The position numbers were made by a program, and so were the translations under genes. From the NCBI RefSeq assembly GCF_963921235.1, contig NC_086097.1:164488001-164552000 (forward strand): a stretch of 64,000 bases of DNA. The letters are read 5' to 3'. Every line of letters begins with the position of its first letter. Within the stretch, counting starts at the first letter, position 1. This stretch comes from Mobula hypostoma (Eukaryota). This document shows, in pieces, positions 1-64,000 of the stretch. The notes under the pieces are model-generated. The model did not search any database. It saw nothing but the letters and a program-made list of their open reading frames with translations, and was not told the DNA's origin.

Positions 1-1270
1 CACCTGGTCCTGTGCAGTAGCCCCTCTATACCAGACAGTGATGCAGCCTGTCAGAATGCTCTCCATGGTACAACTATAGAAGTTTTTGAGTGCATTGTTG
101 ACATGCCAAATTTCTTCAAGCTCCTAGTATAGTCGCTGTCTTGCCTTTATAACTACATGGATATGTTGGGACTAGGTTGGATCCTCAGAGATTTTGACAC
201 CCAGGAACTTGAAGCTGCTCACTCTCTCCACTTTTGAACCCTCTATGAGGATTGGTACGTGTTCCTTTGTCTTACCCGTCCTGAAGTCCACAATCAGCTC
301 TTTCATCTTACTGACGTTCAGTGTCAGGTTATTGCTGTGGCACCACTCCACTAGTTGGCATATCTCACTCCTTTATGCCCCCTCGTCACCACCTGAGATT
401 CTACCAACAATGGTTGTATTGTCAGCAAATTTATAGATGTATTTGAGTTATGCTTAACCACACAGTCATGTGTATATAGAGAGTAGAGCAGTGGACTAAG
501 CACACACCCCGCGGTGTGCCAGTGTTGATCGTCAGCAAGAAGAATATGTTATCACCAATCCGCACAAATTGTGGACTTCCGGTTAGGAAGTCGAGGATTC
601 AATTACAGAGTAAGGTACAGAAGCCCAGGTTCTGCAACTTCTCAATCAGGTTTGTGGGAATGGTGGTATTAAATGCTGAGCTATAGTTGATGAACAGCAT
701 CCTGACATAGGTGTTTATGTTGTCCAGGTGCTCGAAAGCCATGTGGAGAGCCATTGAGATTGCGTCTGCTGTTGACCTACTGTGGCGATAGGCAAATTGC
801 AATGGGTCCAGGTCCTTCCTGAGGCAGGAGTTCAGTCTAGTCATGACCAACCTCTCAAAGCATTTCATCACTATCGATGTGAGTGCTACCGGGCGATAGT
901 CATTAGGGCAGCCCACATTATTCTTCTTGCACTGGTATAATTGTTGCTTTTTTGAAGCAAGTGGGAACTTCCACCCGTAGCAGATAAAGGTTGAAAATGT
1001 CCTTGAATACTCCCGCTAGTTGGTTGGCACAGTTTTTCAGAGCCTTACCAGGTACTTCATCGGGATTTTCTGCCTTGCGAGGGTTCACTCTCTTTAAAGG
1101 CAGTCTAACATCGGCCTCTGAGACAGAGATCACAGGGTCATCAGGTACAACAGGGATCTTCACAACTGTAGTTGTGTTCTCCCTTTCAAAGCATTCATAG
1201 AAGTTGTTGAGTTCATCTGGTAGTGAAGCATCGCTGCCATTCATGCTATTAGGTTTCGCTTTGTAGGAAG
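1..1270 (-). mobile_element. Rex1/Babar-type LINE, degenerate ORF2 (reverse transcriptase) fragment
   Basis: ORFs 599-916 and 918-1364: [28 protein letters not shown], KAxxPDxVPGKALK. Broken by frameshifts. Confidence 0.85.
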
Positions 1271-3123
1271 TACAATTTTGAATTCGTTGTTTCCTCAACG
1301 ATTGCAGTCTGCCCAGGTCCTGAGGCAGCAAAGCAGATCCAAACCCTGATGCTCGTTCCACCATGCTTCACAGTTGGGATGAGGTTTTGGTGTACATGCG
1401 CACTGTTCTTTTTCCTCCAAACATTGCAGTGTACATTTCTGCCAGAAAGTGCAGCTTTTGTCCCGTGTGCCCACAGAACGTTGTCCCAGAAGTGTTGTGG
1501 ATTATCCGGGTGGTCTTTGTACGTGCAGTAATTTTTTTTTTTGGAGAGCAGTGGTTTCCTCCTTGGTGTCCTTCCATGAACACCATTCTTGTTCAGTGTT
1601 TTTCTTAAATAGCGGACATATGCACAGAGTTTTTAGCAAGTTCTAGAGATTTCTGCAGATCTTCCACCGTTACCCTTGGGTTCTTTTCACCTCCTTCAGA
1701 ATTGCACATTGTGCTCTTGGTATGATCTTTGCAGGATGCCCACTCCTAGGGAGAGTAGCAACCGTACTGAATTTCCTCCATTTGTGGACAATTTCTCTTG
1801 CTGTTGACTGATAAACACTCGGGTCTTTAGAAATGCTTTTGTAGCCTTTTCTAGCTTTGTGCATCTGAGGTCTCCTGAAAGTTGTTTTGATCAAGGTATG
1901 CTGCACATAAACAGATCTTTCTTGAGAAGAGCAGGCTCTGTCAATAACCTGACTTCGTGTATCTATTTTATAGGGCAGGGTACCTCTACCTCTCCCTCCA
2001 ATCTCATCTCATTGATTGGAACACCCAACTCCAAATAGCTTTTGTAGCAGGTATTCCAGTCAATGAGATGTACCCCAGAGGTTCACATACTCCTTTGAAC
2101 CTAGACTGCGATTGCTTAATTGATGTACAAGAAGTAGTGCAGTTGTTTATGTGTATTAGTTTAGGCAGATTGTGTTTGTCTATTTTGTGACTTGGGTGAA
2201 ATTTAGACCACATTTTATGAATAATTAATGCAGATGACCAAGTACAGTTGGCCCTCCTTATCCGCGAGGGATTGGTTCAGGGACCCCTCGTGGATATCAA
2301 GAAACACAGATGCTCAAGTCCCTTATTCAACCTGTCTAAATGTGGTGGACATTAGGACCCAGCGGCGGAGCTCTGAACCCGCAGTGTTTCTGTTCACGAA
2401 AATAATCACAATTACGATTTAAAATGAAGTGGAAATAATAAAGCGATTGGAAAGAGGTGAAATGCCATCCGTCATTGGAAAAGCGTTAGGCTACAGTTGA
2501 TCAACGATCGGAACAATTTTAAAGGATAAAATGAGAAAGGCCCTGCCCCGATGAAAGCTACAATTATCACTAAGCAACACAGTGGTTTAATTATTGGGTT
2601 TGGGGATTTTGGGTTTTTAATCCTCCACATCAACCCGGCACGGATGGAGAGTGTGCTCGGGAGCGGTCTGTCACTGGATAAAACTCGGGAATTTCTGTTC
2701 CCCAGCCTGGCGCTGAAACATACGTTTCTTAAGTGTTTTATATGCATAGAAAGGTAAAATATATACTATGTACTAAGACAAACATTTGACTAACCGACGC
2801 TAAATAATACTGGATGTACCTGTTCCGACTTACTTAGTAAGAGAACTTACGGTTTTTTTCCGATCCCGATCCACGGTAACCTACGCACATCCTCCCGTAT
2901 ACTTTAAATCATCTCTAAATACCTAATACAATGTAAATGCTATGTAAAAAAGTTGTAATACTGCATTGTTTAGGGAATAATAACAAGAAAAAAGAAGTCT
3001 GTACATGCTCGAACAACAAGTGCTGGAAGAGCACTTCTGGGTTTTCTCGATTCGTGGTTGGTTGAATTCACGCATGCGGAACTCGCGGATAAGGAGGGCC
3101 GACTGTAATTTTACTTGCAACTG
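1271..3123 (-). mobile_element. Tc1-like transposon remnant, interrupted by a Tigger MITE
   Basis: ORF 1670-1906 gives a paired-type HTH (KGYKSISK...TLPRSGHPAKI). A degenerate VKHGGGSIMVWGC-like segment lies at about 1330-1372. Probable terminus CTTGCAACTG|TA at 3114-3125. Confidence 0.75.
2245..3105 (+). mobile_element. Non-autonomous Tigger/pogo element (861 bp)
   Basis: TIRs CAGTTGGCCCTCCTTATCCGCG and CGCGGATAAGGAGGGCCGACTG, TA on both flanks. Internal HTH-psq remnant (VEIIKRLERGEMPSVIGKALGYS*STIGTILKDK). Confidence 0.9.
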
Positions 3124-3846
3124 TATATGCATGGAAGCAAAGGATATGTCTGTTACTAAATTACTATATTACAACAGGCTTCAAGAAAGTTTATGATATA
3201 GAATGATGAGCAACACTCAGTGGATAAATTACTTAATTCAAATGAGATACCTGTACACCTGACGTTGCTGAAGGAAGGGAGGGACAGAATTACAGGGCCA
3301 TTCCTGTAATCTTCCAAATATTTAAAGAAACAAGGACAGTACAAATGTTATACTTGTACATAAAGGTGTTGGTATGAATTCAATTGTATGTAATTCCTTA
3401 ATTTAACCTCTGGTTGGAAAATGCCAGAATTTGGCATGGATTTAATAGTCATTTTGTGGTGTGGGTTAATTTAAAAAAAAATTGATTTCTGAAAAAGAAA
3501 TTATATTTTGGCATTTATTTTCATATTTTTAATGGAACAAAGCATTGATGAGGGAAATGCAATTGCTGTGATATATGCAAAGGTATTTGAAAATGTGCTG
3601 CATAATCGACTTGGCAAAAAGGTGGAAAGCAGTTTTGAATTGTGCTGCTGTTTATTTCTTGCTAAATATCAATGACAAAAATCACTTTTTTGAACACGAA
3701 CACATAACTGACAATTTTTTAAAAACTGTTCGCTGTAAGCACAGTATAGTGTCTTAACAGCCATGCAATTGTGTATGACTGACACTAGTTAGAAACCGTT
3801 CCGTAGCAGTCTCCAGTCCCAATTCAGCAACGTTGTGTCACAGATG

Positions 3847-5575
3847 CACCCTAACCTCGTTAGATGCAGGGGATACGTTCCTCAAAGTCGACGCATAATG
3901 TGAATAATTATTTAAATGGAGAAAATAGGGATGCGTTCTTGAGGGCCACCTAAATATGTTTTATCTGTAATTTATTCACATTTTCATACCAATACGACAC
4001 AAAAGCAGTACCACAAGGCAACATTTGTTTTATATTTCATCAATTTAAGGTAATATTCAACGTAATAATTTATAGAAAGTTAACATACTAGGGTGTACAG
4101 TATGCACCAACAGTGGCAAGTGTGTTCGCTCTGGGAGATGAGTGGTTGTTGTGGTGTCGGACAGCTTTACATGGATGAGGTGGATGGTTGTGTGTCGCAG
4201 GATCATCAAGAACAGCAAGGGGTGAAGGAAGACTCACAAAACTCTCAGTACTGTCGGCAGCAGGAGATGACACCGGTTTGAAGAAAGTGGTGAGGATTGT
4301 TTGCTTGGCAGCATTTTGTTTTTCAGCATAAATTTGCTTGTAGGGAAGAGGGCTTGACTGCAGGGAATGACTGAAATGCTGACTCCGTTCTAAACATGGG
4401 TCCATGTCCATCGCCATTTGTGCCAAGTGTTCCAAAGGCTTAAAAAAAAATCCTACCAGTTGCTTCAGAGTGAAAGACCTGACCTCTTTCCAGGATTCAT
4501 CACTGCTGTTGATGGCATGTTTGATGTTGAAGGACTTCCACCATTCCCTCACCATTGGTAAGTTCCTGGGATTTTCAGAATCGCCTGTTGCTTGCAGCAT
4601 CTGAGAGACAGTTCGGCGTAAAAAATTCGCCTTGAATGTGGATATCACACCTTGGTCGAGTGGTTGAATCAGCCATGTTGTGTTAGGCGGCAGGAAATGC
4701 ACTATTATGTTAGGATGAATGCTGTCCAGATGTTTAGGAGGGGCTGGTGCATTGTCAAGCAACAAAAGAGCTTTAAAGGCAAGATTCTGTTCCCGGCAGC
4801 AGTGTTCAGCCTCAACAGCAAAATGATTAGCAAACCAATCTTTAAAGATTTGACCAGTGACCCATGCTTTCTTGTTAGCTGCCCAGCGGACAGGAAGCAT
4901 ATTCTTACTCAAACCCTTAAGAGCACGGGGGTTAAGTGAATAGTAAACTAAGAGAGGCTTCATCTTACAGTCTCCTTCGGCATTGGAACACATAAGCAAA
5001 GTCAATCTATCCTTTGCTGCCTTAAAACCTGACGCAGTTTTTTCATCCTTACTTATGTAAGTGCGTTTCAGCATATGCTTCCGAAAAAGCCCGGTCTCGT
5101 CTGCATTAAACACCTGCTTTGGTGTGATGCCTAACTAAGCTATCATAGCCCGCAACTGCACAGGGTAGCGTCCCAGAGCTGTGTTACCTTCACCTGACGC
5201 CGCCCTGTTTATAATTTCCAACTTTTTTTCCAAATGTTAAAGCAGTTCTCTGCCACTTGGCTGATGGCCCAGGACTTGACATCGGATGCTTAGGAGACAT
5301 AGTTAAATATTTCAAGCGCAAAATCACTGCACCGTAGGTAAAAACACAAAAGTTTAAGAGCGCAAGATCGCACATCCATACGTTGCCAAAACCAATGCGA
5401 GACTGGCGGGAGTGAGACTGTGAGAGATGCGCACATGACTTGTATTGGCGAGAAAGCAGTGCTGCTCGCATAACTGTGAGTTTTGGATGTATATAACGAG
5501 AAGTTGGTAGAAATAGGTTCCTCGCATAACTGTGAATCTGCATTGTCTGAAGACGCATATAACGAGGATAGGGTG
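3847..5575 (-). mobile_element. Tigger/pogo transposon with internally deleted DDE_1 transposase
   Basis: TIRs CACCCTAACCTCGTTAGATGC and GCATATAACGAGGATAGGGTG|TA. ORF 4088-5113: FNADETGLF, LLLLDNAPAP, FLPPNTTWLIQPLDQGVI. Confidence 0.92.
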
Positions 5576-6580
5576 TAAGCAGCTACACCAATTAGTTAAT
5601 AGCTCAATTAACTAGAATCCAATGTGTGTTGATGTATGTGTATATTATAATGTAATTTACAGTATTTTATGTATTACATTGTATTGCCACAAAGTACAAG
5701 TTTCACAACCTATATCAGTGATCATAATAAACCTGATTTGGATTCTGAAAATCTAGCTTTCTCTCTGTCCCTCATCTTTCTGTGCGACTTAAAACAAGTT
5801 TGTTTTTAAGCTTTTCCTCACTCTACTTGTATAATGCAACTGAAGTATTAACTCTGTGTCTCTTCAATTGTTGTCTGACCTGCTGAGTATCTCCCATCAT
5901 TTTGCTTTTCTGTTTAAACTAATCTTAGTGTCCAGGGCTAGTCTAGGAGCATGTAGGAGCTTGCCCAAAGATGGGGAGCTAGCAAAGTAAAATCTCCAAT
6001 TAAACAACTCACCAATGCCCCACATTCTTAACCCACCAAATCAAATTATCGTGGACAAAAAAGTTTGAATAAGGAAGGATGTACATGCCCCTCCAAAGAT
6101 CATCAGATACATCATTGTGTACAAGCTCTATTTTATAGCCTTGTGGGCAATAGCTTTTCAAATGTTCATTCAGGGACTCACTAAAAGGCAGTAGAATAGC
6201 TTTTCAAAAGTTCATACAGGGACTTTTTTTTTAAAAGATAGTCAAGGTTTACAGTACAACAAGATTTATGTGAATGCCTGACTCCAACTCAACCTGCTCT
6301 CCTTCAGCTGGTCTCCAGTGGTCCGGATCTGTTCTGTTTACCTGATGCTCTGGAGATGATTGCTCACCTATTTCCCGTGGCAGGTAATGTAGCTGCACTG
6401 TCATGGGTCACTGCTGCTGTTTCTCACTCTCACTGCTGTTTAGTTTTGTTTCTCTGGGTGTTTCATGAATTCAGGCATCCTGCTCTCTAACCATCTCCCA
6501 TTATGAGTCACGGGTGGTAGAGCTGGAAAAGAGACCTACAGCCATCAGCTATTTATTTTACACAGACACATGCACACTAG

Positions 6581-6708
6581 CAAGAGAAATTCTGCAGATG
6601 CTGCCAATCCAAGCAACACACACAAAAGTTTGGAGGAACTCAGCAGGCCAGGCAGCATCTATGGAAAAGAGTAAACAGTGGATGTTTCAGTCTGAGACCC
6701 TTCAGGAT
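6581..6708 (-). mobile_element. Penelope-like element 3' end fragment
   Basis: Same about 130-bp family as 9692-9808, 21325-21451, 34425-34531, 38373-38563 and 48317-48444. Confidence 0.7.
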
Positions 6709-6729
6709 TGCACACGATTCTAGCTTAAT

Positions 6730-7676
6730 GGGGCTAGTAGGGGCCTCAATTAGCTGAAGTTTTATGATTATTATTTATTTTTGTATTTGCACGCTGGTTG
6801 AACGCCTGGTCGGTGCAATCTTTCATTGATTCCATTATTGTTATTATTCTATTATGGATTTATTAAGTATACCCACTAGAAAATGAATCTTGGGTTTGTA
6901 TATGGTGACGTGTATGTACTTGGATAATACATTTACTTTGAATTTTAAGGTTTCATGGCAATAGTTAAAATGATGTAAAAAAGACAAACTGAATAACAAA
7001 TTATGTATTTAAATGAAATACAGAACAAATTAGAACACTACCAATAATACTACAATACTATAAAACACTATATTCGTTCCTAATGGTTATCACTGGAGAA
7101 ATTCATCCTATGTGTGCAATGAAAAAATCAGTGCAGACACAGTGTGGATAATGGACTACCTTCATACAATGCTTTCAATAATTGCATCCTCCAAATCTTC
7201 ATTGTCATTGTAACATTCAAGATGATTATTGATAACTTCAAATTCTTCATAGTTTCTAACTTACTGAAGTAGTGAAATCATTTCATTTTCACCCCCAGCT
7301 ATTTCTGGCACCTCTAAGTCTGAATGCTTGAAACCACGATGACCAAAACAGTTCTGAATTGTCTTGCTGCTTATTTCTCGCCAACTATCAATGACAAAAA
7401 TAGTCACTGCTTTTTGAACACAAGCACACACAACTGATGCTATTTAAAAACTGTTCACTCTAAGCATGGGGTAGTGTCTAATGGCCACAAGCATATGCAA
7501 CTGACGCTAGTTAGAACCTGTTCAGCTACAGTTTCTTGTCCCAACTAAGTGGCAAAGTGTCCCAAATAAACAAAGGGAATCCTGACAATTTTCTCTTCAG
7601 TTTTATTTTTTTAAGTTTTCCCAGTAATTAATGGCTAACTGATTAACTGATGGTCCATTTAAACAGAGCCCACTGT
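6730..7676. mobile_element. Degenerate Tigger-like MITE; second fragment at about 3645-3840
   Basis: About 190 bp at 7367-7560 aligns with 3645-3840. Ends CCACTG|TA. Interrupted by a LINE 3' tail at about 6765-6945. Confidence 0.5.
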
Positions 7677-7899
7677 ATTCATTCAAGTGATGTTGGATTC
7701 GCATGCTGATCCAGTTTTAATGCCTTTTCCTATTTGCCCTCAAAGGTGTTGGGAAAACTACACTCTTGAACCACTGCAGTTCTTGAGGTATTAAAGAATT
7801 TCAGGTTTTTGACTCCGTGACTGTAAAGTCAGATGATGTGTGTAGTGGAGGGTACCGTCCACAGGCTGCTTCCCATGCTTTAGTTGACTTTGTCCTTCT

Positions 7900-8700
7900 A
7901 GCTGTAGTGATAATGTTGCAGCTCTATAAAACTCTGTTTAGACCACAATTGGAATATTGTTTTCAGTTCTGGTCACCTCATTAAAGGAAAAATGTGGAAG
8001 CTTTAGCAACAATACAGAGGAGATTTGCCAGGATGCTGCCCGGACTAGAGGGCATAATTTTAAGGTGTTTGGAGGAAAATGTAGGGAAGATGTCAGTTAA
8101 GGTCTTTCCACAGAGTAGTGGGTGTGTGGAACGCCCTGCCAGGGTTGGTGGTAAAGAGAGAGATTGGAGGGATTTAAAGAAACTTAGATATACACATGGA
8201 TGATAGAAGATGGAGGCTTATGTCAGAGAAAAGGGTTAGATTGATGTTAGGGTAAGTTAAAAGGTTGGTGCAACTTTGTGGATTGAGGGGCTTGTAGTCT
8301 GCTGTAGTGTTCTAGATGTGAGTTAAACCTGTTGAATATTGTAAGGCCCAGGTAGTGTGAACCTAGAGAGGATAATTCCCATAGTGGAGAGAGCCTAGGA
8401 CCAGAGAACACCGCTGCAGAATTGAAGGATGTCCCTTCAGGACAGAGATGAAGGGGCATTTCTTTAGCCAGAGGATGGTGAATCTGTGAAGTTCATTGCC
8501 ATAGATGGCTGCAGAGATCAATTCATTGGGTATATTTGAAGCAGAGGTTGATAGGTTATTGATTAGTAAGGGTGTCAAAGGTTACAGTGAGAAGGTGGGA
8601 GAATTGGGTTGAGAGGGATAGTAAAGTAGCTGTGATTGAATGGCAGAGCAGACTTAGTGAGCCAAACAGCCTAATTCTGCTCCTATGTCTTATGGTGTGG
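7900..8700 (+). mobile_element. CR1 LINE 3' fragments
   Basis: LYKTLFRPQLEYCFQFWSPH- and IQRRFARMLPGL-like coding. Two adjacent 3' ends, the second ending ...GCTCCTATGTCTTATGG. Confidence 0.75.
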
Positions 8701-8849
8701 AAAGTGCTGTCTCAGGAGTCTTGAGTCTTGTTGAGTTACTGCAGTGCATCCTGTAGGTGGAACAAACTGATAATGGTGGAGAGAGTGAATGGTCATGGAT
8801 GGGTCTCAATCACATCAGCTGTTTTAATGCTACTGCTTTAATCCCATTT

Positions 8850-9125
8850 CATTCTCCGTATATTCTCATTGGTTCTCTTCTCCCGCCCCCCCCCCCCCCC
8901 AAGCCCCACTTCCCACCTCCACTATATTACTCGGGTACAACTAGAGGCAATTAAAGGTAGCCTATTATCCGACCAATCTGCACGTCTTAGTGGTGTGGGA
9001 AGAAACTGGAGGATTTGAGAGAAACCCACACAGTCACAGGGAGAATGAGGAACAACACCAGAGATCAGGATTGAACCCAAGTGATAGAGCTGTAAGGCAG
9101 CAGCTCTACCACCTGCATCACTGCC
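8850..9125 (-). mobile_element. V-SINE/HE1-like tRNA-derived SINE
   Basis: Reverse strand has a tRNA-like head (GGTTCAATCC B-box) and a V-domain-like GTGGGTTTCTCTC...CTCCAGTTTCTTCCCAC. Confidence 0.65.
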
Positions 9126-10815
9126 CAATTATCTCTCTCATCCTTTCCCAACAGGTGTCTGCTCCAGTGCAATGCATATTTAATTTAAACAAGAATCTGA
9201 TACCCTTTGAAGTTGGAATTCTAATAATCTATTTTAATTATCTTACAAACATAAGATTTTGATGCATAAGCAATATTTTTATTTGTATGATTCATTTTGC
9301 ATTTTATCAATTATATTCAACAAAATACAGTTTTCAAAATATGAGCAGAATAAGGGTTTCAGTTACTGCATCTATAAAGCATTTTCAAGCTTCACGTGTT
9401 GACGTGTAGTTAGCTGGATTATGTTGCCTTGGTTTCAGTCTTGATAAGAAAGAATGTTATGAACGCTTTGAATTCTTTCAGAAGTGGCCAGGAAAGAAGA
9501 GTTTATGGGGATGTTTTACATTGTGTAAAGTATCAGCTGAGTTCTCTTTGCTGTCTTGGATTTCCCAGAAGTAAGGGAGATGTTGGTGGATGATAATGAG
9601 GTTCACCATTGAGTAGGATGTCAGAGATACTAGCTTTGTTGTGTCTACCTGCAGATTGAGATTAGGTCCAGAAGCAGATATATATTATCTCACAAGAGAT
9701 TCTGAAGATGCTCAAAATCCCAAGCAACAAACACAAGAATGCTGGAGGGACTCAGCAGGCCAGGCAGCATCTGCTGATGTTTCAGGTTGAGACACACGCC
9801 ATCAGGACTTGTGAATATCGTCTATGTCAATCGTTGAATAACCTGCGGATGTCAATTGTTGCATCCTACATCAGAGACTTGAGAGCTTCGTCATATTCTG
9901 TAACAAGCTGCAGAGAGAGTTAGATGAGATCATTGAACAACCATGTGGGTCTGTGACAATTAGCAATTTGTTTATGCAAATACAGCGCAAATATAGTAAG
10001 CTTTACAAATATAGTTGTTGGGCACACTCATTATCTTTCAGTGATTTGCTGGTGGAATAATTCTTCAGCAAATGAGAAGTCTGCAAAGATGATCTGGGAT
10101 TATAATGATATTCCAGTATCAACACAGTGAGGTTGATGGAGCTCCTTCTGTATTGGTTCAAAGCTTTGCACACTCTGTCCTTTTCTTATCAAACAGAAAG
10201 ACTCAAGTTTGTGTGAAGTTTTTAAGAAATTACAGAACACTTCGGAACTAATGAAGTCGAAAGTACATTGTAATGTAGAAAATGTTCATCTGAGCTACTA
10301 CATATTAATTCCCTGTGCAAGTACTGCAAAATCTCTGCTACTGGAAGAGTGATCAGGTTCAATGCTGATGATTTTGACCTTGTTGCAATTTTCTCCATTA
10401 AGACTGTTATTACTGCTTTGAGGGGAAATGTAAAAGTAATTTATTGGAGTTGGCTGCATCTGATGGCCATTGGGGTTGTGTATGTGCTATCTATTTTCCA
10501 GACTGACTTTGTAAATAGCATCTGGTTACAGCAGATGACGGTAAACACTGTTCCTTCAGCATGGTGATGAGTTTAGTCATAGTCTATAACGATAAAAATA
10601 ATACAGGATGTCACTAATGTAATTAAATAGTACTCCTTATTGAAAAAATAAATTCAATATCTTAGGCAGTCCTTAAGCATCAAGAATACATTACTTCTAC
10701 CACAGGTTTGTGGGTTTTGAGGTGGCTGATGGAGACCAATGTGGGAACTGTTGACTGTTCCACAGATAGGGCAGGTAGTAGCCAGTGATGCAGGTGAGTG
10801 GTTAAGTTTGTGAGA

Positions 10816-11005
10816 AAGAAGAAGAATAGCCCTTAACTCAGCAGTGGAGTTGTAGGGGCACCATTGTGACGGTGTTTCCGTGGCAAGCTATTCTTGTTTT
10901 TACGAGGCCGAGTTGCTAGCTTGACGCTCAACCCAACTTGGATTCGAACTCAGGAACCTTCGCTCCAGAGTCCGGCGCTGATATTATTGCACCACCAAGC
11001 AGGAC
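10816..11005 (-). mobile_element. tRNA-derived SINE with 13-bp TSD, within an RTE-like LINE fragment (about 10660-11270)
   Basis: Minus strand has A-box TGGTGCAATAA, B-box GTTCGAATCC and a (TTC)n tail. TSD TAAGTTTGTGAGA at 10803-10815 and 11006-11018. Confidence 0.85.
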
Positions 11006-11989
11006 TAAGTTTGTGAGATGATGCACTAATTCCACAACTTGTACAGCATTTCTGTGTACTCCCAACATGTGGGCTTGAGGTTCTCCGTGCCATCCTAAAT
11101 GCTCCTTGCGCTGTAAATGGTCACGAGCCAGAGCTTCACAGGAGTCGGGGAGGAATGATATATTTCTTCAAGGAGGGGTAGAGCACACGTTGGTAATCTG
11201 TGAGAAAGCTCAGAAAGGAATGTCTGTTTCAGGAGCCTGGTGTAGGATGTGCAGATGATGTGGTCTCTGATGACCTATGAACCAAATTGGACACTGAAAT
11301 GAAATCTGTGCAGTTCCAGACAGGATGCAGTTAAATCTCCTTTGCCTTGTGAATTGCTGCAAAGAATTTCAGATATTGAAGGAACTTTCAGCATAGATGG
11401 TTGTGGAGGCAGAGTCGTTACTTATATTTAAAGCAGAGTTTGATAGGTTCTTGATTAGTAAGGGTGTGAAAGGCTACAGGGAGAGGCAGGAGAATGGAGT
11501 TTAGATGGATAATAACTCAGCCATGATAGAATGATAGGGCATATTTGATGGGCTAAATGGCCAAATTTTGTTCCTGTGACACAGTCATGTATGTCATATT
11601 ATTAAAATACTATGTCACTGTATTTTAATTATGCCTTTGGTCCACACATTGGTATTCATGAAAGAGTTAGTTACAGTGTTATATCTCTTAAGCCAATTTG
11701 AATACGATTGTGATGTGTTTTTTTTAATTGCTTCATTTCTGGTGTGTGGTTTTCACTGTGCTACAAGTAAGGAAATGAAGAAATTGAGATATATCAAAAT
11801 AACCTTGGTGACCTTTTGCAGTACATCTTGTAGATAGTACATAACGCATGCGAGAGCATCAGAAGAGTTCAGTGCCAGTGCTAGTGCTACACCTATCTTG
11901 ATAAATGATACCCTATCACACATGGCTTCAGCCTCTTTGTATTATAGAAGCATTATAAGATCAGAATGTACCGTTACCTTGATGTTATT

Positions 11990-12810
11990 CAGAGTTCAAA
12001 GATAATTTATTATCAAAGTATGTGTATGTCACCATATACTACCCTGAGATTTTGTTTTCCTACAGGCATTCACAGTAGAACAAAGAAATACAATAGAATC
12101 AATGAAAAGCTACACAGAAACAAATTCTGAGTGACCAATAACCAATGTGCCAAAAAAGACAATACAAAAAAAATAATAGTACTGAATAAATAAGACTGAG
12201 AACATGAGTTGTAGTGTCCTTGAAAGTTAGTCCATAGGTTGTAGAAGCAGTTTAGAGTTGAGGTGAATGAAGTTATGCTGGTTCAGGAGCCTGACGGTTG
12301 AATGGTAATAACTGTTTCTGAATTCAGTGGTGCTCACTTCTCTATCTCCTGCCCCTTGACAGCAGCAAGAAGAGAGCATGGCCTGGATGGTGCAGGTTGT
12401 TGATGGTGGATGTTGCTTTCTTATACTAGAGCTTCTTGTAAATGTGCTCCGTGCTGTGGAGGGCTTTTTCCTGTGATGGACTCTGCAATATTCATCACTA
12501 TTTTGGACGCTTTTCCAATCTTCGGCTTTGGTATTTACATACCAGTCTGAATACGGTCCACTGTGGCAAATTTCCATCGGTGCAAAGTTTTAAATGACAT
12601 GCCAAATCTGCAAATTTCTAAGAAAGTGCAGGTGTTGTTGTGCCTTCTTTGTAATGCTACTTACATGCTGGTCCCAGGACAGATCCTCTGATATGGTAAT
12701 GCTAAGGGGTTTGAAGTTGCTCTCTCTACCTCTAATCCCCTAATGAGGGCTGGCTCATGGACCTCTGGGTTTCTTCCTTCTGTAGTCAATAATCAGCTCT
12801 TTGGTTTATT
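11990..12810 (-). mobile_element. Rex1/Babar-like LINE 3' fragment
   Basis: TTEFRNSYYHSTVRLLN-like C-terminus and a 3' UTR shared with 27978-28420, 39815-40050 and 48130-48700. Confidence 0.6.
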
Positions 12811-12942
12811 ATTTGCTTATTGTTCAAAACTGCTATGTTGATGTTTTAGCAATTATGATGTATGTGAAATTGCTTGGAGATGGTCTTTGATTTGTTCATA
12901 GTATGGCTTAATTGTAATCTACCTCTTGACTGTTGATATGTA

Positions 12943-14355
12943 CAAACCCCATTTCCAGAAAAGTTGGGATATTTTCCAAAATGCAATAAAAACAAAAATC
13001 TGTGATATGTTAATTCACATGAACCTTTATTTAACTGACAAAAGTACAAAAAAAAAGATTTTCAATAGTTTTACTGACCAACTTAATTGTATTTTGTAAA
13101 CATACACAAATTTAGAATCTGATGGCTGCAACACACTCAACAAAAGTTGGGACAGAGGCATGTTTACCATTGTGTTGCATCACCTTTCCTTTTAATAACC
13201 CTTTTTAATCATTTTGGAACTGAGGATACTAATTGTAGTAGATTTGCAATTGGAAATTTTGTCCGTTCTTGCTTGATATAAGACTTCAGCTGCTCAACAG
13301 TCCGTGGTCTCCATTGTCTGATTCTCCTCTTCATGATGCGCCATACATTTTCAATAGGAGATAGATCTGGACTGGCAGCAGGCCAGTCAAGCACACGCAC
13401 TCTGTGTCTACAAAGCCATGCTGTTGTAGCCCGTGCAGAATGTGGTCTGGCATTGTCCTGCTGAAATAAGCACGGACGTCCCGGGAAGAGACGTCGCCCT
13501 GATGGCAACATGTGTCTCTCTAAAATCGTAATATACGCCTCAGACTCAATGGTACCTTCACATACATGCAACTCACCCATGCCGTGGGCACTGATGCACC
13601 CCCATACCACACAGATGTGGCTTTTGCACCTTTCGCTGATAACAATCTGGATGGTCGTTTTCATCTTTGGCACAGAGAACTTGACGCCCGTTTTTTCTGA
13701 AAACTAGCTGAAATGCGGACTCATCTGACCACAGCACACAGCTCCGCAGTCTTTCGGTCCATCTGAGATGAGCTCAGGCCCAGAAAACTCGCCGGCGTTT
13801 CTGCATAGAGTTGATGTATGGCTTCCTCCTTGCGTAATACAGTTTCAAGTTGCATTTCTGGATGGAGTGATGGACTGTGTTGAGTGACAATGGCTTTCCG
13901 AAGTACTCCCGATCTTGCGTTGAGAAATGTTCCTTTTGAACTGACTAACAATTCTCTCATGAATTTTGGCACAAAGGGGTGAGCCACGACCCATCCTTGC
14001 TTGCAAAGACTGAGCCTTTGATGGACGCTACTTTTATACCCAGTCATGATACCTCACCTGCTACCAATTAGCCTGCTTAATGTGGAGTCTTCCAAACCGG
14101 TGTTACTTGAATATTCTGTGCACTTTTCAATCTTATTTTAACTCTGTCCCGACTTTTGTTGAGTGTGTTGCAGCCATCAAATTCCAAATTTATGTATATT
14201 TACAAAATACAATTAAGTTGGTCAGTAAAACTATTGAAAATCTTTTCGTTGTATTTTTGTCAGTTAAATAAAGGTTCACGTGAATTAACATATCACAGAT
14301 TTTTGTTTTTATCGCATTTTGGAAAATATCCCAACTTTTCTGGAAATGGGGTTTG
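12943..14355 (-). mobile_element. Tc1 (DD34E) transposon, 1413 bp, about 210-bp TIRs, internally deleted
   Basis: TA|CAAACCCCATTTCCAGAAAAGTTGGGATA...TATCCCAACTTTTCTGGAAATGGGGTTTG|TA. ORF 13209-13673: VWGCIS, FQQDNARPH, SPDLSPIENVW, with 34 residues between D and E. Confidence 0.95.
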
Positions 14356-14799
14356 TAAGATTCTTAAACTTAACATGAATGAGTCATGTTTTATTGACAC
14401 ATTAATAAAAAGAGGTTGGAATAGTTGGTGATAGCTCCACTCCCAAGCATCATAGTGGAATAAAGATCATTATAAAATAGCTTAAGGTCGTGGGGTTATG
14501 TCCCTCTGGAGCGCTAACAGAAATATTCTGGAGTGATGCTGTTTGATGCATTGTAACTATCTTCCTGTATGACAACTCTGACTGCTCAGTGATTTTTCAC
14601 CCCCCCCCTAAATTCTCAGTGTTTCTTAATGTTTAGTGGTGGCAGCTTTATTGATGTTGGGTGCAGGTACCATATTGAAGTGCCTCATTTGATTTACTTG
14701 AGGGTAACTTTGGTGCTAATTTTAATTTGCCCATATATCTAAGCAAGTTTGTATGGTTTCCCATAGGTGTTTTCTGATAGATAAGTCTCTCTTTTGCAA

Positions 14800-15430
14800 T
14801 AAGTGACACAGTAGCATCCCCAAGTATTGTTGCTGTCTCTCAATGACCGAGAACTGGGTTCATCCGGACACTGGGTGTAGTGTGTATCAAGTTTGTCAGT
14901 TCTCCTATGACTGTGAGTTTCCTGAGGGTGCTCTGGTTTCCTCCCAATGCAGGTAGATTTGTTAATTGGGCATTGTAAATTGCCACTTTATAGGTGAGCA
15001 ATAGTATTTGTTAATTGGGCATTGTAAATTGCCACTTTATAGGTGAGCAATAGTATTTGTTAATTGGGCATTGTAAATTGCTTCTTTATAGGTGAGCAAT
15101 AGTATTTGTTAATTGGGCATTGTAAATTGCTTCTTTATAGGTGAGCAATAGTATTTGTTAATTGGGCATTGTAAATTGCTTCTTTATAGGTGAGCAATAG
15201 TATTTGTTAATTGGGCATTGTAAATTGCTTCTTTATAGGTGAGCAATAGTATTTGTTAATTGGGCATTGTAAATTGCCTCTTTGTAGGTGAGTGATAGTA
15301 TTTGGATGTGTTTGATGAAAAGGTGGGTTAAAAAATATGGGATTAACGGCGTATTAGTCTAAATGGGTGCTTGATGGTCAGCACAGACTCAGATGGCCAA
15401 ACTGCCTGCTTCTGTCTCTGTCCCTCTGAC
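14800..15430 (+). mobile_element. V-SINE/HE1-like SINE containing an internal minisatellite
   Basis: Degenerate tRNA head, V-domain GGGTGCTCTGGTTTCCTCCCA at about 14926-14946, CR1-like tail ending about 15430. Confidence 0.7.
14957..15304. repeat. 49-bp minisatellite, 7 copies
   Basis: Unit GTTAATTGGGCATTGTAAATTGCYWCTTTATAGGTGAGCAATAGTATTT starts at 14961, 15010, 15059, 15108, 15157, 15206 and 15255. Confidence 0.97.
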
Positions 15431-16039
15431 CTAACCATTTGAAATAAATAGAGTAGCTATGAAGTTGTGCAATAAAAATATATTAAAGCAAACATTTCAG
15501 GTTTGAAACTTTGATACATTGTAATTTTATTTGTTTCTTGGCTATCTTGTAACAACTGCACATTCCTTCTGGGTTTCAGTTGGGTTTGTATCTCCAGCTA
15601 TGGGTACTCATTTACTTCAGGATACCGTAATTATTTGCTGCATCACATGCATCATTTTTTTTCAACTTCTGTATGAAAGCTGTTTTTCAAAATGGATTTG
15701 CACATTATTTTGGAAGTTACATTTGTAACAAAGCAAATGAAATTCAAGGTGGTCTGAAAGACAAATAATCGGCCTGGAAGAGAATGTACTTGTTCCTGAT
15801 GATAAATGTGACAAAAAGTTCAATCAACTTTCATCATAATAGAATGCAGTGGAAGTAAAGCTTGCAGACAAAGTCTTGCATGAACAGTCCGCTAAAACAT
15901 GGCAGCTAGTAAATCAATAAAGTAAGCAGTGTGTTAATACAAGATAGTTATTCCAATTTTGAAATAAAAACACCTTCCTGTCATCCTAATTGCAGGCACA
16001 TCTGTCGTGGAAAACTGGTGTTGGCTTTCTATCCAATGT

Positions 16040-16960
16040 ATGCATTTTAGTAGCTTTATATATCTGTACAATACCACTTCCCAGCCACCTTTGCTCCTCC
16101 AGAGAAAAACAGATCCAAATTGAAAAACTCTACTCATAATTTAACCCTCCAAACCAGGCAATGTTCTTGTGAATCTTTTCTGAACCCTCTCAAGCTTAAT
16201 CATCACCTCCTTGATTAAGCTGATAGAATTGCACGCGGTACTCCATGTGAACAAATAAGTTTCTTGAACAGTCGTAACATGATATCCCAAGTCTTGCAGT
16301 CAATGCCAGTCAAAGCCATTGTCAATAAAGGAAAATACACACCTTCCTCAGTGCTGTTTCCACCTGTGTTGCCACTTTCAGTCAGCTATCGCAAGGTCTA
16401 AGGTCATTGACAATTCCCAAAGCCCTGCTATTTCCTGTGTATGTCTTGTCCTGGTTTTACTTGCCAAAATGCAGTGCCCTGCGCTTGTCTGAGTTAAATT
16501 CTGTCTGCCATTCCCATGCCCGTTTGATCTAATTCCTGTTGTAACCTTCATTCGCCTTCACTCTCCACTATACTACTAATTTTAGTGTCATTTGCAAACT
16601 AAATACATTCTCATCCATTTGCAGAATTAGGCCATTTTTAATATATATGACAAACAACAGAAGACCCAGCACTAATTCTTTTGACACCCCACTGGTTATA
16701 GGGCTCTGTCTGGGAAAACAGTCCTCTCATTACCACCCTGACTCTTCTCACCAACCCAGTTTCACTCAACATAGACCCCTTGTGATCTAACCTTCTGTAA
16801 CAACCTACCATACAGGACCTTGTCAAAGACCTTGCTAAAGTTCGTGTAGACATGGTGTACCACCTTGCCTTCATCCCTTCAACAAAACCAAAATTTTTTT
16901 AAGATATCCCACACATAAACCCATGTTAACTATCTTTATTCAGTCCTGCCTTCTTTTTAC
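16040..16960 (-). mobile_element. Old degenerate CR1 fragment
   Basis: Reverse-strand remnants of DFSKVFDKV and FADDTK-like (TTTGCAAATGACACTAAAA) RT motifs. Confidence 0.6.
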
Positions 16961-17253
16961 AAGATCCTACTTTATTCACATTTTCACATTACAAGACTTC
17001 CAATTCCACTTCCTTTGTAATATTGATATGCTCCAAGATATCACTGTTACTTCCCATGAAGTCACTAGCTACCATGTCCTTCTCCATAGTAAATAGTTCA
17101 AGTTTATTGTCATCTGACTGTGTTTGTTTGTGTGTATGTATATCTATATATATCTTTCTTTTACTGGCATATCCATGTAATGCACTTGTAGGGTGTTATA
17201 ATCTGCTTGGAAAATGTTACTAAAATATTTGAAACAAAATATTGTGTTCATTT

Positions 17254-17255
<2 letters not shown>

Positions 17256-17312
<57 letters not shown>
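17256..17312. repeat. (CA)n microsatellite, about 28 units
   Basis: Perfect CA run about 190 bp upstream of the RAB12 exon 2 acceptor. Confidence 0.97.
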
Positions 17313-17314
<2 letters not shown>

Positions 17315-17502
17315 CATGTGTGCAGAAAATTACAGTATCCTGGGCAGCTATCTTTCCCTGTCCTTTTCCTGTGATATGAAAATTTGCTTTTACAGAGTGC
17401 TATGTATCCTGTTGGAAATGTTTGCTTTTTGCTTTTGAATTCAACTTTGTATTTGCTTTTGCTGCTTATTCCTCCTTTTCCTTTTGCTGTATTTGTTTAT
17501 AG

Positions 17503-17563
17503 GTGTTGATTTTAAAATCAAAACAATAGAGCTAAGAGGGAAGAAAATTAGATTACAAATCTG
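17503..17563 (+). CDS. RAB12: Rab12 small GTPase, coding exon 2 ([21 protein letters not shown])
   Basis: ttatag| acceptor and |gtaagt donor. 61 bp encoding the Rab switch I/interswitch peptide, phase-compatible with the next exon. Confidence 0.96.
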
Positions 17564-19976
17564 GTAAGTGAACAACTCATTTTCAGTTTCTTATTACCCG
17601 GACTTGAAATTTCACTTGCAATCTCATCCTTGGCATGGGCTGGTTTTCCACTTCTGGTAAGGATCGGCTGTTATTTTTTGACGTTTTGGACCCAGTTGAA
17701 ATTTCAAAACGTAGTGCAAAGGCTGCATTTTTAACAATGTTGATTTAATCTTGATTTTTTACATTTTCAGCCTGCAGTGCGATTGTTCTTAAATTAAAAT
17801 TTTCAAAACCTTAGTTTTGTTGTTACCTTAGCTAATTTACTTCATAGTGGCTACTTTTGTCATCTGACGGAGCCAAGCAAGACACAAATACTAAAATAGC
17901 CTTGGACAGTTCTTTAGTTTTGTTCACTTTGTTCTCAACTTCCTTTAACTGGGCTTTTAACATTGTTTCTTTATCCCAGGATGATCAGCCCACTGTTAGA
18001 TCACTGGGTGATTCATTTTGTAGTTGCCTTGACAGCACTTCTCATCAGTGACAAGCCTAAATCACTTTTATGTTCTGGTCCCCTTGGTGTGACATATGGC
18101 ATTTCTACTAAAGCAGACTGGCATCAGCTTGTAGTGCAAGAATTTGAAATGATAGCTTAAAATAAAGTATTCAATTGGTGTCAATCCTGCTAATTAAAGT
18201 ATCTTCATTTTTCTAAGCTGGAAAGCGGTGTTAATTCATGCCATGTAATTCCAATGATTGGATAATGCATTTGATTTATGCAGATGTTTTTTCATTTCAA
18301 TAGGAGTAAATAGTATTCACAATGCAACGATTTGAAAGCAGTAGAAAACAAACTGTCTTAATATTCTCAGAGTATAAACCACCTGTGCCAACATTGAGTG
18401 TTACAGGAAATTTCCCTTGGTCTTATTTAACATAAAGCCTTTAATGAGCCTGTGGGATCGCTGCTGCTGTGTGTACTAATATATGGTACGTAGGATTTCA
18501 GTATTTCTAAACTACATCTGGCTACCATACTGTCCCATCAGTGAGAAAGAACAATGGAGATGCAACAGATAGTCTGTGTGAGACACATGGTTTGTCAGTT
18601 GTCTTTGTTTTCATGAACTCTTGTGAATGATAATAAAAAGCTTACTAACACTCCACTCCACTCCACCCCACTTCCCAACAGGATTTTGGCTTTGGATTGC
18701 AGCACTGCTCTGGAATTCCTTACTCATCCATAGTTTCCAGCTAACAATAGTCTAATTTCTAACTGTCTGTGTGTTCTCATCCCTCATCTGTGTGACTCTT
18801 TAAGATATGGCTGCGAGGGGCTGGCAAATAGTAGCACTGTTTCTACTGGAGCATGCGGAGGTAAAATGTATTATTTTATTCAAACTGTATTGTTAGTTTG
18901 GTTTTATTTGTAATATGACTTGTGGTTACTCATCTGCCTCATCGGATGCTACAAAGCTACAAAACTATTTGGACTTTAACCAAAATGGGTAGTAATATAT
19001 AGTGTTGCAGCTCCTTTAATAGAATCTGATAAATTTGACCCAGGAGGGTCATTCAACCCCTCAAGTGTGCTGGTCAATAAATAGTTGCCCTTCTAATTCC
19101 ATCTTCTACAGCAGGACTGAACCCTTGTAGTTCATGATTCTTAAGTACAGATGCAAATATTCTTTTAGATGAACTACTTTTCCCATCTCCCTTGTGATCC
19201 TTGACCAACTTTTTTTTTACTCTTTTGCTGGGGAAAAATCAGTTTTATTTGGAAATTTCATATGCCTCAATTAAATCTCCCCTCAGTCACCACTATTTCA
19301 AACAGAACAGCCCTAGCTTATCCAAATTCAATCTTTCCTATAATATAGTTATCAGAAATGGGTATATTACTCAAGTTCACCTTTACAGTTGTAGTATAAC
19401 CCATCAGCAATTAATGGCATGCCTCAGCAAATAAAGGAAAACAAATTTGTCTTTTTAACCATATTATTGAATGATCATACTGTCATTAAGAATACTTGGA
19501 TATACATTCAAAGATCCCTTTGTTCCTCCACAAAGGTATCCTGTCGTTTATTATATACTCTGTTGCCTAGTTGAACCTCACTAAGTCATTATCTCATACT
19601 TTTCTAAATTATATACGACTGGCCTCTTTCCTATCTAACTTTGTTATTTATAATTAATGGTTATTTGGACATTGATGCTGTAATAATTTAATCAAAGCAG
19701 GTCTATACAACTTTGACAATATATTCAATTACCTCTATTTTTTAATGTTCCTTGCTTAAAAGGCTGACATTTATCAGCTGAAGAGTATGTGGGTTAAGTA
19801 CTTTTTTGACCAAGGTTATTTTAATCAACCCACTGTATAAATCTCTATTGGAGTCCTGGATTACTAATGTAACTAGGTGGCAGGGATAAAAAAAACAACT
19901 GATTGGATGTGTAGGTGTTTCATTGTGTCAAAAGTTTTGAACAGTCTTAACTTTTTAAATCACACTTTTTCCTCAG

Positions 19977-20115
19977 GGATACCGCAGGGCAGGAGAGATT
20001 CAACAGTATTACTTCAGCATACTACAGGAGTGCCAAAGGAATAATCTTGGTATATGACATTACAAAAAAAGAAACATTTGAAGATGTACCTAAATGGATG
20101 AAAATGATCGACAAG
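19977..20115 (+). CDS. RAB12: Rab12 coding exon 3 ([46 protein letters not shown])
   Basis: tttcctcag| acceptor and |gtaatg donor. G3 motif (W)DTAGQE and Rab12-type [14 protein letters not shown] switch II. Confidence 0.97.
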
Positions 20116-21324
20116 GTAATGAAGCTGATATTGTAAAATTTATAAGTTTTCAGAGAATTTGTAAAAGTTCAGTATCTGTTTTGGCTGAATCTGACTTTAA
20201 TATGCTTTGTTTTGTTTGCTTCCAGAAAAAGTTTGGTCTGGTCTGTTAGCAAACTTGTTTGTTTCACGTGGGCACTAAATGGTAATACCATACGATACAG
20301 GAGCAGCATTAAGCCATTTGACTCATTAAGTCTGCTTTGGCATTCCATCTCCTTATAACATTTGATGCCTGATTAGCCAAGAACCTTTCAATCGCCACCT
20401 TAAATATACCCAATGACTTGGTCTGCAATGAGTTCCATAGATTCACCACCCTCTGGCTAAAGAAATCTTTCCTCTTTGTTCGAAATGGATCTCCCTCAAT
20501 TCTGAGGCTGTGCCCTCTGTTCTTAACTGCCCCACTGTAGGAAACATCTTGTCCGCATCCGCTCTACCTAGGCCCTTCAATGTTCAATATGTTTCAGTGA
20601 GATCCCCACTCATTCTGCTAAACTGCAGCAGCTACAGGCCCAGAACCATCAAATGCTCCTCATATGTTAACCCTTTCTTTCTTGGGATAACTCTAGTAAA
20701 CTTTTTCTGGACCCTCAATGTCAGCACCATTTTTTTCTCAGATAAGAGACCCACAACTGCTCACAATACTCCCACGTATGGTCTGATCAATGCTTTATAA
20801 AGCCTCAGCATTACATCTTTGCTTTTGCATTCTTCCCACCTCCTCAAATGAATGCTAACATTACATATGTCTTCTTTACCAGTTACTCATGCTGTAAGTT
20901 AACCTCTATGGAATCCTGCACAAGAACTCCCAAGTCCCTTTGCACCTTAGAGTTTTGAATTTTCTCCCCATTTAGAAACTAGTCCAGGCCTTTAATGCTT
21001 TGCCATAGTGCGTGGCCATGCACTTCCATGCAATATTTTCCATCTGCCACTTGGCCCATTTCCCCCAGTCTATCCAAGTCCTTCTGTAGATGCCCTGCTT
21101 GCTCAACACTACCTGCCCCTTCCACCTATCTTCATATCATCTGCAAACTTGCCACAAAGTCATCAATTCCATCATCCAAATCATTGACATATAATGTGAA
21201 AAGAAGTGGTGCCAACACTGACCCCGTGGCACAATTCTAGTCACCAGCAGCCAACCAGAAAAGGCCCCCTTTATTCCCACTCTTTGCCTCCTGCCAGTCA
21301 ACCAATCTTTGCTACATGGTTAAA

Positions 21325-21535
21325 TAAGAGAAAATCTGCAGATGCTGGAAATCCAAGCAATACATACAAAATGCTGGAGGAACTCAGCAAGCCAGGTAAA
21401 ATCTGGAAAAAAGTAAACAGTTGATATTTCAAGCTGAGACCCTTCATCAGGGCACTTCTTCAGTCCTAATGAGGGGTCTCGGCTCAAAACATCAACTGTT
21501 TACTCTTTTCCATAGATTCTTCCTGGCCTGCTGGT
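21325..21535. mobile_element. Inverted pair of Penelope-like ends, each with a degenerate hammerhead motif
   Basis: 21385-21451 is the approximate reverse complement of 21465-21533. Plus strand reads CAGTC CTAATGA GGGGTCTCGGCTC AAAAC ATC AACTG. Confidence 0.75.
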
Positions 21536-21607
21536 TTGCTCTGTGTTAGGACCGTTCCTGTAATACCATGGGCTCCTATCTTGTTAAGCAGACTCATGTA
21601 TGGCAAC

Positions 21608-22530
21608 TTTTCTTTCTTTTTCAATATTTTTATTGATTTGATTTCTATATATAGAAAAATACAGAGTTCAAGAGAATACATATTATAAAACAAAATGTAA
21701 TACCAGATACAGTATATTAAATCACAGTAACGAACTCCTTACTCTATATTCATATGGAGAATATAAACAATTTTATTGAGGAAAAAAGAGTCTACACCCA
21801 CTACCAAAGCCGAAGCTGTTTGGGGGGGGAAAAAAAAGAATAAGAAACTTATCAGATAATAAAATATGCTATTAACCAACTTCTGTACTTTAACAAGAAG
21901 TCAAAGATTATGAAAATAATTTAAGGACGGCCCCCACAAATTTTGTAAGTCTTGGTTAGATTCAGAAATTGAACAACGAATCTTTTCTAAATTTAGGTAT
22001 GCCGTAACATCCCGTAACCACTGAACATGATTAGGTGGAACAGCATCCTTTCATTTAAACAAAAGCGCCCTTCTAGCCATGAGAGATAAAAGCCAGAATG
22101 TGCAAATCAGATGCCTTCAAAGTGATATCTTTCCTTCCAACAATACCAAATAGGGCAGTCAAAGGATTAGGCTTAAAATTTACTTTAAAGAGTGCAGAAA
22201 AAGTTTGAAATATTTCCTTCCAATATTTTCCAAGATTTGGGCAAGTTCAAAACATATGAATAAGTGAAGCTCCTCCATTGTTACACCTATCACAATAGAG
22301 AGATATAGCTCTATAAAAACGAGATAAAGCCCTATGAACCACTTTAAATTGTAGAGGAGAATGACGAGCACATAGCGATGAAGTATTAACCAATTTAAAA
22401 ATCTCATTCCAAGTTTCTTCAGAAATTGAGGTCTGTAAATCTTGTTCCCAAAGATTTTTGATCTTGTCTAAAAAATCATTTCTCATTCCCAACAACATAT
22501 CATAAATATTGGATATTGAACCATTACAGA
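21608..22530 (-). mobile_element. 5'-truncated L1-clade LINE (ORF2 C-terminal Cys-rich region and A-rich tail)
   Basis: ORF 22247-22561: WNEIFKLVNTSSLCARH...QFKVVHRA...CDRC...ASLIHMF. AATAAA and an A-rich tail on the minus strand at about 21608-21635. Confidence 0.8.
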
Positions 22531-22757
22531 ATGGCTTTCTGAAAATGCAAGTAAACAACATCCACTGACTCCTTTGTCTATTCTGCTTATTTCTTCAAAG
22601 AACTCCAACAGATTTGTCAGGCAAGGTTTCCCCTTATGGAGACCGTGCTGACTTTGGCCTATTTTATCATGTGCCTCCAAATACCCTGAAACCTCATCCT
22701 TAATATTAGATTCCAATATCTTTCCAACCACTGAAGTCCGACTAACTGGCCTTTAAG

Positions 22758-22830
22758 TTCCCTTCTTCTTCCTCTTTCCCTTCTTCTGCCTCTTTCCCTT
22801 CTTCTGCCTCTTTCCCTTCTTATTCCTCTT
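22758..22830. repeat. 18-bp pyrimidine tandem repeat (TTCCCTTCTTCTGCCTCT), about 4 copies
   Basis: Local amplification of a CR1 motif. It explains the RRERG repeats in ORF 22659-22958. Confidence 0.8.
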
Positions 22831-22861
22831 TCAAGTGGAGTAACATTTACAATTTTCCTGT

Positions 22862-25020
22862 CCATAAGACATTGGAGCAGAAATAGGCCATTCAGCTCAT
22901 CAGGTCTGCTCCACCATTCCATCATGGCTGATCCCAGATCCCACTCAACCCCATACACCTTTGATGCCCTGAGTGATCAGGAAACTATCATCTCCCACCT
23001 TAAGTATACCCACAGACTTGGCCTCTAGCACAGTCTGTGGCAGAGCGTTCTACAGATTCACTACTCTCTGGCTAAAAACATTTCTCCTTGCCTCTCTTTT
23101 AAAAGGTCACCCCTCAGTTTTGAGGCTGTGCCCTCCAGTTCTGGATACCTTCACCATAGGAAACATCTTCTCGACATCCACTCTATCTAGTCCTTTCAAC
23201 GTTCGGTAGGTTTCAATGACATCTGTGCATTCTTCTAAATTCCACTGAGTACATGCCCAAAGCTGCTAAGCTCTCATATGTTAACCTCTTCAATCCCAGA
23301 ATCATCCTCGGGAACCACTTCAAGAATTCTCTCCAATGACAACTGTTACGTACCCCGTAACTGGGTTGCCAAACCAGCAGAAATGGATCACTCAGTTGGA
23401 GTCTGGATTACTAGAACTAAGAAAGTTTTATTAAAGAAACAAGCAACACAGTACTCTAATCAAAAGGATAATAAATGCAACAGTTCAGCAATGATAAACA
23501 CACATGTACACAGAATTAAGATAACAGGATCAATCAAGCTCTATCGTTCTCTAGGGGTAAATGACTAGTTTCAAAGTGACGCAAAGTTCAGTTCAATTTA
23601 GTTCAGTTCAGTTCGCAGTAATCGCTGCCATGGGAGATGGACAGTGGGGGGAAGGAGAGAGAGAGCAAAATGAATGAATATTCAAACGGGTTCCACACAC
23701 AGACCTTCGCAGTCAGCTTTCGGGCGAGCCCTTTGTGATGTCATCTGAGGTCACCGACCGTGACCCCCTCCGTTTCCAGATACGATCGTTTCTCTGCGGT
23801 GAACCTGGCACCCAGGCAAGGGTGGACACACACCAGATTCCCGCCGATCGTGCCTTTCCACCCTGTGCGTCTATGGCTTGGTCCCGCGACCAGCCGTCCA
23901 AAACTTCCCACCGACTTGTGGGAGACGCACCGCTTCCAGAGTCTCGTTACCTCGGGGTGTCGTGTGTGTGTTGCCTTAGCGAACCTGTCCCTTTTTATCC
24001 CCCTGCTGGGGTATCGCCTGTCCATCACTTCAAACAGTTCAGGGTTCAAAGGGGGAGCCGATCTTGACAGCTCTCCTTCCGTTACTCTCTCCTGTCCCTT
24101 CAATAACATCTCCAAATGCTGCTCCATTGTTTTCCTTATCTCTCTTTCTCCTGAAGACAGGTGGCAGACCAACTGCTGATCCCACTGGTGCCAGCCCAGG
24201 CCAGCTAACATCTTAATTTATGTGTATTCTCGTCACACAACACATCCTTATTGATATGGGGCCCAGAACTGTTGACAGTGTTCCAAGTGTGGCCTGACTA
24301 GTGTCTTATAAAGCCTCATCATTTTCTCCTTATTTTTATGTTTTATTCCCCTTGAAATAAATGCCAAAATTGCATTTGCCTTCTTTACCACAGACTTAAC
24401 CTATAACCTAATGGGAATCTTGCACGGGAACTCCCTCTGCACCTCTGATGTTTGAACCTTCTCCCCAATTAGATAAACCTGCGCTATTGTTCCTTTTACC
24501 AAAATGCATTATCGTAAATTTCCCAACACTGTATTCCATCTGCCACTATTTCTTGCCCATACATCCAATTTGTCTAAGTCCTTCTGCAATCGCATTGCTT
24601 CCTCAGCACTAGCTATCCCTCCACCTATCTTCGTATCATCTGCAAACTTTGCCATAAAGCCATCAATTCTATTGACGATGTGACAAGTAGTGGTCCCATT
24701 ACTTACCCTGAGGAACACCACTAGTTACTGGCAGCCAACTGGAAAAATCCTCCTTTATTCCCACTTGCTGCCTCCTGCCTGTCAGCCATTTCTCTATCCA
24801 TGCCAGTATCTTCCGCCATAGGATTTTATCTTGTTAAACAATCTCGTGTGTCAACTTATCATTCTGAAAATCCACTTAAATGGTATTCACTGGCTGTCCT
24901 TTGTCCACCCTGCTTGTTACTTCCTTGAAGAACTCTTAAGAGTTTTGTCAGGCAAGATTTCCCTTTACAGAAACCATGCTGACTTCGACATTTTATCATT
25001 AGTCTTCAAGTACCTTGAAG
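22862..25020 (-). mobile_element. CR1 LINE, degenerate, interrupted by a solo LTR
   Basis: 3' end CCATAAGACATTGGAGCAGAAATAGGCCATT. ORF 24509-24721: AKFADDTKIGG...LQKDLDKL. Confidence 0.85.
23344..24237 (-). mobile_element. Solo LTR (894 bp), 4-bp TSD CAAC, antisense in RAB12 intron 3
   Basis: TGTTACG...CGTCACA termini. CAAC at 23340-23343 and 24238-24241. AATAAA and a TATA-like GGATAAAAAGG on the minus strand. Reverse-complement homolog of 57585-58464. Confidence 0.92.
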
Positions 25021-25367
25021 CTCTTGTTGCCTGACATACTGAGTTTTTGAATATTTTGTTCTTATTTCAAATTTCCAGAATTCTATGCTAAATTAGGTAG
25101 GGGATTAAAATATCTTTAGTGATTTAGAATCATGTCAGTGATAACTTTGACCAAGTGACTGTTCCCTCTGCTTGCAGGATTGGTGATTGGGTTACTACAA
25201 TTTTTTTTTGCTGGAAAGAAAGCGCACTGTTACTAAGGTTTTAATATTGCTGCTTCTGGAATTATTCATGTTTTTCACCAAATATCTCAAATGTTAGTCC
25301 ATCTGTACTTCACGGTACCTTCTAACTGCTGGTAACTGTTATTTTTTTTTTATTTTGTGTTGTATAG

Positions 25368-25457
25368 TATGCTTCAGAGGATGCAGAACTTCTGTTAGTG
25401 GGAAATAAGCTAGATTGTGAAGTTGACCGAACAATTACTCGTCAGCAAGGAGAGAAG
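25368..25457 (+). CDS. RAB12: Rab12 coding exon 4 ([30 protein letters not shown])
   Basis: tgtatag| acceptor after a poly-T tract and |gtaaga donor. G4 motif GNKLD. Confidence 0.97.
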
Positions 25458-26489
25458 GTAAGAAATAGAGCCCTCTCTCGAAGTAGAACTTTAAATGATA
25501 ATAACATTCAAATTATTTTGTGAGAAGCTCTGTTTCAGACTGTAACAATAAGGAGTTAGTCAGTCTCTGGTACTTGGATAGCAAAGATTGAGTAGGTCAA
25601 CTTCGTGGAAGGTTGAGGAAGGCTTTTTGGCTAATTGGATCCAGAGAGGGAGGTTTTTTTTTGGTATTCTGGGACATTCATCTGGTTATCTCTTTATTGT
25701 TGTGTGATATGCATACCTTAAAAATAACAATGCTAAACCTTTGTGCACTGTTAAGATGCAAGACCAAAGATGAGCAAAAATAGGTCATTTCTCCCATCAA
25801 GCCCTCTCTGCCATTCAATCATTAATTCAGTGACTTGGCCTCCACAGCTATCTGTGGCAATGAATTCCACTGATTCACCACCTGCTGGCTGAAGAAATTC
25901 TTCCTCATTTCTGTTCTAAAGAGACATCCTCCTATTCTGAGTCTGTATCCTCTGGTTCTAGACCCTCCCACTCCATATCCTCTCTATATCCACTCTCTCT
26001 TGCCCTTTCTAGATTCTATATTTGCATTTTAAGTTATATTGCAGACTGTATTTTGTCATCCTTGGAAGTTTTGTACAAGAAATGATCTCACTGAAGTATG
26101 CGAAATGACTAATGTTCTACTGTTCTAGCTGTTCTTCATTGTTGTATTAGCTTTAATAATTACTGTTGTCTGATTCAGCATACTGCATGTTAAATCAATC
26201 CATGGCATTTCATGGAATACTCCTCCTTGCTATGTGCATTGTTTTACTTTCTCCACTTTTATCTGGCAGAATTCCGAATAAGGTACTCATTCACATTTTA
26301 TCCAACTTACACCCTGAATCAGGTGCCTCTCAGTCTGATGTTGATCTGTTAATAAAAGCACTGTAGATTGCATTGAATTTCAAAATACGTACAATTTAAT
26401 TTCTTTTATTCTCTTAGAAATCATAAAGAAGTTTCATGATACGATTCTGTTATCAGGCATGATCAAATAATGTGATGGGGAAGAGGGTA

Positions 26490-26800
26490 TTGGTACCATT
26501 GCAGTTGTTAATGGACAAGTCAGCATCTGTATAGATCCTGGGGTATGAATTTGAAACCAAACCAAGAAAATTAAATTTGGGTAATTGATTCATCTATTAT
26601 TAGTAATAATAAAAAAAATTGCTGAATTGTCATAAAAACAATTGTTTCACTGATATCCTTTGGGGAACAAAATCTGCTGTTCTTAACTCAATTTGGTCCA
26701 CATATTGCTATTGTAATATGGTTTATTCTTAATCCCTCCATTGTGAAATCATTTGGGGATGAATAATGAATGCTGGCCCAAGACTGACATCCATATGCAC
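26490..26800 (+). mobile_element. Ancient SINE, family uncertain; inverted copy at about 47545-47850
   Basis: Shared blocks AAATCTGCTGTTCTTA and GGGATGAATAATGAATGCTGGCC; highly decayed. Confidence 0.4.
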
Positions 26801-27062
26801 TGAAATAAATACTAGAGAGCTTAATTCCAGTTTTTAGGATCAATGTTAGTAAGATCCAGATAAAATAATTTTACACCGAAGCTCATCTGTAATTCATTCT
26901 TTTTCCTCATATTTCTGATCTGCTCTGTGCCGATCTGTAATTTGCTTATAATGCTCCTTTTTATCAAAATGCATATTCCCACTTCTAGTGAAATTATTTA
27001 AAGACCAAAGGAATATTTTTCTCCAACTGCCTTGCTAAACATTTAATCTTTAATTTCCTCAG

Positions 27063-27167
27063 TTTGCCCTGCAGATAACTGGGATGCGTTTTTGTGAAGC
27101 TAGTGCAAAGGACAACTACAATGTCAGTGAGATATTTTTGAAGCTCGTGGATGACATTTTAAATAAG
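27063..27167 (+). CDS. RAB12: Rab12 coding exon 5 ([35 protein letters not shown])
   Basis: ttcctcag| acceptor and G5 motif EASAK. Donor is AAG|GCAAGT (GC-AG intron). Confidence 0.95.
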
Positions 27168-27469
27168 GCAAGTTCATTTTGAATGAAGAGCAAAGCTTTT
27201 AAACATCAGTCTACTGTTGTATTTATGGTCTTTCATGTGAATTTCAAGGCCAATTGAGACTGTCACTTAAGAAGCTGGCAGTGTTGTATGGTAAATATCA
27301 TTCCTGACAAGACTGGTCATAATTAGTTGTGGCAATTAAATGGAGGAGGAAACTTCATGAACATCCCCATCCAGGACAATGTCAAAGCCCAGCATAAGTG
27401 GCTGTTGTTGAGATCCTCTACATCATTAAAGCCATTCATTAGTTAATTACATTCACTTCATATGATATA

Positions 27470-27740
27470 GTCATAGAAAGATACAGCACAAATAAGCTGT
27501 TCAGTCTACTGAGTCTGTGCCAATCATCCACCAATCATTTACTCTAATCCAACATTAATCCTTTTTTTTCCCTCTCCACTTTCTCATATACTTCCTAGAT
27601 TCTACACACGGTATTAGGATATAAAAGAGCAGATGACCCAAAGAAAATCCATGCAGTCAGATGACGGATATGGAAACTCACACTACCAACATCAGTAGTC
27701 TCTCCCACTGCATGGCAGCAGCTCTACTATCTCCACTGCT
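27470..27740 (-). mobile_element. Degenerate V-SINE-like copy
   Basis: Similar to 8850-9125 (GGCAGCAGCTCTAC head end) with a CATAG tail. Confidence 0.5.
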
Positions 27741-30434
27741 GTGCCTCCCAGTAGGAAATGACCTTGCATTAATACAACAGAAGTCATGGTTTCCATCAAC
27801 TGTAGTGCTGAGACAATGTGTGCTACATTATACTTACCTATGCCAATCCCATTTGCCCACATTAGAACTGTATTCTTCTATCCCTGTCTAAGTTCCTGAC
27901 TAAAGTACCTTTTTATGCGTTGTAATTAGAGTAGAAAGTGATTCCCTTTACTACTTAAAGGCTGCCTACCTTTCGCAAGTTTGAAGTAAATTTATTATCA
28001 AATTACATATGTATATGTTACCATATACAACCCTGTGATTCATTTTCTTGCGGGCATTCACAGTATATACAAAGAAACACAATAGAACCAGTGAAAGACC
28101 ACATTCAATAATATGGACAAACACCAATGTGCAAAAGGCTGCAAATACAAAGAGTGGAAAAATAGTAATAACTATCGAGAACATGAGATGAGTCCTTGAA
28201 AGTGAGTCCGTAAGTTGTGGGAGTAGTTCTGTGTTCTGGGTGAGTGATGTTATCCTCCGGTTGAAGAGCTTGATGGTTGAGGGGTCATAACTGTTCCTGA
28301 ATCTGGTGGTGTGGGTCTTGAGGTTCCTGTACCATCTCTTTGATGACAGGAGTGAGAAGAAAGCATGGTCTTCTGCCTTTCTATGACAGCACTCCGTGTA
28401 GATGTGCTCAATGGTGGCTCATCTTGGATTCTGCCGGGGCCACTCACTCCTGATCTCTTTACACTATTATTTCAAACATGGGCAAAAGCTGAATTCCAGT
28501 TTACAATTCCTCGGGTAATAAAGTACACCTGCACTTAAAACAGCCTGGATAATCAAAGAGTTTTCAAATGGTGAATACATTCAGGTCACGAGTTTCTGGC
28601 AATGGAAATCTCCAAACAGATGCAAACCACCTTATTTCCCCAGTGACCTGCTATCTGAAAAGCTGTTTTGGACTGTAATGGAATGCTTTCAAATAGCTAT
28701 ATACTAGCACCAACAGCATTAAAGAAACTCGGTACCATCCAGGCCTAAGCTGCTTATGTCTTTTGGTATACCATCCACATGGCCACCACATTCACACCAC
28801 AAACATAGCCTGACTGTGTTATGAACCATAAGCAGCAGTTGATTAGGAGCAGCTTTATCAGCAGCACCTTCCAAACCCACAGTCTCTACTCTCCTAGAAG
28901 GGGAAATGCAGTAGCTGCAAGCTATTGGAAACAAACCTGCAAGTCCTGTGTTAGATCACACATAATCCTGACTAAATACATATTTTTCCTTCATTATTAT
29001 AGACCAAAGTCTTGGCAATCCTTGTATAAATTCAGCACAAGGACCACCTGATAATAGAAGGCAGCTTGTCACCACCATGTTAGGACAATAAGAGATTCTG
29101 CATCATTACATAATGAACTGACCGCAGTAATTGGGATTTTTGTACGTTCCACATAAGGTGGGAATCGCAAAGTTGCTGAAATAATTGATTCCTGCTGTTG
29201 GAAGCTTTGCTACGTTTTCCAGCCTTCTCCAAAGGAATGAAGTATAAACGTTTGAATCGCTAGTGACATAAGCTATTCATGAACCAGACTCACTGTAAAA
29301 TGTTACAAAGTCTTGATTATTTTTCTTTGCAAGAGATCTATTTTAGAGGTGCATTGTGTTATATGTAGTGCTTCTCAAAGCTCCTAACTTAATCTCTCAG
29401 TTCAACAATTCACTCTGATATGCTGTAAAATAGACTGATATATCAGCTCCTACATTAAACGTGCATTATTTAGTCTTTGCTCTATTGAGTGCTAGTATAT
29501 TGAGTAAAACTTTTACTTTTCCTTCCTGGCTTGCTACCTGAGAACTCCTCAATGTGTTGGGCTGCTGACGAGCTTGCTGGCATTCCATCTGCTGGATGTA
29601 TGTGATCACTCTGAACCAATGCCTGCCTGTAATCATCATTGGAAATTCCCATCCCAAATATTGCTATATATCTGTGAATGGCTTTTTCCAAGTTAACAAC
29701 AAGTGTTATGGCTTCAATGCTATCTATATTAGCATTCTCTAGTAGTGTTTTATCAACTCCAAAACAGTTCCATTTATTTTCTAAATAAGTTCATTCTAAT
29801 AAATGATGTTTGTTTGAATGTTAGTGACAGATATGCTTGTAAGTAGAAAAAACAGTGAAAGCAGGAGTTCATAGTGTGATTTTTAGTGAATGTTTCACCA
29901 AGGTCTCCTTGTGATGTTACCATTGACAACAACTCACCCAATCTTGGCATCTTTGGCACACTGAACACAACTTGCAACAGCAGAAGTGACAGCTGTTGTT
30001 TCATTGCCTAAATCACAATTTAGAGCAGTGAGAAACAGCCAGCCATCAAAATTGTTGCAAAATGCCTTTTTCCACAGAGTACCCTGTGCAGTGTTGTAGC
30101 ACATAATAGCATGCAGATTCCACAGTATATTGGCAACTCCCCAGCTGGTGTTAATGCTTCTCATAAACCTCCTCCAGCATCTCTGATCTATTAGCACTAC
30201 ATATTATTTTGTATTCCTTCAGGTATTTATCGAGCATTCCTATAAATACATCTGATTTGCTTTTATGCCTCGGATTATGTTGACTCAACTTTTTGACTTG
30301 GAAAATTGCTTTGAAATCACAAAGCGTTCGTATAAAGTTAGTTTTTAAAAATCTGCTTTCATCTTTTATCTCTGTTCTGTTTTGATGTCTGAAGCTTAAA
30401 GAATTATAATGTTTTATCATATGCAAACTTTCAG

Positions 30435-30545
30435 ATGCCTGACGTACCCAAGCGCGAGTTATCAAACAGCATCCTGTCACTACAGCCAGAGCCTGAAATT
30501 CCACCAGAACTTCCACCAGCTCGGCCGAATGTTCGCTGCTGCTGA
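30435..30545 (+). CDS. RAB12: Rab12 last coding exon ([36 protein letters not shown])
   Basis: ctttcag| acceptor. Rab12-type hypervariable tail [21 protein letters not shown]-terminal CC prenylation motif, TGA at 30543-30545. Confidence 0.96.
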
Positions 30546-32230
30546 CTGGTGCTTCTTCCCTGCGCCATACTGCGCTCGTACTCGCGTACGTTTCTGCAAT
30601 GCAATCAGTCTCACCATTGTCATCATTGCACTTTGTAGGAATGATCAGAGAAGAACTTGGACTAACTTTGTATATGTGTGAAGTTTTAAAATGGCATAGG
30701 ATAAAATTACTCTGTTCAGAATAACTGCACATGTATTTTTAAAAATCCTCTGATCTCTGGCAAAGTTGATGTTTTCTATACTAGTACAGTATTTAATGTT
30801 GGCACGTAGTACCAAGTGATTTCTAAACTTTGGAAGGGGCTTTTTTTTATTGGTACTCTAAAGAAAGTCAAGCCACCAAAAAGGCTGTCTGAATATTAGC
30901 ACAGAGCTGCTATTGTCAGTGGTATCATGGTATCACTGCTTCCTTTGAGTAGTACACGGTGGGTACATTAGAAAAACATATGAACCCAGTTTGGAAATTT
31001 TGCGAATCCTAATGATACACATACAAGGGAACCCCATTAGACACATGGTTGGTTTGTTTGTACATTGGTGCATAGACTGCAAATATGCATTTTATGTTCC
31101 CGGGAAGCTTTGGGAACTAAAGGGTTAACACTAAGTTGTGATCTGTCATTTGGAGAAAACGAGTTGTTCTCAGAGTGTGAAGCACAGAAATATTTGATGT
31201 GCAGTGGCAGAAATGTGCCATGCAATTTGAGTATTTTATCAAAGACAGAACACTATTGTGGTCAAGGCAGGCATAATCCACTTTTCTCCATACTAACCAT
31301 AAAGGTGTGTTGTGAAAGGACACAATTTGTGGTCATTTTAGAAGCACTTAATACTAAGTTCTGGGCAGAGGAGGGGGTACTGGGTAAATGGTTCAGCCTC
31401 ATATTTTAGCTGAGTATTTTATAGTGTACTTGAAATTTCAAGAGGGCATTTTATAAAAGTTGCCTTATGTGGATCAAATGTTTCAAAATTTGGTCTGTTC
31501 AAAGATATTTTGATTGTGCAAATGACTGCACCTCACTCTTGCACCATAGCTGTAATCAGCACTCCCTCATAACAATGTTAGATTTAAATTTTGGATGCCA
31601 AGTGCATTGCAAAGTGGGTGTAATTTACTTGAAGGAAACCCCCACTTAAGACGTGGCTCATAATACGAGCAACAGAGTAACTTCCATATCCAAGACTGAA
31701 GATTTTTTGTGGAATATGTGAGTACAGTATTCACTTTGCTATATTAATGGTCGGGGAAGTAATTTTGATTTACACAAAAAGTTTGTACTGTGGATCCCAC
31801 AAAAGGGCAGATACACTCGCAGCTTGATTCCAGATTGTGCTTGGTCATTGCTGTATGTGGAATATGAAGGTCTTCCCACTATTAGTGCATGTTATTTAAA
31901 AAGTGAAGTCTGTCTCTGGTGTAGCTGATTTCTTCTTTTGATGGATTCAAATATAAGCATGGTATGTAAAATTGTGACTTATTAAAACTATATATACATA
32001 AGCACCTAAACTGTTTACTTCATTTCTTGAAGCAATGCTGGAAATGATCGTCTGCCTAGAAGAATGGATATTACATTGTACCGTAACATCTTCTGTATAA
32101 GAACACTATTGCTTGTGTAGGGCTTTCTCAGCTGATCACTTCTTGGCACTTGGGAGATGAGGATGCTACACATGTACATTTTAAAATTGTGTGATTTACT
32201 GATGTACATTCAAAATTATTTTTTTTAAAC
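30546..32230 (+). other. RAB12: Probable RAB12 3' UTR (end uncertain)
   Basis: AT-rich unique sequence after the stop with no recognisable TEs. ATTAAA at 31981 and TGTACAT motifs near 32170-32210. The cleavage site cannot be fixed from sequence. Confidence 0.5.
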
Positions 32231-34014
32231 TTGGACTACATTCAAAGTTGTTGGTTCCACCGTGCATTTACTCTTCAGGTGTTTGTGAATTGGGGCTCTC
32301 ACCAGGTTGTTTTCTGGGAAAGCTTGCGGAATCACTGGTTGGGTTATCTGTGTTAGGTCTCAGTTTGTACTGTTTCTCAGACTGAGGAGGGGATGGTTAG
32401 CAGATGGTAGGAAGTATCCCCGTGGGGGAGAACAAGTGGTGGTGGAGGCTGCATAAGTTAGGTACAGATCCAAAACATGGCTCCCATTCCAACATAATAC
32501 ATGCATGAAACATTTCATTCCTACAGATAGCATAACTGATTTGCTGTGCTTTTGGTAATTATTTCTTCTCAGTCTTATTGTACATCTGATGTCATTTTTT
32601 AAACATTTATCATTGTAAGTAATCTTTGTGTATTTTCCTTATAATATTGATTTATGGATATCAGAAAAACAGAACCTTTTTTTTAAACTGCGTACAGTCC
32701 ATCCCTGGTAAGGGAGGGAGAAGTGTAGGGCACTTCGGGGAAGAGGTATTTGGAAGATTGTTCTGCGAGACCTAGAGCATGTATGTGAGCATGGGAGTTT
32801 GTGTATGTCTGCATGCAGGAACTTGTACATTGCTGCCAATCTGATATCCTAAGACCATGAAATGTGGCAACAAGGTATTCTGCCCTTTGACCCCTCATTA
32901 TTGGATCGGATTGTGGCTGATCTCGACATTCATTATATCCGCTTACTCTTTCCCCATAACCCTTGCCACCTTTACTGATAGGAATCTTTCTCTCTCAGCC
33001 TTATTTGTACACAATGATTCTGCTTCCACTGGTCTCTTTGTCAATCCAAACACTACAGATTCAGACTTAATATCAGTGATATATGACATAAAATTTGTTT
33101 TACGGTCACAGTACAGTGTAAGACAAAATTACCATAAATTACTAAAGTAAATAAATAGTGGGGAAAAAGGGAAGAATTAATCAGTTTCAAGTAGCTGCCC
33201 CCTTATTCTTAAGGAGGTATCCATGGGTTCCAGGCTCTTGAATTTTCTTGGATGCTTTTACTGCATAAACTCATTCCAGCTGATCAAATACCTGCATTTT
33301 TTAAATTTACCTTGTTACTGAATCTGAAATTGAATTATTACCAGGTTAATGCTGAAAGTGGTGAATATTTCTCATATTTGAACATAGTAAAACAATTAAT
33401 AATTCACTGAATCTTCAAAAGACAGCCAGTCTTCAATATTGCCAGGAGGAAAATGAGGAAGTCTTATGCCAGTGCGTGGAAAGCTGGGTCTTAAGAAGCT
33501 AATAAATCATTTGGATACAGTTTATGAACTGCCCTACCATGTCTGTTATTAATTAGGACCCATATATTATTCTTACTCTGCCCACGTAACCAACATTGTA
33601 GAAAAAGGAAAAATGAAACATTAATTTTGATCCTCCTTTCTCTAAAAAAAATCTTAACCTTTATTGGAACCTATGAAGCTTTTGAATTACTTTGCTTCAA
33701 AAGGGGAGTTGCAGATAAAAAGCAATACTATGGATTAAATTTTCTAGAGACCAACTAAAATTATTAAGGTGGAGTATAACTTTTAACATCAAAATACTCA
33801 AAACATCCTTCTGAACAGCTTTAAACTGGTTTATACTAATTAACCATGGAAATGAGCAATGGATAATTTTTACTTAAGGTACAAAAGGGTATAGGTTTTA
33901 GAAGCAGGGCAGAGTGCCCTCAGCTTCAAGCACAAACTAAAGTTTAAAATGCTTCATAAATATATCAATATACAGTATAATTGATATAATATAAATATAT
34001 AATTTTAAAAGTAT

Positions 34015-34245
34015 AGTGGTATGGTAGCAGAGTGCTTAATACAATGTTGTTACGTTGAGCCAGGTCCAATTCCACTATTGCCGGTCAGGTGCTCTCCACA
34101 TGACAGCGTGAGTTTCTTCTGGGTGCTTTGATTTTCTCCCACAGGCGTACAGGTTAGTCGTTTAATTGGTTACAGAGGTGTAATTGAGTAGCACAGGCTC
34201 ATGGGGCTTTAAGGGCCTGTTATCATGCTGTATCTCAAAATAAAA
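34015..34245 (+). mobile_element. Degenerate V-SINE-like copy
   Basis: GTTTCTTCTGGGTGCTTTGATTTTCTCCCAC V-domain variant with a GGGCCTGTTATCATGCTGTATCTC tail. Confidence 0.6.
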
Positions 34246-35144
34246 CAATTTAAAAATATATCTAATTGGACAGAACACTGCACTCTCTTACCTAGTACGA
34301 AGGTACTTGGTGCCATTTGTAATGGAACAGTTGTAACTGGGTGTTCTTCAGGTAAAGTGAGAAATACTTTGCTCCCAGCAGTGCAGCCAGCTTTTCTGGA
34401 GAGACAAACAGAATTATTGACAAATGTGGAAATCAAAGCAATCACACAAAATGGTGGAGGAACTCAGCAGGCCAAGTAGCATCTATGGAAAAGAGCGAAC
34501 AGTTGACATTTCAGGCTGAGACTCTTCATTAGAATTATTGTGTCAGTTCATGATTTATATCAGATTTAGGAAGTGTTTGATAAACAGGTATAAATGATGT
34601 TAAGAGTAGGGGAAGGGAGATCAAAAGGAAAGATCTGGTAAGGAAAAAGGTGGACTAAATTAAAATACAAAATGGACTGGTATTACCAATTCTTTTTGTG
34701 TTGTACTGAGGCAAATGACCTCAATGCTTTGGAAAATAACTGATAAATAAAGATTGGTGTTTTATGAATCAGTTCATGTTTGTCACAGTACGAAAGCTGA
34801 TATCTTCTAAATACTAGAAATTATCAGCTACACTCTGGCCCCCCTTTTTATTAGAGTAAATTATCTTTAAATGAAGATTTTAAGCTATTCATAATATCCA
34901 TGCTGGTAATAAGTGTGTGAAAACCCAACAACTGACCTTAGCAAGTTGAGATGTGATCAATAAATTAATTGGGAAAATAAAATGAATTAGATGTGTTAAC
35001 CAACTGTTTTGCAAGTGTTGTCTATAATAAATGTAAAAAAGCATATATTTCTATTACGTACATCAAAGGTAGTGTGTGATGTTTTCCTCATCCATTGTGG
35101 ATATGTATATGTGAAATTGGGCTCCTTCCCAAGCTAGTTACATA

Positions 35145-35687
35145 CATTAAAAATGCCACTTTATTAGGTACAGGAGTGAAATCTGGTGTGGTCTTTGCTG
35201 CTGGAGCCCTTCCACTTCAAGTTTCGACGTGTTGTGCATTCACAGATGCTATTCTGCACATCGTGCTATAACACCGGGTTATTTGAGTTACTGTCAGCTT
35301 GAACCAGTCTGGCCATTCACCTTTGACCTCTCCCATTAACAAGTTGTTTTTGCCCACAAAACTACTGCTCACTGGATTTTTTTTTTTCTCTTGCCATTAA
35401 ACAAGGGATCCATGGACTGCATGTTGGGAACCCCTGCTCTAGTCACTTTTTGTGTGTGAAAATCTCAGATCAGCAGTTTATGAAATATTCAAACTCGCTC
35501 ATCTGGCACCAACAACCATTCCACAGTCAAGGTATCTTGGTGCTAATTAATTCTTCATTCTGATGTTTGATCGAACAACTGAATTTCTTGACCAGGTCTG
35601 CATATTTTAATACATTGTATTGCTGCCACATAATTTTGGATATTTGCATTAGTAAGCAGGTGAATCTAATAAAGTCATCACTGAGTG
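35145..35687. mobile_element. Tc1/mariner-type MITE
   Basis: Imperfect TIRs GCCACTTTATTAGGTAC and ATCTAATAAAGTCATCACTGAGTG|TA. An inverted fragment recurs at about 36180-36350. Confidence 0.6.
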
Positions 35688-36681
35688 TAATTTCTTGCAC
35701 TTTTATGAATGTGTGATGCTATAAACATTGTTTTATTTCAGAATTAAATTGCTTCATAATTCTGGTCTTGGTGTTTCACATTTTCAAACAAGCAGTGTAC
35801 CTTTCCCAAGCTGAGAATGGTTTTGTGGCTTATTTTGCCAGAAGGGGAGTGATTTACACAAAAGAAAATTCTGAACGGGGGCATTGGGAATCTTCAACAA
35901 TGATCCTACACCTGTGGAGAGAGAAATAATTAACATTTCAGGTGATGCATTTTCATGAGAATGGCAAACCCCTGTATGAACAATAACTGACCTTGAAGCC
36001 TTTCAGTTCATTCCCACCACCATGGCCACTAAATTGAAGTCAAGTGATCACTAGATTCGGAAGAATGAATTTCGAGGTATTCTCGTACAAATAGATATTC
36101 TGGCACTGGAGTATGTTGTGTCCACCGCTTGCTGGTTGTGTTTTGTAATTTACTAAACAGAGAAAATATTTTTGAAATAAACTTGGGTATCTCAAAAACT
36201 GCTGATCTGGTATTTCCACACACACAACACCCTCTAGAGTTTGCAGAGAATGGTTCGAAAAACACAAAAAAAAAGAGAGTGGGAATTCTATGGGCGAACA
36301 TGCCTTGTTAACGAGAGAGGTCAGAGAGAATGGCCAGACTGGTTCAACAAGTTTGACTTTACTGTTATAATTTGAAACAATAATACAGTATATAGTAAAT
36401 TACCTACAGCTGAAAAAAATGGACATTTCACTGTTATCACATTCCTTTTGTCAGCTGTTGCAGCTGCTCTCATTCATCTGTCAATCTGATAACGTCAAAG
36501 GATTATCCCCAAGGTAAATCTAGCCTCTCCTGTTCTGAGATATGCCCCTTGCCCTTTTCATCCCTCTGTTGGCTTTTTCTGCAACTTGAAGTTAACTTGT
36601 TTTCTTACCTCCCTACTTCTAGCAAGGGATCTTTGACCTGAAATGTTATCTCTGTTTCTCTTCAAACAAATGAGCCCTGAC

Positions 36682-38080
36682 CCGGAGGATTGGAAGATTG
36701 CAAATGTCACTCACTCTTTAAGAAGGGAGGAAGGTAAAAGAAAGGAAATTATAAGCCAATTAGCCTAACCTTAGTGGTTGGGAAAGTGTTGGAGTTCATT
36801 GTTAAGGGTGAGGTTTCGAGGTACTTGGAGACGAATAAAGTAAGTCAAATTCAGCAAGGTGTCTGTAAAGGGAAATCTTGCCTGACAAATCTGTTAAGAG
36901 TTCTTTGATGAAGTAACAAGCAGGGTGGGCAAAAGAGAGGCAGTGGATGTCATTTACTTGGATTTTCAGAAGGCATTTGATAAGGTGTCACACATGACGC
37001 TGCTTAACAAGATAAAGTCCTAAGGTGTTACAGGAAAGATGCTGGCATGGATAGAGAAATGGTTGATGGGTAGGAGGAAGTGAGTGGGAATAAAGGAGGC
37101 CTTTTCTGGATGGCTGCCAGTAAATAGTGGTGTTCCTCGGGGTTCAGTATTGGGACCACTACTTTTCAGATTGTTGTCAGTGATGGAGCTAATGGAATTG
37201 TTGGCTTTATGGCAAAGATTGCAGATGATACAAAGATAGGTGGAGAGGTAGGTAGTGATTACAGAAGGATTTAATCAAATTGGAAGAAGAATGAGCAAAA
37301 AAGTGGCAGATGGAATACAGCATTGGGAAATAAAGCATTTTGGTACAAGGATCAATATTGTAGACTATTGTCTAAATGGAGAGAAGCTTCAAATATCAGA
37401 AGTGCAGAGGGGCCTCGGAGTCCTCGTGCAAGACACCAAGAAGGTTAATCTGTGGTAAAGAAGGCAAATGCAATGTTAGCATTTATGTCAAGGGGAATAG
37501 AATATAAAAGCAAGGAGATAATGCTGAGCCTTTATAAGACACTAGTCAGGCTGCACTTGGAGTATTGTCAACAGTATCGGGCCCCGTATCTCAGAAAGGA
37601 TGTGTTGTCATTGGAGAGTCCAGAGGAGGTTCACCAAGATGATTCTGGGAATGAAGGGGATAACATGAGGGGAGTTTAGTAGCTTTGGGCCTGTCCTCAG
37701 TAGAATTTAGAAGAATGCTGGGGGATCTTATTGAAATCCAGAACAGAATATTGAAAGGATGTTTCCTCTGGTGGGGTTATCCAGAACTGGAGGTCACAGC
37801 CTCAGAATTGAGGGGCGATCTTTCAGAACAGAGGATTTTTTTTTTGCCAGAGAGTAGTAAATCTGTGGAATGCTCTGCCACAGACTGTGGTGGAGGCCAA
37901 GTCTGTGGGTATATTTAAGGTGGAAGTTGATTGTTTTCCTGATCAGTCAGTGCATCAAAGGATATGGCAAGAAGGCAGTGTATGGGGTTGAGTGGGATCT
38001 GCGATCAGCCATGACGGAATGGTGGAGCAGACGCGATGGGCTGAATGACCTAATTCTGCTCTTGTGTCTTGTGGTCTTAT
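36682..38080 (+). mobile_element. CR1 LINE, degenerate ORF2 3' half and 3' end
   Basis: DWKIANVT..., DFQKAFDKV, ADDTKIGG, KKANAMLAF...LYKTLVRLHLEYC. Tail GTGTCTTGTGGTCTTATGG. Confidence 0.9.
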
Positions 38081-38372
38081 GGAGCTGTTGCACTGCATTT
38101 CATCAACACTGTGGGACCTGCATTTTTTTCCCTTTTTTATGATTCCCACAGAGTTTAATGGTATTTTGTGGGAAGCTTTCTTTTGAGGTTGATCCCTGGT
38201 GGACATGCAATGTTGATATCAGAGTGCTTCCATTAGTCAGAGAATCTTAAACAAGGAGGCATAGTTGTAAGAATGGGGAGCAGATATGTAAATCAGTGCA
38301 TCAGAGCCTCTTGCAGAGGGTGTGGAAATTCCCAGAGGAGTGTGATGACTAGATCATCGAGGAAGCTGACAC

Positions 38373-38563
38373 ATTTGTCTTCCCTCCTGTCTTCTCTTAT
38401 CATTTCAGATCTCACCCTCCCCCTCCCACTTTCAAATCTCTTACTGTGTCTTCTTTCAGTTAGTTCTGACGAAGGGTCTTGGCCCAAAACATTGACTGTA
38501 CCTCTTCCAATAGATGCTGCCTGGCCTGCTGCATTCCACCTGCATTTTGTGTGTGTTGCACAT
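38373..38563 (+). mobile_element. Penelope-like 3' end with decayed hammerhead motif
   Basis: TAGTT CTGACGA AGGGTCTTGGCCC AAAAC ATT GACTG at 38461-38498, followed by the family tail. Confidence 0.7.
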
Positions 38564-41500
38564 ATTTGAAAGATCAGGGAACTGACATTTCTCACTGCCA
38601 TACCAATCCATTCCATGCTGGGCATTCCCTCTTTTCCCTTCTCCCATCAAGCAGAAGATACAAAGTAGTAAAAACACCTACCACCAGGCTCAAATATAGC
38701 TATTATAAGACTATTAAATGATTCCCTTGTACTATAAGATGGACTCTTGCCAACACAATTTACCTCATCATAGCCTTGCACCTTATTGTCTGCCTGAACT
38801 GCACCTTCTCTGTAACACTTGATTCTGCTTTCCGTTATTTTCTCTTGTACTACCTGTATAGTACAGTGCATTGGTGTACTGCTCTCCTTGTCTGTGAAGT
38901 AGGAAGTACACAATTCAGAAATAATCCAAACTCCACTTAATTGAACACGGTAGCGAGGACCTAGTGTCCAAGCTCCAGGTGCTTTATTGGGCAACACTCA
39001 CATATACAATTGAATAAGAGTAAAACAGAGAGAACCAGAAAAATCTAAGTACTTAAAGCAGCTAACATGATTAAGTCAAACATTCATAAATTAGGAATAT
39101 ATGAAGATAGACTTGCATGTAAAATATCCAAAAATTATGCACCACATGAGTAAACAAAGTTTTAAAGTTTGTGAAAAGATTAATACGTTAAGCATTACTT
39201 CCCACTGCTTGTCAAAGACTATACTGATAATCAGGGAAGAAACTTTTACATGTTAGCACAAAAGGTAGAAAAATCCCCTAATCTCAATGGCATGACCGAA
39301 GGATATTGTTTCCATCCCTTCAGAACTGATCAGCTAAATTCTGCATCTGATGCCATTACTGTTTATAGAGGTTCTGTTCTGTAAAGTTTCCAGTTGAGGT
39401 GATGCCCTGTGCTATTGTGTGAGAAGCAATATAGGAATGAGAATTAAAGATGAGTTTGCATCTGCAGAGACTGGAACCAATTGCCTCGTGTTCGTAATTG
39501 GCATTGCATGTGCTGTGAGAATGCACAGAACCTCATGACTGAAGATGAAAGATCCTGGATTAAAGTCTGACGTGCAGCCTTGGCTGTTGATATACCTCTG
39601 CACCTTAGAGTCCTTTGTTACTTTCTGTAACTCAAGTTCATTGCAAATACCAACAACATTCATACCACAGTCGGAATATAGTCCTTCAGAGGGACTACAG
39701 TCAACAAAAAATTGTCACAGTGCATTAATGGAGCTGGATGGATCCATGGACTCAATCACTTCTATGTAGACAAAGAGCACTGCTCATCACTTGCCGTGAG
39801 CTAAACTTCCTCTTCAAAGTTCAAAGTATATTAATAATCAAAGTATGTATACTATATAAACCTTAAGATTTGTCTCCGTACAAGCAGCCACTAAACAAAG
39901 AAACCCAATAAAAAAAGATCTTCAAATGCCCAATGTGCATAGAAAAGAAACCAAATTGTGCAAACAATAAAAATAAGCAAATAACTTTTCAGAACTGAAG
40001 TTCATGCAAGTGAGTCTGTGACAACAAAGCTAGTCATCACTGCAGCCGATCCAGGAGCCCGTCAGTTGCAGGCCATCACCTCAGTTCAGTGCAGAGCTGG
40101 AACAGTGAGCAGAGCACTAGCCCATCCCTCATCTCCAGAATGAACACCCTGATCTTTTAAATCTGGCCTGATGCTTAAGTGGACCAAACCTCAGGTCGTT
40201 CTTTTCACTCAGATCCTGGCCAAAGCCCCACCTCCTCAACTCTGCCTCGCCTCAGTTCTGCCGCATCAAATCACCTCGGTCCACTCCTGCAACAGCGGAA
40301 CATTAGCTAATTCCGTGCTCTCGGGCCCAGGCCCCACTGCCTCAATTCAGCCTGCCCTGTACCTGCCACGCCACAACCATTCTGCACCTTTGAGACTTAA
40401 GTTCATACTGAAAGAATGCCAGGTCATACGGTCAGTTCCAAAAGCAGAGTTACAGGCTATTGATAGCAGTGATTGTGTCCAAGAAAAAGTGTGATTGCTA
40501 TAGTAATCTATAGTTTTGTGCTTCACCAGTGCCATCTTAAATCTTGTACACCTACTAACCACGGTCCAAGAACAACGACATCCAGACCAGTGTATATGAA
40601 GGGTGGAGAGGTTGGTTCACCCAGTGAAAAAATGTTCTCTTATTTGATCCTGTTTTTCTGCTGTTCTGTTCCTTTGTGGCATTACTGTTTCGTAATAAGT
40701 TAGCAGTGAACAGTAGAGGGTGCCGAAGACAAGACGAACTCATCGTATTCCATATGTTGTCCCTGCAGCATTAATGCCATCTACAAAGTCAACTATCTTG
40801 CAGTGGGGTAAGAAGAATTGTTTTTCACTCCTAAATTACATGTATTTTAACTAAACTTAAATCTGCACTGTTTACTCAAACATTCAAACATCCTGGGAAA
40901 AAATCGGAGGATTAACACGAGGGTTTAACACATCCTTGTATTTACCACAAGAGGGCGCTTTGACTCTACATTAGCGTATGAACAGCCATGAGTTTTCAGT
41001 GCTGCTAACGGGATAGTGCTGCACACTTCAAAGAACAATTTCAATCTGAAGTTACACTCTCTGTGATACACGAAACAATTTGTAATTAAGATGTTAATAA
41101 TTGTTTTTAAGATTATGAAAGGTATAGATAAGGTCATGGTAACAGTCTTTTTCCCAGTGTAGGGGAATCCAATACTGAGGGCATAGACATGGGACGAGAG
41201 GGAAAAGATTCAAAGGGGCTTTGTGATATTTTCAGTCCTTGGAAGTATCTGTTTTGGGACACTGGGGTCAGGATGACTGTGCACAATCAAGGCGTTAGTG
41301 CAGTGGTTGTTGAGCCGGGGGAAAGGGCAGATATTGATCCACTTAACCTGCCAGTGAATTTGAAAGAATTTACGGAGCTGGTAATTATACCTCTGGTGCT
41401 TGGAGGTGGTAGGTAGTCCACATCTCAGTAAGGAGCGAGAGAGCAAGGATCACACTCAGCTTCTTAGAGACAGCTTTTCCCCATCTGCCATCAGATTTCT

Positions 41501-41989
41501 GGACATTCCATGAGGCACATAAATATTATTCTTTTGTTCTATTTATTTATTTTACTTTTTATTGTAACTTATAGTAACTTTTGCAACTTACACTGCATTG
41601 CTGCCATAAAACAACACATTTCACAACATATGTCAGTGATATGATTCTGATTCGTCCTGTTTGACTTGAGCCCTTGTACCAGGGTTGAGTTGCTGATTTC
41701 ACACAGATGGCCAAAGCTTGCACAGACACCCTAATGGAGACTGTGAGTTTTGTCACTCCTATTTCGAGGCCCCCACCCCCTCTGTGAACCACTCTTGCTG
41801 GAGAATGATATTGTAGATTGGGAGCAATTGGGCAGAGGACATTTACTTTGCAGATGTGGTATAGACATACATCCCACTTTCTCATAGGTTTCAGTGAATG
41901 ATTGACAATGACTTAGAGTTAGGCCTCCAAAAGTATGCAAACACTGCCATTGTCTGCATACCGCATTTCAGCTACAGAGTTTGGGGAGA

Positions 41990-44900
41990 CCATAAGATAT
42001 AGAAGCAGAATTAGGCCATGTAGCCCATCGAGTCTGCTCCATTTCATCAGGACTGATCCATTTCCCTCTCAGCCCCAATTTCCTGTCTCCTCCCCATATC
42101 CCTTCATGCTCTGACTAATCAAGAATCTATCAACCTTTAAATATATCAAATGACTTCACCTCCACAGTCGCCTGTGGCAATGAATTCCACAGAGATTCAC
42201 CAATCTCTGGCTAAAGAAATTCCTCCTGATATCCGTTCTAGACGAGCATCTCTCTACTCTGAGGCTGTGTCCTCTCATCTTAGACTCCCTTATCATAGAA
42301 AATATCCTCTCCACAACCACTCATATCAAGACCTTTAGCATTTGTTGTGTTTCAATGAGATTCCTCCGCGCCCCCCCCCCCCATTCTTCTGAATTCCAGT
42401 GACTATAGGCCTGGAACCTTCAAACGCTCCTCGTATGATGAGCCTTTCAATCCCAGAATTATTTTCAAGAAACTTCTTTGAGCGCTCCCCAAAGTCAGCA
42501 CATCCTTTCTCAGATGAGGGGCCCAAAACTGCTCACAATACTCCAAGTGAGGCCTCATCAGTACCTTATAAAGCCTCAGCATTACATCCTTGCTTTTATA
42601 TTCTAGTCCTCTTGAAATGAATGCTAACACCGCAATTGCCTTCCTCATTACCGACTCAACCTGCAAATTAACCTTTAGGGATTTCTGCACAAGGACTCCC
42701 AAAATAGTCTACACTTTTATTTCTTCAACTAGAGTGCATGACCATACACTTCCCAACACTTTATTCCATTGCCACTTCTTTGCCCATTCTTCTAATCTGT
42801 CGAAGTCCCACTGTAGCCTTCCTGCTTCCTCAACACTACCTGCCCCTTCACCTATCTTCATATTGTCTGCAAACCTTGCAACAAAGCCATCAGAGGGTGT
42901 TTAGAGATGGAAACAGGGAGGAGCTGAGGACAATACAGAGGGACCTGAAAGCCAGGATCAGGGAGGCTAAAGACAGGTACAGGAGGAAGCTTGAGTGGAA
43001 ACTCCAGCAGAACAACATGAGAGAGATCTGGAGGGGGATGAGGACCATCACTGGGTTCCGGCAAACCAGCAACAGAGGAGTTGAAGGCAGTGTGGACAGG
43101 ACCAATGAACTTAACCTGTTCTTTAACAGATTTGACATTGTGGCCCCCACATGAGTCATCTGTTGTCGGCCCCCAAACAACACATATTCCACTCTCCCCT
43201 CCTACCCCTCCTCACAGTCCCCCACCCTGCTCCCATGACCCTTCCCCACACAAAACCACCACGGTGGGCTTCACGGCTGAACAGGTGAGAAGACAGCTGA
43301 AACATCTCAACCCAAGCAAAGCTGCAGGACCGGATGGTGTCAGTACCAGGGTGCTCAAAGTCTGTGCCCCTCAGCTATATGGAGTACTTCGCCATGTATT
43401 CAACCTGAGCCTGAGGCTCCGGAGGGTTCCTGTACTGTGGAAGACGTCCTGCCTCGTCCCTGTGCCGAAAACGCCACGCCCCAGCGGCCTCAATGACTAC
43501 AGACCGGTGGCATTGACCTCCCACATCATGAAGACCCTGAAGAGACTTGTTCTGGAGCTGCTCTGGCCTATGGTCAGGCCACACTTAGATCCCCTCCAGT
43601 TCGCCTACCAGCCCCGACTAGGAGTTGAGGATGCCATCGTCTACCCGCTGAATCGTGTCTACGCCCACCTGTACAAGCCAGCGAGTACTGTGAGGGTCAT
43701 ATTTTTTGACTTCTCCAGTCTGTTCAACACCATCCACCCTGCTCTGCTGGGGTAGAAGCTGACAGCGATGCAGGTGGATGCTTCCCTGGTATCATGGATT
43801 CTTGACTATCTGACTGGCAGACCACAGTACGTGTGCTTGCAACACTGTGTGTCCAACAGAGTGATCAACAGCACTGGGGCTCCACAGGGGACTGTCTTGT
43901 CTCCCTTTCTCTTCACCATTTACACCTCGGACTTCAACTACTTCACAGAGTCTTGTCATCTTCAGAAGTTTTCAGATGACTCTGCCATAGTTGGATGCAT
44001 CAGCAAGGGAGATGAGGCTGAGTACAGGGCTACAGTAGGAAACTTTATCACATGGTGTGAGCAGAATTATCTGCAGCTTAATGTGAAAAAGGCTAAGGAG
44101 CTGCTGGTAGACCTGAGGAGAGCTAAGGTACTGGTGACCCCTGTTTCCATCCAGCGGGTCAGTGTGGACATGGTGGAGAATTACAAATACCTGGGGATAC
44201 GAATTGACAATAAACTGGACTGGTCTAAGAACACTGAGGCTGTCTACAAGAAGGGACAGAGCCGTCTCTATTTCCTGAGGAGACTGAGGTCCTTTAACAT
44301 CTGCCGGATGATGCTGAGGATGTTCTACGAGTCTGTGGTGGCCAGTGTTATCATGTTTGCTGTTGTGTGCTGGGGCAGCAGGCTGAGGGTAGCAGACACC
44401 AACAGAATCAACAAACTCATTCATAAGGCCAGTGATGTTGTGGGAATGGAACTGGACTCTCTGATGGTGGTGTCTGAAAAGAGGATGCTGTCCAAGTTGC
44501 ATGCCATCTTGGACAATGTCTCCCATCCACTACATAATGTACTGGGTGGGCACAGGAGTACATTCAGCCAGACACTCCTTCCACCGAGATGCAGCACTGA
44601 GCATCATAGCAAGTCATTCCTGCCTGTGGCCATCAAACTTTACAACTCCTCCCTTGGAGGGTCAGACACCCTGAGCCAATAGGCTGGTCCCAGACTTATT
44701 TCATAATTTACTGGCATAATTTACATATTACTACTTAACTATTTATGGTTCTATTACTATTTATTATTTATGGTGCAACTGTAACAAAAACCAATTTCCC
44801 CCCGGGATCAGTAAAGTATGACTACTACTACTACTATTCCATTATCCAGATCATTGACATATAATGTAAACAGAATCGGTCCCAACACAGACCCCATTGA

Positions 44901-45290
44901 ACACCACTAGTCACTGGCAGCCAACTATTACTTCCCACTCTTTGCCTCCTGCCAGTCAGCCAAAGCTCTATCCATGCTAGTATCTTTCCTGTAATACACT
45001 GGGCTCTTAACATGTTCAGCAGCCTCACGTGTGGCACCTTGTCAAAGGTCTTCTGAAGATCCAAGTTCACAACGTCACTGTTTCTCCTTCGTCTGTCCTG
45101 CTTGTTATATCTTCAAAGAATTCCAACAGATTTGTCAGGCAAGATTTTCCCTTAAGGAAGCCATGCTGACTTTGGCCTATTTTAACATGTGCCTCCAGGT
45201 ACCCCAAAACCACATCCTTAACAATTGACTCCAACATCTTCCCAACCACTGAGGTCAAACTACCAGGCTTATAATTTCCTTTATAGTTTC
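41990..45290 (-). mobile_element. CR1 LINE split by a Rex1 insertion
   Basis: ORFs 42403-42702 (RPHLEYCEQFWAPHLRKD), 44834-45070 (DLQKTFDKVPH) and 45067-45348. The host sequence joins across 42891/44835. Confidence 0.9.
42892..44834 (+). mobile_element. 5'-truncated Rex1/Babar LINE with nearly intact RT and (ACT)n tail
   Basis: ORFs 43081-43755 and 43768-44682: [46 protein letters not shown]. 3' end GGGATCAGTAAAGTATG(ACT)n. Confidence 0.92.
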
Positions 45291-45804
45291 TTAAGGAAGG
45301 CATCACTTCCTTGAGAGTAGGTGTGACATGGGTTAAACTGTTTTCCATTAGTCCGCTAGATTGGTTTCAGGAAATTTGTAATTAATAACTGGTAAATGGT
45401 TTATTATTGTCACATATACCAAGATATAGATAGACTGGAAAGTTCGAGAGCAGAGGCGAGGGTAGGGTGAGTTTGCTGACTCTCCCGTGATGTTCATTCC
45501 TCTCCCTGGTGGCTGCCGTCTCTGCAGGTTTTGAAGTGTTTTTGCCCTGCTAATACGATGAACTTCAGATCAAGGTTTGGGCCTACTACTCCGGCAGCTC
45601 CGGGAGGTGGATCTAAGGCTCAATCTGGTTCGAAATGCTGTTGTTTGCATCTACTGTTTCCATGATTTGTCCTTCTTCCTCTTTCTCTGCGCAGTAGTTA
45701 TGGTCTTTCTTTTTAATTGCTTTGTGGCTGCCTGTAAGCAAACAAATCTCAAGGTATACTCCCTGTATAGTGTACGCATTCTTTGATAATAAACAGACTT
45801 TGAT

Positions 45805-46440
45805 TGATTGATATGATATGATTATGAAGACACGTAGTCCTCTTTTATTGTCATTTAGTAATGCATGCACTAAGAAATGATACAATATTTCCTCCGGAGT
45901 GATATCACAAAACACAGGACAAACCAAGACTGAAAAAACTGACAAAACTAAGTAATTATAACATATAGTTACAAACAGTGTAACAATACCATAACTTGAT
46001 GAAGAAGTCCATGAGCACAGTAAAGTTCAAAGTTTCTCAAATGTCCCACATCTCATGCAGATGGGAGAAGGAAGAAAAACTCTCCCTGCCATGCCGACCA
46101 CAGTCCGACTCTGAGTCATCCAAAAACTTCGAGCTCTGATCAGCTCTCCGACACCGAGTACTGAGCGCCATCTCTGTCCGAATGATTCGACCTCTTTCTC
46201 GGTCACCAAAAGCAGGCAAGGCCGGGGATTTTGAGTCCTACCCTCCGAAAGATTCCCGGCCACACAGTAACGACAGCAGCAAATGGGCGTTTCAGAAATT
46301 TCTCCAGATGTTCCTCTGTGCTTTCACATCCATTCTCCATCAAATCAGAATTGTCCACAGCCCCTATTTAACAGATATGATATCATTTTTCACTGGAGAG
46401 CTGCGCACGCGCAGCGCGCCACCATCTTCTCCTCCCACCA
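45805..46440 (-). mobile_element. Non-autonomous LINE-derived retroposon
   Basis: Minus strand starts GGAGGAGAAGATGGTGGCGCGCTGCGCGTGCGC (CpG-rich head) and ends AATAAAAGAGG...(ATCAT)n. No ORF2. Confidence 0.5.
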
Positions 46441-48316
46441 GTTAAAAGTGGAAAGTTTAAGGTGGAAAGGTTTGTTTTGCATGTCATCCATACAGATTAT
46501 TTCAAGACACAAACATCAGATCAACCCTTCTGGCAGTGGTGGAATTCAAACATACACCTCCATGGAGATTGGAACCTTAATCCCGTGCCTTTGATCACTC
46601 AGCATAAGTTGAGTTAAAGATTGCAAAAACCTCTAACAGAATTCATTATTGATAGTCTCTTAACAAATAATTTCTAGCTACTTTTTAAGAGACCATTTAC
46701 AAGTTTGTCTTAACTGTAAAATGATTACTGAACGCTGTAAATCAAAGCTCTTGCTAAACCTCATGTCTGTTCTGTGTTTTGTCTCAGGCTGCTAATGTCA
46801 GTGGGATTTGCTATCAGGTTATTCAGAAGCAAAGGAAGGTAATCAAGAGGGCACTGCCAGCTCCTAACCCCAGACGGACAGAGAGAGAGGTGAAGGCTCG
46901 TCAATCACGGCTGATGTGTGTATGGGAAGTGTTAACAGAGGAGATGGTCAGAATGGGGAAGAGAAATAAACAATGCTGGGGCTATGAGATACAAAGTCAC
47001 TGGGAATCTGAAATCAAAGAGAATAGTAGATATATCCAACAAGATGGGCAGCACCTGAGCAGAGACCAAAAGGAAGTTAATATCATAGACTGATATCCTT
47101 TCATTAGAGGTTCATCTGTTCTTTCGATAGACTTTTGACCTCACAATCTACGTTGTCATGCCCTTGCACCTTAACCCCAAATGGATGTCTCAGTCCTCTA
47201 GCTGACCAAATAGGTGGACTCCCTGCGTAGAAGTTATACAAATACTGCTTAGTTTTCACCATTTGAAGGGTTTGTGCTGCAGAAAACTAAGACAAGAAAG
47301 GCCTAAGAGATGCTTGTGAAAATATTTCCTTCAGCACAGTCTGTATTTGCTCATGCTGAAGACTTTATCTTGAAGTGTGGGGACCTGCAGGAACAATAAA
47401 TATACACAAGGGAAAGAACAACGCTGGTCCTTGTATATAACAATGAAGGCTTACATTTTTGATATCTTGATAGATGATTAGCATTAACAATGGTTTTTCC
47501 ATAATCTAGATAAATAAACAAAATAATAACATTTTAATTAATTTGTGCGATGAGTGCAGTTGGCCAGACTTTATTAATTGCCATTCTTGATTGCTCTTGA
47601 ACTTTGATGTTTCACTGGAAACTTTAGAGGACGGTTCACTGTAAATGCTTCTTTGCTGCGTGGGTCTGGAGTCACATTTTGGTCAGGTTAAGTGAGGACA
47701 ATAGATTTCCTTCAACAGACATTAGTAGGCCTAATGGAGATTTATAACAATCTGGCCTTTCCATGCACACTGAGGCATTTTTAAAATCTATGATTCCTGT
47801 TTCCTTAACTGAGATTAAATTCCCATGTCTGTGTTTGTGGGATTTCAGCCTCTAGTTGACTGCCGCACTCTCATATAACACCATAGCTTTAAAGCCGCAA
47901 AGCTTTCCCTATTGCTTGGTTTCAAGCTGTTCAATATCAGCCTTTATTGCAGTAGTTGCTCTTGGTAATGTCTCAGTTTCCCAAAGGGCTGGTTTTGACA
48001 TTTTGACTTTTGTGTGACTTATAGGACAGCAGCGATCAGCAAAATGAAGATCCATCTACAGTTCACAGCAGAACTTGGATCAAGAGATTGCATGTTGTTG
48101 AGGCAGCCAGTTGTGTGGTTAACTCAGCATCAGCTTTATTGTCACTGACATGTGTTGTTTTGTAGCAGCAGTACAGTGTAAGACAAAATATTACTGCAGG
48201 TTACAGTAAGATAGAAAAATGAGTATAGTGCAGAATAGTGAGGTGATATTCATTGAATTTTGGACCATTTTGATTTCTGAAAGCAGAGGGGAAGAAGCTA
48301 TCCTTAATATGTTAAC

Positions 48317-48444
48317 AACAGGAATTCTGCAGATGCTGGAAATTCAAGCAACACACATCAAAGTTGCTGGTTGAAAGCAGCAGGCCAAGCAGCATCTATA
48401 GGAAGAGGCGCAGTCGACGTTTCAGGCCGAGACCCTTCGTCAGG
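48317..48444 (-). mobile_element. 128-bp Penelope-like end with 13-bp TSD
   Basis: TSD TTAATATGTTAAC at 48304-48316 and 48445-48457. Confidence 0.85.
48411..48444 (-). ncRNA. Minimal type-I hammerhead ribozyme motif (core intact, 5' arm of stem I truncated)
   Basis: Minus strand reads C CUGACGA AGG-GUCUCGG-CCU GAAAC GUC^GACUG. Confidence 0.7.
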
Positions 48445-49566
48445 TTAATATGTTAACTGTGGGTCTTCGATATCCTGTACCTGCTCCCTGATGGTAGAAA
48501 TGAAAAGGGAGCACATCCTGGATGGTGCGGATCCTTAATGATAGATTACCACCTTCTGAGGCACTGCAATGCCCCCTGAAGATATCCTCATTGCTGGGGA
48601 GGGTTGTGCCCATGATGGGGTTGGCTTTCTTTTTGATCCTGTACATTGGAGCCGCCAGACTCGTTGATGATACAACCAGTCAGAATGCTCTCTATTGTAC
48701 ATCTGTAACACATTCGGGAAAAAAAATTATCTCCAATGCTCAATTTGTTTACTTGTTGGAAAACTGGCATTCTGAAGAGGGTTGCAAGACAGAAACAATC
48801 ATTTCGAATCTGGAAGTGATTCTCCCAGTTGAAATGTGCTTTTGTAACTATCATTTGCATTTTGAAAAATTGTGAATTAACCTGGTGGTGAACGCACGAC
48901 TCCACAGATTAGAATCAACAACTTGATTTACAGGTCCTTCCACCTCATTCAAAGTAAAATCATTAAATGGGAGTGGGGGGTGAGACAAAATTCCCTGTTA
49001 AGTTAAGGTTTCCAGAACTGGGATTTCACCTCTAGATAAATCGCTCGTAGAATAGTTTGAAATAATGTTTTTAAAAAATGGGTGTATTTACAAAGACTAC
49101 CTTTATCCATGGTATACGTGATGAGCTACATCTACTTCTGTTCACCAGCATTGGTCTTTAATTTTCACCAGATAAAAAGAAATAATAAAAAATAACCTAT
49201 TCTTGTTCAGTTTCCTATGTTTCTTGTAATGACTAATTTTTACCTTATGCATATTAAACTTTTTCCAAAGATATTTCTTCTCATTGCTGGAGCTAAGAGA
49301 GCCAATGGATTCCATGTGTGTTAACCACACATCTGCTGCTTATTATTCATCACCTTATAAGCCCTGTGCAGCCTGATGAAAGCTTGGGACAGTCATCAGC
49401 TATTGGTTTGACATGTTGAGCCTGAAGCTAACCTTTCTGTTTCTTTGTTATTTCCAGAATTGCCAGCAAGAAAAGAAAGTGCCACCATCTTTAAATCAAT
49501 TATGACCCCAAGATTAATGACAAGAAATGGTTCTGTGCACCAAGGTTGTGTTTGTTTTGAAATGTA

Positions 49567-52500
49567 TGTAACGCTCGGTAAGGTTTCACTGCTAATGTCA
49601 TGGTTTCTCTGTAGCAGCAGTGTTTGGGTTATGACTAGAGATAACGGGGGCTTTGGAATGTATGCAATCAATGAGAGGCATGTTGTTTCTTCTTGTGTGT
49701 CTGAGAGAAGGGATACACAGTTTTTTGTTGGTGAGAAATGAAGAGAGAAGACGTGAGTGGAGTGAGTTGGTAGACCGCTGGATGGAGTGGTCTGGGAGTT
49801 GGTGATGCTTGGAGGAGGTCGATGGGGAATAGATGGACAGAACCATGAGCTCCCACATGCACATTAGACTGGGCCCCTTTTCTTTTTATTTTCTTTACTA
49901 ACCCTATAGTCAGATTAAGAATTATAAAGCTCAATCATTTAATTGCCTATGGTGTACTGTCTGATATTTTGCGGATTTGTAACCGGGCAATGCATCATGC
50001 AGCATCCACACAAGCGAGATTTCTCAGTTTGGCCGGGCCAGAGGCTGTCTTCCCCTTGACAAATGCATGCTGGCCGAACCTGTGGGTTACAATTGTGGGG
50101 GCTCATCTGGGAATGATTTTGTTGGATGCTGTGTGATTGCCATGTTAGCAAAGTTACTTTTGCAGTGTGGCGGTTTGATAAAATGGTGGGCACAGACCTT
50201 GTTTTAGTTCAGACCAGCACTGATGAACTGCCTGCTACTACCGGTGCCCCAGGTGAGACGGGGCCGTGGCCTCTCCATACTGTCAAGGAAGGAGGAGAAG
50301 GTAGAGGAGCAGGCTGAGTCGCAAGTCGAGCTACCCGTAGCTGGGGGTGGAGACTTCAAAGACAGGGTTCTATTGTTTCTGAAGAGGGAGGGGAAGGAGT
50401 GGTCAGATTTGGAATGTCTAATTAGTCCCCGTTCCCCAGTGAAGAGTGAGAATTCTGAGTTGGCATCAGCCCTTACCTCTCTGGCGAATAATTGGCCCAG
50501 TGCACAGGCAGAGGGTCCCCACAAGAAGCTAAGACTTTTCTCTGGAATAATGCCGACCTCCGAGGGGGGACAGGGGTATGAGACTTGGGCGGAGCAGACC
50601 TCTCAGTTGTTAGATGAGTGCCAGTGCTCTGATAATGTAAAGTGACAGAGATTGGTTGAAAGTTTGAGGGAGCTGGCTGCTGACGTGCTGAGAGCTGTGA
50701 CAACACGCCAACCCTTAGCCAACACTGCTGATTACCTGGGAGCATTGGAGAGCGCCTTTGGGACAACAGGGAGCCCAGTGGAGCTCATGATGGGGTTTCA
50801 GAACGGTCATCAGAAGGGGGAGAAGCTTTCTGCTTACATCTTTCGGCTAGAGAAGCAGCTAAATTGCTGGCAGCGCAGACGGGCAGACAGCTGAGGTGGA
50901 TCAATTAAGAAGGGACGAGATAGCAAAGGGCACCCAGTCCCAGGACTTGACTGCTTGGGGTCGCTAACTGTCTCATAAGATGCGCCCCTCTCCCTCTTTT
51001 GTTGAGCTGATTAGAGAGGTATGGGAGGAGGAGAATGCAGCAGAGGTGCAGGAGGGCTCTGTCAGCAGGGTACAGTCCTCAGTAGTGACCACGACTAGCC
51101 CAAGCCGGGGGATGGTAAAGGAGATTGTGGCAGAGCTGGGAACTGAGATGTCCCAGGTGTTAACTGCGGGAGTGGACCCCCCCCCCGGTATGATAAGACT
51201 GGTAGAGCGGGGGACCCCCTAAGGGGATGGACTACGCAGAGAGCTGCAGGTGGCCGGTGTTCTGCGAGAAGGGGGGCGGCCGGTATCGTCTGCTATTACT
51301 GTGATGAAGAGGGCCACTTCAGGTGGGAGTGTGAGCAGTGGGAAGCCCCTCGGAGAGTGAGCCCCCAGGTACCTAAGCAGGGAGAGGCGTAGGGAAACTT
51401 AGAGGAGACCCAGCGAGTGAACGGCCTGGTATCTCTGGGGGAACAATATACCCAGCAATATACCAAGGAAGCACTGAAAGCGAAAGGCCCTATTCCCGAA
51501 GGCTTAGTAGGACCAAGCTCCAGTGTGTCACTACAGATGGAGGGTATTTGTGCTAAAGCCATACTCGATACCCGGTCGCAGGTCACGTTGTTATACCATT
51601 CATTTTACAACTGGTATCTGAAGCATTCACCATTGACACCATTCAGGGCACTGAAGATCTGGGTTCTCAGTGCCAGTGATTGTCCATACGACTTGTTAAT
51701 GAAGCTGGAGTTCTCGGAGGCTGATGTGGGAGTGTCTGAGGTCCTTGATACATTAGTGCTGGTTTGTCTGGACCCTGTTGAGAGGGGTGGCGTTTCAGTT
51801 CTGGTGGGGACCAACACCCCTCTTGTGAGGAGGCTCCTGGGTGCTTGCAAGGAGAAGATTGGGGAGAGTTTTCTGGGAACATTTTCCGTGCACTTGCTGT
51901 TTCAAGCTGAGTTTGAGGAAGTGCAGGGTACCGAATGTAGATGTGGGACTGTGTGGTTCACCCTGTCAAAGCCAATCGTGTTACAGCCCGGGGAAGTAGT
52001 GAGAGTGATGGGGACCCCCAAATTTCCTGGAGTGCCTGAGGATGCGGCCCCAGAAGACCATGAGGGGGAGTCGGAATTTCTAGCTGGGGTACTGGTTAGG
52101 CCTGAACTGCAGAGACCCTCAGCTGTACGGGAACGCAGGATGGCAGCGATTGCAGGAACACTACAAAGAGGGAGGTCACCTTCAAGCAGGGGATGCCCCT
52201 GGCGCATTTGTTCCCGGTGATGGTAATGTCTAGTGTCCCTGTGAGACAAGGCGGGGAGAAACTATAGGAAAAGGGAAGAAAGTTGACTGCTGAGTCATTC
52301 AACTTCGGGGACTCGCTGGTGCCTGCGGGTTGGAAGAGGAGGGTAGAGAAGATGTTGAAGCTGGAAGGTGTCTTTTCCACTGCGAGTTTGATGTGGATTG
52401 TTTGCCACACTATCCCAGTGACCGAGGACAGCCCATTCAGAAAGAGGTTGTGGCAACTGGCCCCTGCAGAGGGGGAGGACGTTCGGCAGCATTTGTGTAA

Positions 52501-55473
52501 GTTGAAGGAAGCTGGGATCATCACAGAGTTCCGAAGCCCCTATGTGTCCCCAATAGTAGTGGCCTGAAAGAAGAATGGGAAGGTACAGATGTGTGTGGAC
52601 TATAGGACTCTGAACAGGCACACCGTCCCTGACCAGTATACGGTCCCGAGGGTCGAAGATGTGCTGGCCTGTTTGAGTGGTGCGAAGTGGTTCAGTGTCC
52701 TGGATTTGAGGAGTGGATATTACCAGATCCCAATGAGTGAGGCTGACAAAGAGAAGACGACATCTATATGTCCCCTGGGATTCTTCCAGTTTGAAAGGAT
52801 ACCCCAGGGCATATAGGAGGCTCCTGCAACCTTCTAGTGGCTCATGGAGAAGATGGTGGGGATATGAATTTGCTTGAGGTATTTGTGTATCTGGATGACC
52901 TCCTGGTGTTTGGATCCACCTTGGAAGAACATGAAGCGAGGCTACTGAAGGTGCTAGGCTGCCTGAAAGATGAAGGGTTAAAACTTTCCCTGGACAAGTA
53001 TCAGTTCTGCAAAACGTCTGTTAGCTATGTTAGGCACATATTCTCACGGGATGGAGTAGCTACAGATCCGGATGAGATAGAAGCAGTGACCACCTGGCCA
53101 AGACCCCAGACTGTGAGCACTCTGCGCTCATTCCTCAGATTTTGTGGTTACTATCAGAGGTTCGTGAAGGGCTACACGAAAGTGAGTCACCCATTGAATC
53201 AGCTTCTGTGCGGTTACCCTCCCTTGGGGAAGAAAGCGAGGGGGGGAAAGGGCAGGAGGGTGCAGAGTAACTAAGTTCGTCCGAGCCCTTTGGACCAAGG
53301 TGGGAAGAGGCAAAATGTGAAAAGGCTTTCAGTCGCTGAAGGAGCTGCTAACCCAGGCACCGGTGCTGGCTTTTGCGGACCCCCGATTGCCGTATGTACT
53401 CCACACGGATGCCAGCCGAGACGGTTTAGGGGGCGTCCTGTATCAGGATCAGGGCACTGGGTTGAGACCCATTGCGTTTGTCCGCCTGAGTCTGCCACCC
53501 TCCGAGAAAAACTATCCCACGTACAAGTTGGAGTTTCTAGTGTTGAAATGGGTGGTGGTGGATAAACAGAGTGACTACCTCTATGGGGCCAACTTTGAGG
53601 TGAGAACCTCAAAAATCCCCTAACTTATCCTGACCTCGGCGAAACTGGATGCCACAGGCCATCGGTGGTTGGCGGCGTTGTCTGCCTATGATTTCAGCAT
53701 GAAGTACTGGCCAGGAAGCAGGAACATTGATGCTGATGCTTTGTCCCAATGGGTGCATGAGGGACTGGACAGGGACGAGGAGTGGGAGAGCGTTCCTGCC
53801 CCGGGGGTGAAGGCCATGTGTTAGTTTGCAATCACGGTGAAGGCAGGGGAAAAGGAGGGGCAGGATTGAGCAATGGATCAATTGGGGGTTTCTGATGATG
53901 TAATTCCACAAGTTTACCATAACCTGACAGCTCTGAAGACAAATCAGCTGCCGGAATTGAGCTCTGGGGAAGTGGCAGCTGTTCAGCAAGCTGACCCGGG
54001 CATCAGTACCATTTGGTCAGCGGTCAAAAAGGGAGACGTGGCTCAGGCCGAGAAGATAAAACAAGCAACGGTGCCTCCATTACTGAAAGAATGCCCTCAG
54101 TTGGAGTTGCCGAGCCAGATCCTATACCGGGTCATGTCACCTCTAGATCAACCTCGACGTTGCCAGTTGATTCTGCCAGAGGAATGTGTTGAAGTCACTT
54201 CCTGATGATTCTGGACGTTTGGGGGTTGAAAAAACCTATGGTTTGCTCAGAGACCGGTTTTACTGGCCCCGAATAAGCCGGAGATCGAAGAATGCCGCAA
54301 GTCGTGCATTCGAAGCATACGGCGGAGGACAGCTTACACAGGCAGCTCCTTTGTCCCACCTTCACAGTGCGGGGCCTCTGGACCCGATATGTATGGATTT
54401 TCCGTCAATAGAACCTGATGCCAGCAACATGGCGAATGTCTTAGTCATCAAGAACCAGTACACCAGATATGCTCAGGCTTTTCCTACCAAGGACCAGAGG
54501 TCATCCACTGTGGCCAAAGTGTTATGGGAGTAGTATTTCATCTATTATGGCCTCCCCAGGCGGATACATAGTGATCAGGGATGGGATTTCAAGAGCAGAC
54601 TCATCCATGAGTTACTGGGCATGCTTGGAGTTGAGAAGTCAAGGACCACGCACTATCACCCGCAGGGTGATCCCCAGCCTGAGCGGTTTAATCAGACCTT
54701 GCTAGACATGCTCAGAATCTTGGAGATCAGCAAGAAGAGCAGGTGAAGTCAACATATTGGACACCTGGTTTACAGTTACAACTGTACCTGAAATGAAGCT
54801 ACTGGGTACTCGCCATACTACCTGATGTTTGGGCGCGAGGTGAGGGTGCCCATCAACCTTTGTTTTGGGACTGACAAGGGCGATGTGCCACTGAAGACTT
54901 TTCTGAAGTATGTGTCTGATATGAGAAGGGAGCTGAAAAGGGCCTATGAATTAGCTGGGGTCGCGGCTGCCAAGCAGAATAAGGAAATAAGAGGAGGTAT
55001 GATCAGAAGGTAAGGTTCTTCCAACTCCTGCCGGGAGACCGAGTCCTCATAAGGAATTTGGGGCTGACTGCTGGGCAGCTATGTCTTATGTGGTGGAGAG
55101 CGAGATGCCATACCTACCAGTTTTCTGGGTGAAACCAGAGGATGGGAAAGGGCCCGTCAAGATTCTCCTTCTGCCTCCGGGACAAGAGGTGCAGGTTGAC
55201 CCAGAGCCTGACTTGGAGCCTACACCTAGTAAGAGGACTCTGCGGCGAGGCAGGGCGACTGAAGGACCAACAGCAGGAGAGGGTAGGCCGGCCTCTGCCC
55301 CTGAGAGGGATACTGATTTGGAGGATGAGGACCTGGATGTGTGGTATATGCTGCCTTTTGCTAACTCCCCATTGATGAGAAACAGGCAAGGTACTCCCAG
55401 ACCTTCTCCCGCTGAGTCAGGTGAAATTGTCTTCCCCCAGACAAACGCATGCTGGCCAAACCTGAGAGTTACA
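49567..55473 (+). mobile_element. Gypsy LTR retrotransposon with PNMA-like gag; 3' LTR mostly deleted; TSD TGTA
   Basis: 5' LTR TGTAAC...GTTACA at 49567-50091. Gag KKLRLFSG...YETWAEQ, CCHC knuckle CYYCDEEGHFRWEC at 51291-51332, protease LDTRSQVT, RT YLDD, RNase H HTDASRDGLG, then integrase. 46-bp 3' LTR remnant at 55428-55473. TGTA at 49563-49566 and 55474-55477. Confidence 0.93.
50096..50112 (+). promoter_or_regulatory. Primer-binding site, tRNA-Pro type
   Basis: TGGGGGCTCATCTGGGA against the tRNA-Pro PBS TGGGGGCTCGTCCGGGA. Both differences are CpG decay. Lies 4 nt after the LTR. Confidence 0.85.
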
Positions 55474-55959
55474 TGTACATTTCAGCCTAGTCATTTTGTA
55501 TATTAACACCAGCAGAGAGCCACCGTTACCTCTGTGCGGGAAAGATTCTGGAACAAACTCATCACTAATGAGGATTTTTCTTTTGCTCGTTATGTAGCAA
55601 CGAAAGACATTCTTGCAATTTTACTCAGGTTTGACAATACATGCTCACTGTGACAACACCACGAGCAACAGATACAGTAGTTGTCCGAAGAAACTACCAG
55701 GGATTAAAAATAGGAGATATTTGTGGACCTGAGGAGTTTGTAGGATGCAAGCAGATCACATTGCAGGACTTGCACCCCAAGGTCACTCTGTATATCAATG
55801 CTCCAAAAATCCATATCATTTGCAGTACCTAATGTGTCTTCAAGAGTTTGACTTTCTTGAGTGCATTACCTCACACTCGTTTGGAATAAATTCCATCTGC
55901 CACTGCTCTGCCCAACTGTCCAGCTGGATATGAATGTATATTTGAACAACCTTCTTCAC

Positions 55960-58147
55960 ATACATTTTTCATACAATAGTAAGACAGGAGCCTGCGGCCA
56001 TACATTGATTACAGAGGGCTGAATCGCATAATAACCAAAAATCATTATCCCCCCTTTCACGAACACTGCCTTCAAGATTCTCCAAGAAGCACGACTATTC
56101 TTAAAGTTAGACTTATGAAGTGTGTACAACCTTATCTGCATAAAGCAGAGTGATGAGTGGAAGACTGCATTCAATACACCCACAGGGCACTGTGAGTACC
56201 TGCTCGTGTACTTCAGCCTCGTGAATGCTCCAGCAGTTTTCCAGGCCTTTATAAACGACATGCTCTGGGATGTTCTCTATAAGCATGCCTTCGCCTACTT
56301 GGATGATATCCTAATCTTCTCAAAGTCTATAGAAGAGCATATTGCTTATGTCAGGGATATCTGAAAGAAGCTTCTAGATCAGGGACTCTGTCAAGCTAGA
56401 GAAGTCCGAATTTCACATAACCACCACTTCATTTTTGGGTTTTATCATCTCTTGTGCCAATCTCAAGATGGACCCTACTAAAATACATGCAGTCAGAGAT
56501 TGGCACAACCATCCAATGTGAAACAAGTTCAATGATTTCTGGAATTTACCAATTTTTACATAAAGTTCATCAGTGGCAGCCCTGCTGACAACACTAACCA
56601 AGAGATCCACAGGTCCTTTTGTTTGGGCTACTGAAGTGGAGGCTGTCTGTGAAGAGCTCACACAGCGGTTCACAACAGCTCCCATTTAGGTTTCACTTAA
56701 CCCAGACCTTCATTTCATCGTGGAGGTGGATATGTCAGACGTCGGAGTGGGTGTAGTGTTGTCTCAATGGACACCTTCAGACAAACTGCACCCATTTGTG
56801 TTCTCCAGGTGGAAAAAGTGAAATATGACGTCGGGAATACTCGCGGTCAAGTTGGCTCTGGAGGAATACCATCACTGGATTGAGGGGGTCTGGAACCTTA
56901 TTATTCAGGCCACAAGTACCTGGCTTATATTGAGGTGACTGAATTCCAGGCAGGCCAGGTGGTCTCTTTTCTTTAACCACTTTAATTTCATCCTGACATA
57001 TCGACCGGGGTCAAAAAAAAAACAGAAAGCAGATACCTTGTCTCATCAGTTCGATGAACATGTAAGAGAGGAGCTGTCTACCACCATTTTGCCCCATGCC
57101 AGGGTGATCGTGCCCATTCGTTAGGGAGTCAGCGCACTGGTTTGCAAGGCCCAGACACAAGGGAAGATTCCTAAGAACAGTCCTCAGCTCATCTATTCGT
57201 CCCAAGTTCCCTCAGGTCTCAACTGGGACACAAATTGAGAAAGACCACTCACCCGGGGATTTCCAGGACCCGCAAGTTCATCAAGAAGATACTGGTGGCC
57301 CGGAATGGTGAGAGAGGTCCAACAATATGTGTAGGCATGCAAGATGTTTGCCTGGAACAAGGTGCCCTGCACCCAACCTCAAGAGCACTTCACCCTGTGC
57401 CTGTTCCGACGGACCATGAATGCGTATCTCCATGGACTTTCTCAAGGGTCTTCTGCCTTCCAAGAGGAAGACCATCATCAATGTAATTGTGATCATTTTT
57501 CAAAGGCCTGCAAATTTATTGCCCTGACAAACTATCACTTGCAGCAGGAATGGCCAAAGTTGTCCTGCACCAGGTCTTTACGATTGTGACGAAAGTACAC
57601 ATAGACTAAGATGTTGACTGTCCTGTGCTATCACCAGTGGCATCAACAGTTGATCTGCCAGCTGTCTTCAGGAGAGAGATAAGTAAGACAATGGAGCAGC
57701 ATTTGGAAATGTTAATGAAGAGACGAGAGAGATTAACGGAAGGAGACTGGGTATTGTCAAGACTGGTTTGCTTTGAACCTGAACTATTTGAAGTGATGGA
57801 CAGGCGATACCCCAACAGGGGGATAAAAAGGGACAGGTTCGCTAAGGCAACAGACACCACTCACGACACCACGAGGTATCGAGACCCTGGAAGCGGTGCG
57901 CCCCCACAAGTTGGTGGGAGTTTTGGACCAGCCATAGATGCACAGGGTGGAAAGATTCAGTCGGCGGGAACCTGGTGTGTGTGTCCACCCTTGCCTGGGT
58001 GCCGGGTTCACCGCAGAGGAACAATCGTATCTGAAAACGGAGGGGTCACAGTCGGTGACCTCAGAAGACATTACAAAGGGCTTGCCCGAAAGCTAACTGC
58101 GAGAAATATCAAAGGTCTGTTGAATCCGATTTTGAATATCAGCATTT

Positions 58148-58182
<35 letters not shown>

Positions 58183-59684
58183 AACGGCACAACAACGATT
58201 GCTGCGAACTGAACTAAATTGAACTCTGTCACTTGTGATTGAACATTTTACCCCTAGACTGCGATAGAGCTTGATTGATCCTATTATCCTAGTTCTGTGT
58301 ACATGTGTGTTTATTCAGTGCTAACCTGTTGCATTTATATCCTTACGATTAGAGTACTGTGTTGCTTATTTCTCTAATAAAACTTTCTTAGTTCCAGTAA
58401 TCCAGACTCCAACTGAGTGATCCATTTCTGCTGGTTTGGCAACCCAGTTACGGGGTACATAACACGATGTATGGCATCCCGGTGGACATTCTGTCAGATC
58501 ACGGTCCTCAATTTGTATCATGTTTTTGGAGGAATTCTATACACCAACTGGGGCAACAGCAAGTCTTCCCTCTGGGTCCAACTTCCAGACAGAGCGGGTG
58601 TACCAGGAAATGGAATAAACCCTAAGGTGCCCGGCATCAGAAAAAACAGACAAGTGTGACCATTTCGGGTGGGCAGACATTGCTCACCACACTTAGCAGC
58701 GTTCGGCGCATGGGGTGTGCCCATTCGAATACCAATTTGGCTATTTTCCACCACTTTTCCCTGAGCAGCAGGCTGAGGATGTTGGCCAATGCTGCAAGGA
58801 GAAATGGACAAGAGAGATTTTGTTGGCCTCTATCCAAAAGGCTGAAATCAAGGCTAACTGCAGGAGAAGAAAGGGACTAGCTTTGCAGCCTGGGCAACAG
58901 GTCTGGCTGTCTACTTAGGATTTGCCTCTCCAGGTGGAGTCTAGGAAGTTGGCACCCAAGCTCATTGGCCCCTTCAAGGTTCTCAAGGATGTAAACCTGG
59001 TGGATTACACCTTGCAGCTCCCCAAGACCCCAAGATCAATCCCACTTCCCACAGATCCTGTAAACCCCAATTCCCGTCACCACCCAGGTTTGTCATTGGG
59101 AAACAGGTCTTCACTGTAAAAAGAATTCTGGGTTCACAAACTATTTGAGGTACTCAGCAGTTCCTTGTGGACTGAGAAGCATTTGGGCCTGAGGAATGGT
59201 GCTGGGTTCCTGAAAGGGACATCTTGGTTCCAGTTGTCATCAATGACTTCCATCATCATCTCTCCAAGCAGTCAGGAGTTGGCCATAGGGAAGGGGGCCC
59301 TGTTATGACATGCAGTAGACTGTGCCAGCCTCTGGTGTATAGACACTCTAACTCTCCAGAATATGAAGAGTTGGCATGGCCCCTTTAAAGATTCAGACCC
59401 ACCCCACTAATTAGTGGCCATGTTTGGCACCAGAGTTTCAATATTTAAGGAGCACCTGAAGTGAGGTTTGATGCTCTATTGTCAGCTCTACTTTGGATTC
59501 ACATCTGACATCTAGTTTAGAACCCTGAACTTGTTTCATTCTCGATTTGTCTCAATTCTAGTCTCGGAAACTCCAGCTCTTGAGTCCTAACTATCCTCGC
59601 ATAGGACTCTCATCATACTTACTAATTGCCTGCTGTATATATTAAACACAAAGAGCTCAGCACAAGTCCCTGTAGTACATGACT
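55960..59684 (+). mobile_element. Sushi-ichi-like chromovirus (Gypsy) pol remnant with PPT and 3' LTR
   Basis: [15 protein letters not shown]...[10 protein letters not shown], integrase, [13 protein letters not shown]. Chromodomain at 59110-59226 (FTVKRIL...FLVD*EAFGPEEWCWVPERDIL). PPT AGGGAAGGGGG at 59287-59297. LTR from TGTTATG at 59301 to about 59684 with ATTAAA at 59641. Confidence 0.88.
57585..58464 (+). mobile_element. Solo LTR (880 bp), TSD CGAT, inserted in the Sushi-like integrase
   Basis: TGTGAC...ATAACA termini. CGAT at 57581-57584 and 58465-58468. AATAAA at about 58376. Confidence 0.92.
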
Positions 59685-59689
59685 TATCA

Positions 59690-62350
59690 TAGGTCCTTTT
59701 CCAACTCAGCATGAAATTTGTCCAGTTTACTCTGTGATGCAGGAGAGATTTCATGTGCCTGAGCTAAGTAAATGTTGATATCTTCCATCAGGATGGAGTC
59801 AGCTTCCATCATCTCACTTCTGCATGACATCCTCACAGAGTGTCTAGTGTTGTGAAAGAATTGCCAGGGACATGATCAATATCATAACAGTATAGCACAA
59901 ATCTCATTCTGAATCTTTGCAGACGTGGAGGTAAGTCATCGAAGTGTCATGAGCTGAGTAGGAATTTACTGCCTATCAAGTAACAGCTGACGCGCTCACA
60001 AGCCCACACGAGAGCCAGCATCTCCTTTTCAATTTGGGTGTAATGCTGTTCAGTAGGAGTCAGTGCTCTTGATGCATTAGCCAACGGTTTCCATACACCA
60101 CTACGGTATTGCATGACTACTGCTACTAGGCCAAAGGAAGAGGTGTCCGCTAGGGCATTGACTGCTTTGTTTAAGTCAAAGAGCAACAATGTTGACCGAG
60201 AGATGAGCTCTGCTTTAACTGATGAGTTCTCCTTTAGTGTGTCCCAGGTCCAAACATTTCTCCAAGAAAGGAGGTCATGTAGTGGCTTTGTTTTCTCTGC
60301 CAAATCTGAAATGAACTTTCCCAGCTTGTTTACCATGCCATGGAAACTGTGGATCTGTGATACATTTGTAGGTCGTTCCATATTCCGAACTCCTGCCATT
60401 TTATCTGAAGCTCATTGCACACCCTCTGAGGACAGTTGGTGGCCTACAAACTTTACCTCCCTCTTCACAATTTCACATTTCTTTTTGATTCCAGCTTGTT
60501 TCAGCTTCCTCAAGGCAGCTTTCACTCTTTTGTTATGTTCCTACCTTGAGCTTCCAAAGATGAGTATATTGTCCATGTGGCAGACTTCCAGTCCCTCCAA
60601 AATTTGTTTCACCCGCATCTAAGAGAATTCAGGAGCTGATGAGATGCCAAAAAGGAGTCTCTTAAAGGCATAGCATCCATATGGTGTGATAATGGTTGTG
60701 AGCTTCTGTGACTCAGGAGCTAAACGGATCTGCCAGAACTCTGAGTTTGCATCTAGTTTGGTGAAGAACTTTGCTCCACCCAGCATACCTAATGTGTGCT
60801 CAATAGAGGGTGGAATAAACTTTTCCCGCCTCACTGCATAATTCTATTTTGTTAGATTAACACAGATCCTCACTGTTCCATTTGGCTTGGGAACAAGCAC
60901 AATGCTCGCACACTAGTCAGTAGGTCTATTCTCTCTAGTTATGATGTCAAGTACGTGCATTCTGTCTTTGACTCTGTTCATGAATGGGACTGGTATATAC
61001 CTCACTGTGGTCAGAGAGTGGGGTGTCACTGCAGGCCATAGCTGGGTAAGGTACTCTTCTTTTAATACCTGCCACTGAATATTGTTTAGCAAATCCAACT
61101 TTGCAATGAGATTCAGCTTCTCGATGGCATGTTGTCCCAGTAGTGGTGAGAAGAGATTCAGAACAATATAGACATCCTCTTTTAAATGTTTCCCAATTTT
61201 ACAGATGAAAGTAGTAAACATTTCTTTCACACTGAGCTTATGTTTCCCTGACCCCATGACCACTTTCTTTGTTGGGTCTTACGTAATGCCTGTTTTCTCA
61301 CCAGGGTTGTGAACAGACATTCGGGGATGGCTGTGACATCTGCCCCAGTGTCCATTTTGAACATCACTGCTTCATTTGCAACTGAACCGTAGTACACTAG
61401 CCTGCCTATTTGAATCTAGAGCCCCAAGGAAAGCTCTCTCTTTGTCGGAATCATGGTTGTCTTTGATCTCCTGAAGAACTACTTTTGAGTGACACTGGCT
61501 TTTATAATGGCCAATTCTATTGCATTGGTCCCATTTCACTTTGTTTGTTGGACAGAGCTCTTTGACATGGAATGGAGACATGCTGCATTTCCCACAGCTG
61601 GGCTGTTTACCTGCTCCTGTTTCGCTTGTCGGTTTTGTTTGAGCAGAGCTCTACTGTCAACTCTTTCTGTAGTCTTTCTGACTGCACCTTATTTGTATCC
61701 TTTCTTTTTGTACACCTTCTAGCTTTACCTCAGCATCGTTTTCGTGCCTGAGTTCTGCCTGTTGCTGCTGAACATTCTCAATCTGCCTGACCATAGTAAT
61801 AGCTTTCTCTAGTGTGAGATTTGCCTACAACTGCAGTCTCTCCGACAATTTGGTGTCTATAAGCCCAACAGTAATCCTGTCTCTAATTAGCTCATCTCTT
61901 AGATTTCCAAATGCACAGTTTTCTGACAGAGCATACAGTTTCATCTGGCTTCTGTTTTCTGGAGTGAAATTTGCCCTGTCATATATCACATCTTGCTTTC
62001 CTGAGAAATATTCTTTGAATTTGTCCTGCACTGTTTTGTGCTCCTTTTCCTGAGCATCTAATCCACCCATGACATCATCTGCTTTGTCACCCATGCAGTA
62101 CATCAGTGTGCTTATTTGATGCTGTCCTGAAGCTTCAGTGAGATTGCTTGAAACTCTAAATCTCTCAAAGCATCTGAGCCATCTCTCAAAGTCCCCTGCT
62201 TTACAGAAATCAAATGTCTCAGGGGGCTGTATTAGGTAAGTAGATGTAGGTGCTGAAGGTGTTTGCTCCATTTCCTGTTTGTTTATGTCAATACCTCCAG
62301 TTGAACGCTGTCTTTTTGTGTGTTTCCCCCTAGCTGTTAGTCTGTGGTTT
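59690..62350 (-). mobile_element. Mag-clade (K02A2.6-like) Gypsy gag-pol remnant
   Basis: Gag PPETFDF...FERWLRCFERF, knuckle remnant CP...QCNRIGHYKSQC, RT FTKLDANSEFWQI...FGISSAPEF, RNase H ADTSSFGL...YTQIEKEMLALVWACE. Confidence 0.85.
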
Positions 62351-62590
62351 TGTATTGCCATGTGCTCTACTCCAGCCCCTGTAGTACTGAGTACTCTGTC
62401 TCTCTTCTGTTTCTCATTATTACCTGTATTGCTGCCACCTGTGTCTCATTGTGCTCCACCTATCATCTGCCTCTCTGTTTATTTTTCAGTGTATTTCAGT
62501 CCTGTGTTTTCAGCTGTTTGTTGCCAGATTGTGCCAGTGAGTTTTCCTGAGCCTTTCCTGCATTTGTATCTGTACTCTGTCTGTCTGAAT

Positions 62591-64000
62591 ATCATAGAAA
62601 CATAGAAACATAGAAAATAGGTGCAGGAGTAGGCCATTCGGCCCTTCGAGCCTGCACCGCCATTTATTATGATCATGGCTGATCATCCAACTCAGAACCC
62701 CGCCCCAGCCTTCCCTCCATACCCCCTGACCCCTGTAGCCACAAGGGCCATATCTAACTCCCTCTTAAACATAGCCAATGAACTGGCCTCAACAGTTTCC
62801 TGTGGCAGAGAATTCCACAGATTCACCACTCTCTGTGTGAAGAAGTTTTTCCTAATCTCAGTCCTAAAAGGCTTCCCCTCTATCCTCAAACTGTGACCCC
62901 TCGTTCTGGACTTCCCCAACATCGGGAACAATCTTCCTGCATCTAGCCTGTCCAATCCCTTTAGGATCTTATACGTTTCAATCAGATCCCCCCTCAATCT
63001 TCTAAATTCCAACGAGTACAAGCCCAGTTCATCCAGTCTTTCTTCATATGAAAGTCCTGCCATCCCAGGAATCAATCTGGTGAACCTTCTTTGCACTCCC
63101 TCTATGGCAAAGATGTCTTTCCTCAGATTAGGGGACCAAAACTGCACACAATACTCCAGGTGTGGTCTCACCAAGGCCTTGTACAACTGCAGTAGTACCT
63201 CCCTGCTCCTGTACTCGAATCCTCTCGCTATAAATGCCAGCATACCATTCGCCTTTTTCACCGCCTGCTGTACCTGCATGCCCACTTTCAATGACTGGTG
63301 TATAATGACACCCAGGTCTCGTTGCACCTCCCCTTTTCCTAATCGGCCACCATTCAGATAATAATCTGTTTTCCTATTTTTGCCACCAAAGTGGATAACT
63401 TCACATTTATCCACATTAAATTGCATCTGCCATGAGTTTGCCCACTCACCCAACCTATCCAAGTCACCCTGCATCCTCTTAGCATCCTCCTCACTGCTAA
63501 CACTGCCACCCAGCTTCGTGTCATCCGCAAATTTGGAGATGCTGCATTTAATTCCCTCATCCAAGTCATTAATATATATTGTAAACAACTGGGGTCCCAG
63601 CATTGAGCCTTGCGGTACCCCACTAGTCACCACCTGCCATTCTGAAAAGGTCCCGTTTATTCCCACTCTTTGCTTCCTGTCTGCTAACCAATTCTCCACC
63701 CACACCAATACCTTACCCCCAATACTGTGTGCTTTAAGTTTGCACACTAATCTCCTGTGTGGGACCTTGTCAAAAGCCTTTTGAAAATCCAAATATACCA
63801 CATCCACTGGTTCTCCCCTATCCACTCTACTAGTTACATCCTCAAAAAATTCTATGAGATTCGTCAGACATGATTTTCCTTTCACAAATCCATGCTGACT
63901 TTGTCCGATCATTTCACCGCTTTCCAAATGTGCTGTTATCACATCCTTGATAACTGACTCCAGCAGTTTCCCCACCACCGACGTTAGGCTAACCAGTCTA
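62591..64000 (-). mobile_element. Young CR1 LINE 3' portion with (TTTCTATG)n tail; continues past the window end
   Basis: (CATAGAAA)3 at 62593-62616 on the plus strand and the CR1 3' UTR region. Confidence 0.95.
62692..63978 (-). CDS. CR1 ORF2 reverse transcriptase domain, uninterrupted (partial)
   Basis: 428 aa with no stop: QHGFVKGKSCLTNL, YLDFQKAFDKVPH, SGVPQGSMLGPQLF, KFADDTK. Confidence 0.9.
   Translation of the reverse strand: MVGKLLESVIKDVITAHLESGEMIGQSQHGFVKGKSCLTNLIEFFEDVTSRVDRGEPVDVVYLDFQKAFDKVPHRRLVCKLKAHSIGGKVLVWVENWLADRKQRVGINGTFSEWQVVTSGVPQGSMLGPQLFTIYINDLDEGIKCSISKFADDTKLGGSVSSEEDAKRMQGDLDRLGEWANSWQMQFNVDKCEVIHFGGKNRKTDYYLNGGRLGKGEVQRDLGVIIHQSLKVGMQVQQAVKKANGMLAFIARGFEYRSREVLLQLYKALVRPHLEYCVQFWSPNLRKDIFAIEGVQRRFTRLIPGMAGLSYEERLDELGLYSLEFRRLRGDLIETYKILKGLDRLDAGRLFPMLGKSRTRGHSLRIEGKPFRTEIRKNFFTQRVVNLWNSLPQETVEASSLAMFKRELDMALVATGVRGYGGKAGAGF

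Follow-up and report, generated by a model that had tools for sequence, protein, structure and literature searches.

A 128-bp unit headed by the catalytic boxes of a hammerhead ribozyme is inserted on the minus strand at positions 48317-48444 of the window (the whole 64-kb stretch of DNA analysed here), where it is flanked by a perfect 13-bp duplication, is missing from the orthologous site of a second organism and belongs to a high-copy repeat family. The unit is probably a short insertion made through target-primed reverse transcription by a Penelope-like element (PLE), by the series of steps proposed below. This assignment is made because of the type of the motif, an inverted pair of family copies joined at their 5' ends, a ragged tail, the short AT-rich duplication and a 3'-end geometry like that of an anole PLE.

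The insertion and its target site

The two copies of the duplication (TTAATATGTTAAC; 48304-48316 on the left and 48445-48457 on the right, plus strand) are identical and have 128 bp between them, as the initial annotation stated and as can be read directly from the letters of the window. The duplicated sequence is AT-rich (2/13 G+C), and its right-hand junction is reproduced with 0 differences in contig 8 of run X1 (organism A). In a chance placement test, repeats of at least 13 bp were encountered at 9 of 3000 random placements; all of them were at least 19 bp long and probably stem from tandem arrays. The insert itself consists of the hammerhead head and ~95 nt of downstream terminal sequence of the repeat family, as assigned by BLAST and profile searches.

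Four of 23 listed public runs were aligned to the region 48170-48590, and all four consist of contigs. Among them, the empty orthologous site is represented by a single contig of a single run, the 394-bp record 17 of X5 (organism B): this contig matches 48170-48303 and 48445-48590 unbroken, its consecutive positions 257 and 258 skipping 141 bases (128 + 13), with 6 differences and 1 gap in ~280 bases. The target of the insertion is an older, decayed interspersed repeat (48278-48618, unstranded), presumably LINE-like from its resemblance, which has matches at 28271-28365 and 12348-12479 of the window and is collinear across the site with exactly one copy of the duplication. When the rebuilt site was aligned to this older repeat, the score was 83 with one duplication copy, 71 with two and 66 with none. 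The claim that this is a retroposed unit with a true target-site duplication is thus upheld by both the empty orthologous site and the collinear older repeat at 28.3 kb. The unit appears to have entered this older repeat once organisms A and B had separated, or at about that time. The value of the locus lies in a cleanly delimited and dated insertion: it can serve as a lineage-specific marker whose orthologue is empty, with ~2% divergence in the flanks, and its junction would record how a PLE primes and stops.

The insertion may have proceeded as follows. A GIY-YIG nuclease would nick the AT-rich site inside the older repeat, and the freed 3' end, that of the left flank on the plus strand, would prime at an internal point of the element RNA with the help of a 3-nt microhomology. 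Copying would then pass 128 nt through the uncleaved hammerhead and stop at its upstream edge, and second-strand synthesis would leave the 13-bp duplication. The putative microhomology at the priming site comprises the last 3 nt of the left duplication (48314-48316), which match the continuation of the family past the 3' end of the insert, as seen in the loose ends of the aligned contigs. A downstream stem-loop in the fold of the 128-mer (48331-48397, minus strand), closed by an 8-bp helix (48397-48390 with 48338-48331), is a candidate for the structure at which the reverse transcriptase binds or initiates; the fold of the 128-mer is not unusually stable (z -0.32), and the downstream helix has 82% of its cells paired and no covariation.

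The hammerhead motif and its predicted activity

On the minus strand, 48411-48444 reads one C, CUGACGA, stem II, GAAAC, GUC and GACUG, exactly as first reported, and the conserved boxes CUGANGA and GAAA and the NUH triplet are all present. The box from C3 to A9 (CUGACGA, 48437-48443) is preceded by the one remaining base of the stem I 5' arm (48444) and is followed by an unpaired A (48436) and stem II (together 48424-48436). Stem II had been drawn as a 3-bp AGG/CCU helix with a 7-nt loop; RNAfold instead gives, after the unpaired A, four pairs (GGGU/GCCU) closing the 4-nt loop CUCG, which is the register of the published PLE consensus in Fig. S3 of PMC4209133. The next segment (48416-48423) contains the GAAA box (48423-48420), a stem III that indeed lacks a loop and carries the palindrome ACGU (48420-48417, palindromic 15.2/16.2), and the GUC triplet (48418-48416), after which cleavage is predicted (48416/48415). 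GACUG (48411-48415), the 3' arm of stem I, is partnerless in this copy, according to the copy alignment and the fold.

The description of the core as intact holds for the catalytic boxes but not for position 11.1, which is a U and gives a G-U pair at 10.1/11.1. At this site the copies have either TG (5/7) or CA (2/7), position 11.1 being C in two of six aligned copies, and the occurrence of TG or CA at four motif dinucleotides across the copies is the signature of CpG decay. Because both TG and CA are found at one dinucleotide, the ancestor most likely had a CpG there and hence a G10.1-C11.1 pair, the 48.3-kb copy carrying one decay at this place.

Stem I, for which 3-5 bp would be expected, is reduced to 1 bp in the 48.3-kb copy. 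No substitute arm is available in the flank beside the first box, which in the best fold is paired with the cut site. The copy is predicted to be inactive because the 5' arm of stem I is missing and a neighbour for dimerising is absent; that it is probably not an active ribozyme had already been suspected, and a dead ribozyme is the most likely state given the truncated stem and the predicted fold. The 5' arm that the initial annotation pointed out at 21461 does exist (CAGTC, 21461-21465) but belongs to a sister subfamily, the copy's own arm being UAGUC, as found in the 38.46-kb copy and in the loose-end consensus of run X5. Stem I has its full 5 bp in the 21.46-kb copy and is decayed in the 38-kb copy. 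The cut after 1 bp had been treated as a peculiarity of one copy; five of the seven copies in the window end at the same edge.

Covariation in stems I and II, another early expectation, was not found: the score of 0.090 was reached by 431 of 500 shuffles, in an alignment of six decayed copies, two of them with the 5' arm, that has little power. RNAalifold on six copies returned a fold that is not a hammerhead, and the co-folding of two head copies returned no hammerhead dimer. At 48412, within the 3' arm of stem I, most of the aligned depth in organism D shows a different letter, and the loose-end consensus is without a matching change. No variants are listed at 48413-48444 in the contigs; as copies within the window itself differ over this segment, that absence was not counted as a sign of conservation. 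Minimal hammerheads have been reported, in PMC4209133 and in a review, not to cut as monomers and to cut weakly as dimers, and in full elements the motif is expected, from the literature, to require dimer formation or assistance from a protein for cleavage.

The repeat family and its shared 5' edge

Seven copies of the family were identified in the window by BLAST and profile search; they are dispersed, with no head-to-tail array, and no shorter, 3'-only copies were detected in the window at E below 0.01. Two subfamilies can be distinguished. The first is formed by the 48.3-kb copy and the copy at 38.5 kb (38455-38582, plus strand), which retains the 5' arm of stem I and a pyrimidine tract, with CAG at its end, on the upstream side; all four of its CpG sites are decayed. 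The sister subfamily includes the copies at 6.6 kb (6582-6708, minus strand, starting 2-3 nt upstream of the first box), 9.7 kb (9692-9806, minus strand, with an internal deletion and a start ~4 nt upstream of the first box) and 34.4 kb (34410-34540, minus strand, starting at the first box and having a 10-bp duplication candidate), as well as the copies at 21.3 and 21.5 kb, which are arranged head-to-head at 21326-21545 (21326-21452 minus, 21459-21545 plus) as a 91-nt inverted repeat (z -12.6). A 7-bp duplication candidate of the 6.6-kb copy was rejected as weak, repeats of at least 7 bp occurring at 635 of 3000 random placements. The 3' ends of the seven copies are ragged and lack a poly(A) or simple-repeat tail, and family sequence runs on beyond the 3' end of the 48.3-kb copy (loose ends past 48314 and 48320). 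The numbers of matching contigs in the four runs (46,395, 26,016, 13,879 and 2,039, nearly all on the insert), which like summed depth are not copy numbers, show a very high-copy family in three organisms.

The interpretation of the unit as a Penelope end can be retained in part. The motif fits the PLE consensus CUGANGAH-G..C-GAAAN-palindrome-NUH as given in the available sections of PMC4209133, and the family has PLE-like traits, but the GIY-YIG/reverse transcriptase reading frame with which the unit was to be linked occurs in 0/229 segments. These are the stop-free window segments of at least 70 aa, and the GIY-YIG domain search in them used Pfam, which shorter or frameshifted relics would escape; the domains they do contain are of LINE, gypsy and DNA-transposon type. 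None of the seven window copies is long enough for an ORF, and in a protein search with the translation of the 38-kb copy, a weak test, 0/152 candidates scored. Motif scans of metagenome, viral and prokaryote genome contigs gave 0 matches and are uninformative, since these collections hold little vertebrate DNA. Head-to-head inverted copies and sequence past the 3' end are described for PLEs in the available text of PMC8557442, and 8-10-bp duplications in PLE passages of PMC3846280.

The core upstream of the cut site is kept in 7/7 copies, and 0/7 start at the cleavage site. In five of the seven, the start lies 0-4 nt before C3; this distance is at most ~12 nt for the 21.5-kb copy and 11 nt or more, presumably ~85 nt, for the 38.5-kb copy. 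The upstream flanks are mutually unrelated (local scores 9-22, the overlapping 21-kb pair excepted), and in each run the six places with the best loose-end support include no peak at the cut site. Behind 48444 the consensus begins with ACT in all four runs, its overall agreement being low (0.38-0.46), and of the 12 joints listed out of 92, six pass into a different part of the element 2-4 letters beyond 48444. The edge is thereby described from n=7 copies, from contigs that do not equal copies and from a reference ending at 48444, so that longer copies are counted there too. Immediately before the edge, a pyrimidine tract and TCAGTY are found in both subfamilies, with CAG 2 and 6 nt before C3; a pyrimidine tract with a CAG site occurs at 0.17% of window positions. 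TCAGTY reads both as an initiator-like and as a splice-acceptor-like site.

Of the readings of this edge, the one tentatively placed first is that it marks the start of the template RNA, followed by a stop or fold-back in copying and then by splicing. It is conceivable, if somewhat doubtful, that the short copies, rather than being random truncations, are complete cDNAs of the first ~130 nt of a PLE transcript that starts at TCAGTY before stem I, with reverse transcription beginning at the first internal initiation site, ~120 nt downstream. If true, such micro-copies would map the RNA start from genomic fossils and show uncleaved RNA as the template in vivo, and they would explain why such genomes fill with short hammerhead relics. 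Should the clustering hold genome-wide, most inserted copies would derive from RNA uncut by the ribozyme, which bears on the role of the PLE hammerhead, and a simple test of where the template RNA begins would be at hand.

An edge made in copying is rather unlikely as the alternative to an RNA start; it competes with that sub-claim and leaves the PLE origin in place. Here the stem I arms, once copied, would cause the cDNA to fold back or switch template, which would end synthesis and yield head-to-head pairs. The ends do lie within the 5' arm of stem I or shortly beyond it, the 21.4-kb head-to-head pair is joined at the same edge, the six listed joints that leave 48444 for another element part conform to such a process, and self-priming palindromes are discussed for PLEs in the available text of PMC3846280. 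DNA folds of the cDNA strand, however, show no stem I for the two arm-bearing, decayed copies and are weak (~-3 kcal/mol), and the 48.3-kb copy ends before the 5' arm would have been copied.

It is improbable that the unit represents an independent non-autonomous family (SINE-like, or a retrozyme monomer) with a fixed 5' end, its own transcription and movement in trans by PLE or LINE enzymes, and not a piece of an ORF-bearing element. Such a family would account for the clustered starts between dissimilar upstream flanks and for the failure to find an ORF link in the Pfam and protein searches, and pLTR-related monomeric retrozymes are reported in vertebrates, including one chondrichthyan, in the available part of bioRxiv 2026.07.22.740005. 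The family nevertheless passes the edge, since the 38-kb copy extends at least 11 nt beyond it and there matches the loose-end consensus of run X5, and the edge is common to two subfamilies. There is also no tandem array in the window; neither a tRNA gene or tRNA head nor an exact Pol III A or B box was found on either strand in six copies. Moreover, retrozymes carry canonical, not minimal, hammerheads, as far as the available sections of PMC7229834 describe them. A tRNA-derived SINE, including the hammerhead SINEs of schistosomes, was rejected on the same absence of A and B boxes and of a tRNA-like head.

Slightly less probable again is an edge from splicing, with a 3' splice site just before the hammerhead and short copies arising from spliced or splice-processed RNA. 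The pyrimidine tract and CAG before C3 are present in both subfamilies, and the intron of the Drosophila virilis element ends at 491 (PMC2377424), close to its C3 at 496 (PMC4209133, Table S1), in the portions of these sources that were available. Counted by eye, ~23/55 rows of Fig. S3 in PMC4209133 have a YAG no more than 9 nt before C3, against ~15 expected; the rows are related, and the excess is too weak to count. On the other side, a shared upstream exon would be expected inside the duplication, and the 48.3-kb and 34-kb copies have none; PLE insertions also keep their introns in the available passages of PMC2377424 and PMC3846280.

It is hardly credible that the resemblance to a hammerhead arose by chance near the end of an ordinary repeat. 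Such a coincidence would be consistent with the missing covariation, with a hammerhead fold that is not unusually stable (z -0.61), with a loose hammerhead pattern that alone is not significant (0.70 expected per window; 46/100 shuffles) and with the Rfam scan, a check the initial annotation had proposed, which returned no hammerhead at E<=1 and one spurious microRNA match on the 21.4-kb inverted repeat. Against it, a strict descriptor (an unpaired base, stem II of at least 4 pairs starting with G, palindromic 15.2/16.2, UH) matched twice in the window, at the 48.3-kb and 21.4-kb copies, versus 0 in 500 dinucleotide shuffles, and features that the two boxes do not impose are all present in the family (the unpaired base before stem II, G10.1, the palindromic 15.2/16.2 and, in the copy retaining the arm, a 5-bp stem I).

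Comparison with known systems

The motif is of the same kind as the minimal type-I hammerheads in the pLTRs of metazoan PLEs (Cervera and De la Pena 2014, PMC4209133), with which it shares CUGANGA, an unpaired base, a stem II that begins with G, GAAA, a palindromic CG, UH and a short stem I, as well as a U-rich upstream region and an occurrence mostly as dispersed single copies, thought in the available sections of that study to be truncated PLEs. It differs in that the 48.3-kb copy is without stem I and has a G-U pair at 10.1/11.1. Cartilaginous fish are not among the entries of Table S1 and Fig. S3 of that source.

For the green anole's Poseidon PLE, PAc (Frangieh et al. 2024), the available text of PMC11167929 likewise describes an AT-rich target and uncleaved RNA as template, with copying primed at AT-rich nicks and beginning 111-118 nt downstream of the stem II start; the 3' end of the 48.3-kb insert lies 119 nt from the start of stem II, a comparable geometry. 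Unlike the present unit, PAc has a start codon at stem II and no homology at the priming site, where a 3-nt match is found here, and 5' ends clustered at the hammerhead edge are not described in those sections. Non-LTR retrozymes and their monomers (PMC7229834; bioRxiv 10.64898/2026.07.22.740005) resemble the unit in being short, non-coding, hammerhead-bearing, PLE-related and dispersed, and the one chondrichthyan in which they are reported has a mean unit of 363 bp in the available part of the preprint. Retrozymes are, however, defined by tandem arrays with a hammerhead per unit, of which there is none in the window, and their monomers would be expected to start at the cut site; the window copies begin ~29 nt upstream of it.

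The literature searched, from which most subscription journals, Repbase and Dfam fell outside coverage, contained no paper on the 48.3-kb family or on 5'-end clustering, and four short element motifs matched no paper in it. As for the pLTR of the Drosophila virilis Penelope, the available sections of PMC2377424 and PMC4209133 show an acceptor-like AG 4 nt before C3, comparable to the one a few bases before C3 here, and a promoter internal to the pLTR; in that element the start site lies ~125 nt upstream of the hammerhead and the intron is proven. The kind of motif is thus already published, minimal PLE hammerheads having been described in thousands of copies in other vertebrates, and the clustering of 5' ends at the hammerhead edge is the sole point of real interest.

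Contig evidence at stem I of the hammerhead

For the focal copy, a 128-bp hammerhead-headed insert of most likely Penelope-type origin (48317-48444, minus strand), public sequencing-run contigs were aligned on 48170-48590, a span that includes the 3' arm of stem I. In organism D, the source of one such run, position 48412 within this arm carries a different letter in two thirds of the contig depth. The contig data showed no matching substitution on the 5' side of stem I; the 48412 letter is the best lead on stem I covariation. At the upstream edge of the hammerhead (48444), where the joint type is stated for a minority of rows, some of the departing contigs rejoin 48395-48413 after 2-4 letters, and these may come from other loci where just the hammerhead has undergone a very small duplication, tandem or inverted.

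Family copies and the sequence upstream of stem I

In both subfamilies of this hammerhead-headed repeat, a pyrimidine tract and TCAGTY immediately precede stem I (38440-38465; 21455-21465), a combination that reads, judging from sequence, as a putative splice acceptor and also as a putative initiator. Two family copies at 21326-21545 lie head-to-head, meeting where each hammerhead has its upstream edge, and form a 91-nt hairpin of -54 kcal/mol (z -12.6); an Rfam microRNA match at this location was rejected as a spurious product of the pair. A candidate 10-bp duplication (34410-34419 and 34531-34540) flanks the copy at 34 kb, which has a 3' end about 15 nt shorter and a 5' end with a 2-nt overlap into the first box.

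Other repeats and mobile elements

A 217-bp inverted repeat, its copies 95% alike (12941-13157 and 14142-14357), encloses a DDE_3 transposase fragment, together making up a young-looking Tc1-type element. Tc1-type remains occur at 1252-2008 (-), and a Pogo/Tigger-type DDE_1 frame of 348 aa at 4091-5134 (-). Another repeat is present in two inverted copies (23344-24237 and 57585-58464), 82% alike across about 900 bp, whose open frames of 158-200 aa had no Pfam match. A tandem array at 14957-15304 comprises about 3.5 units of 98 bp that are 93-97% alike. Decayed gypsy-type LTR retroelement remains were identified at about 50200-55500 (+), with matches to PNMA-like gag, zinc knuckle, RT, RNase H and integrase, and at about 59900-62400 (-), with RT and RNase H matches. 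Long LINE RT frames span 43042-44679 (+) and 62695-63999 (-).
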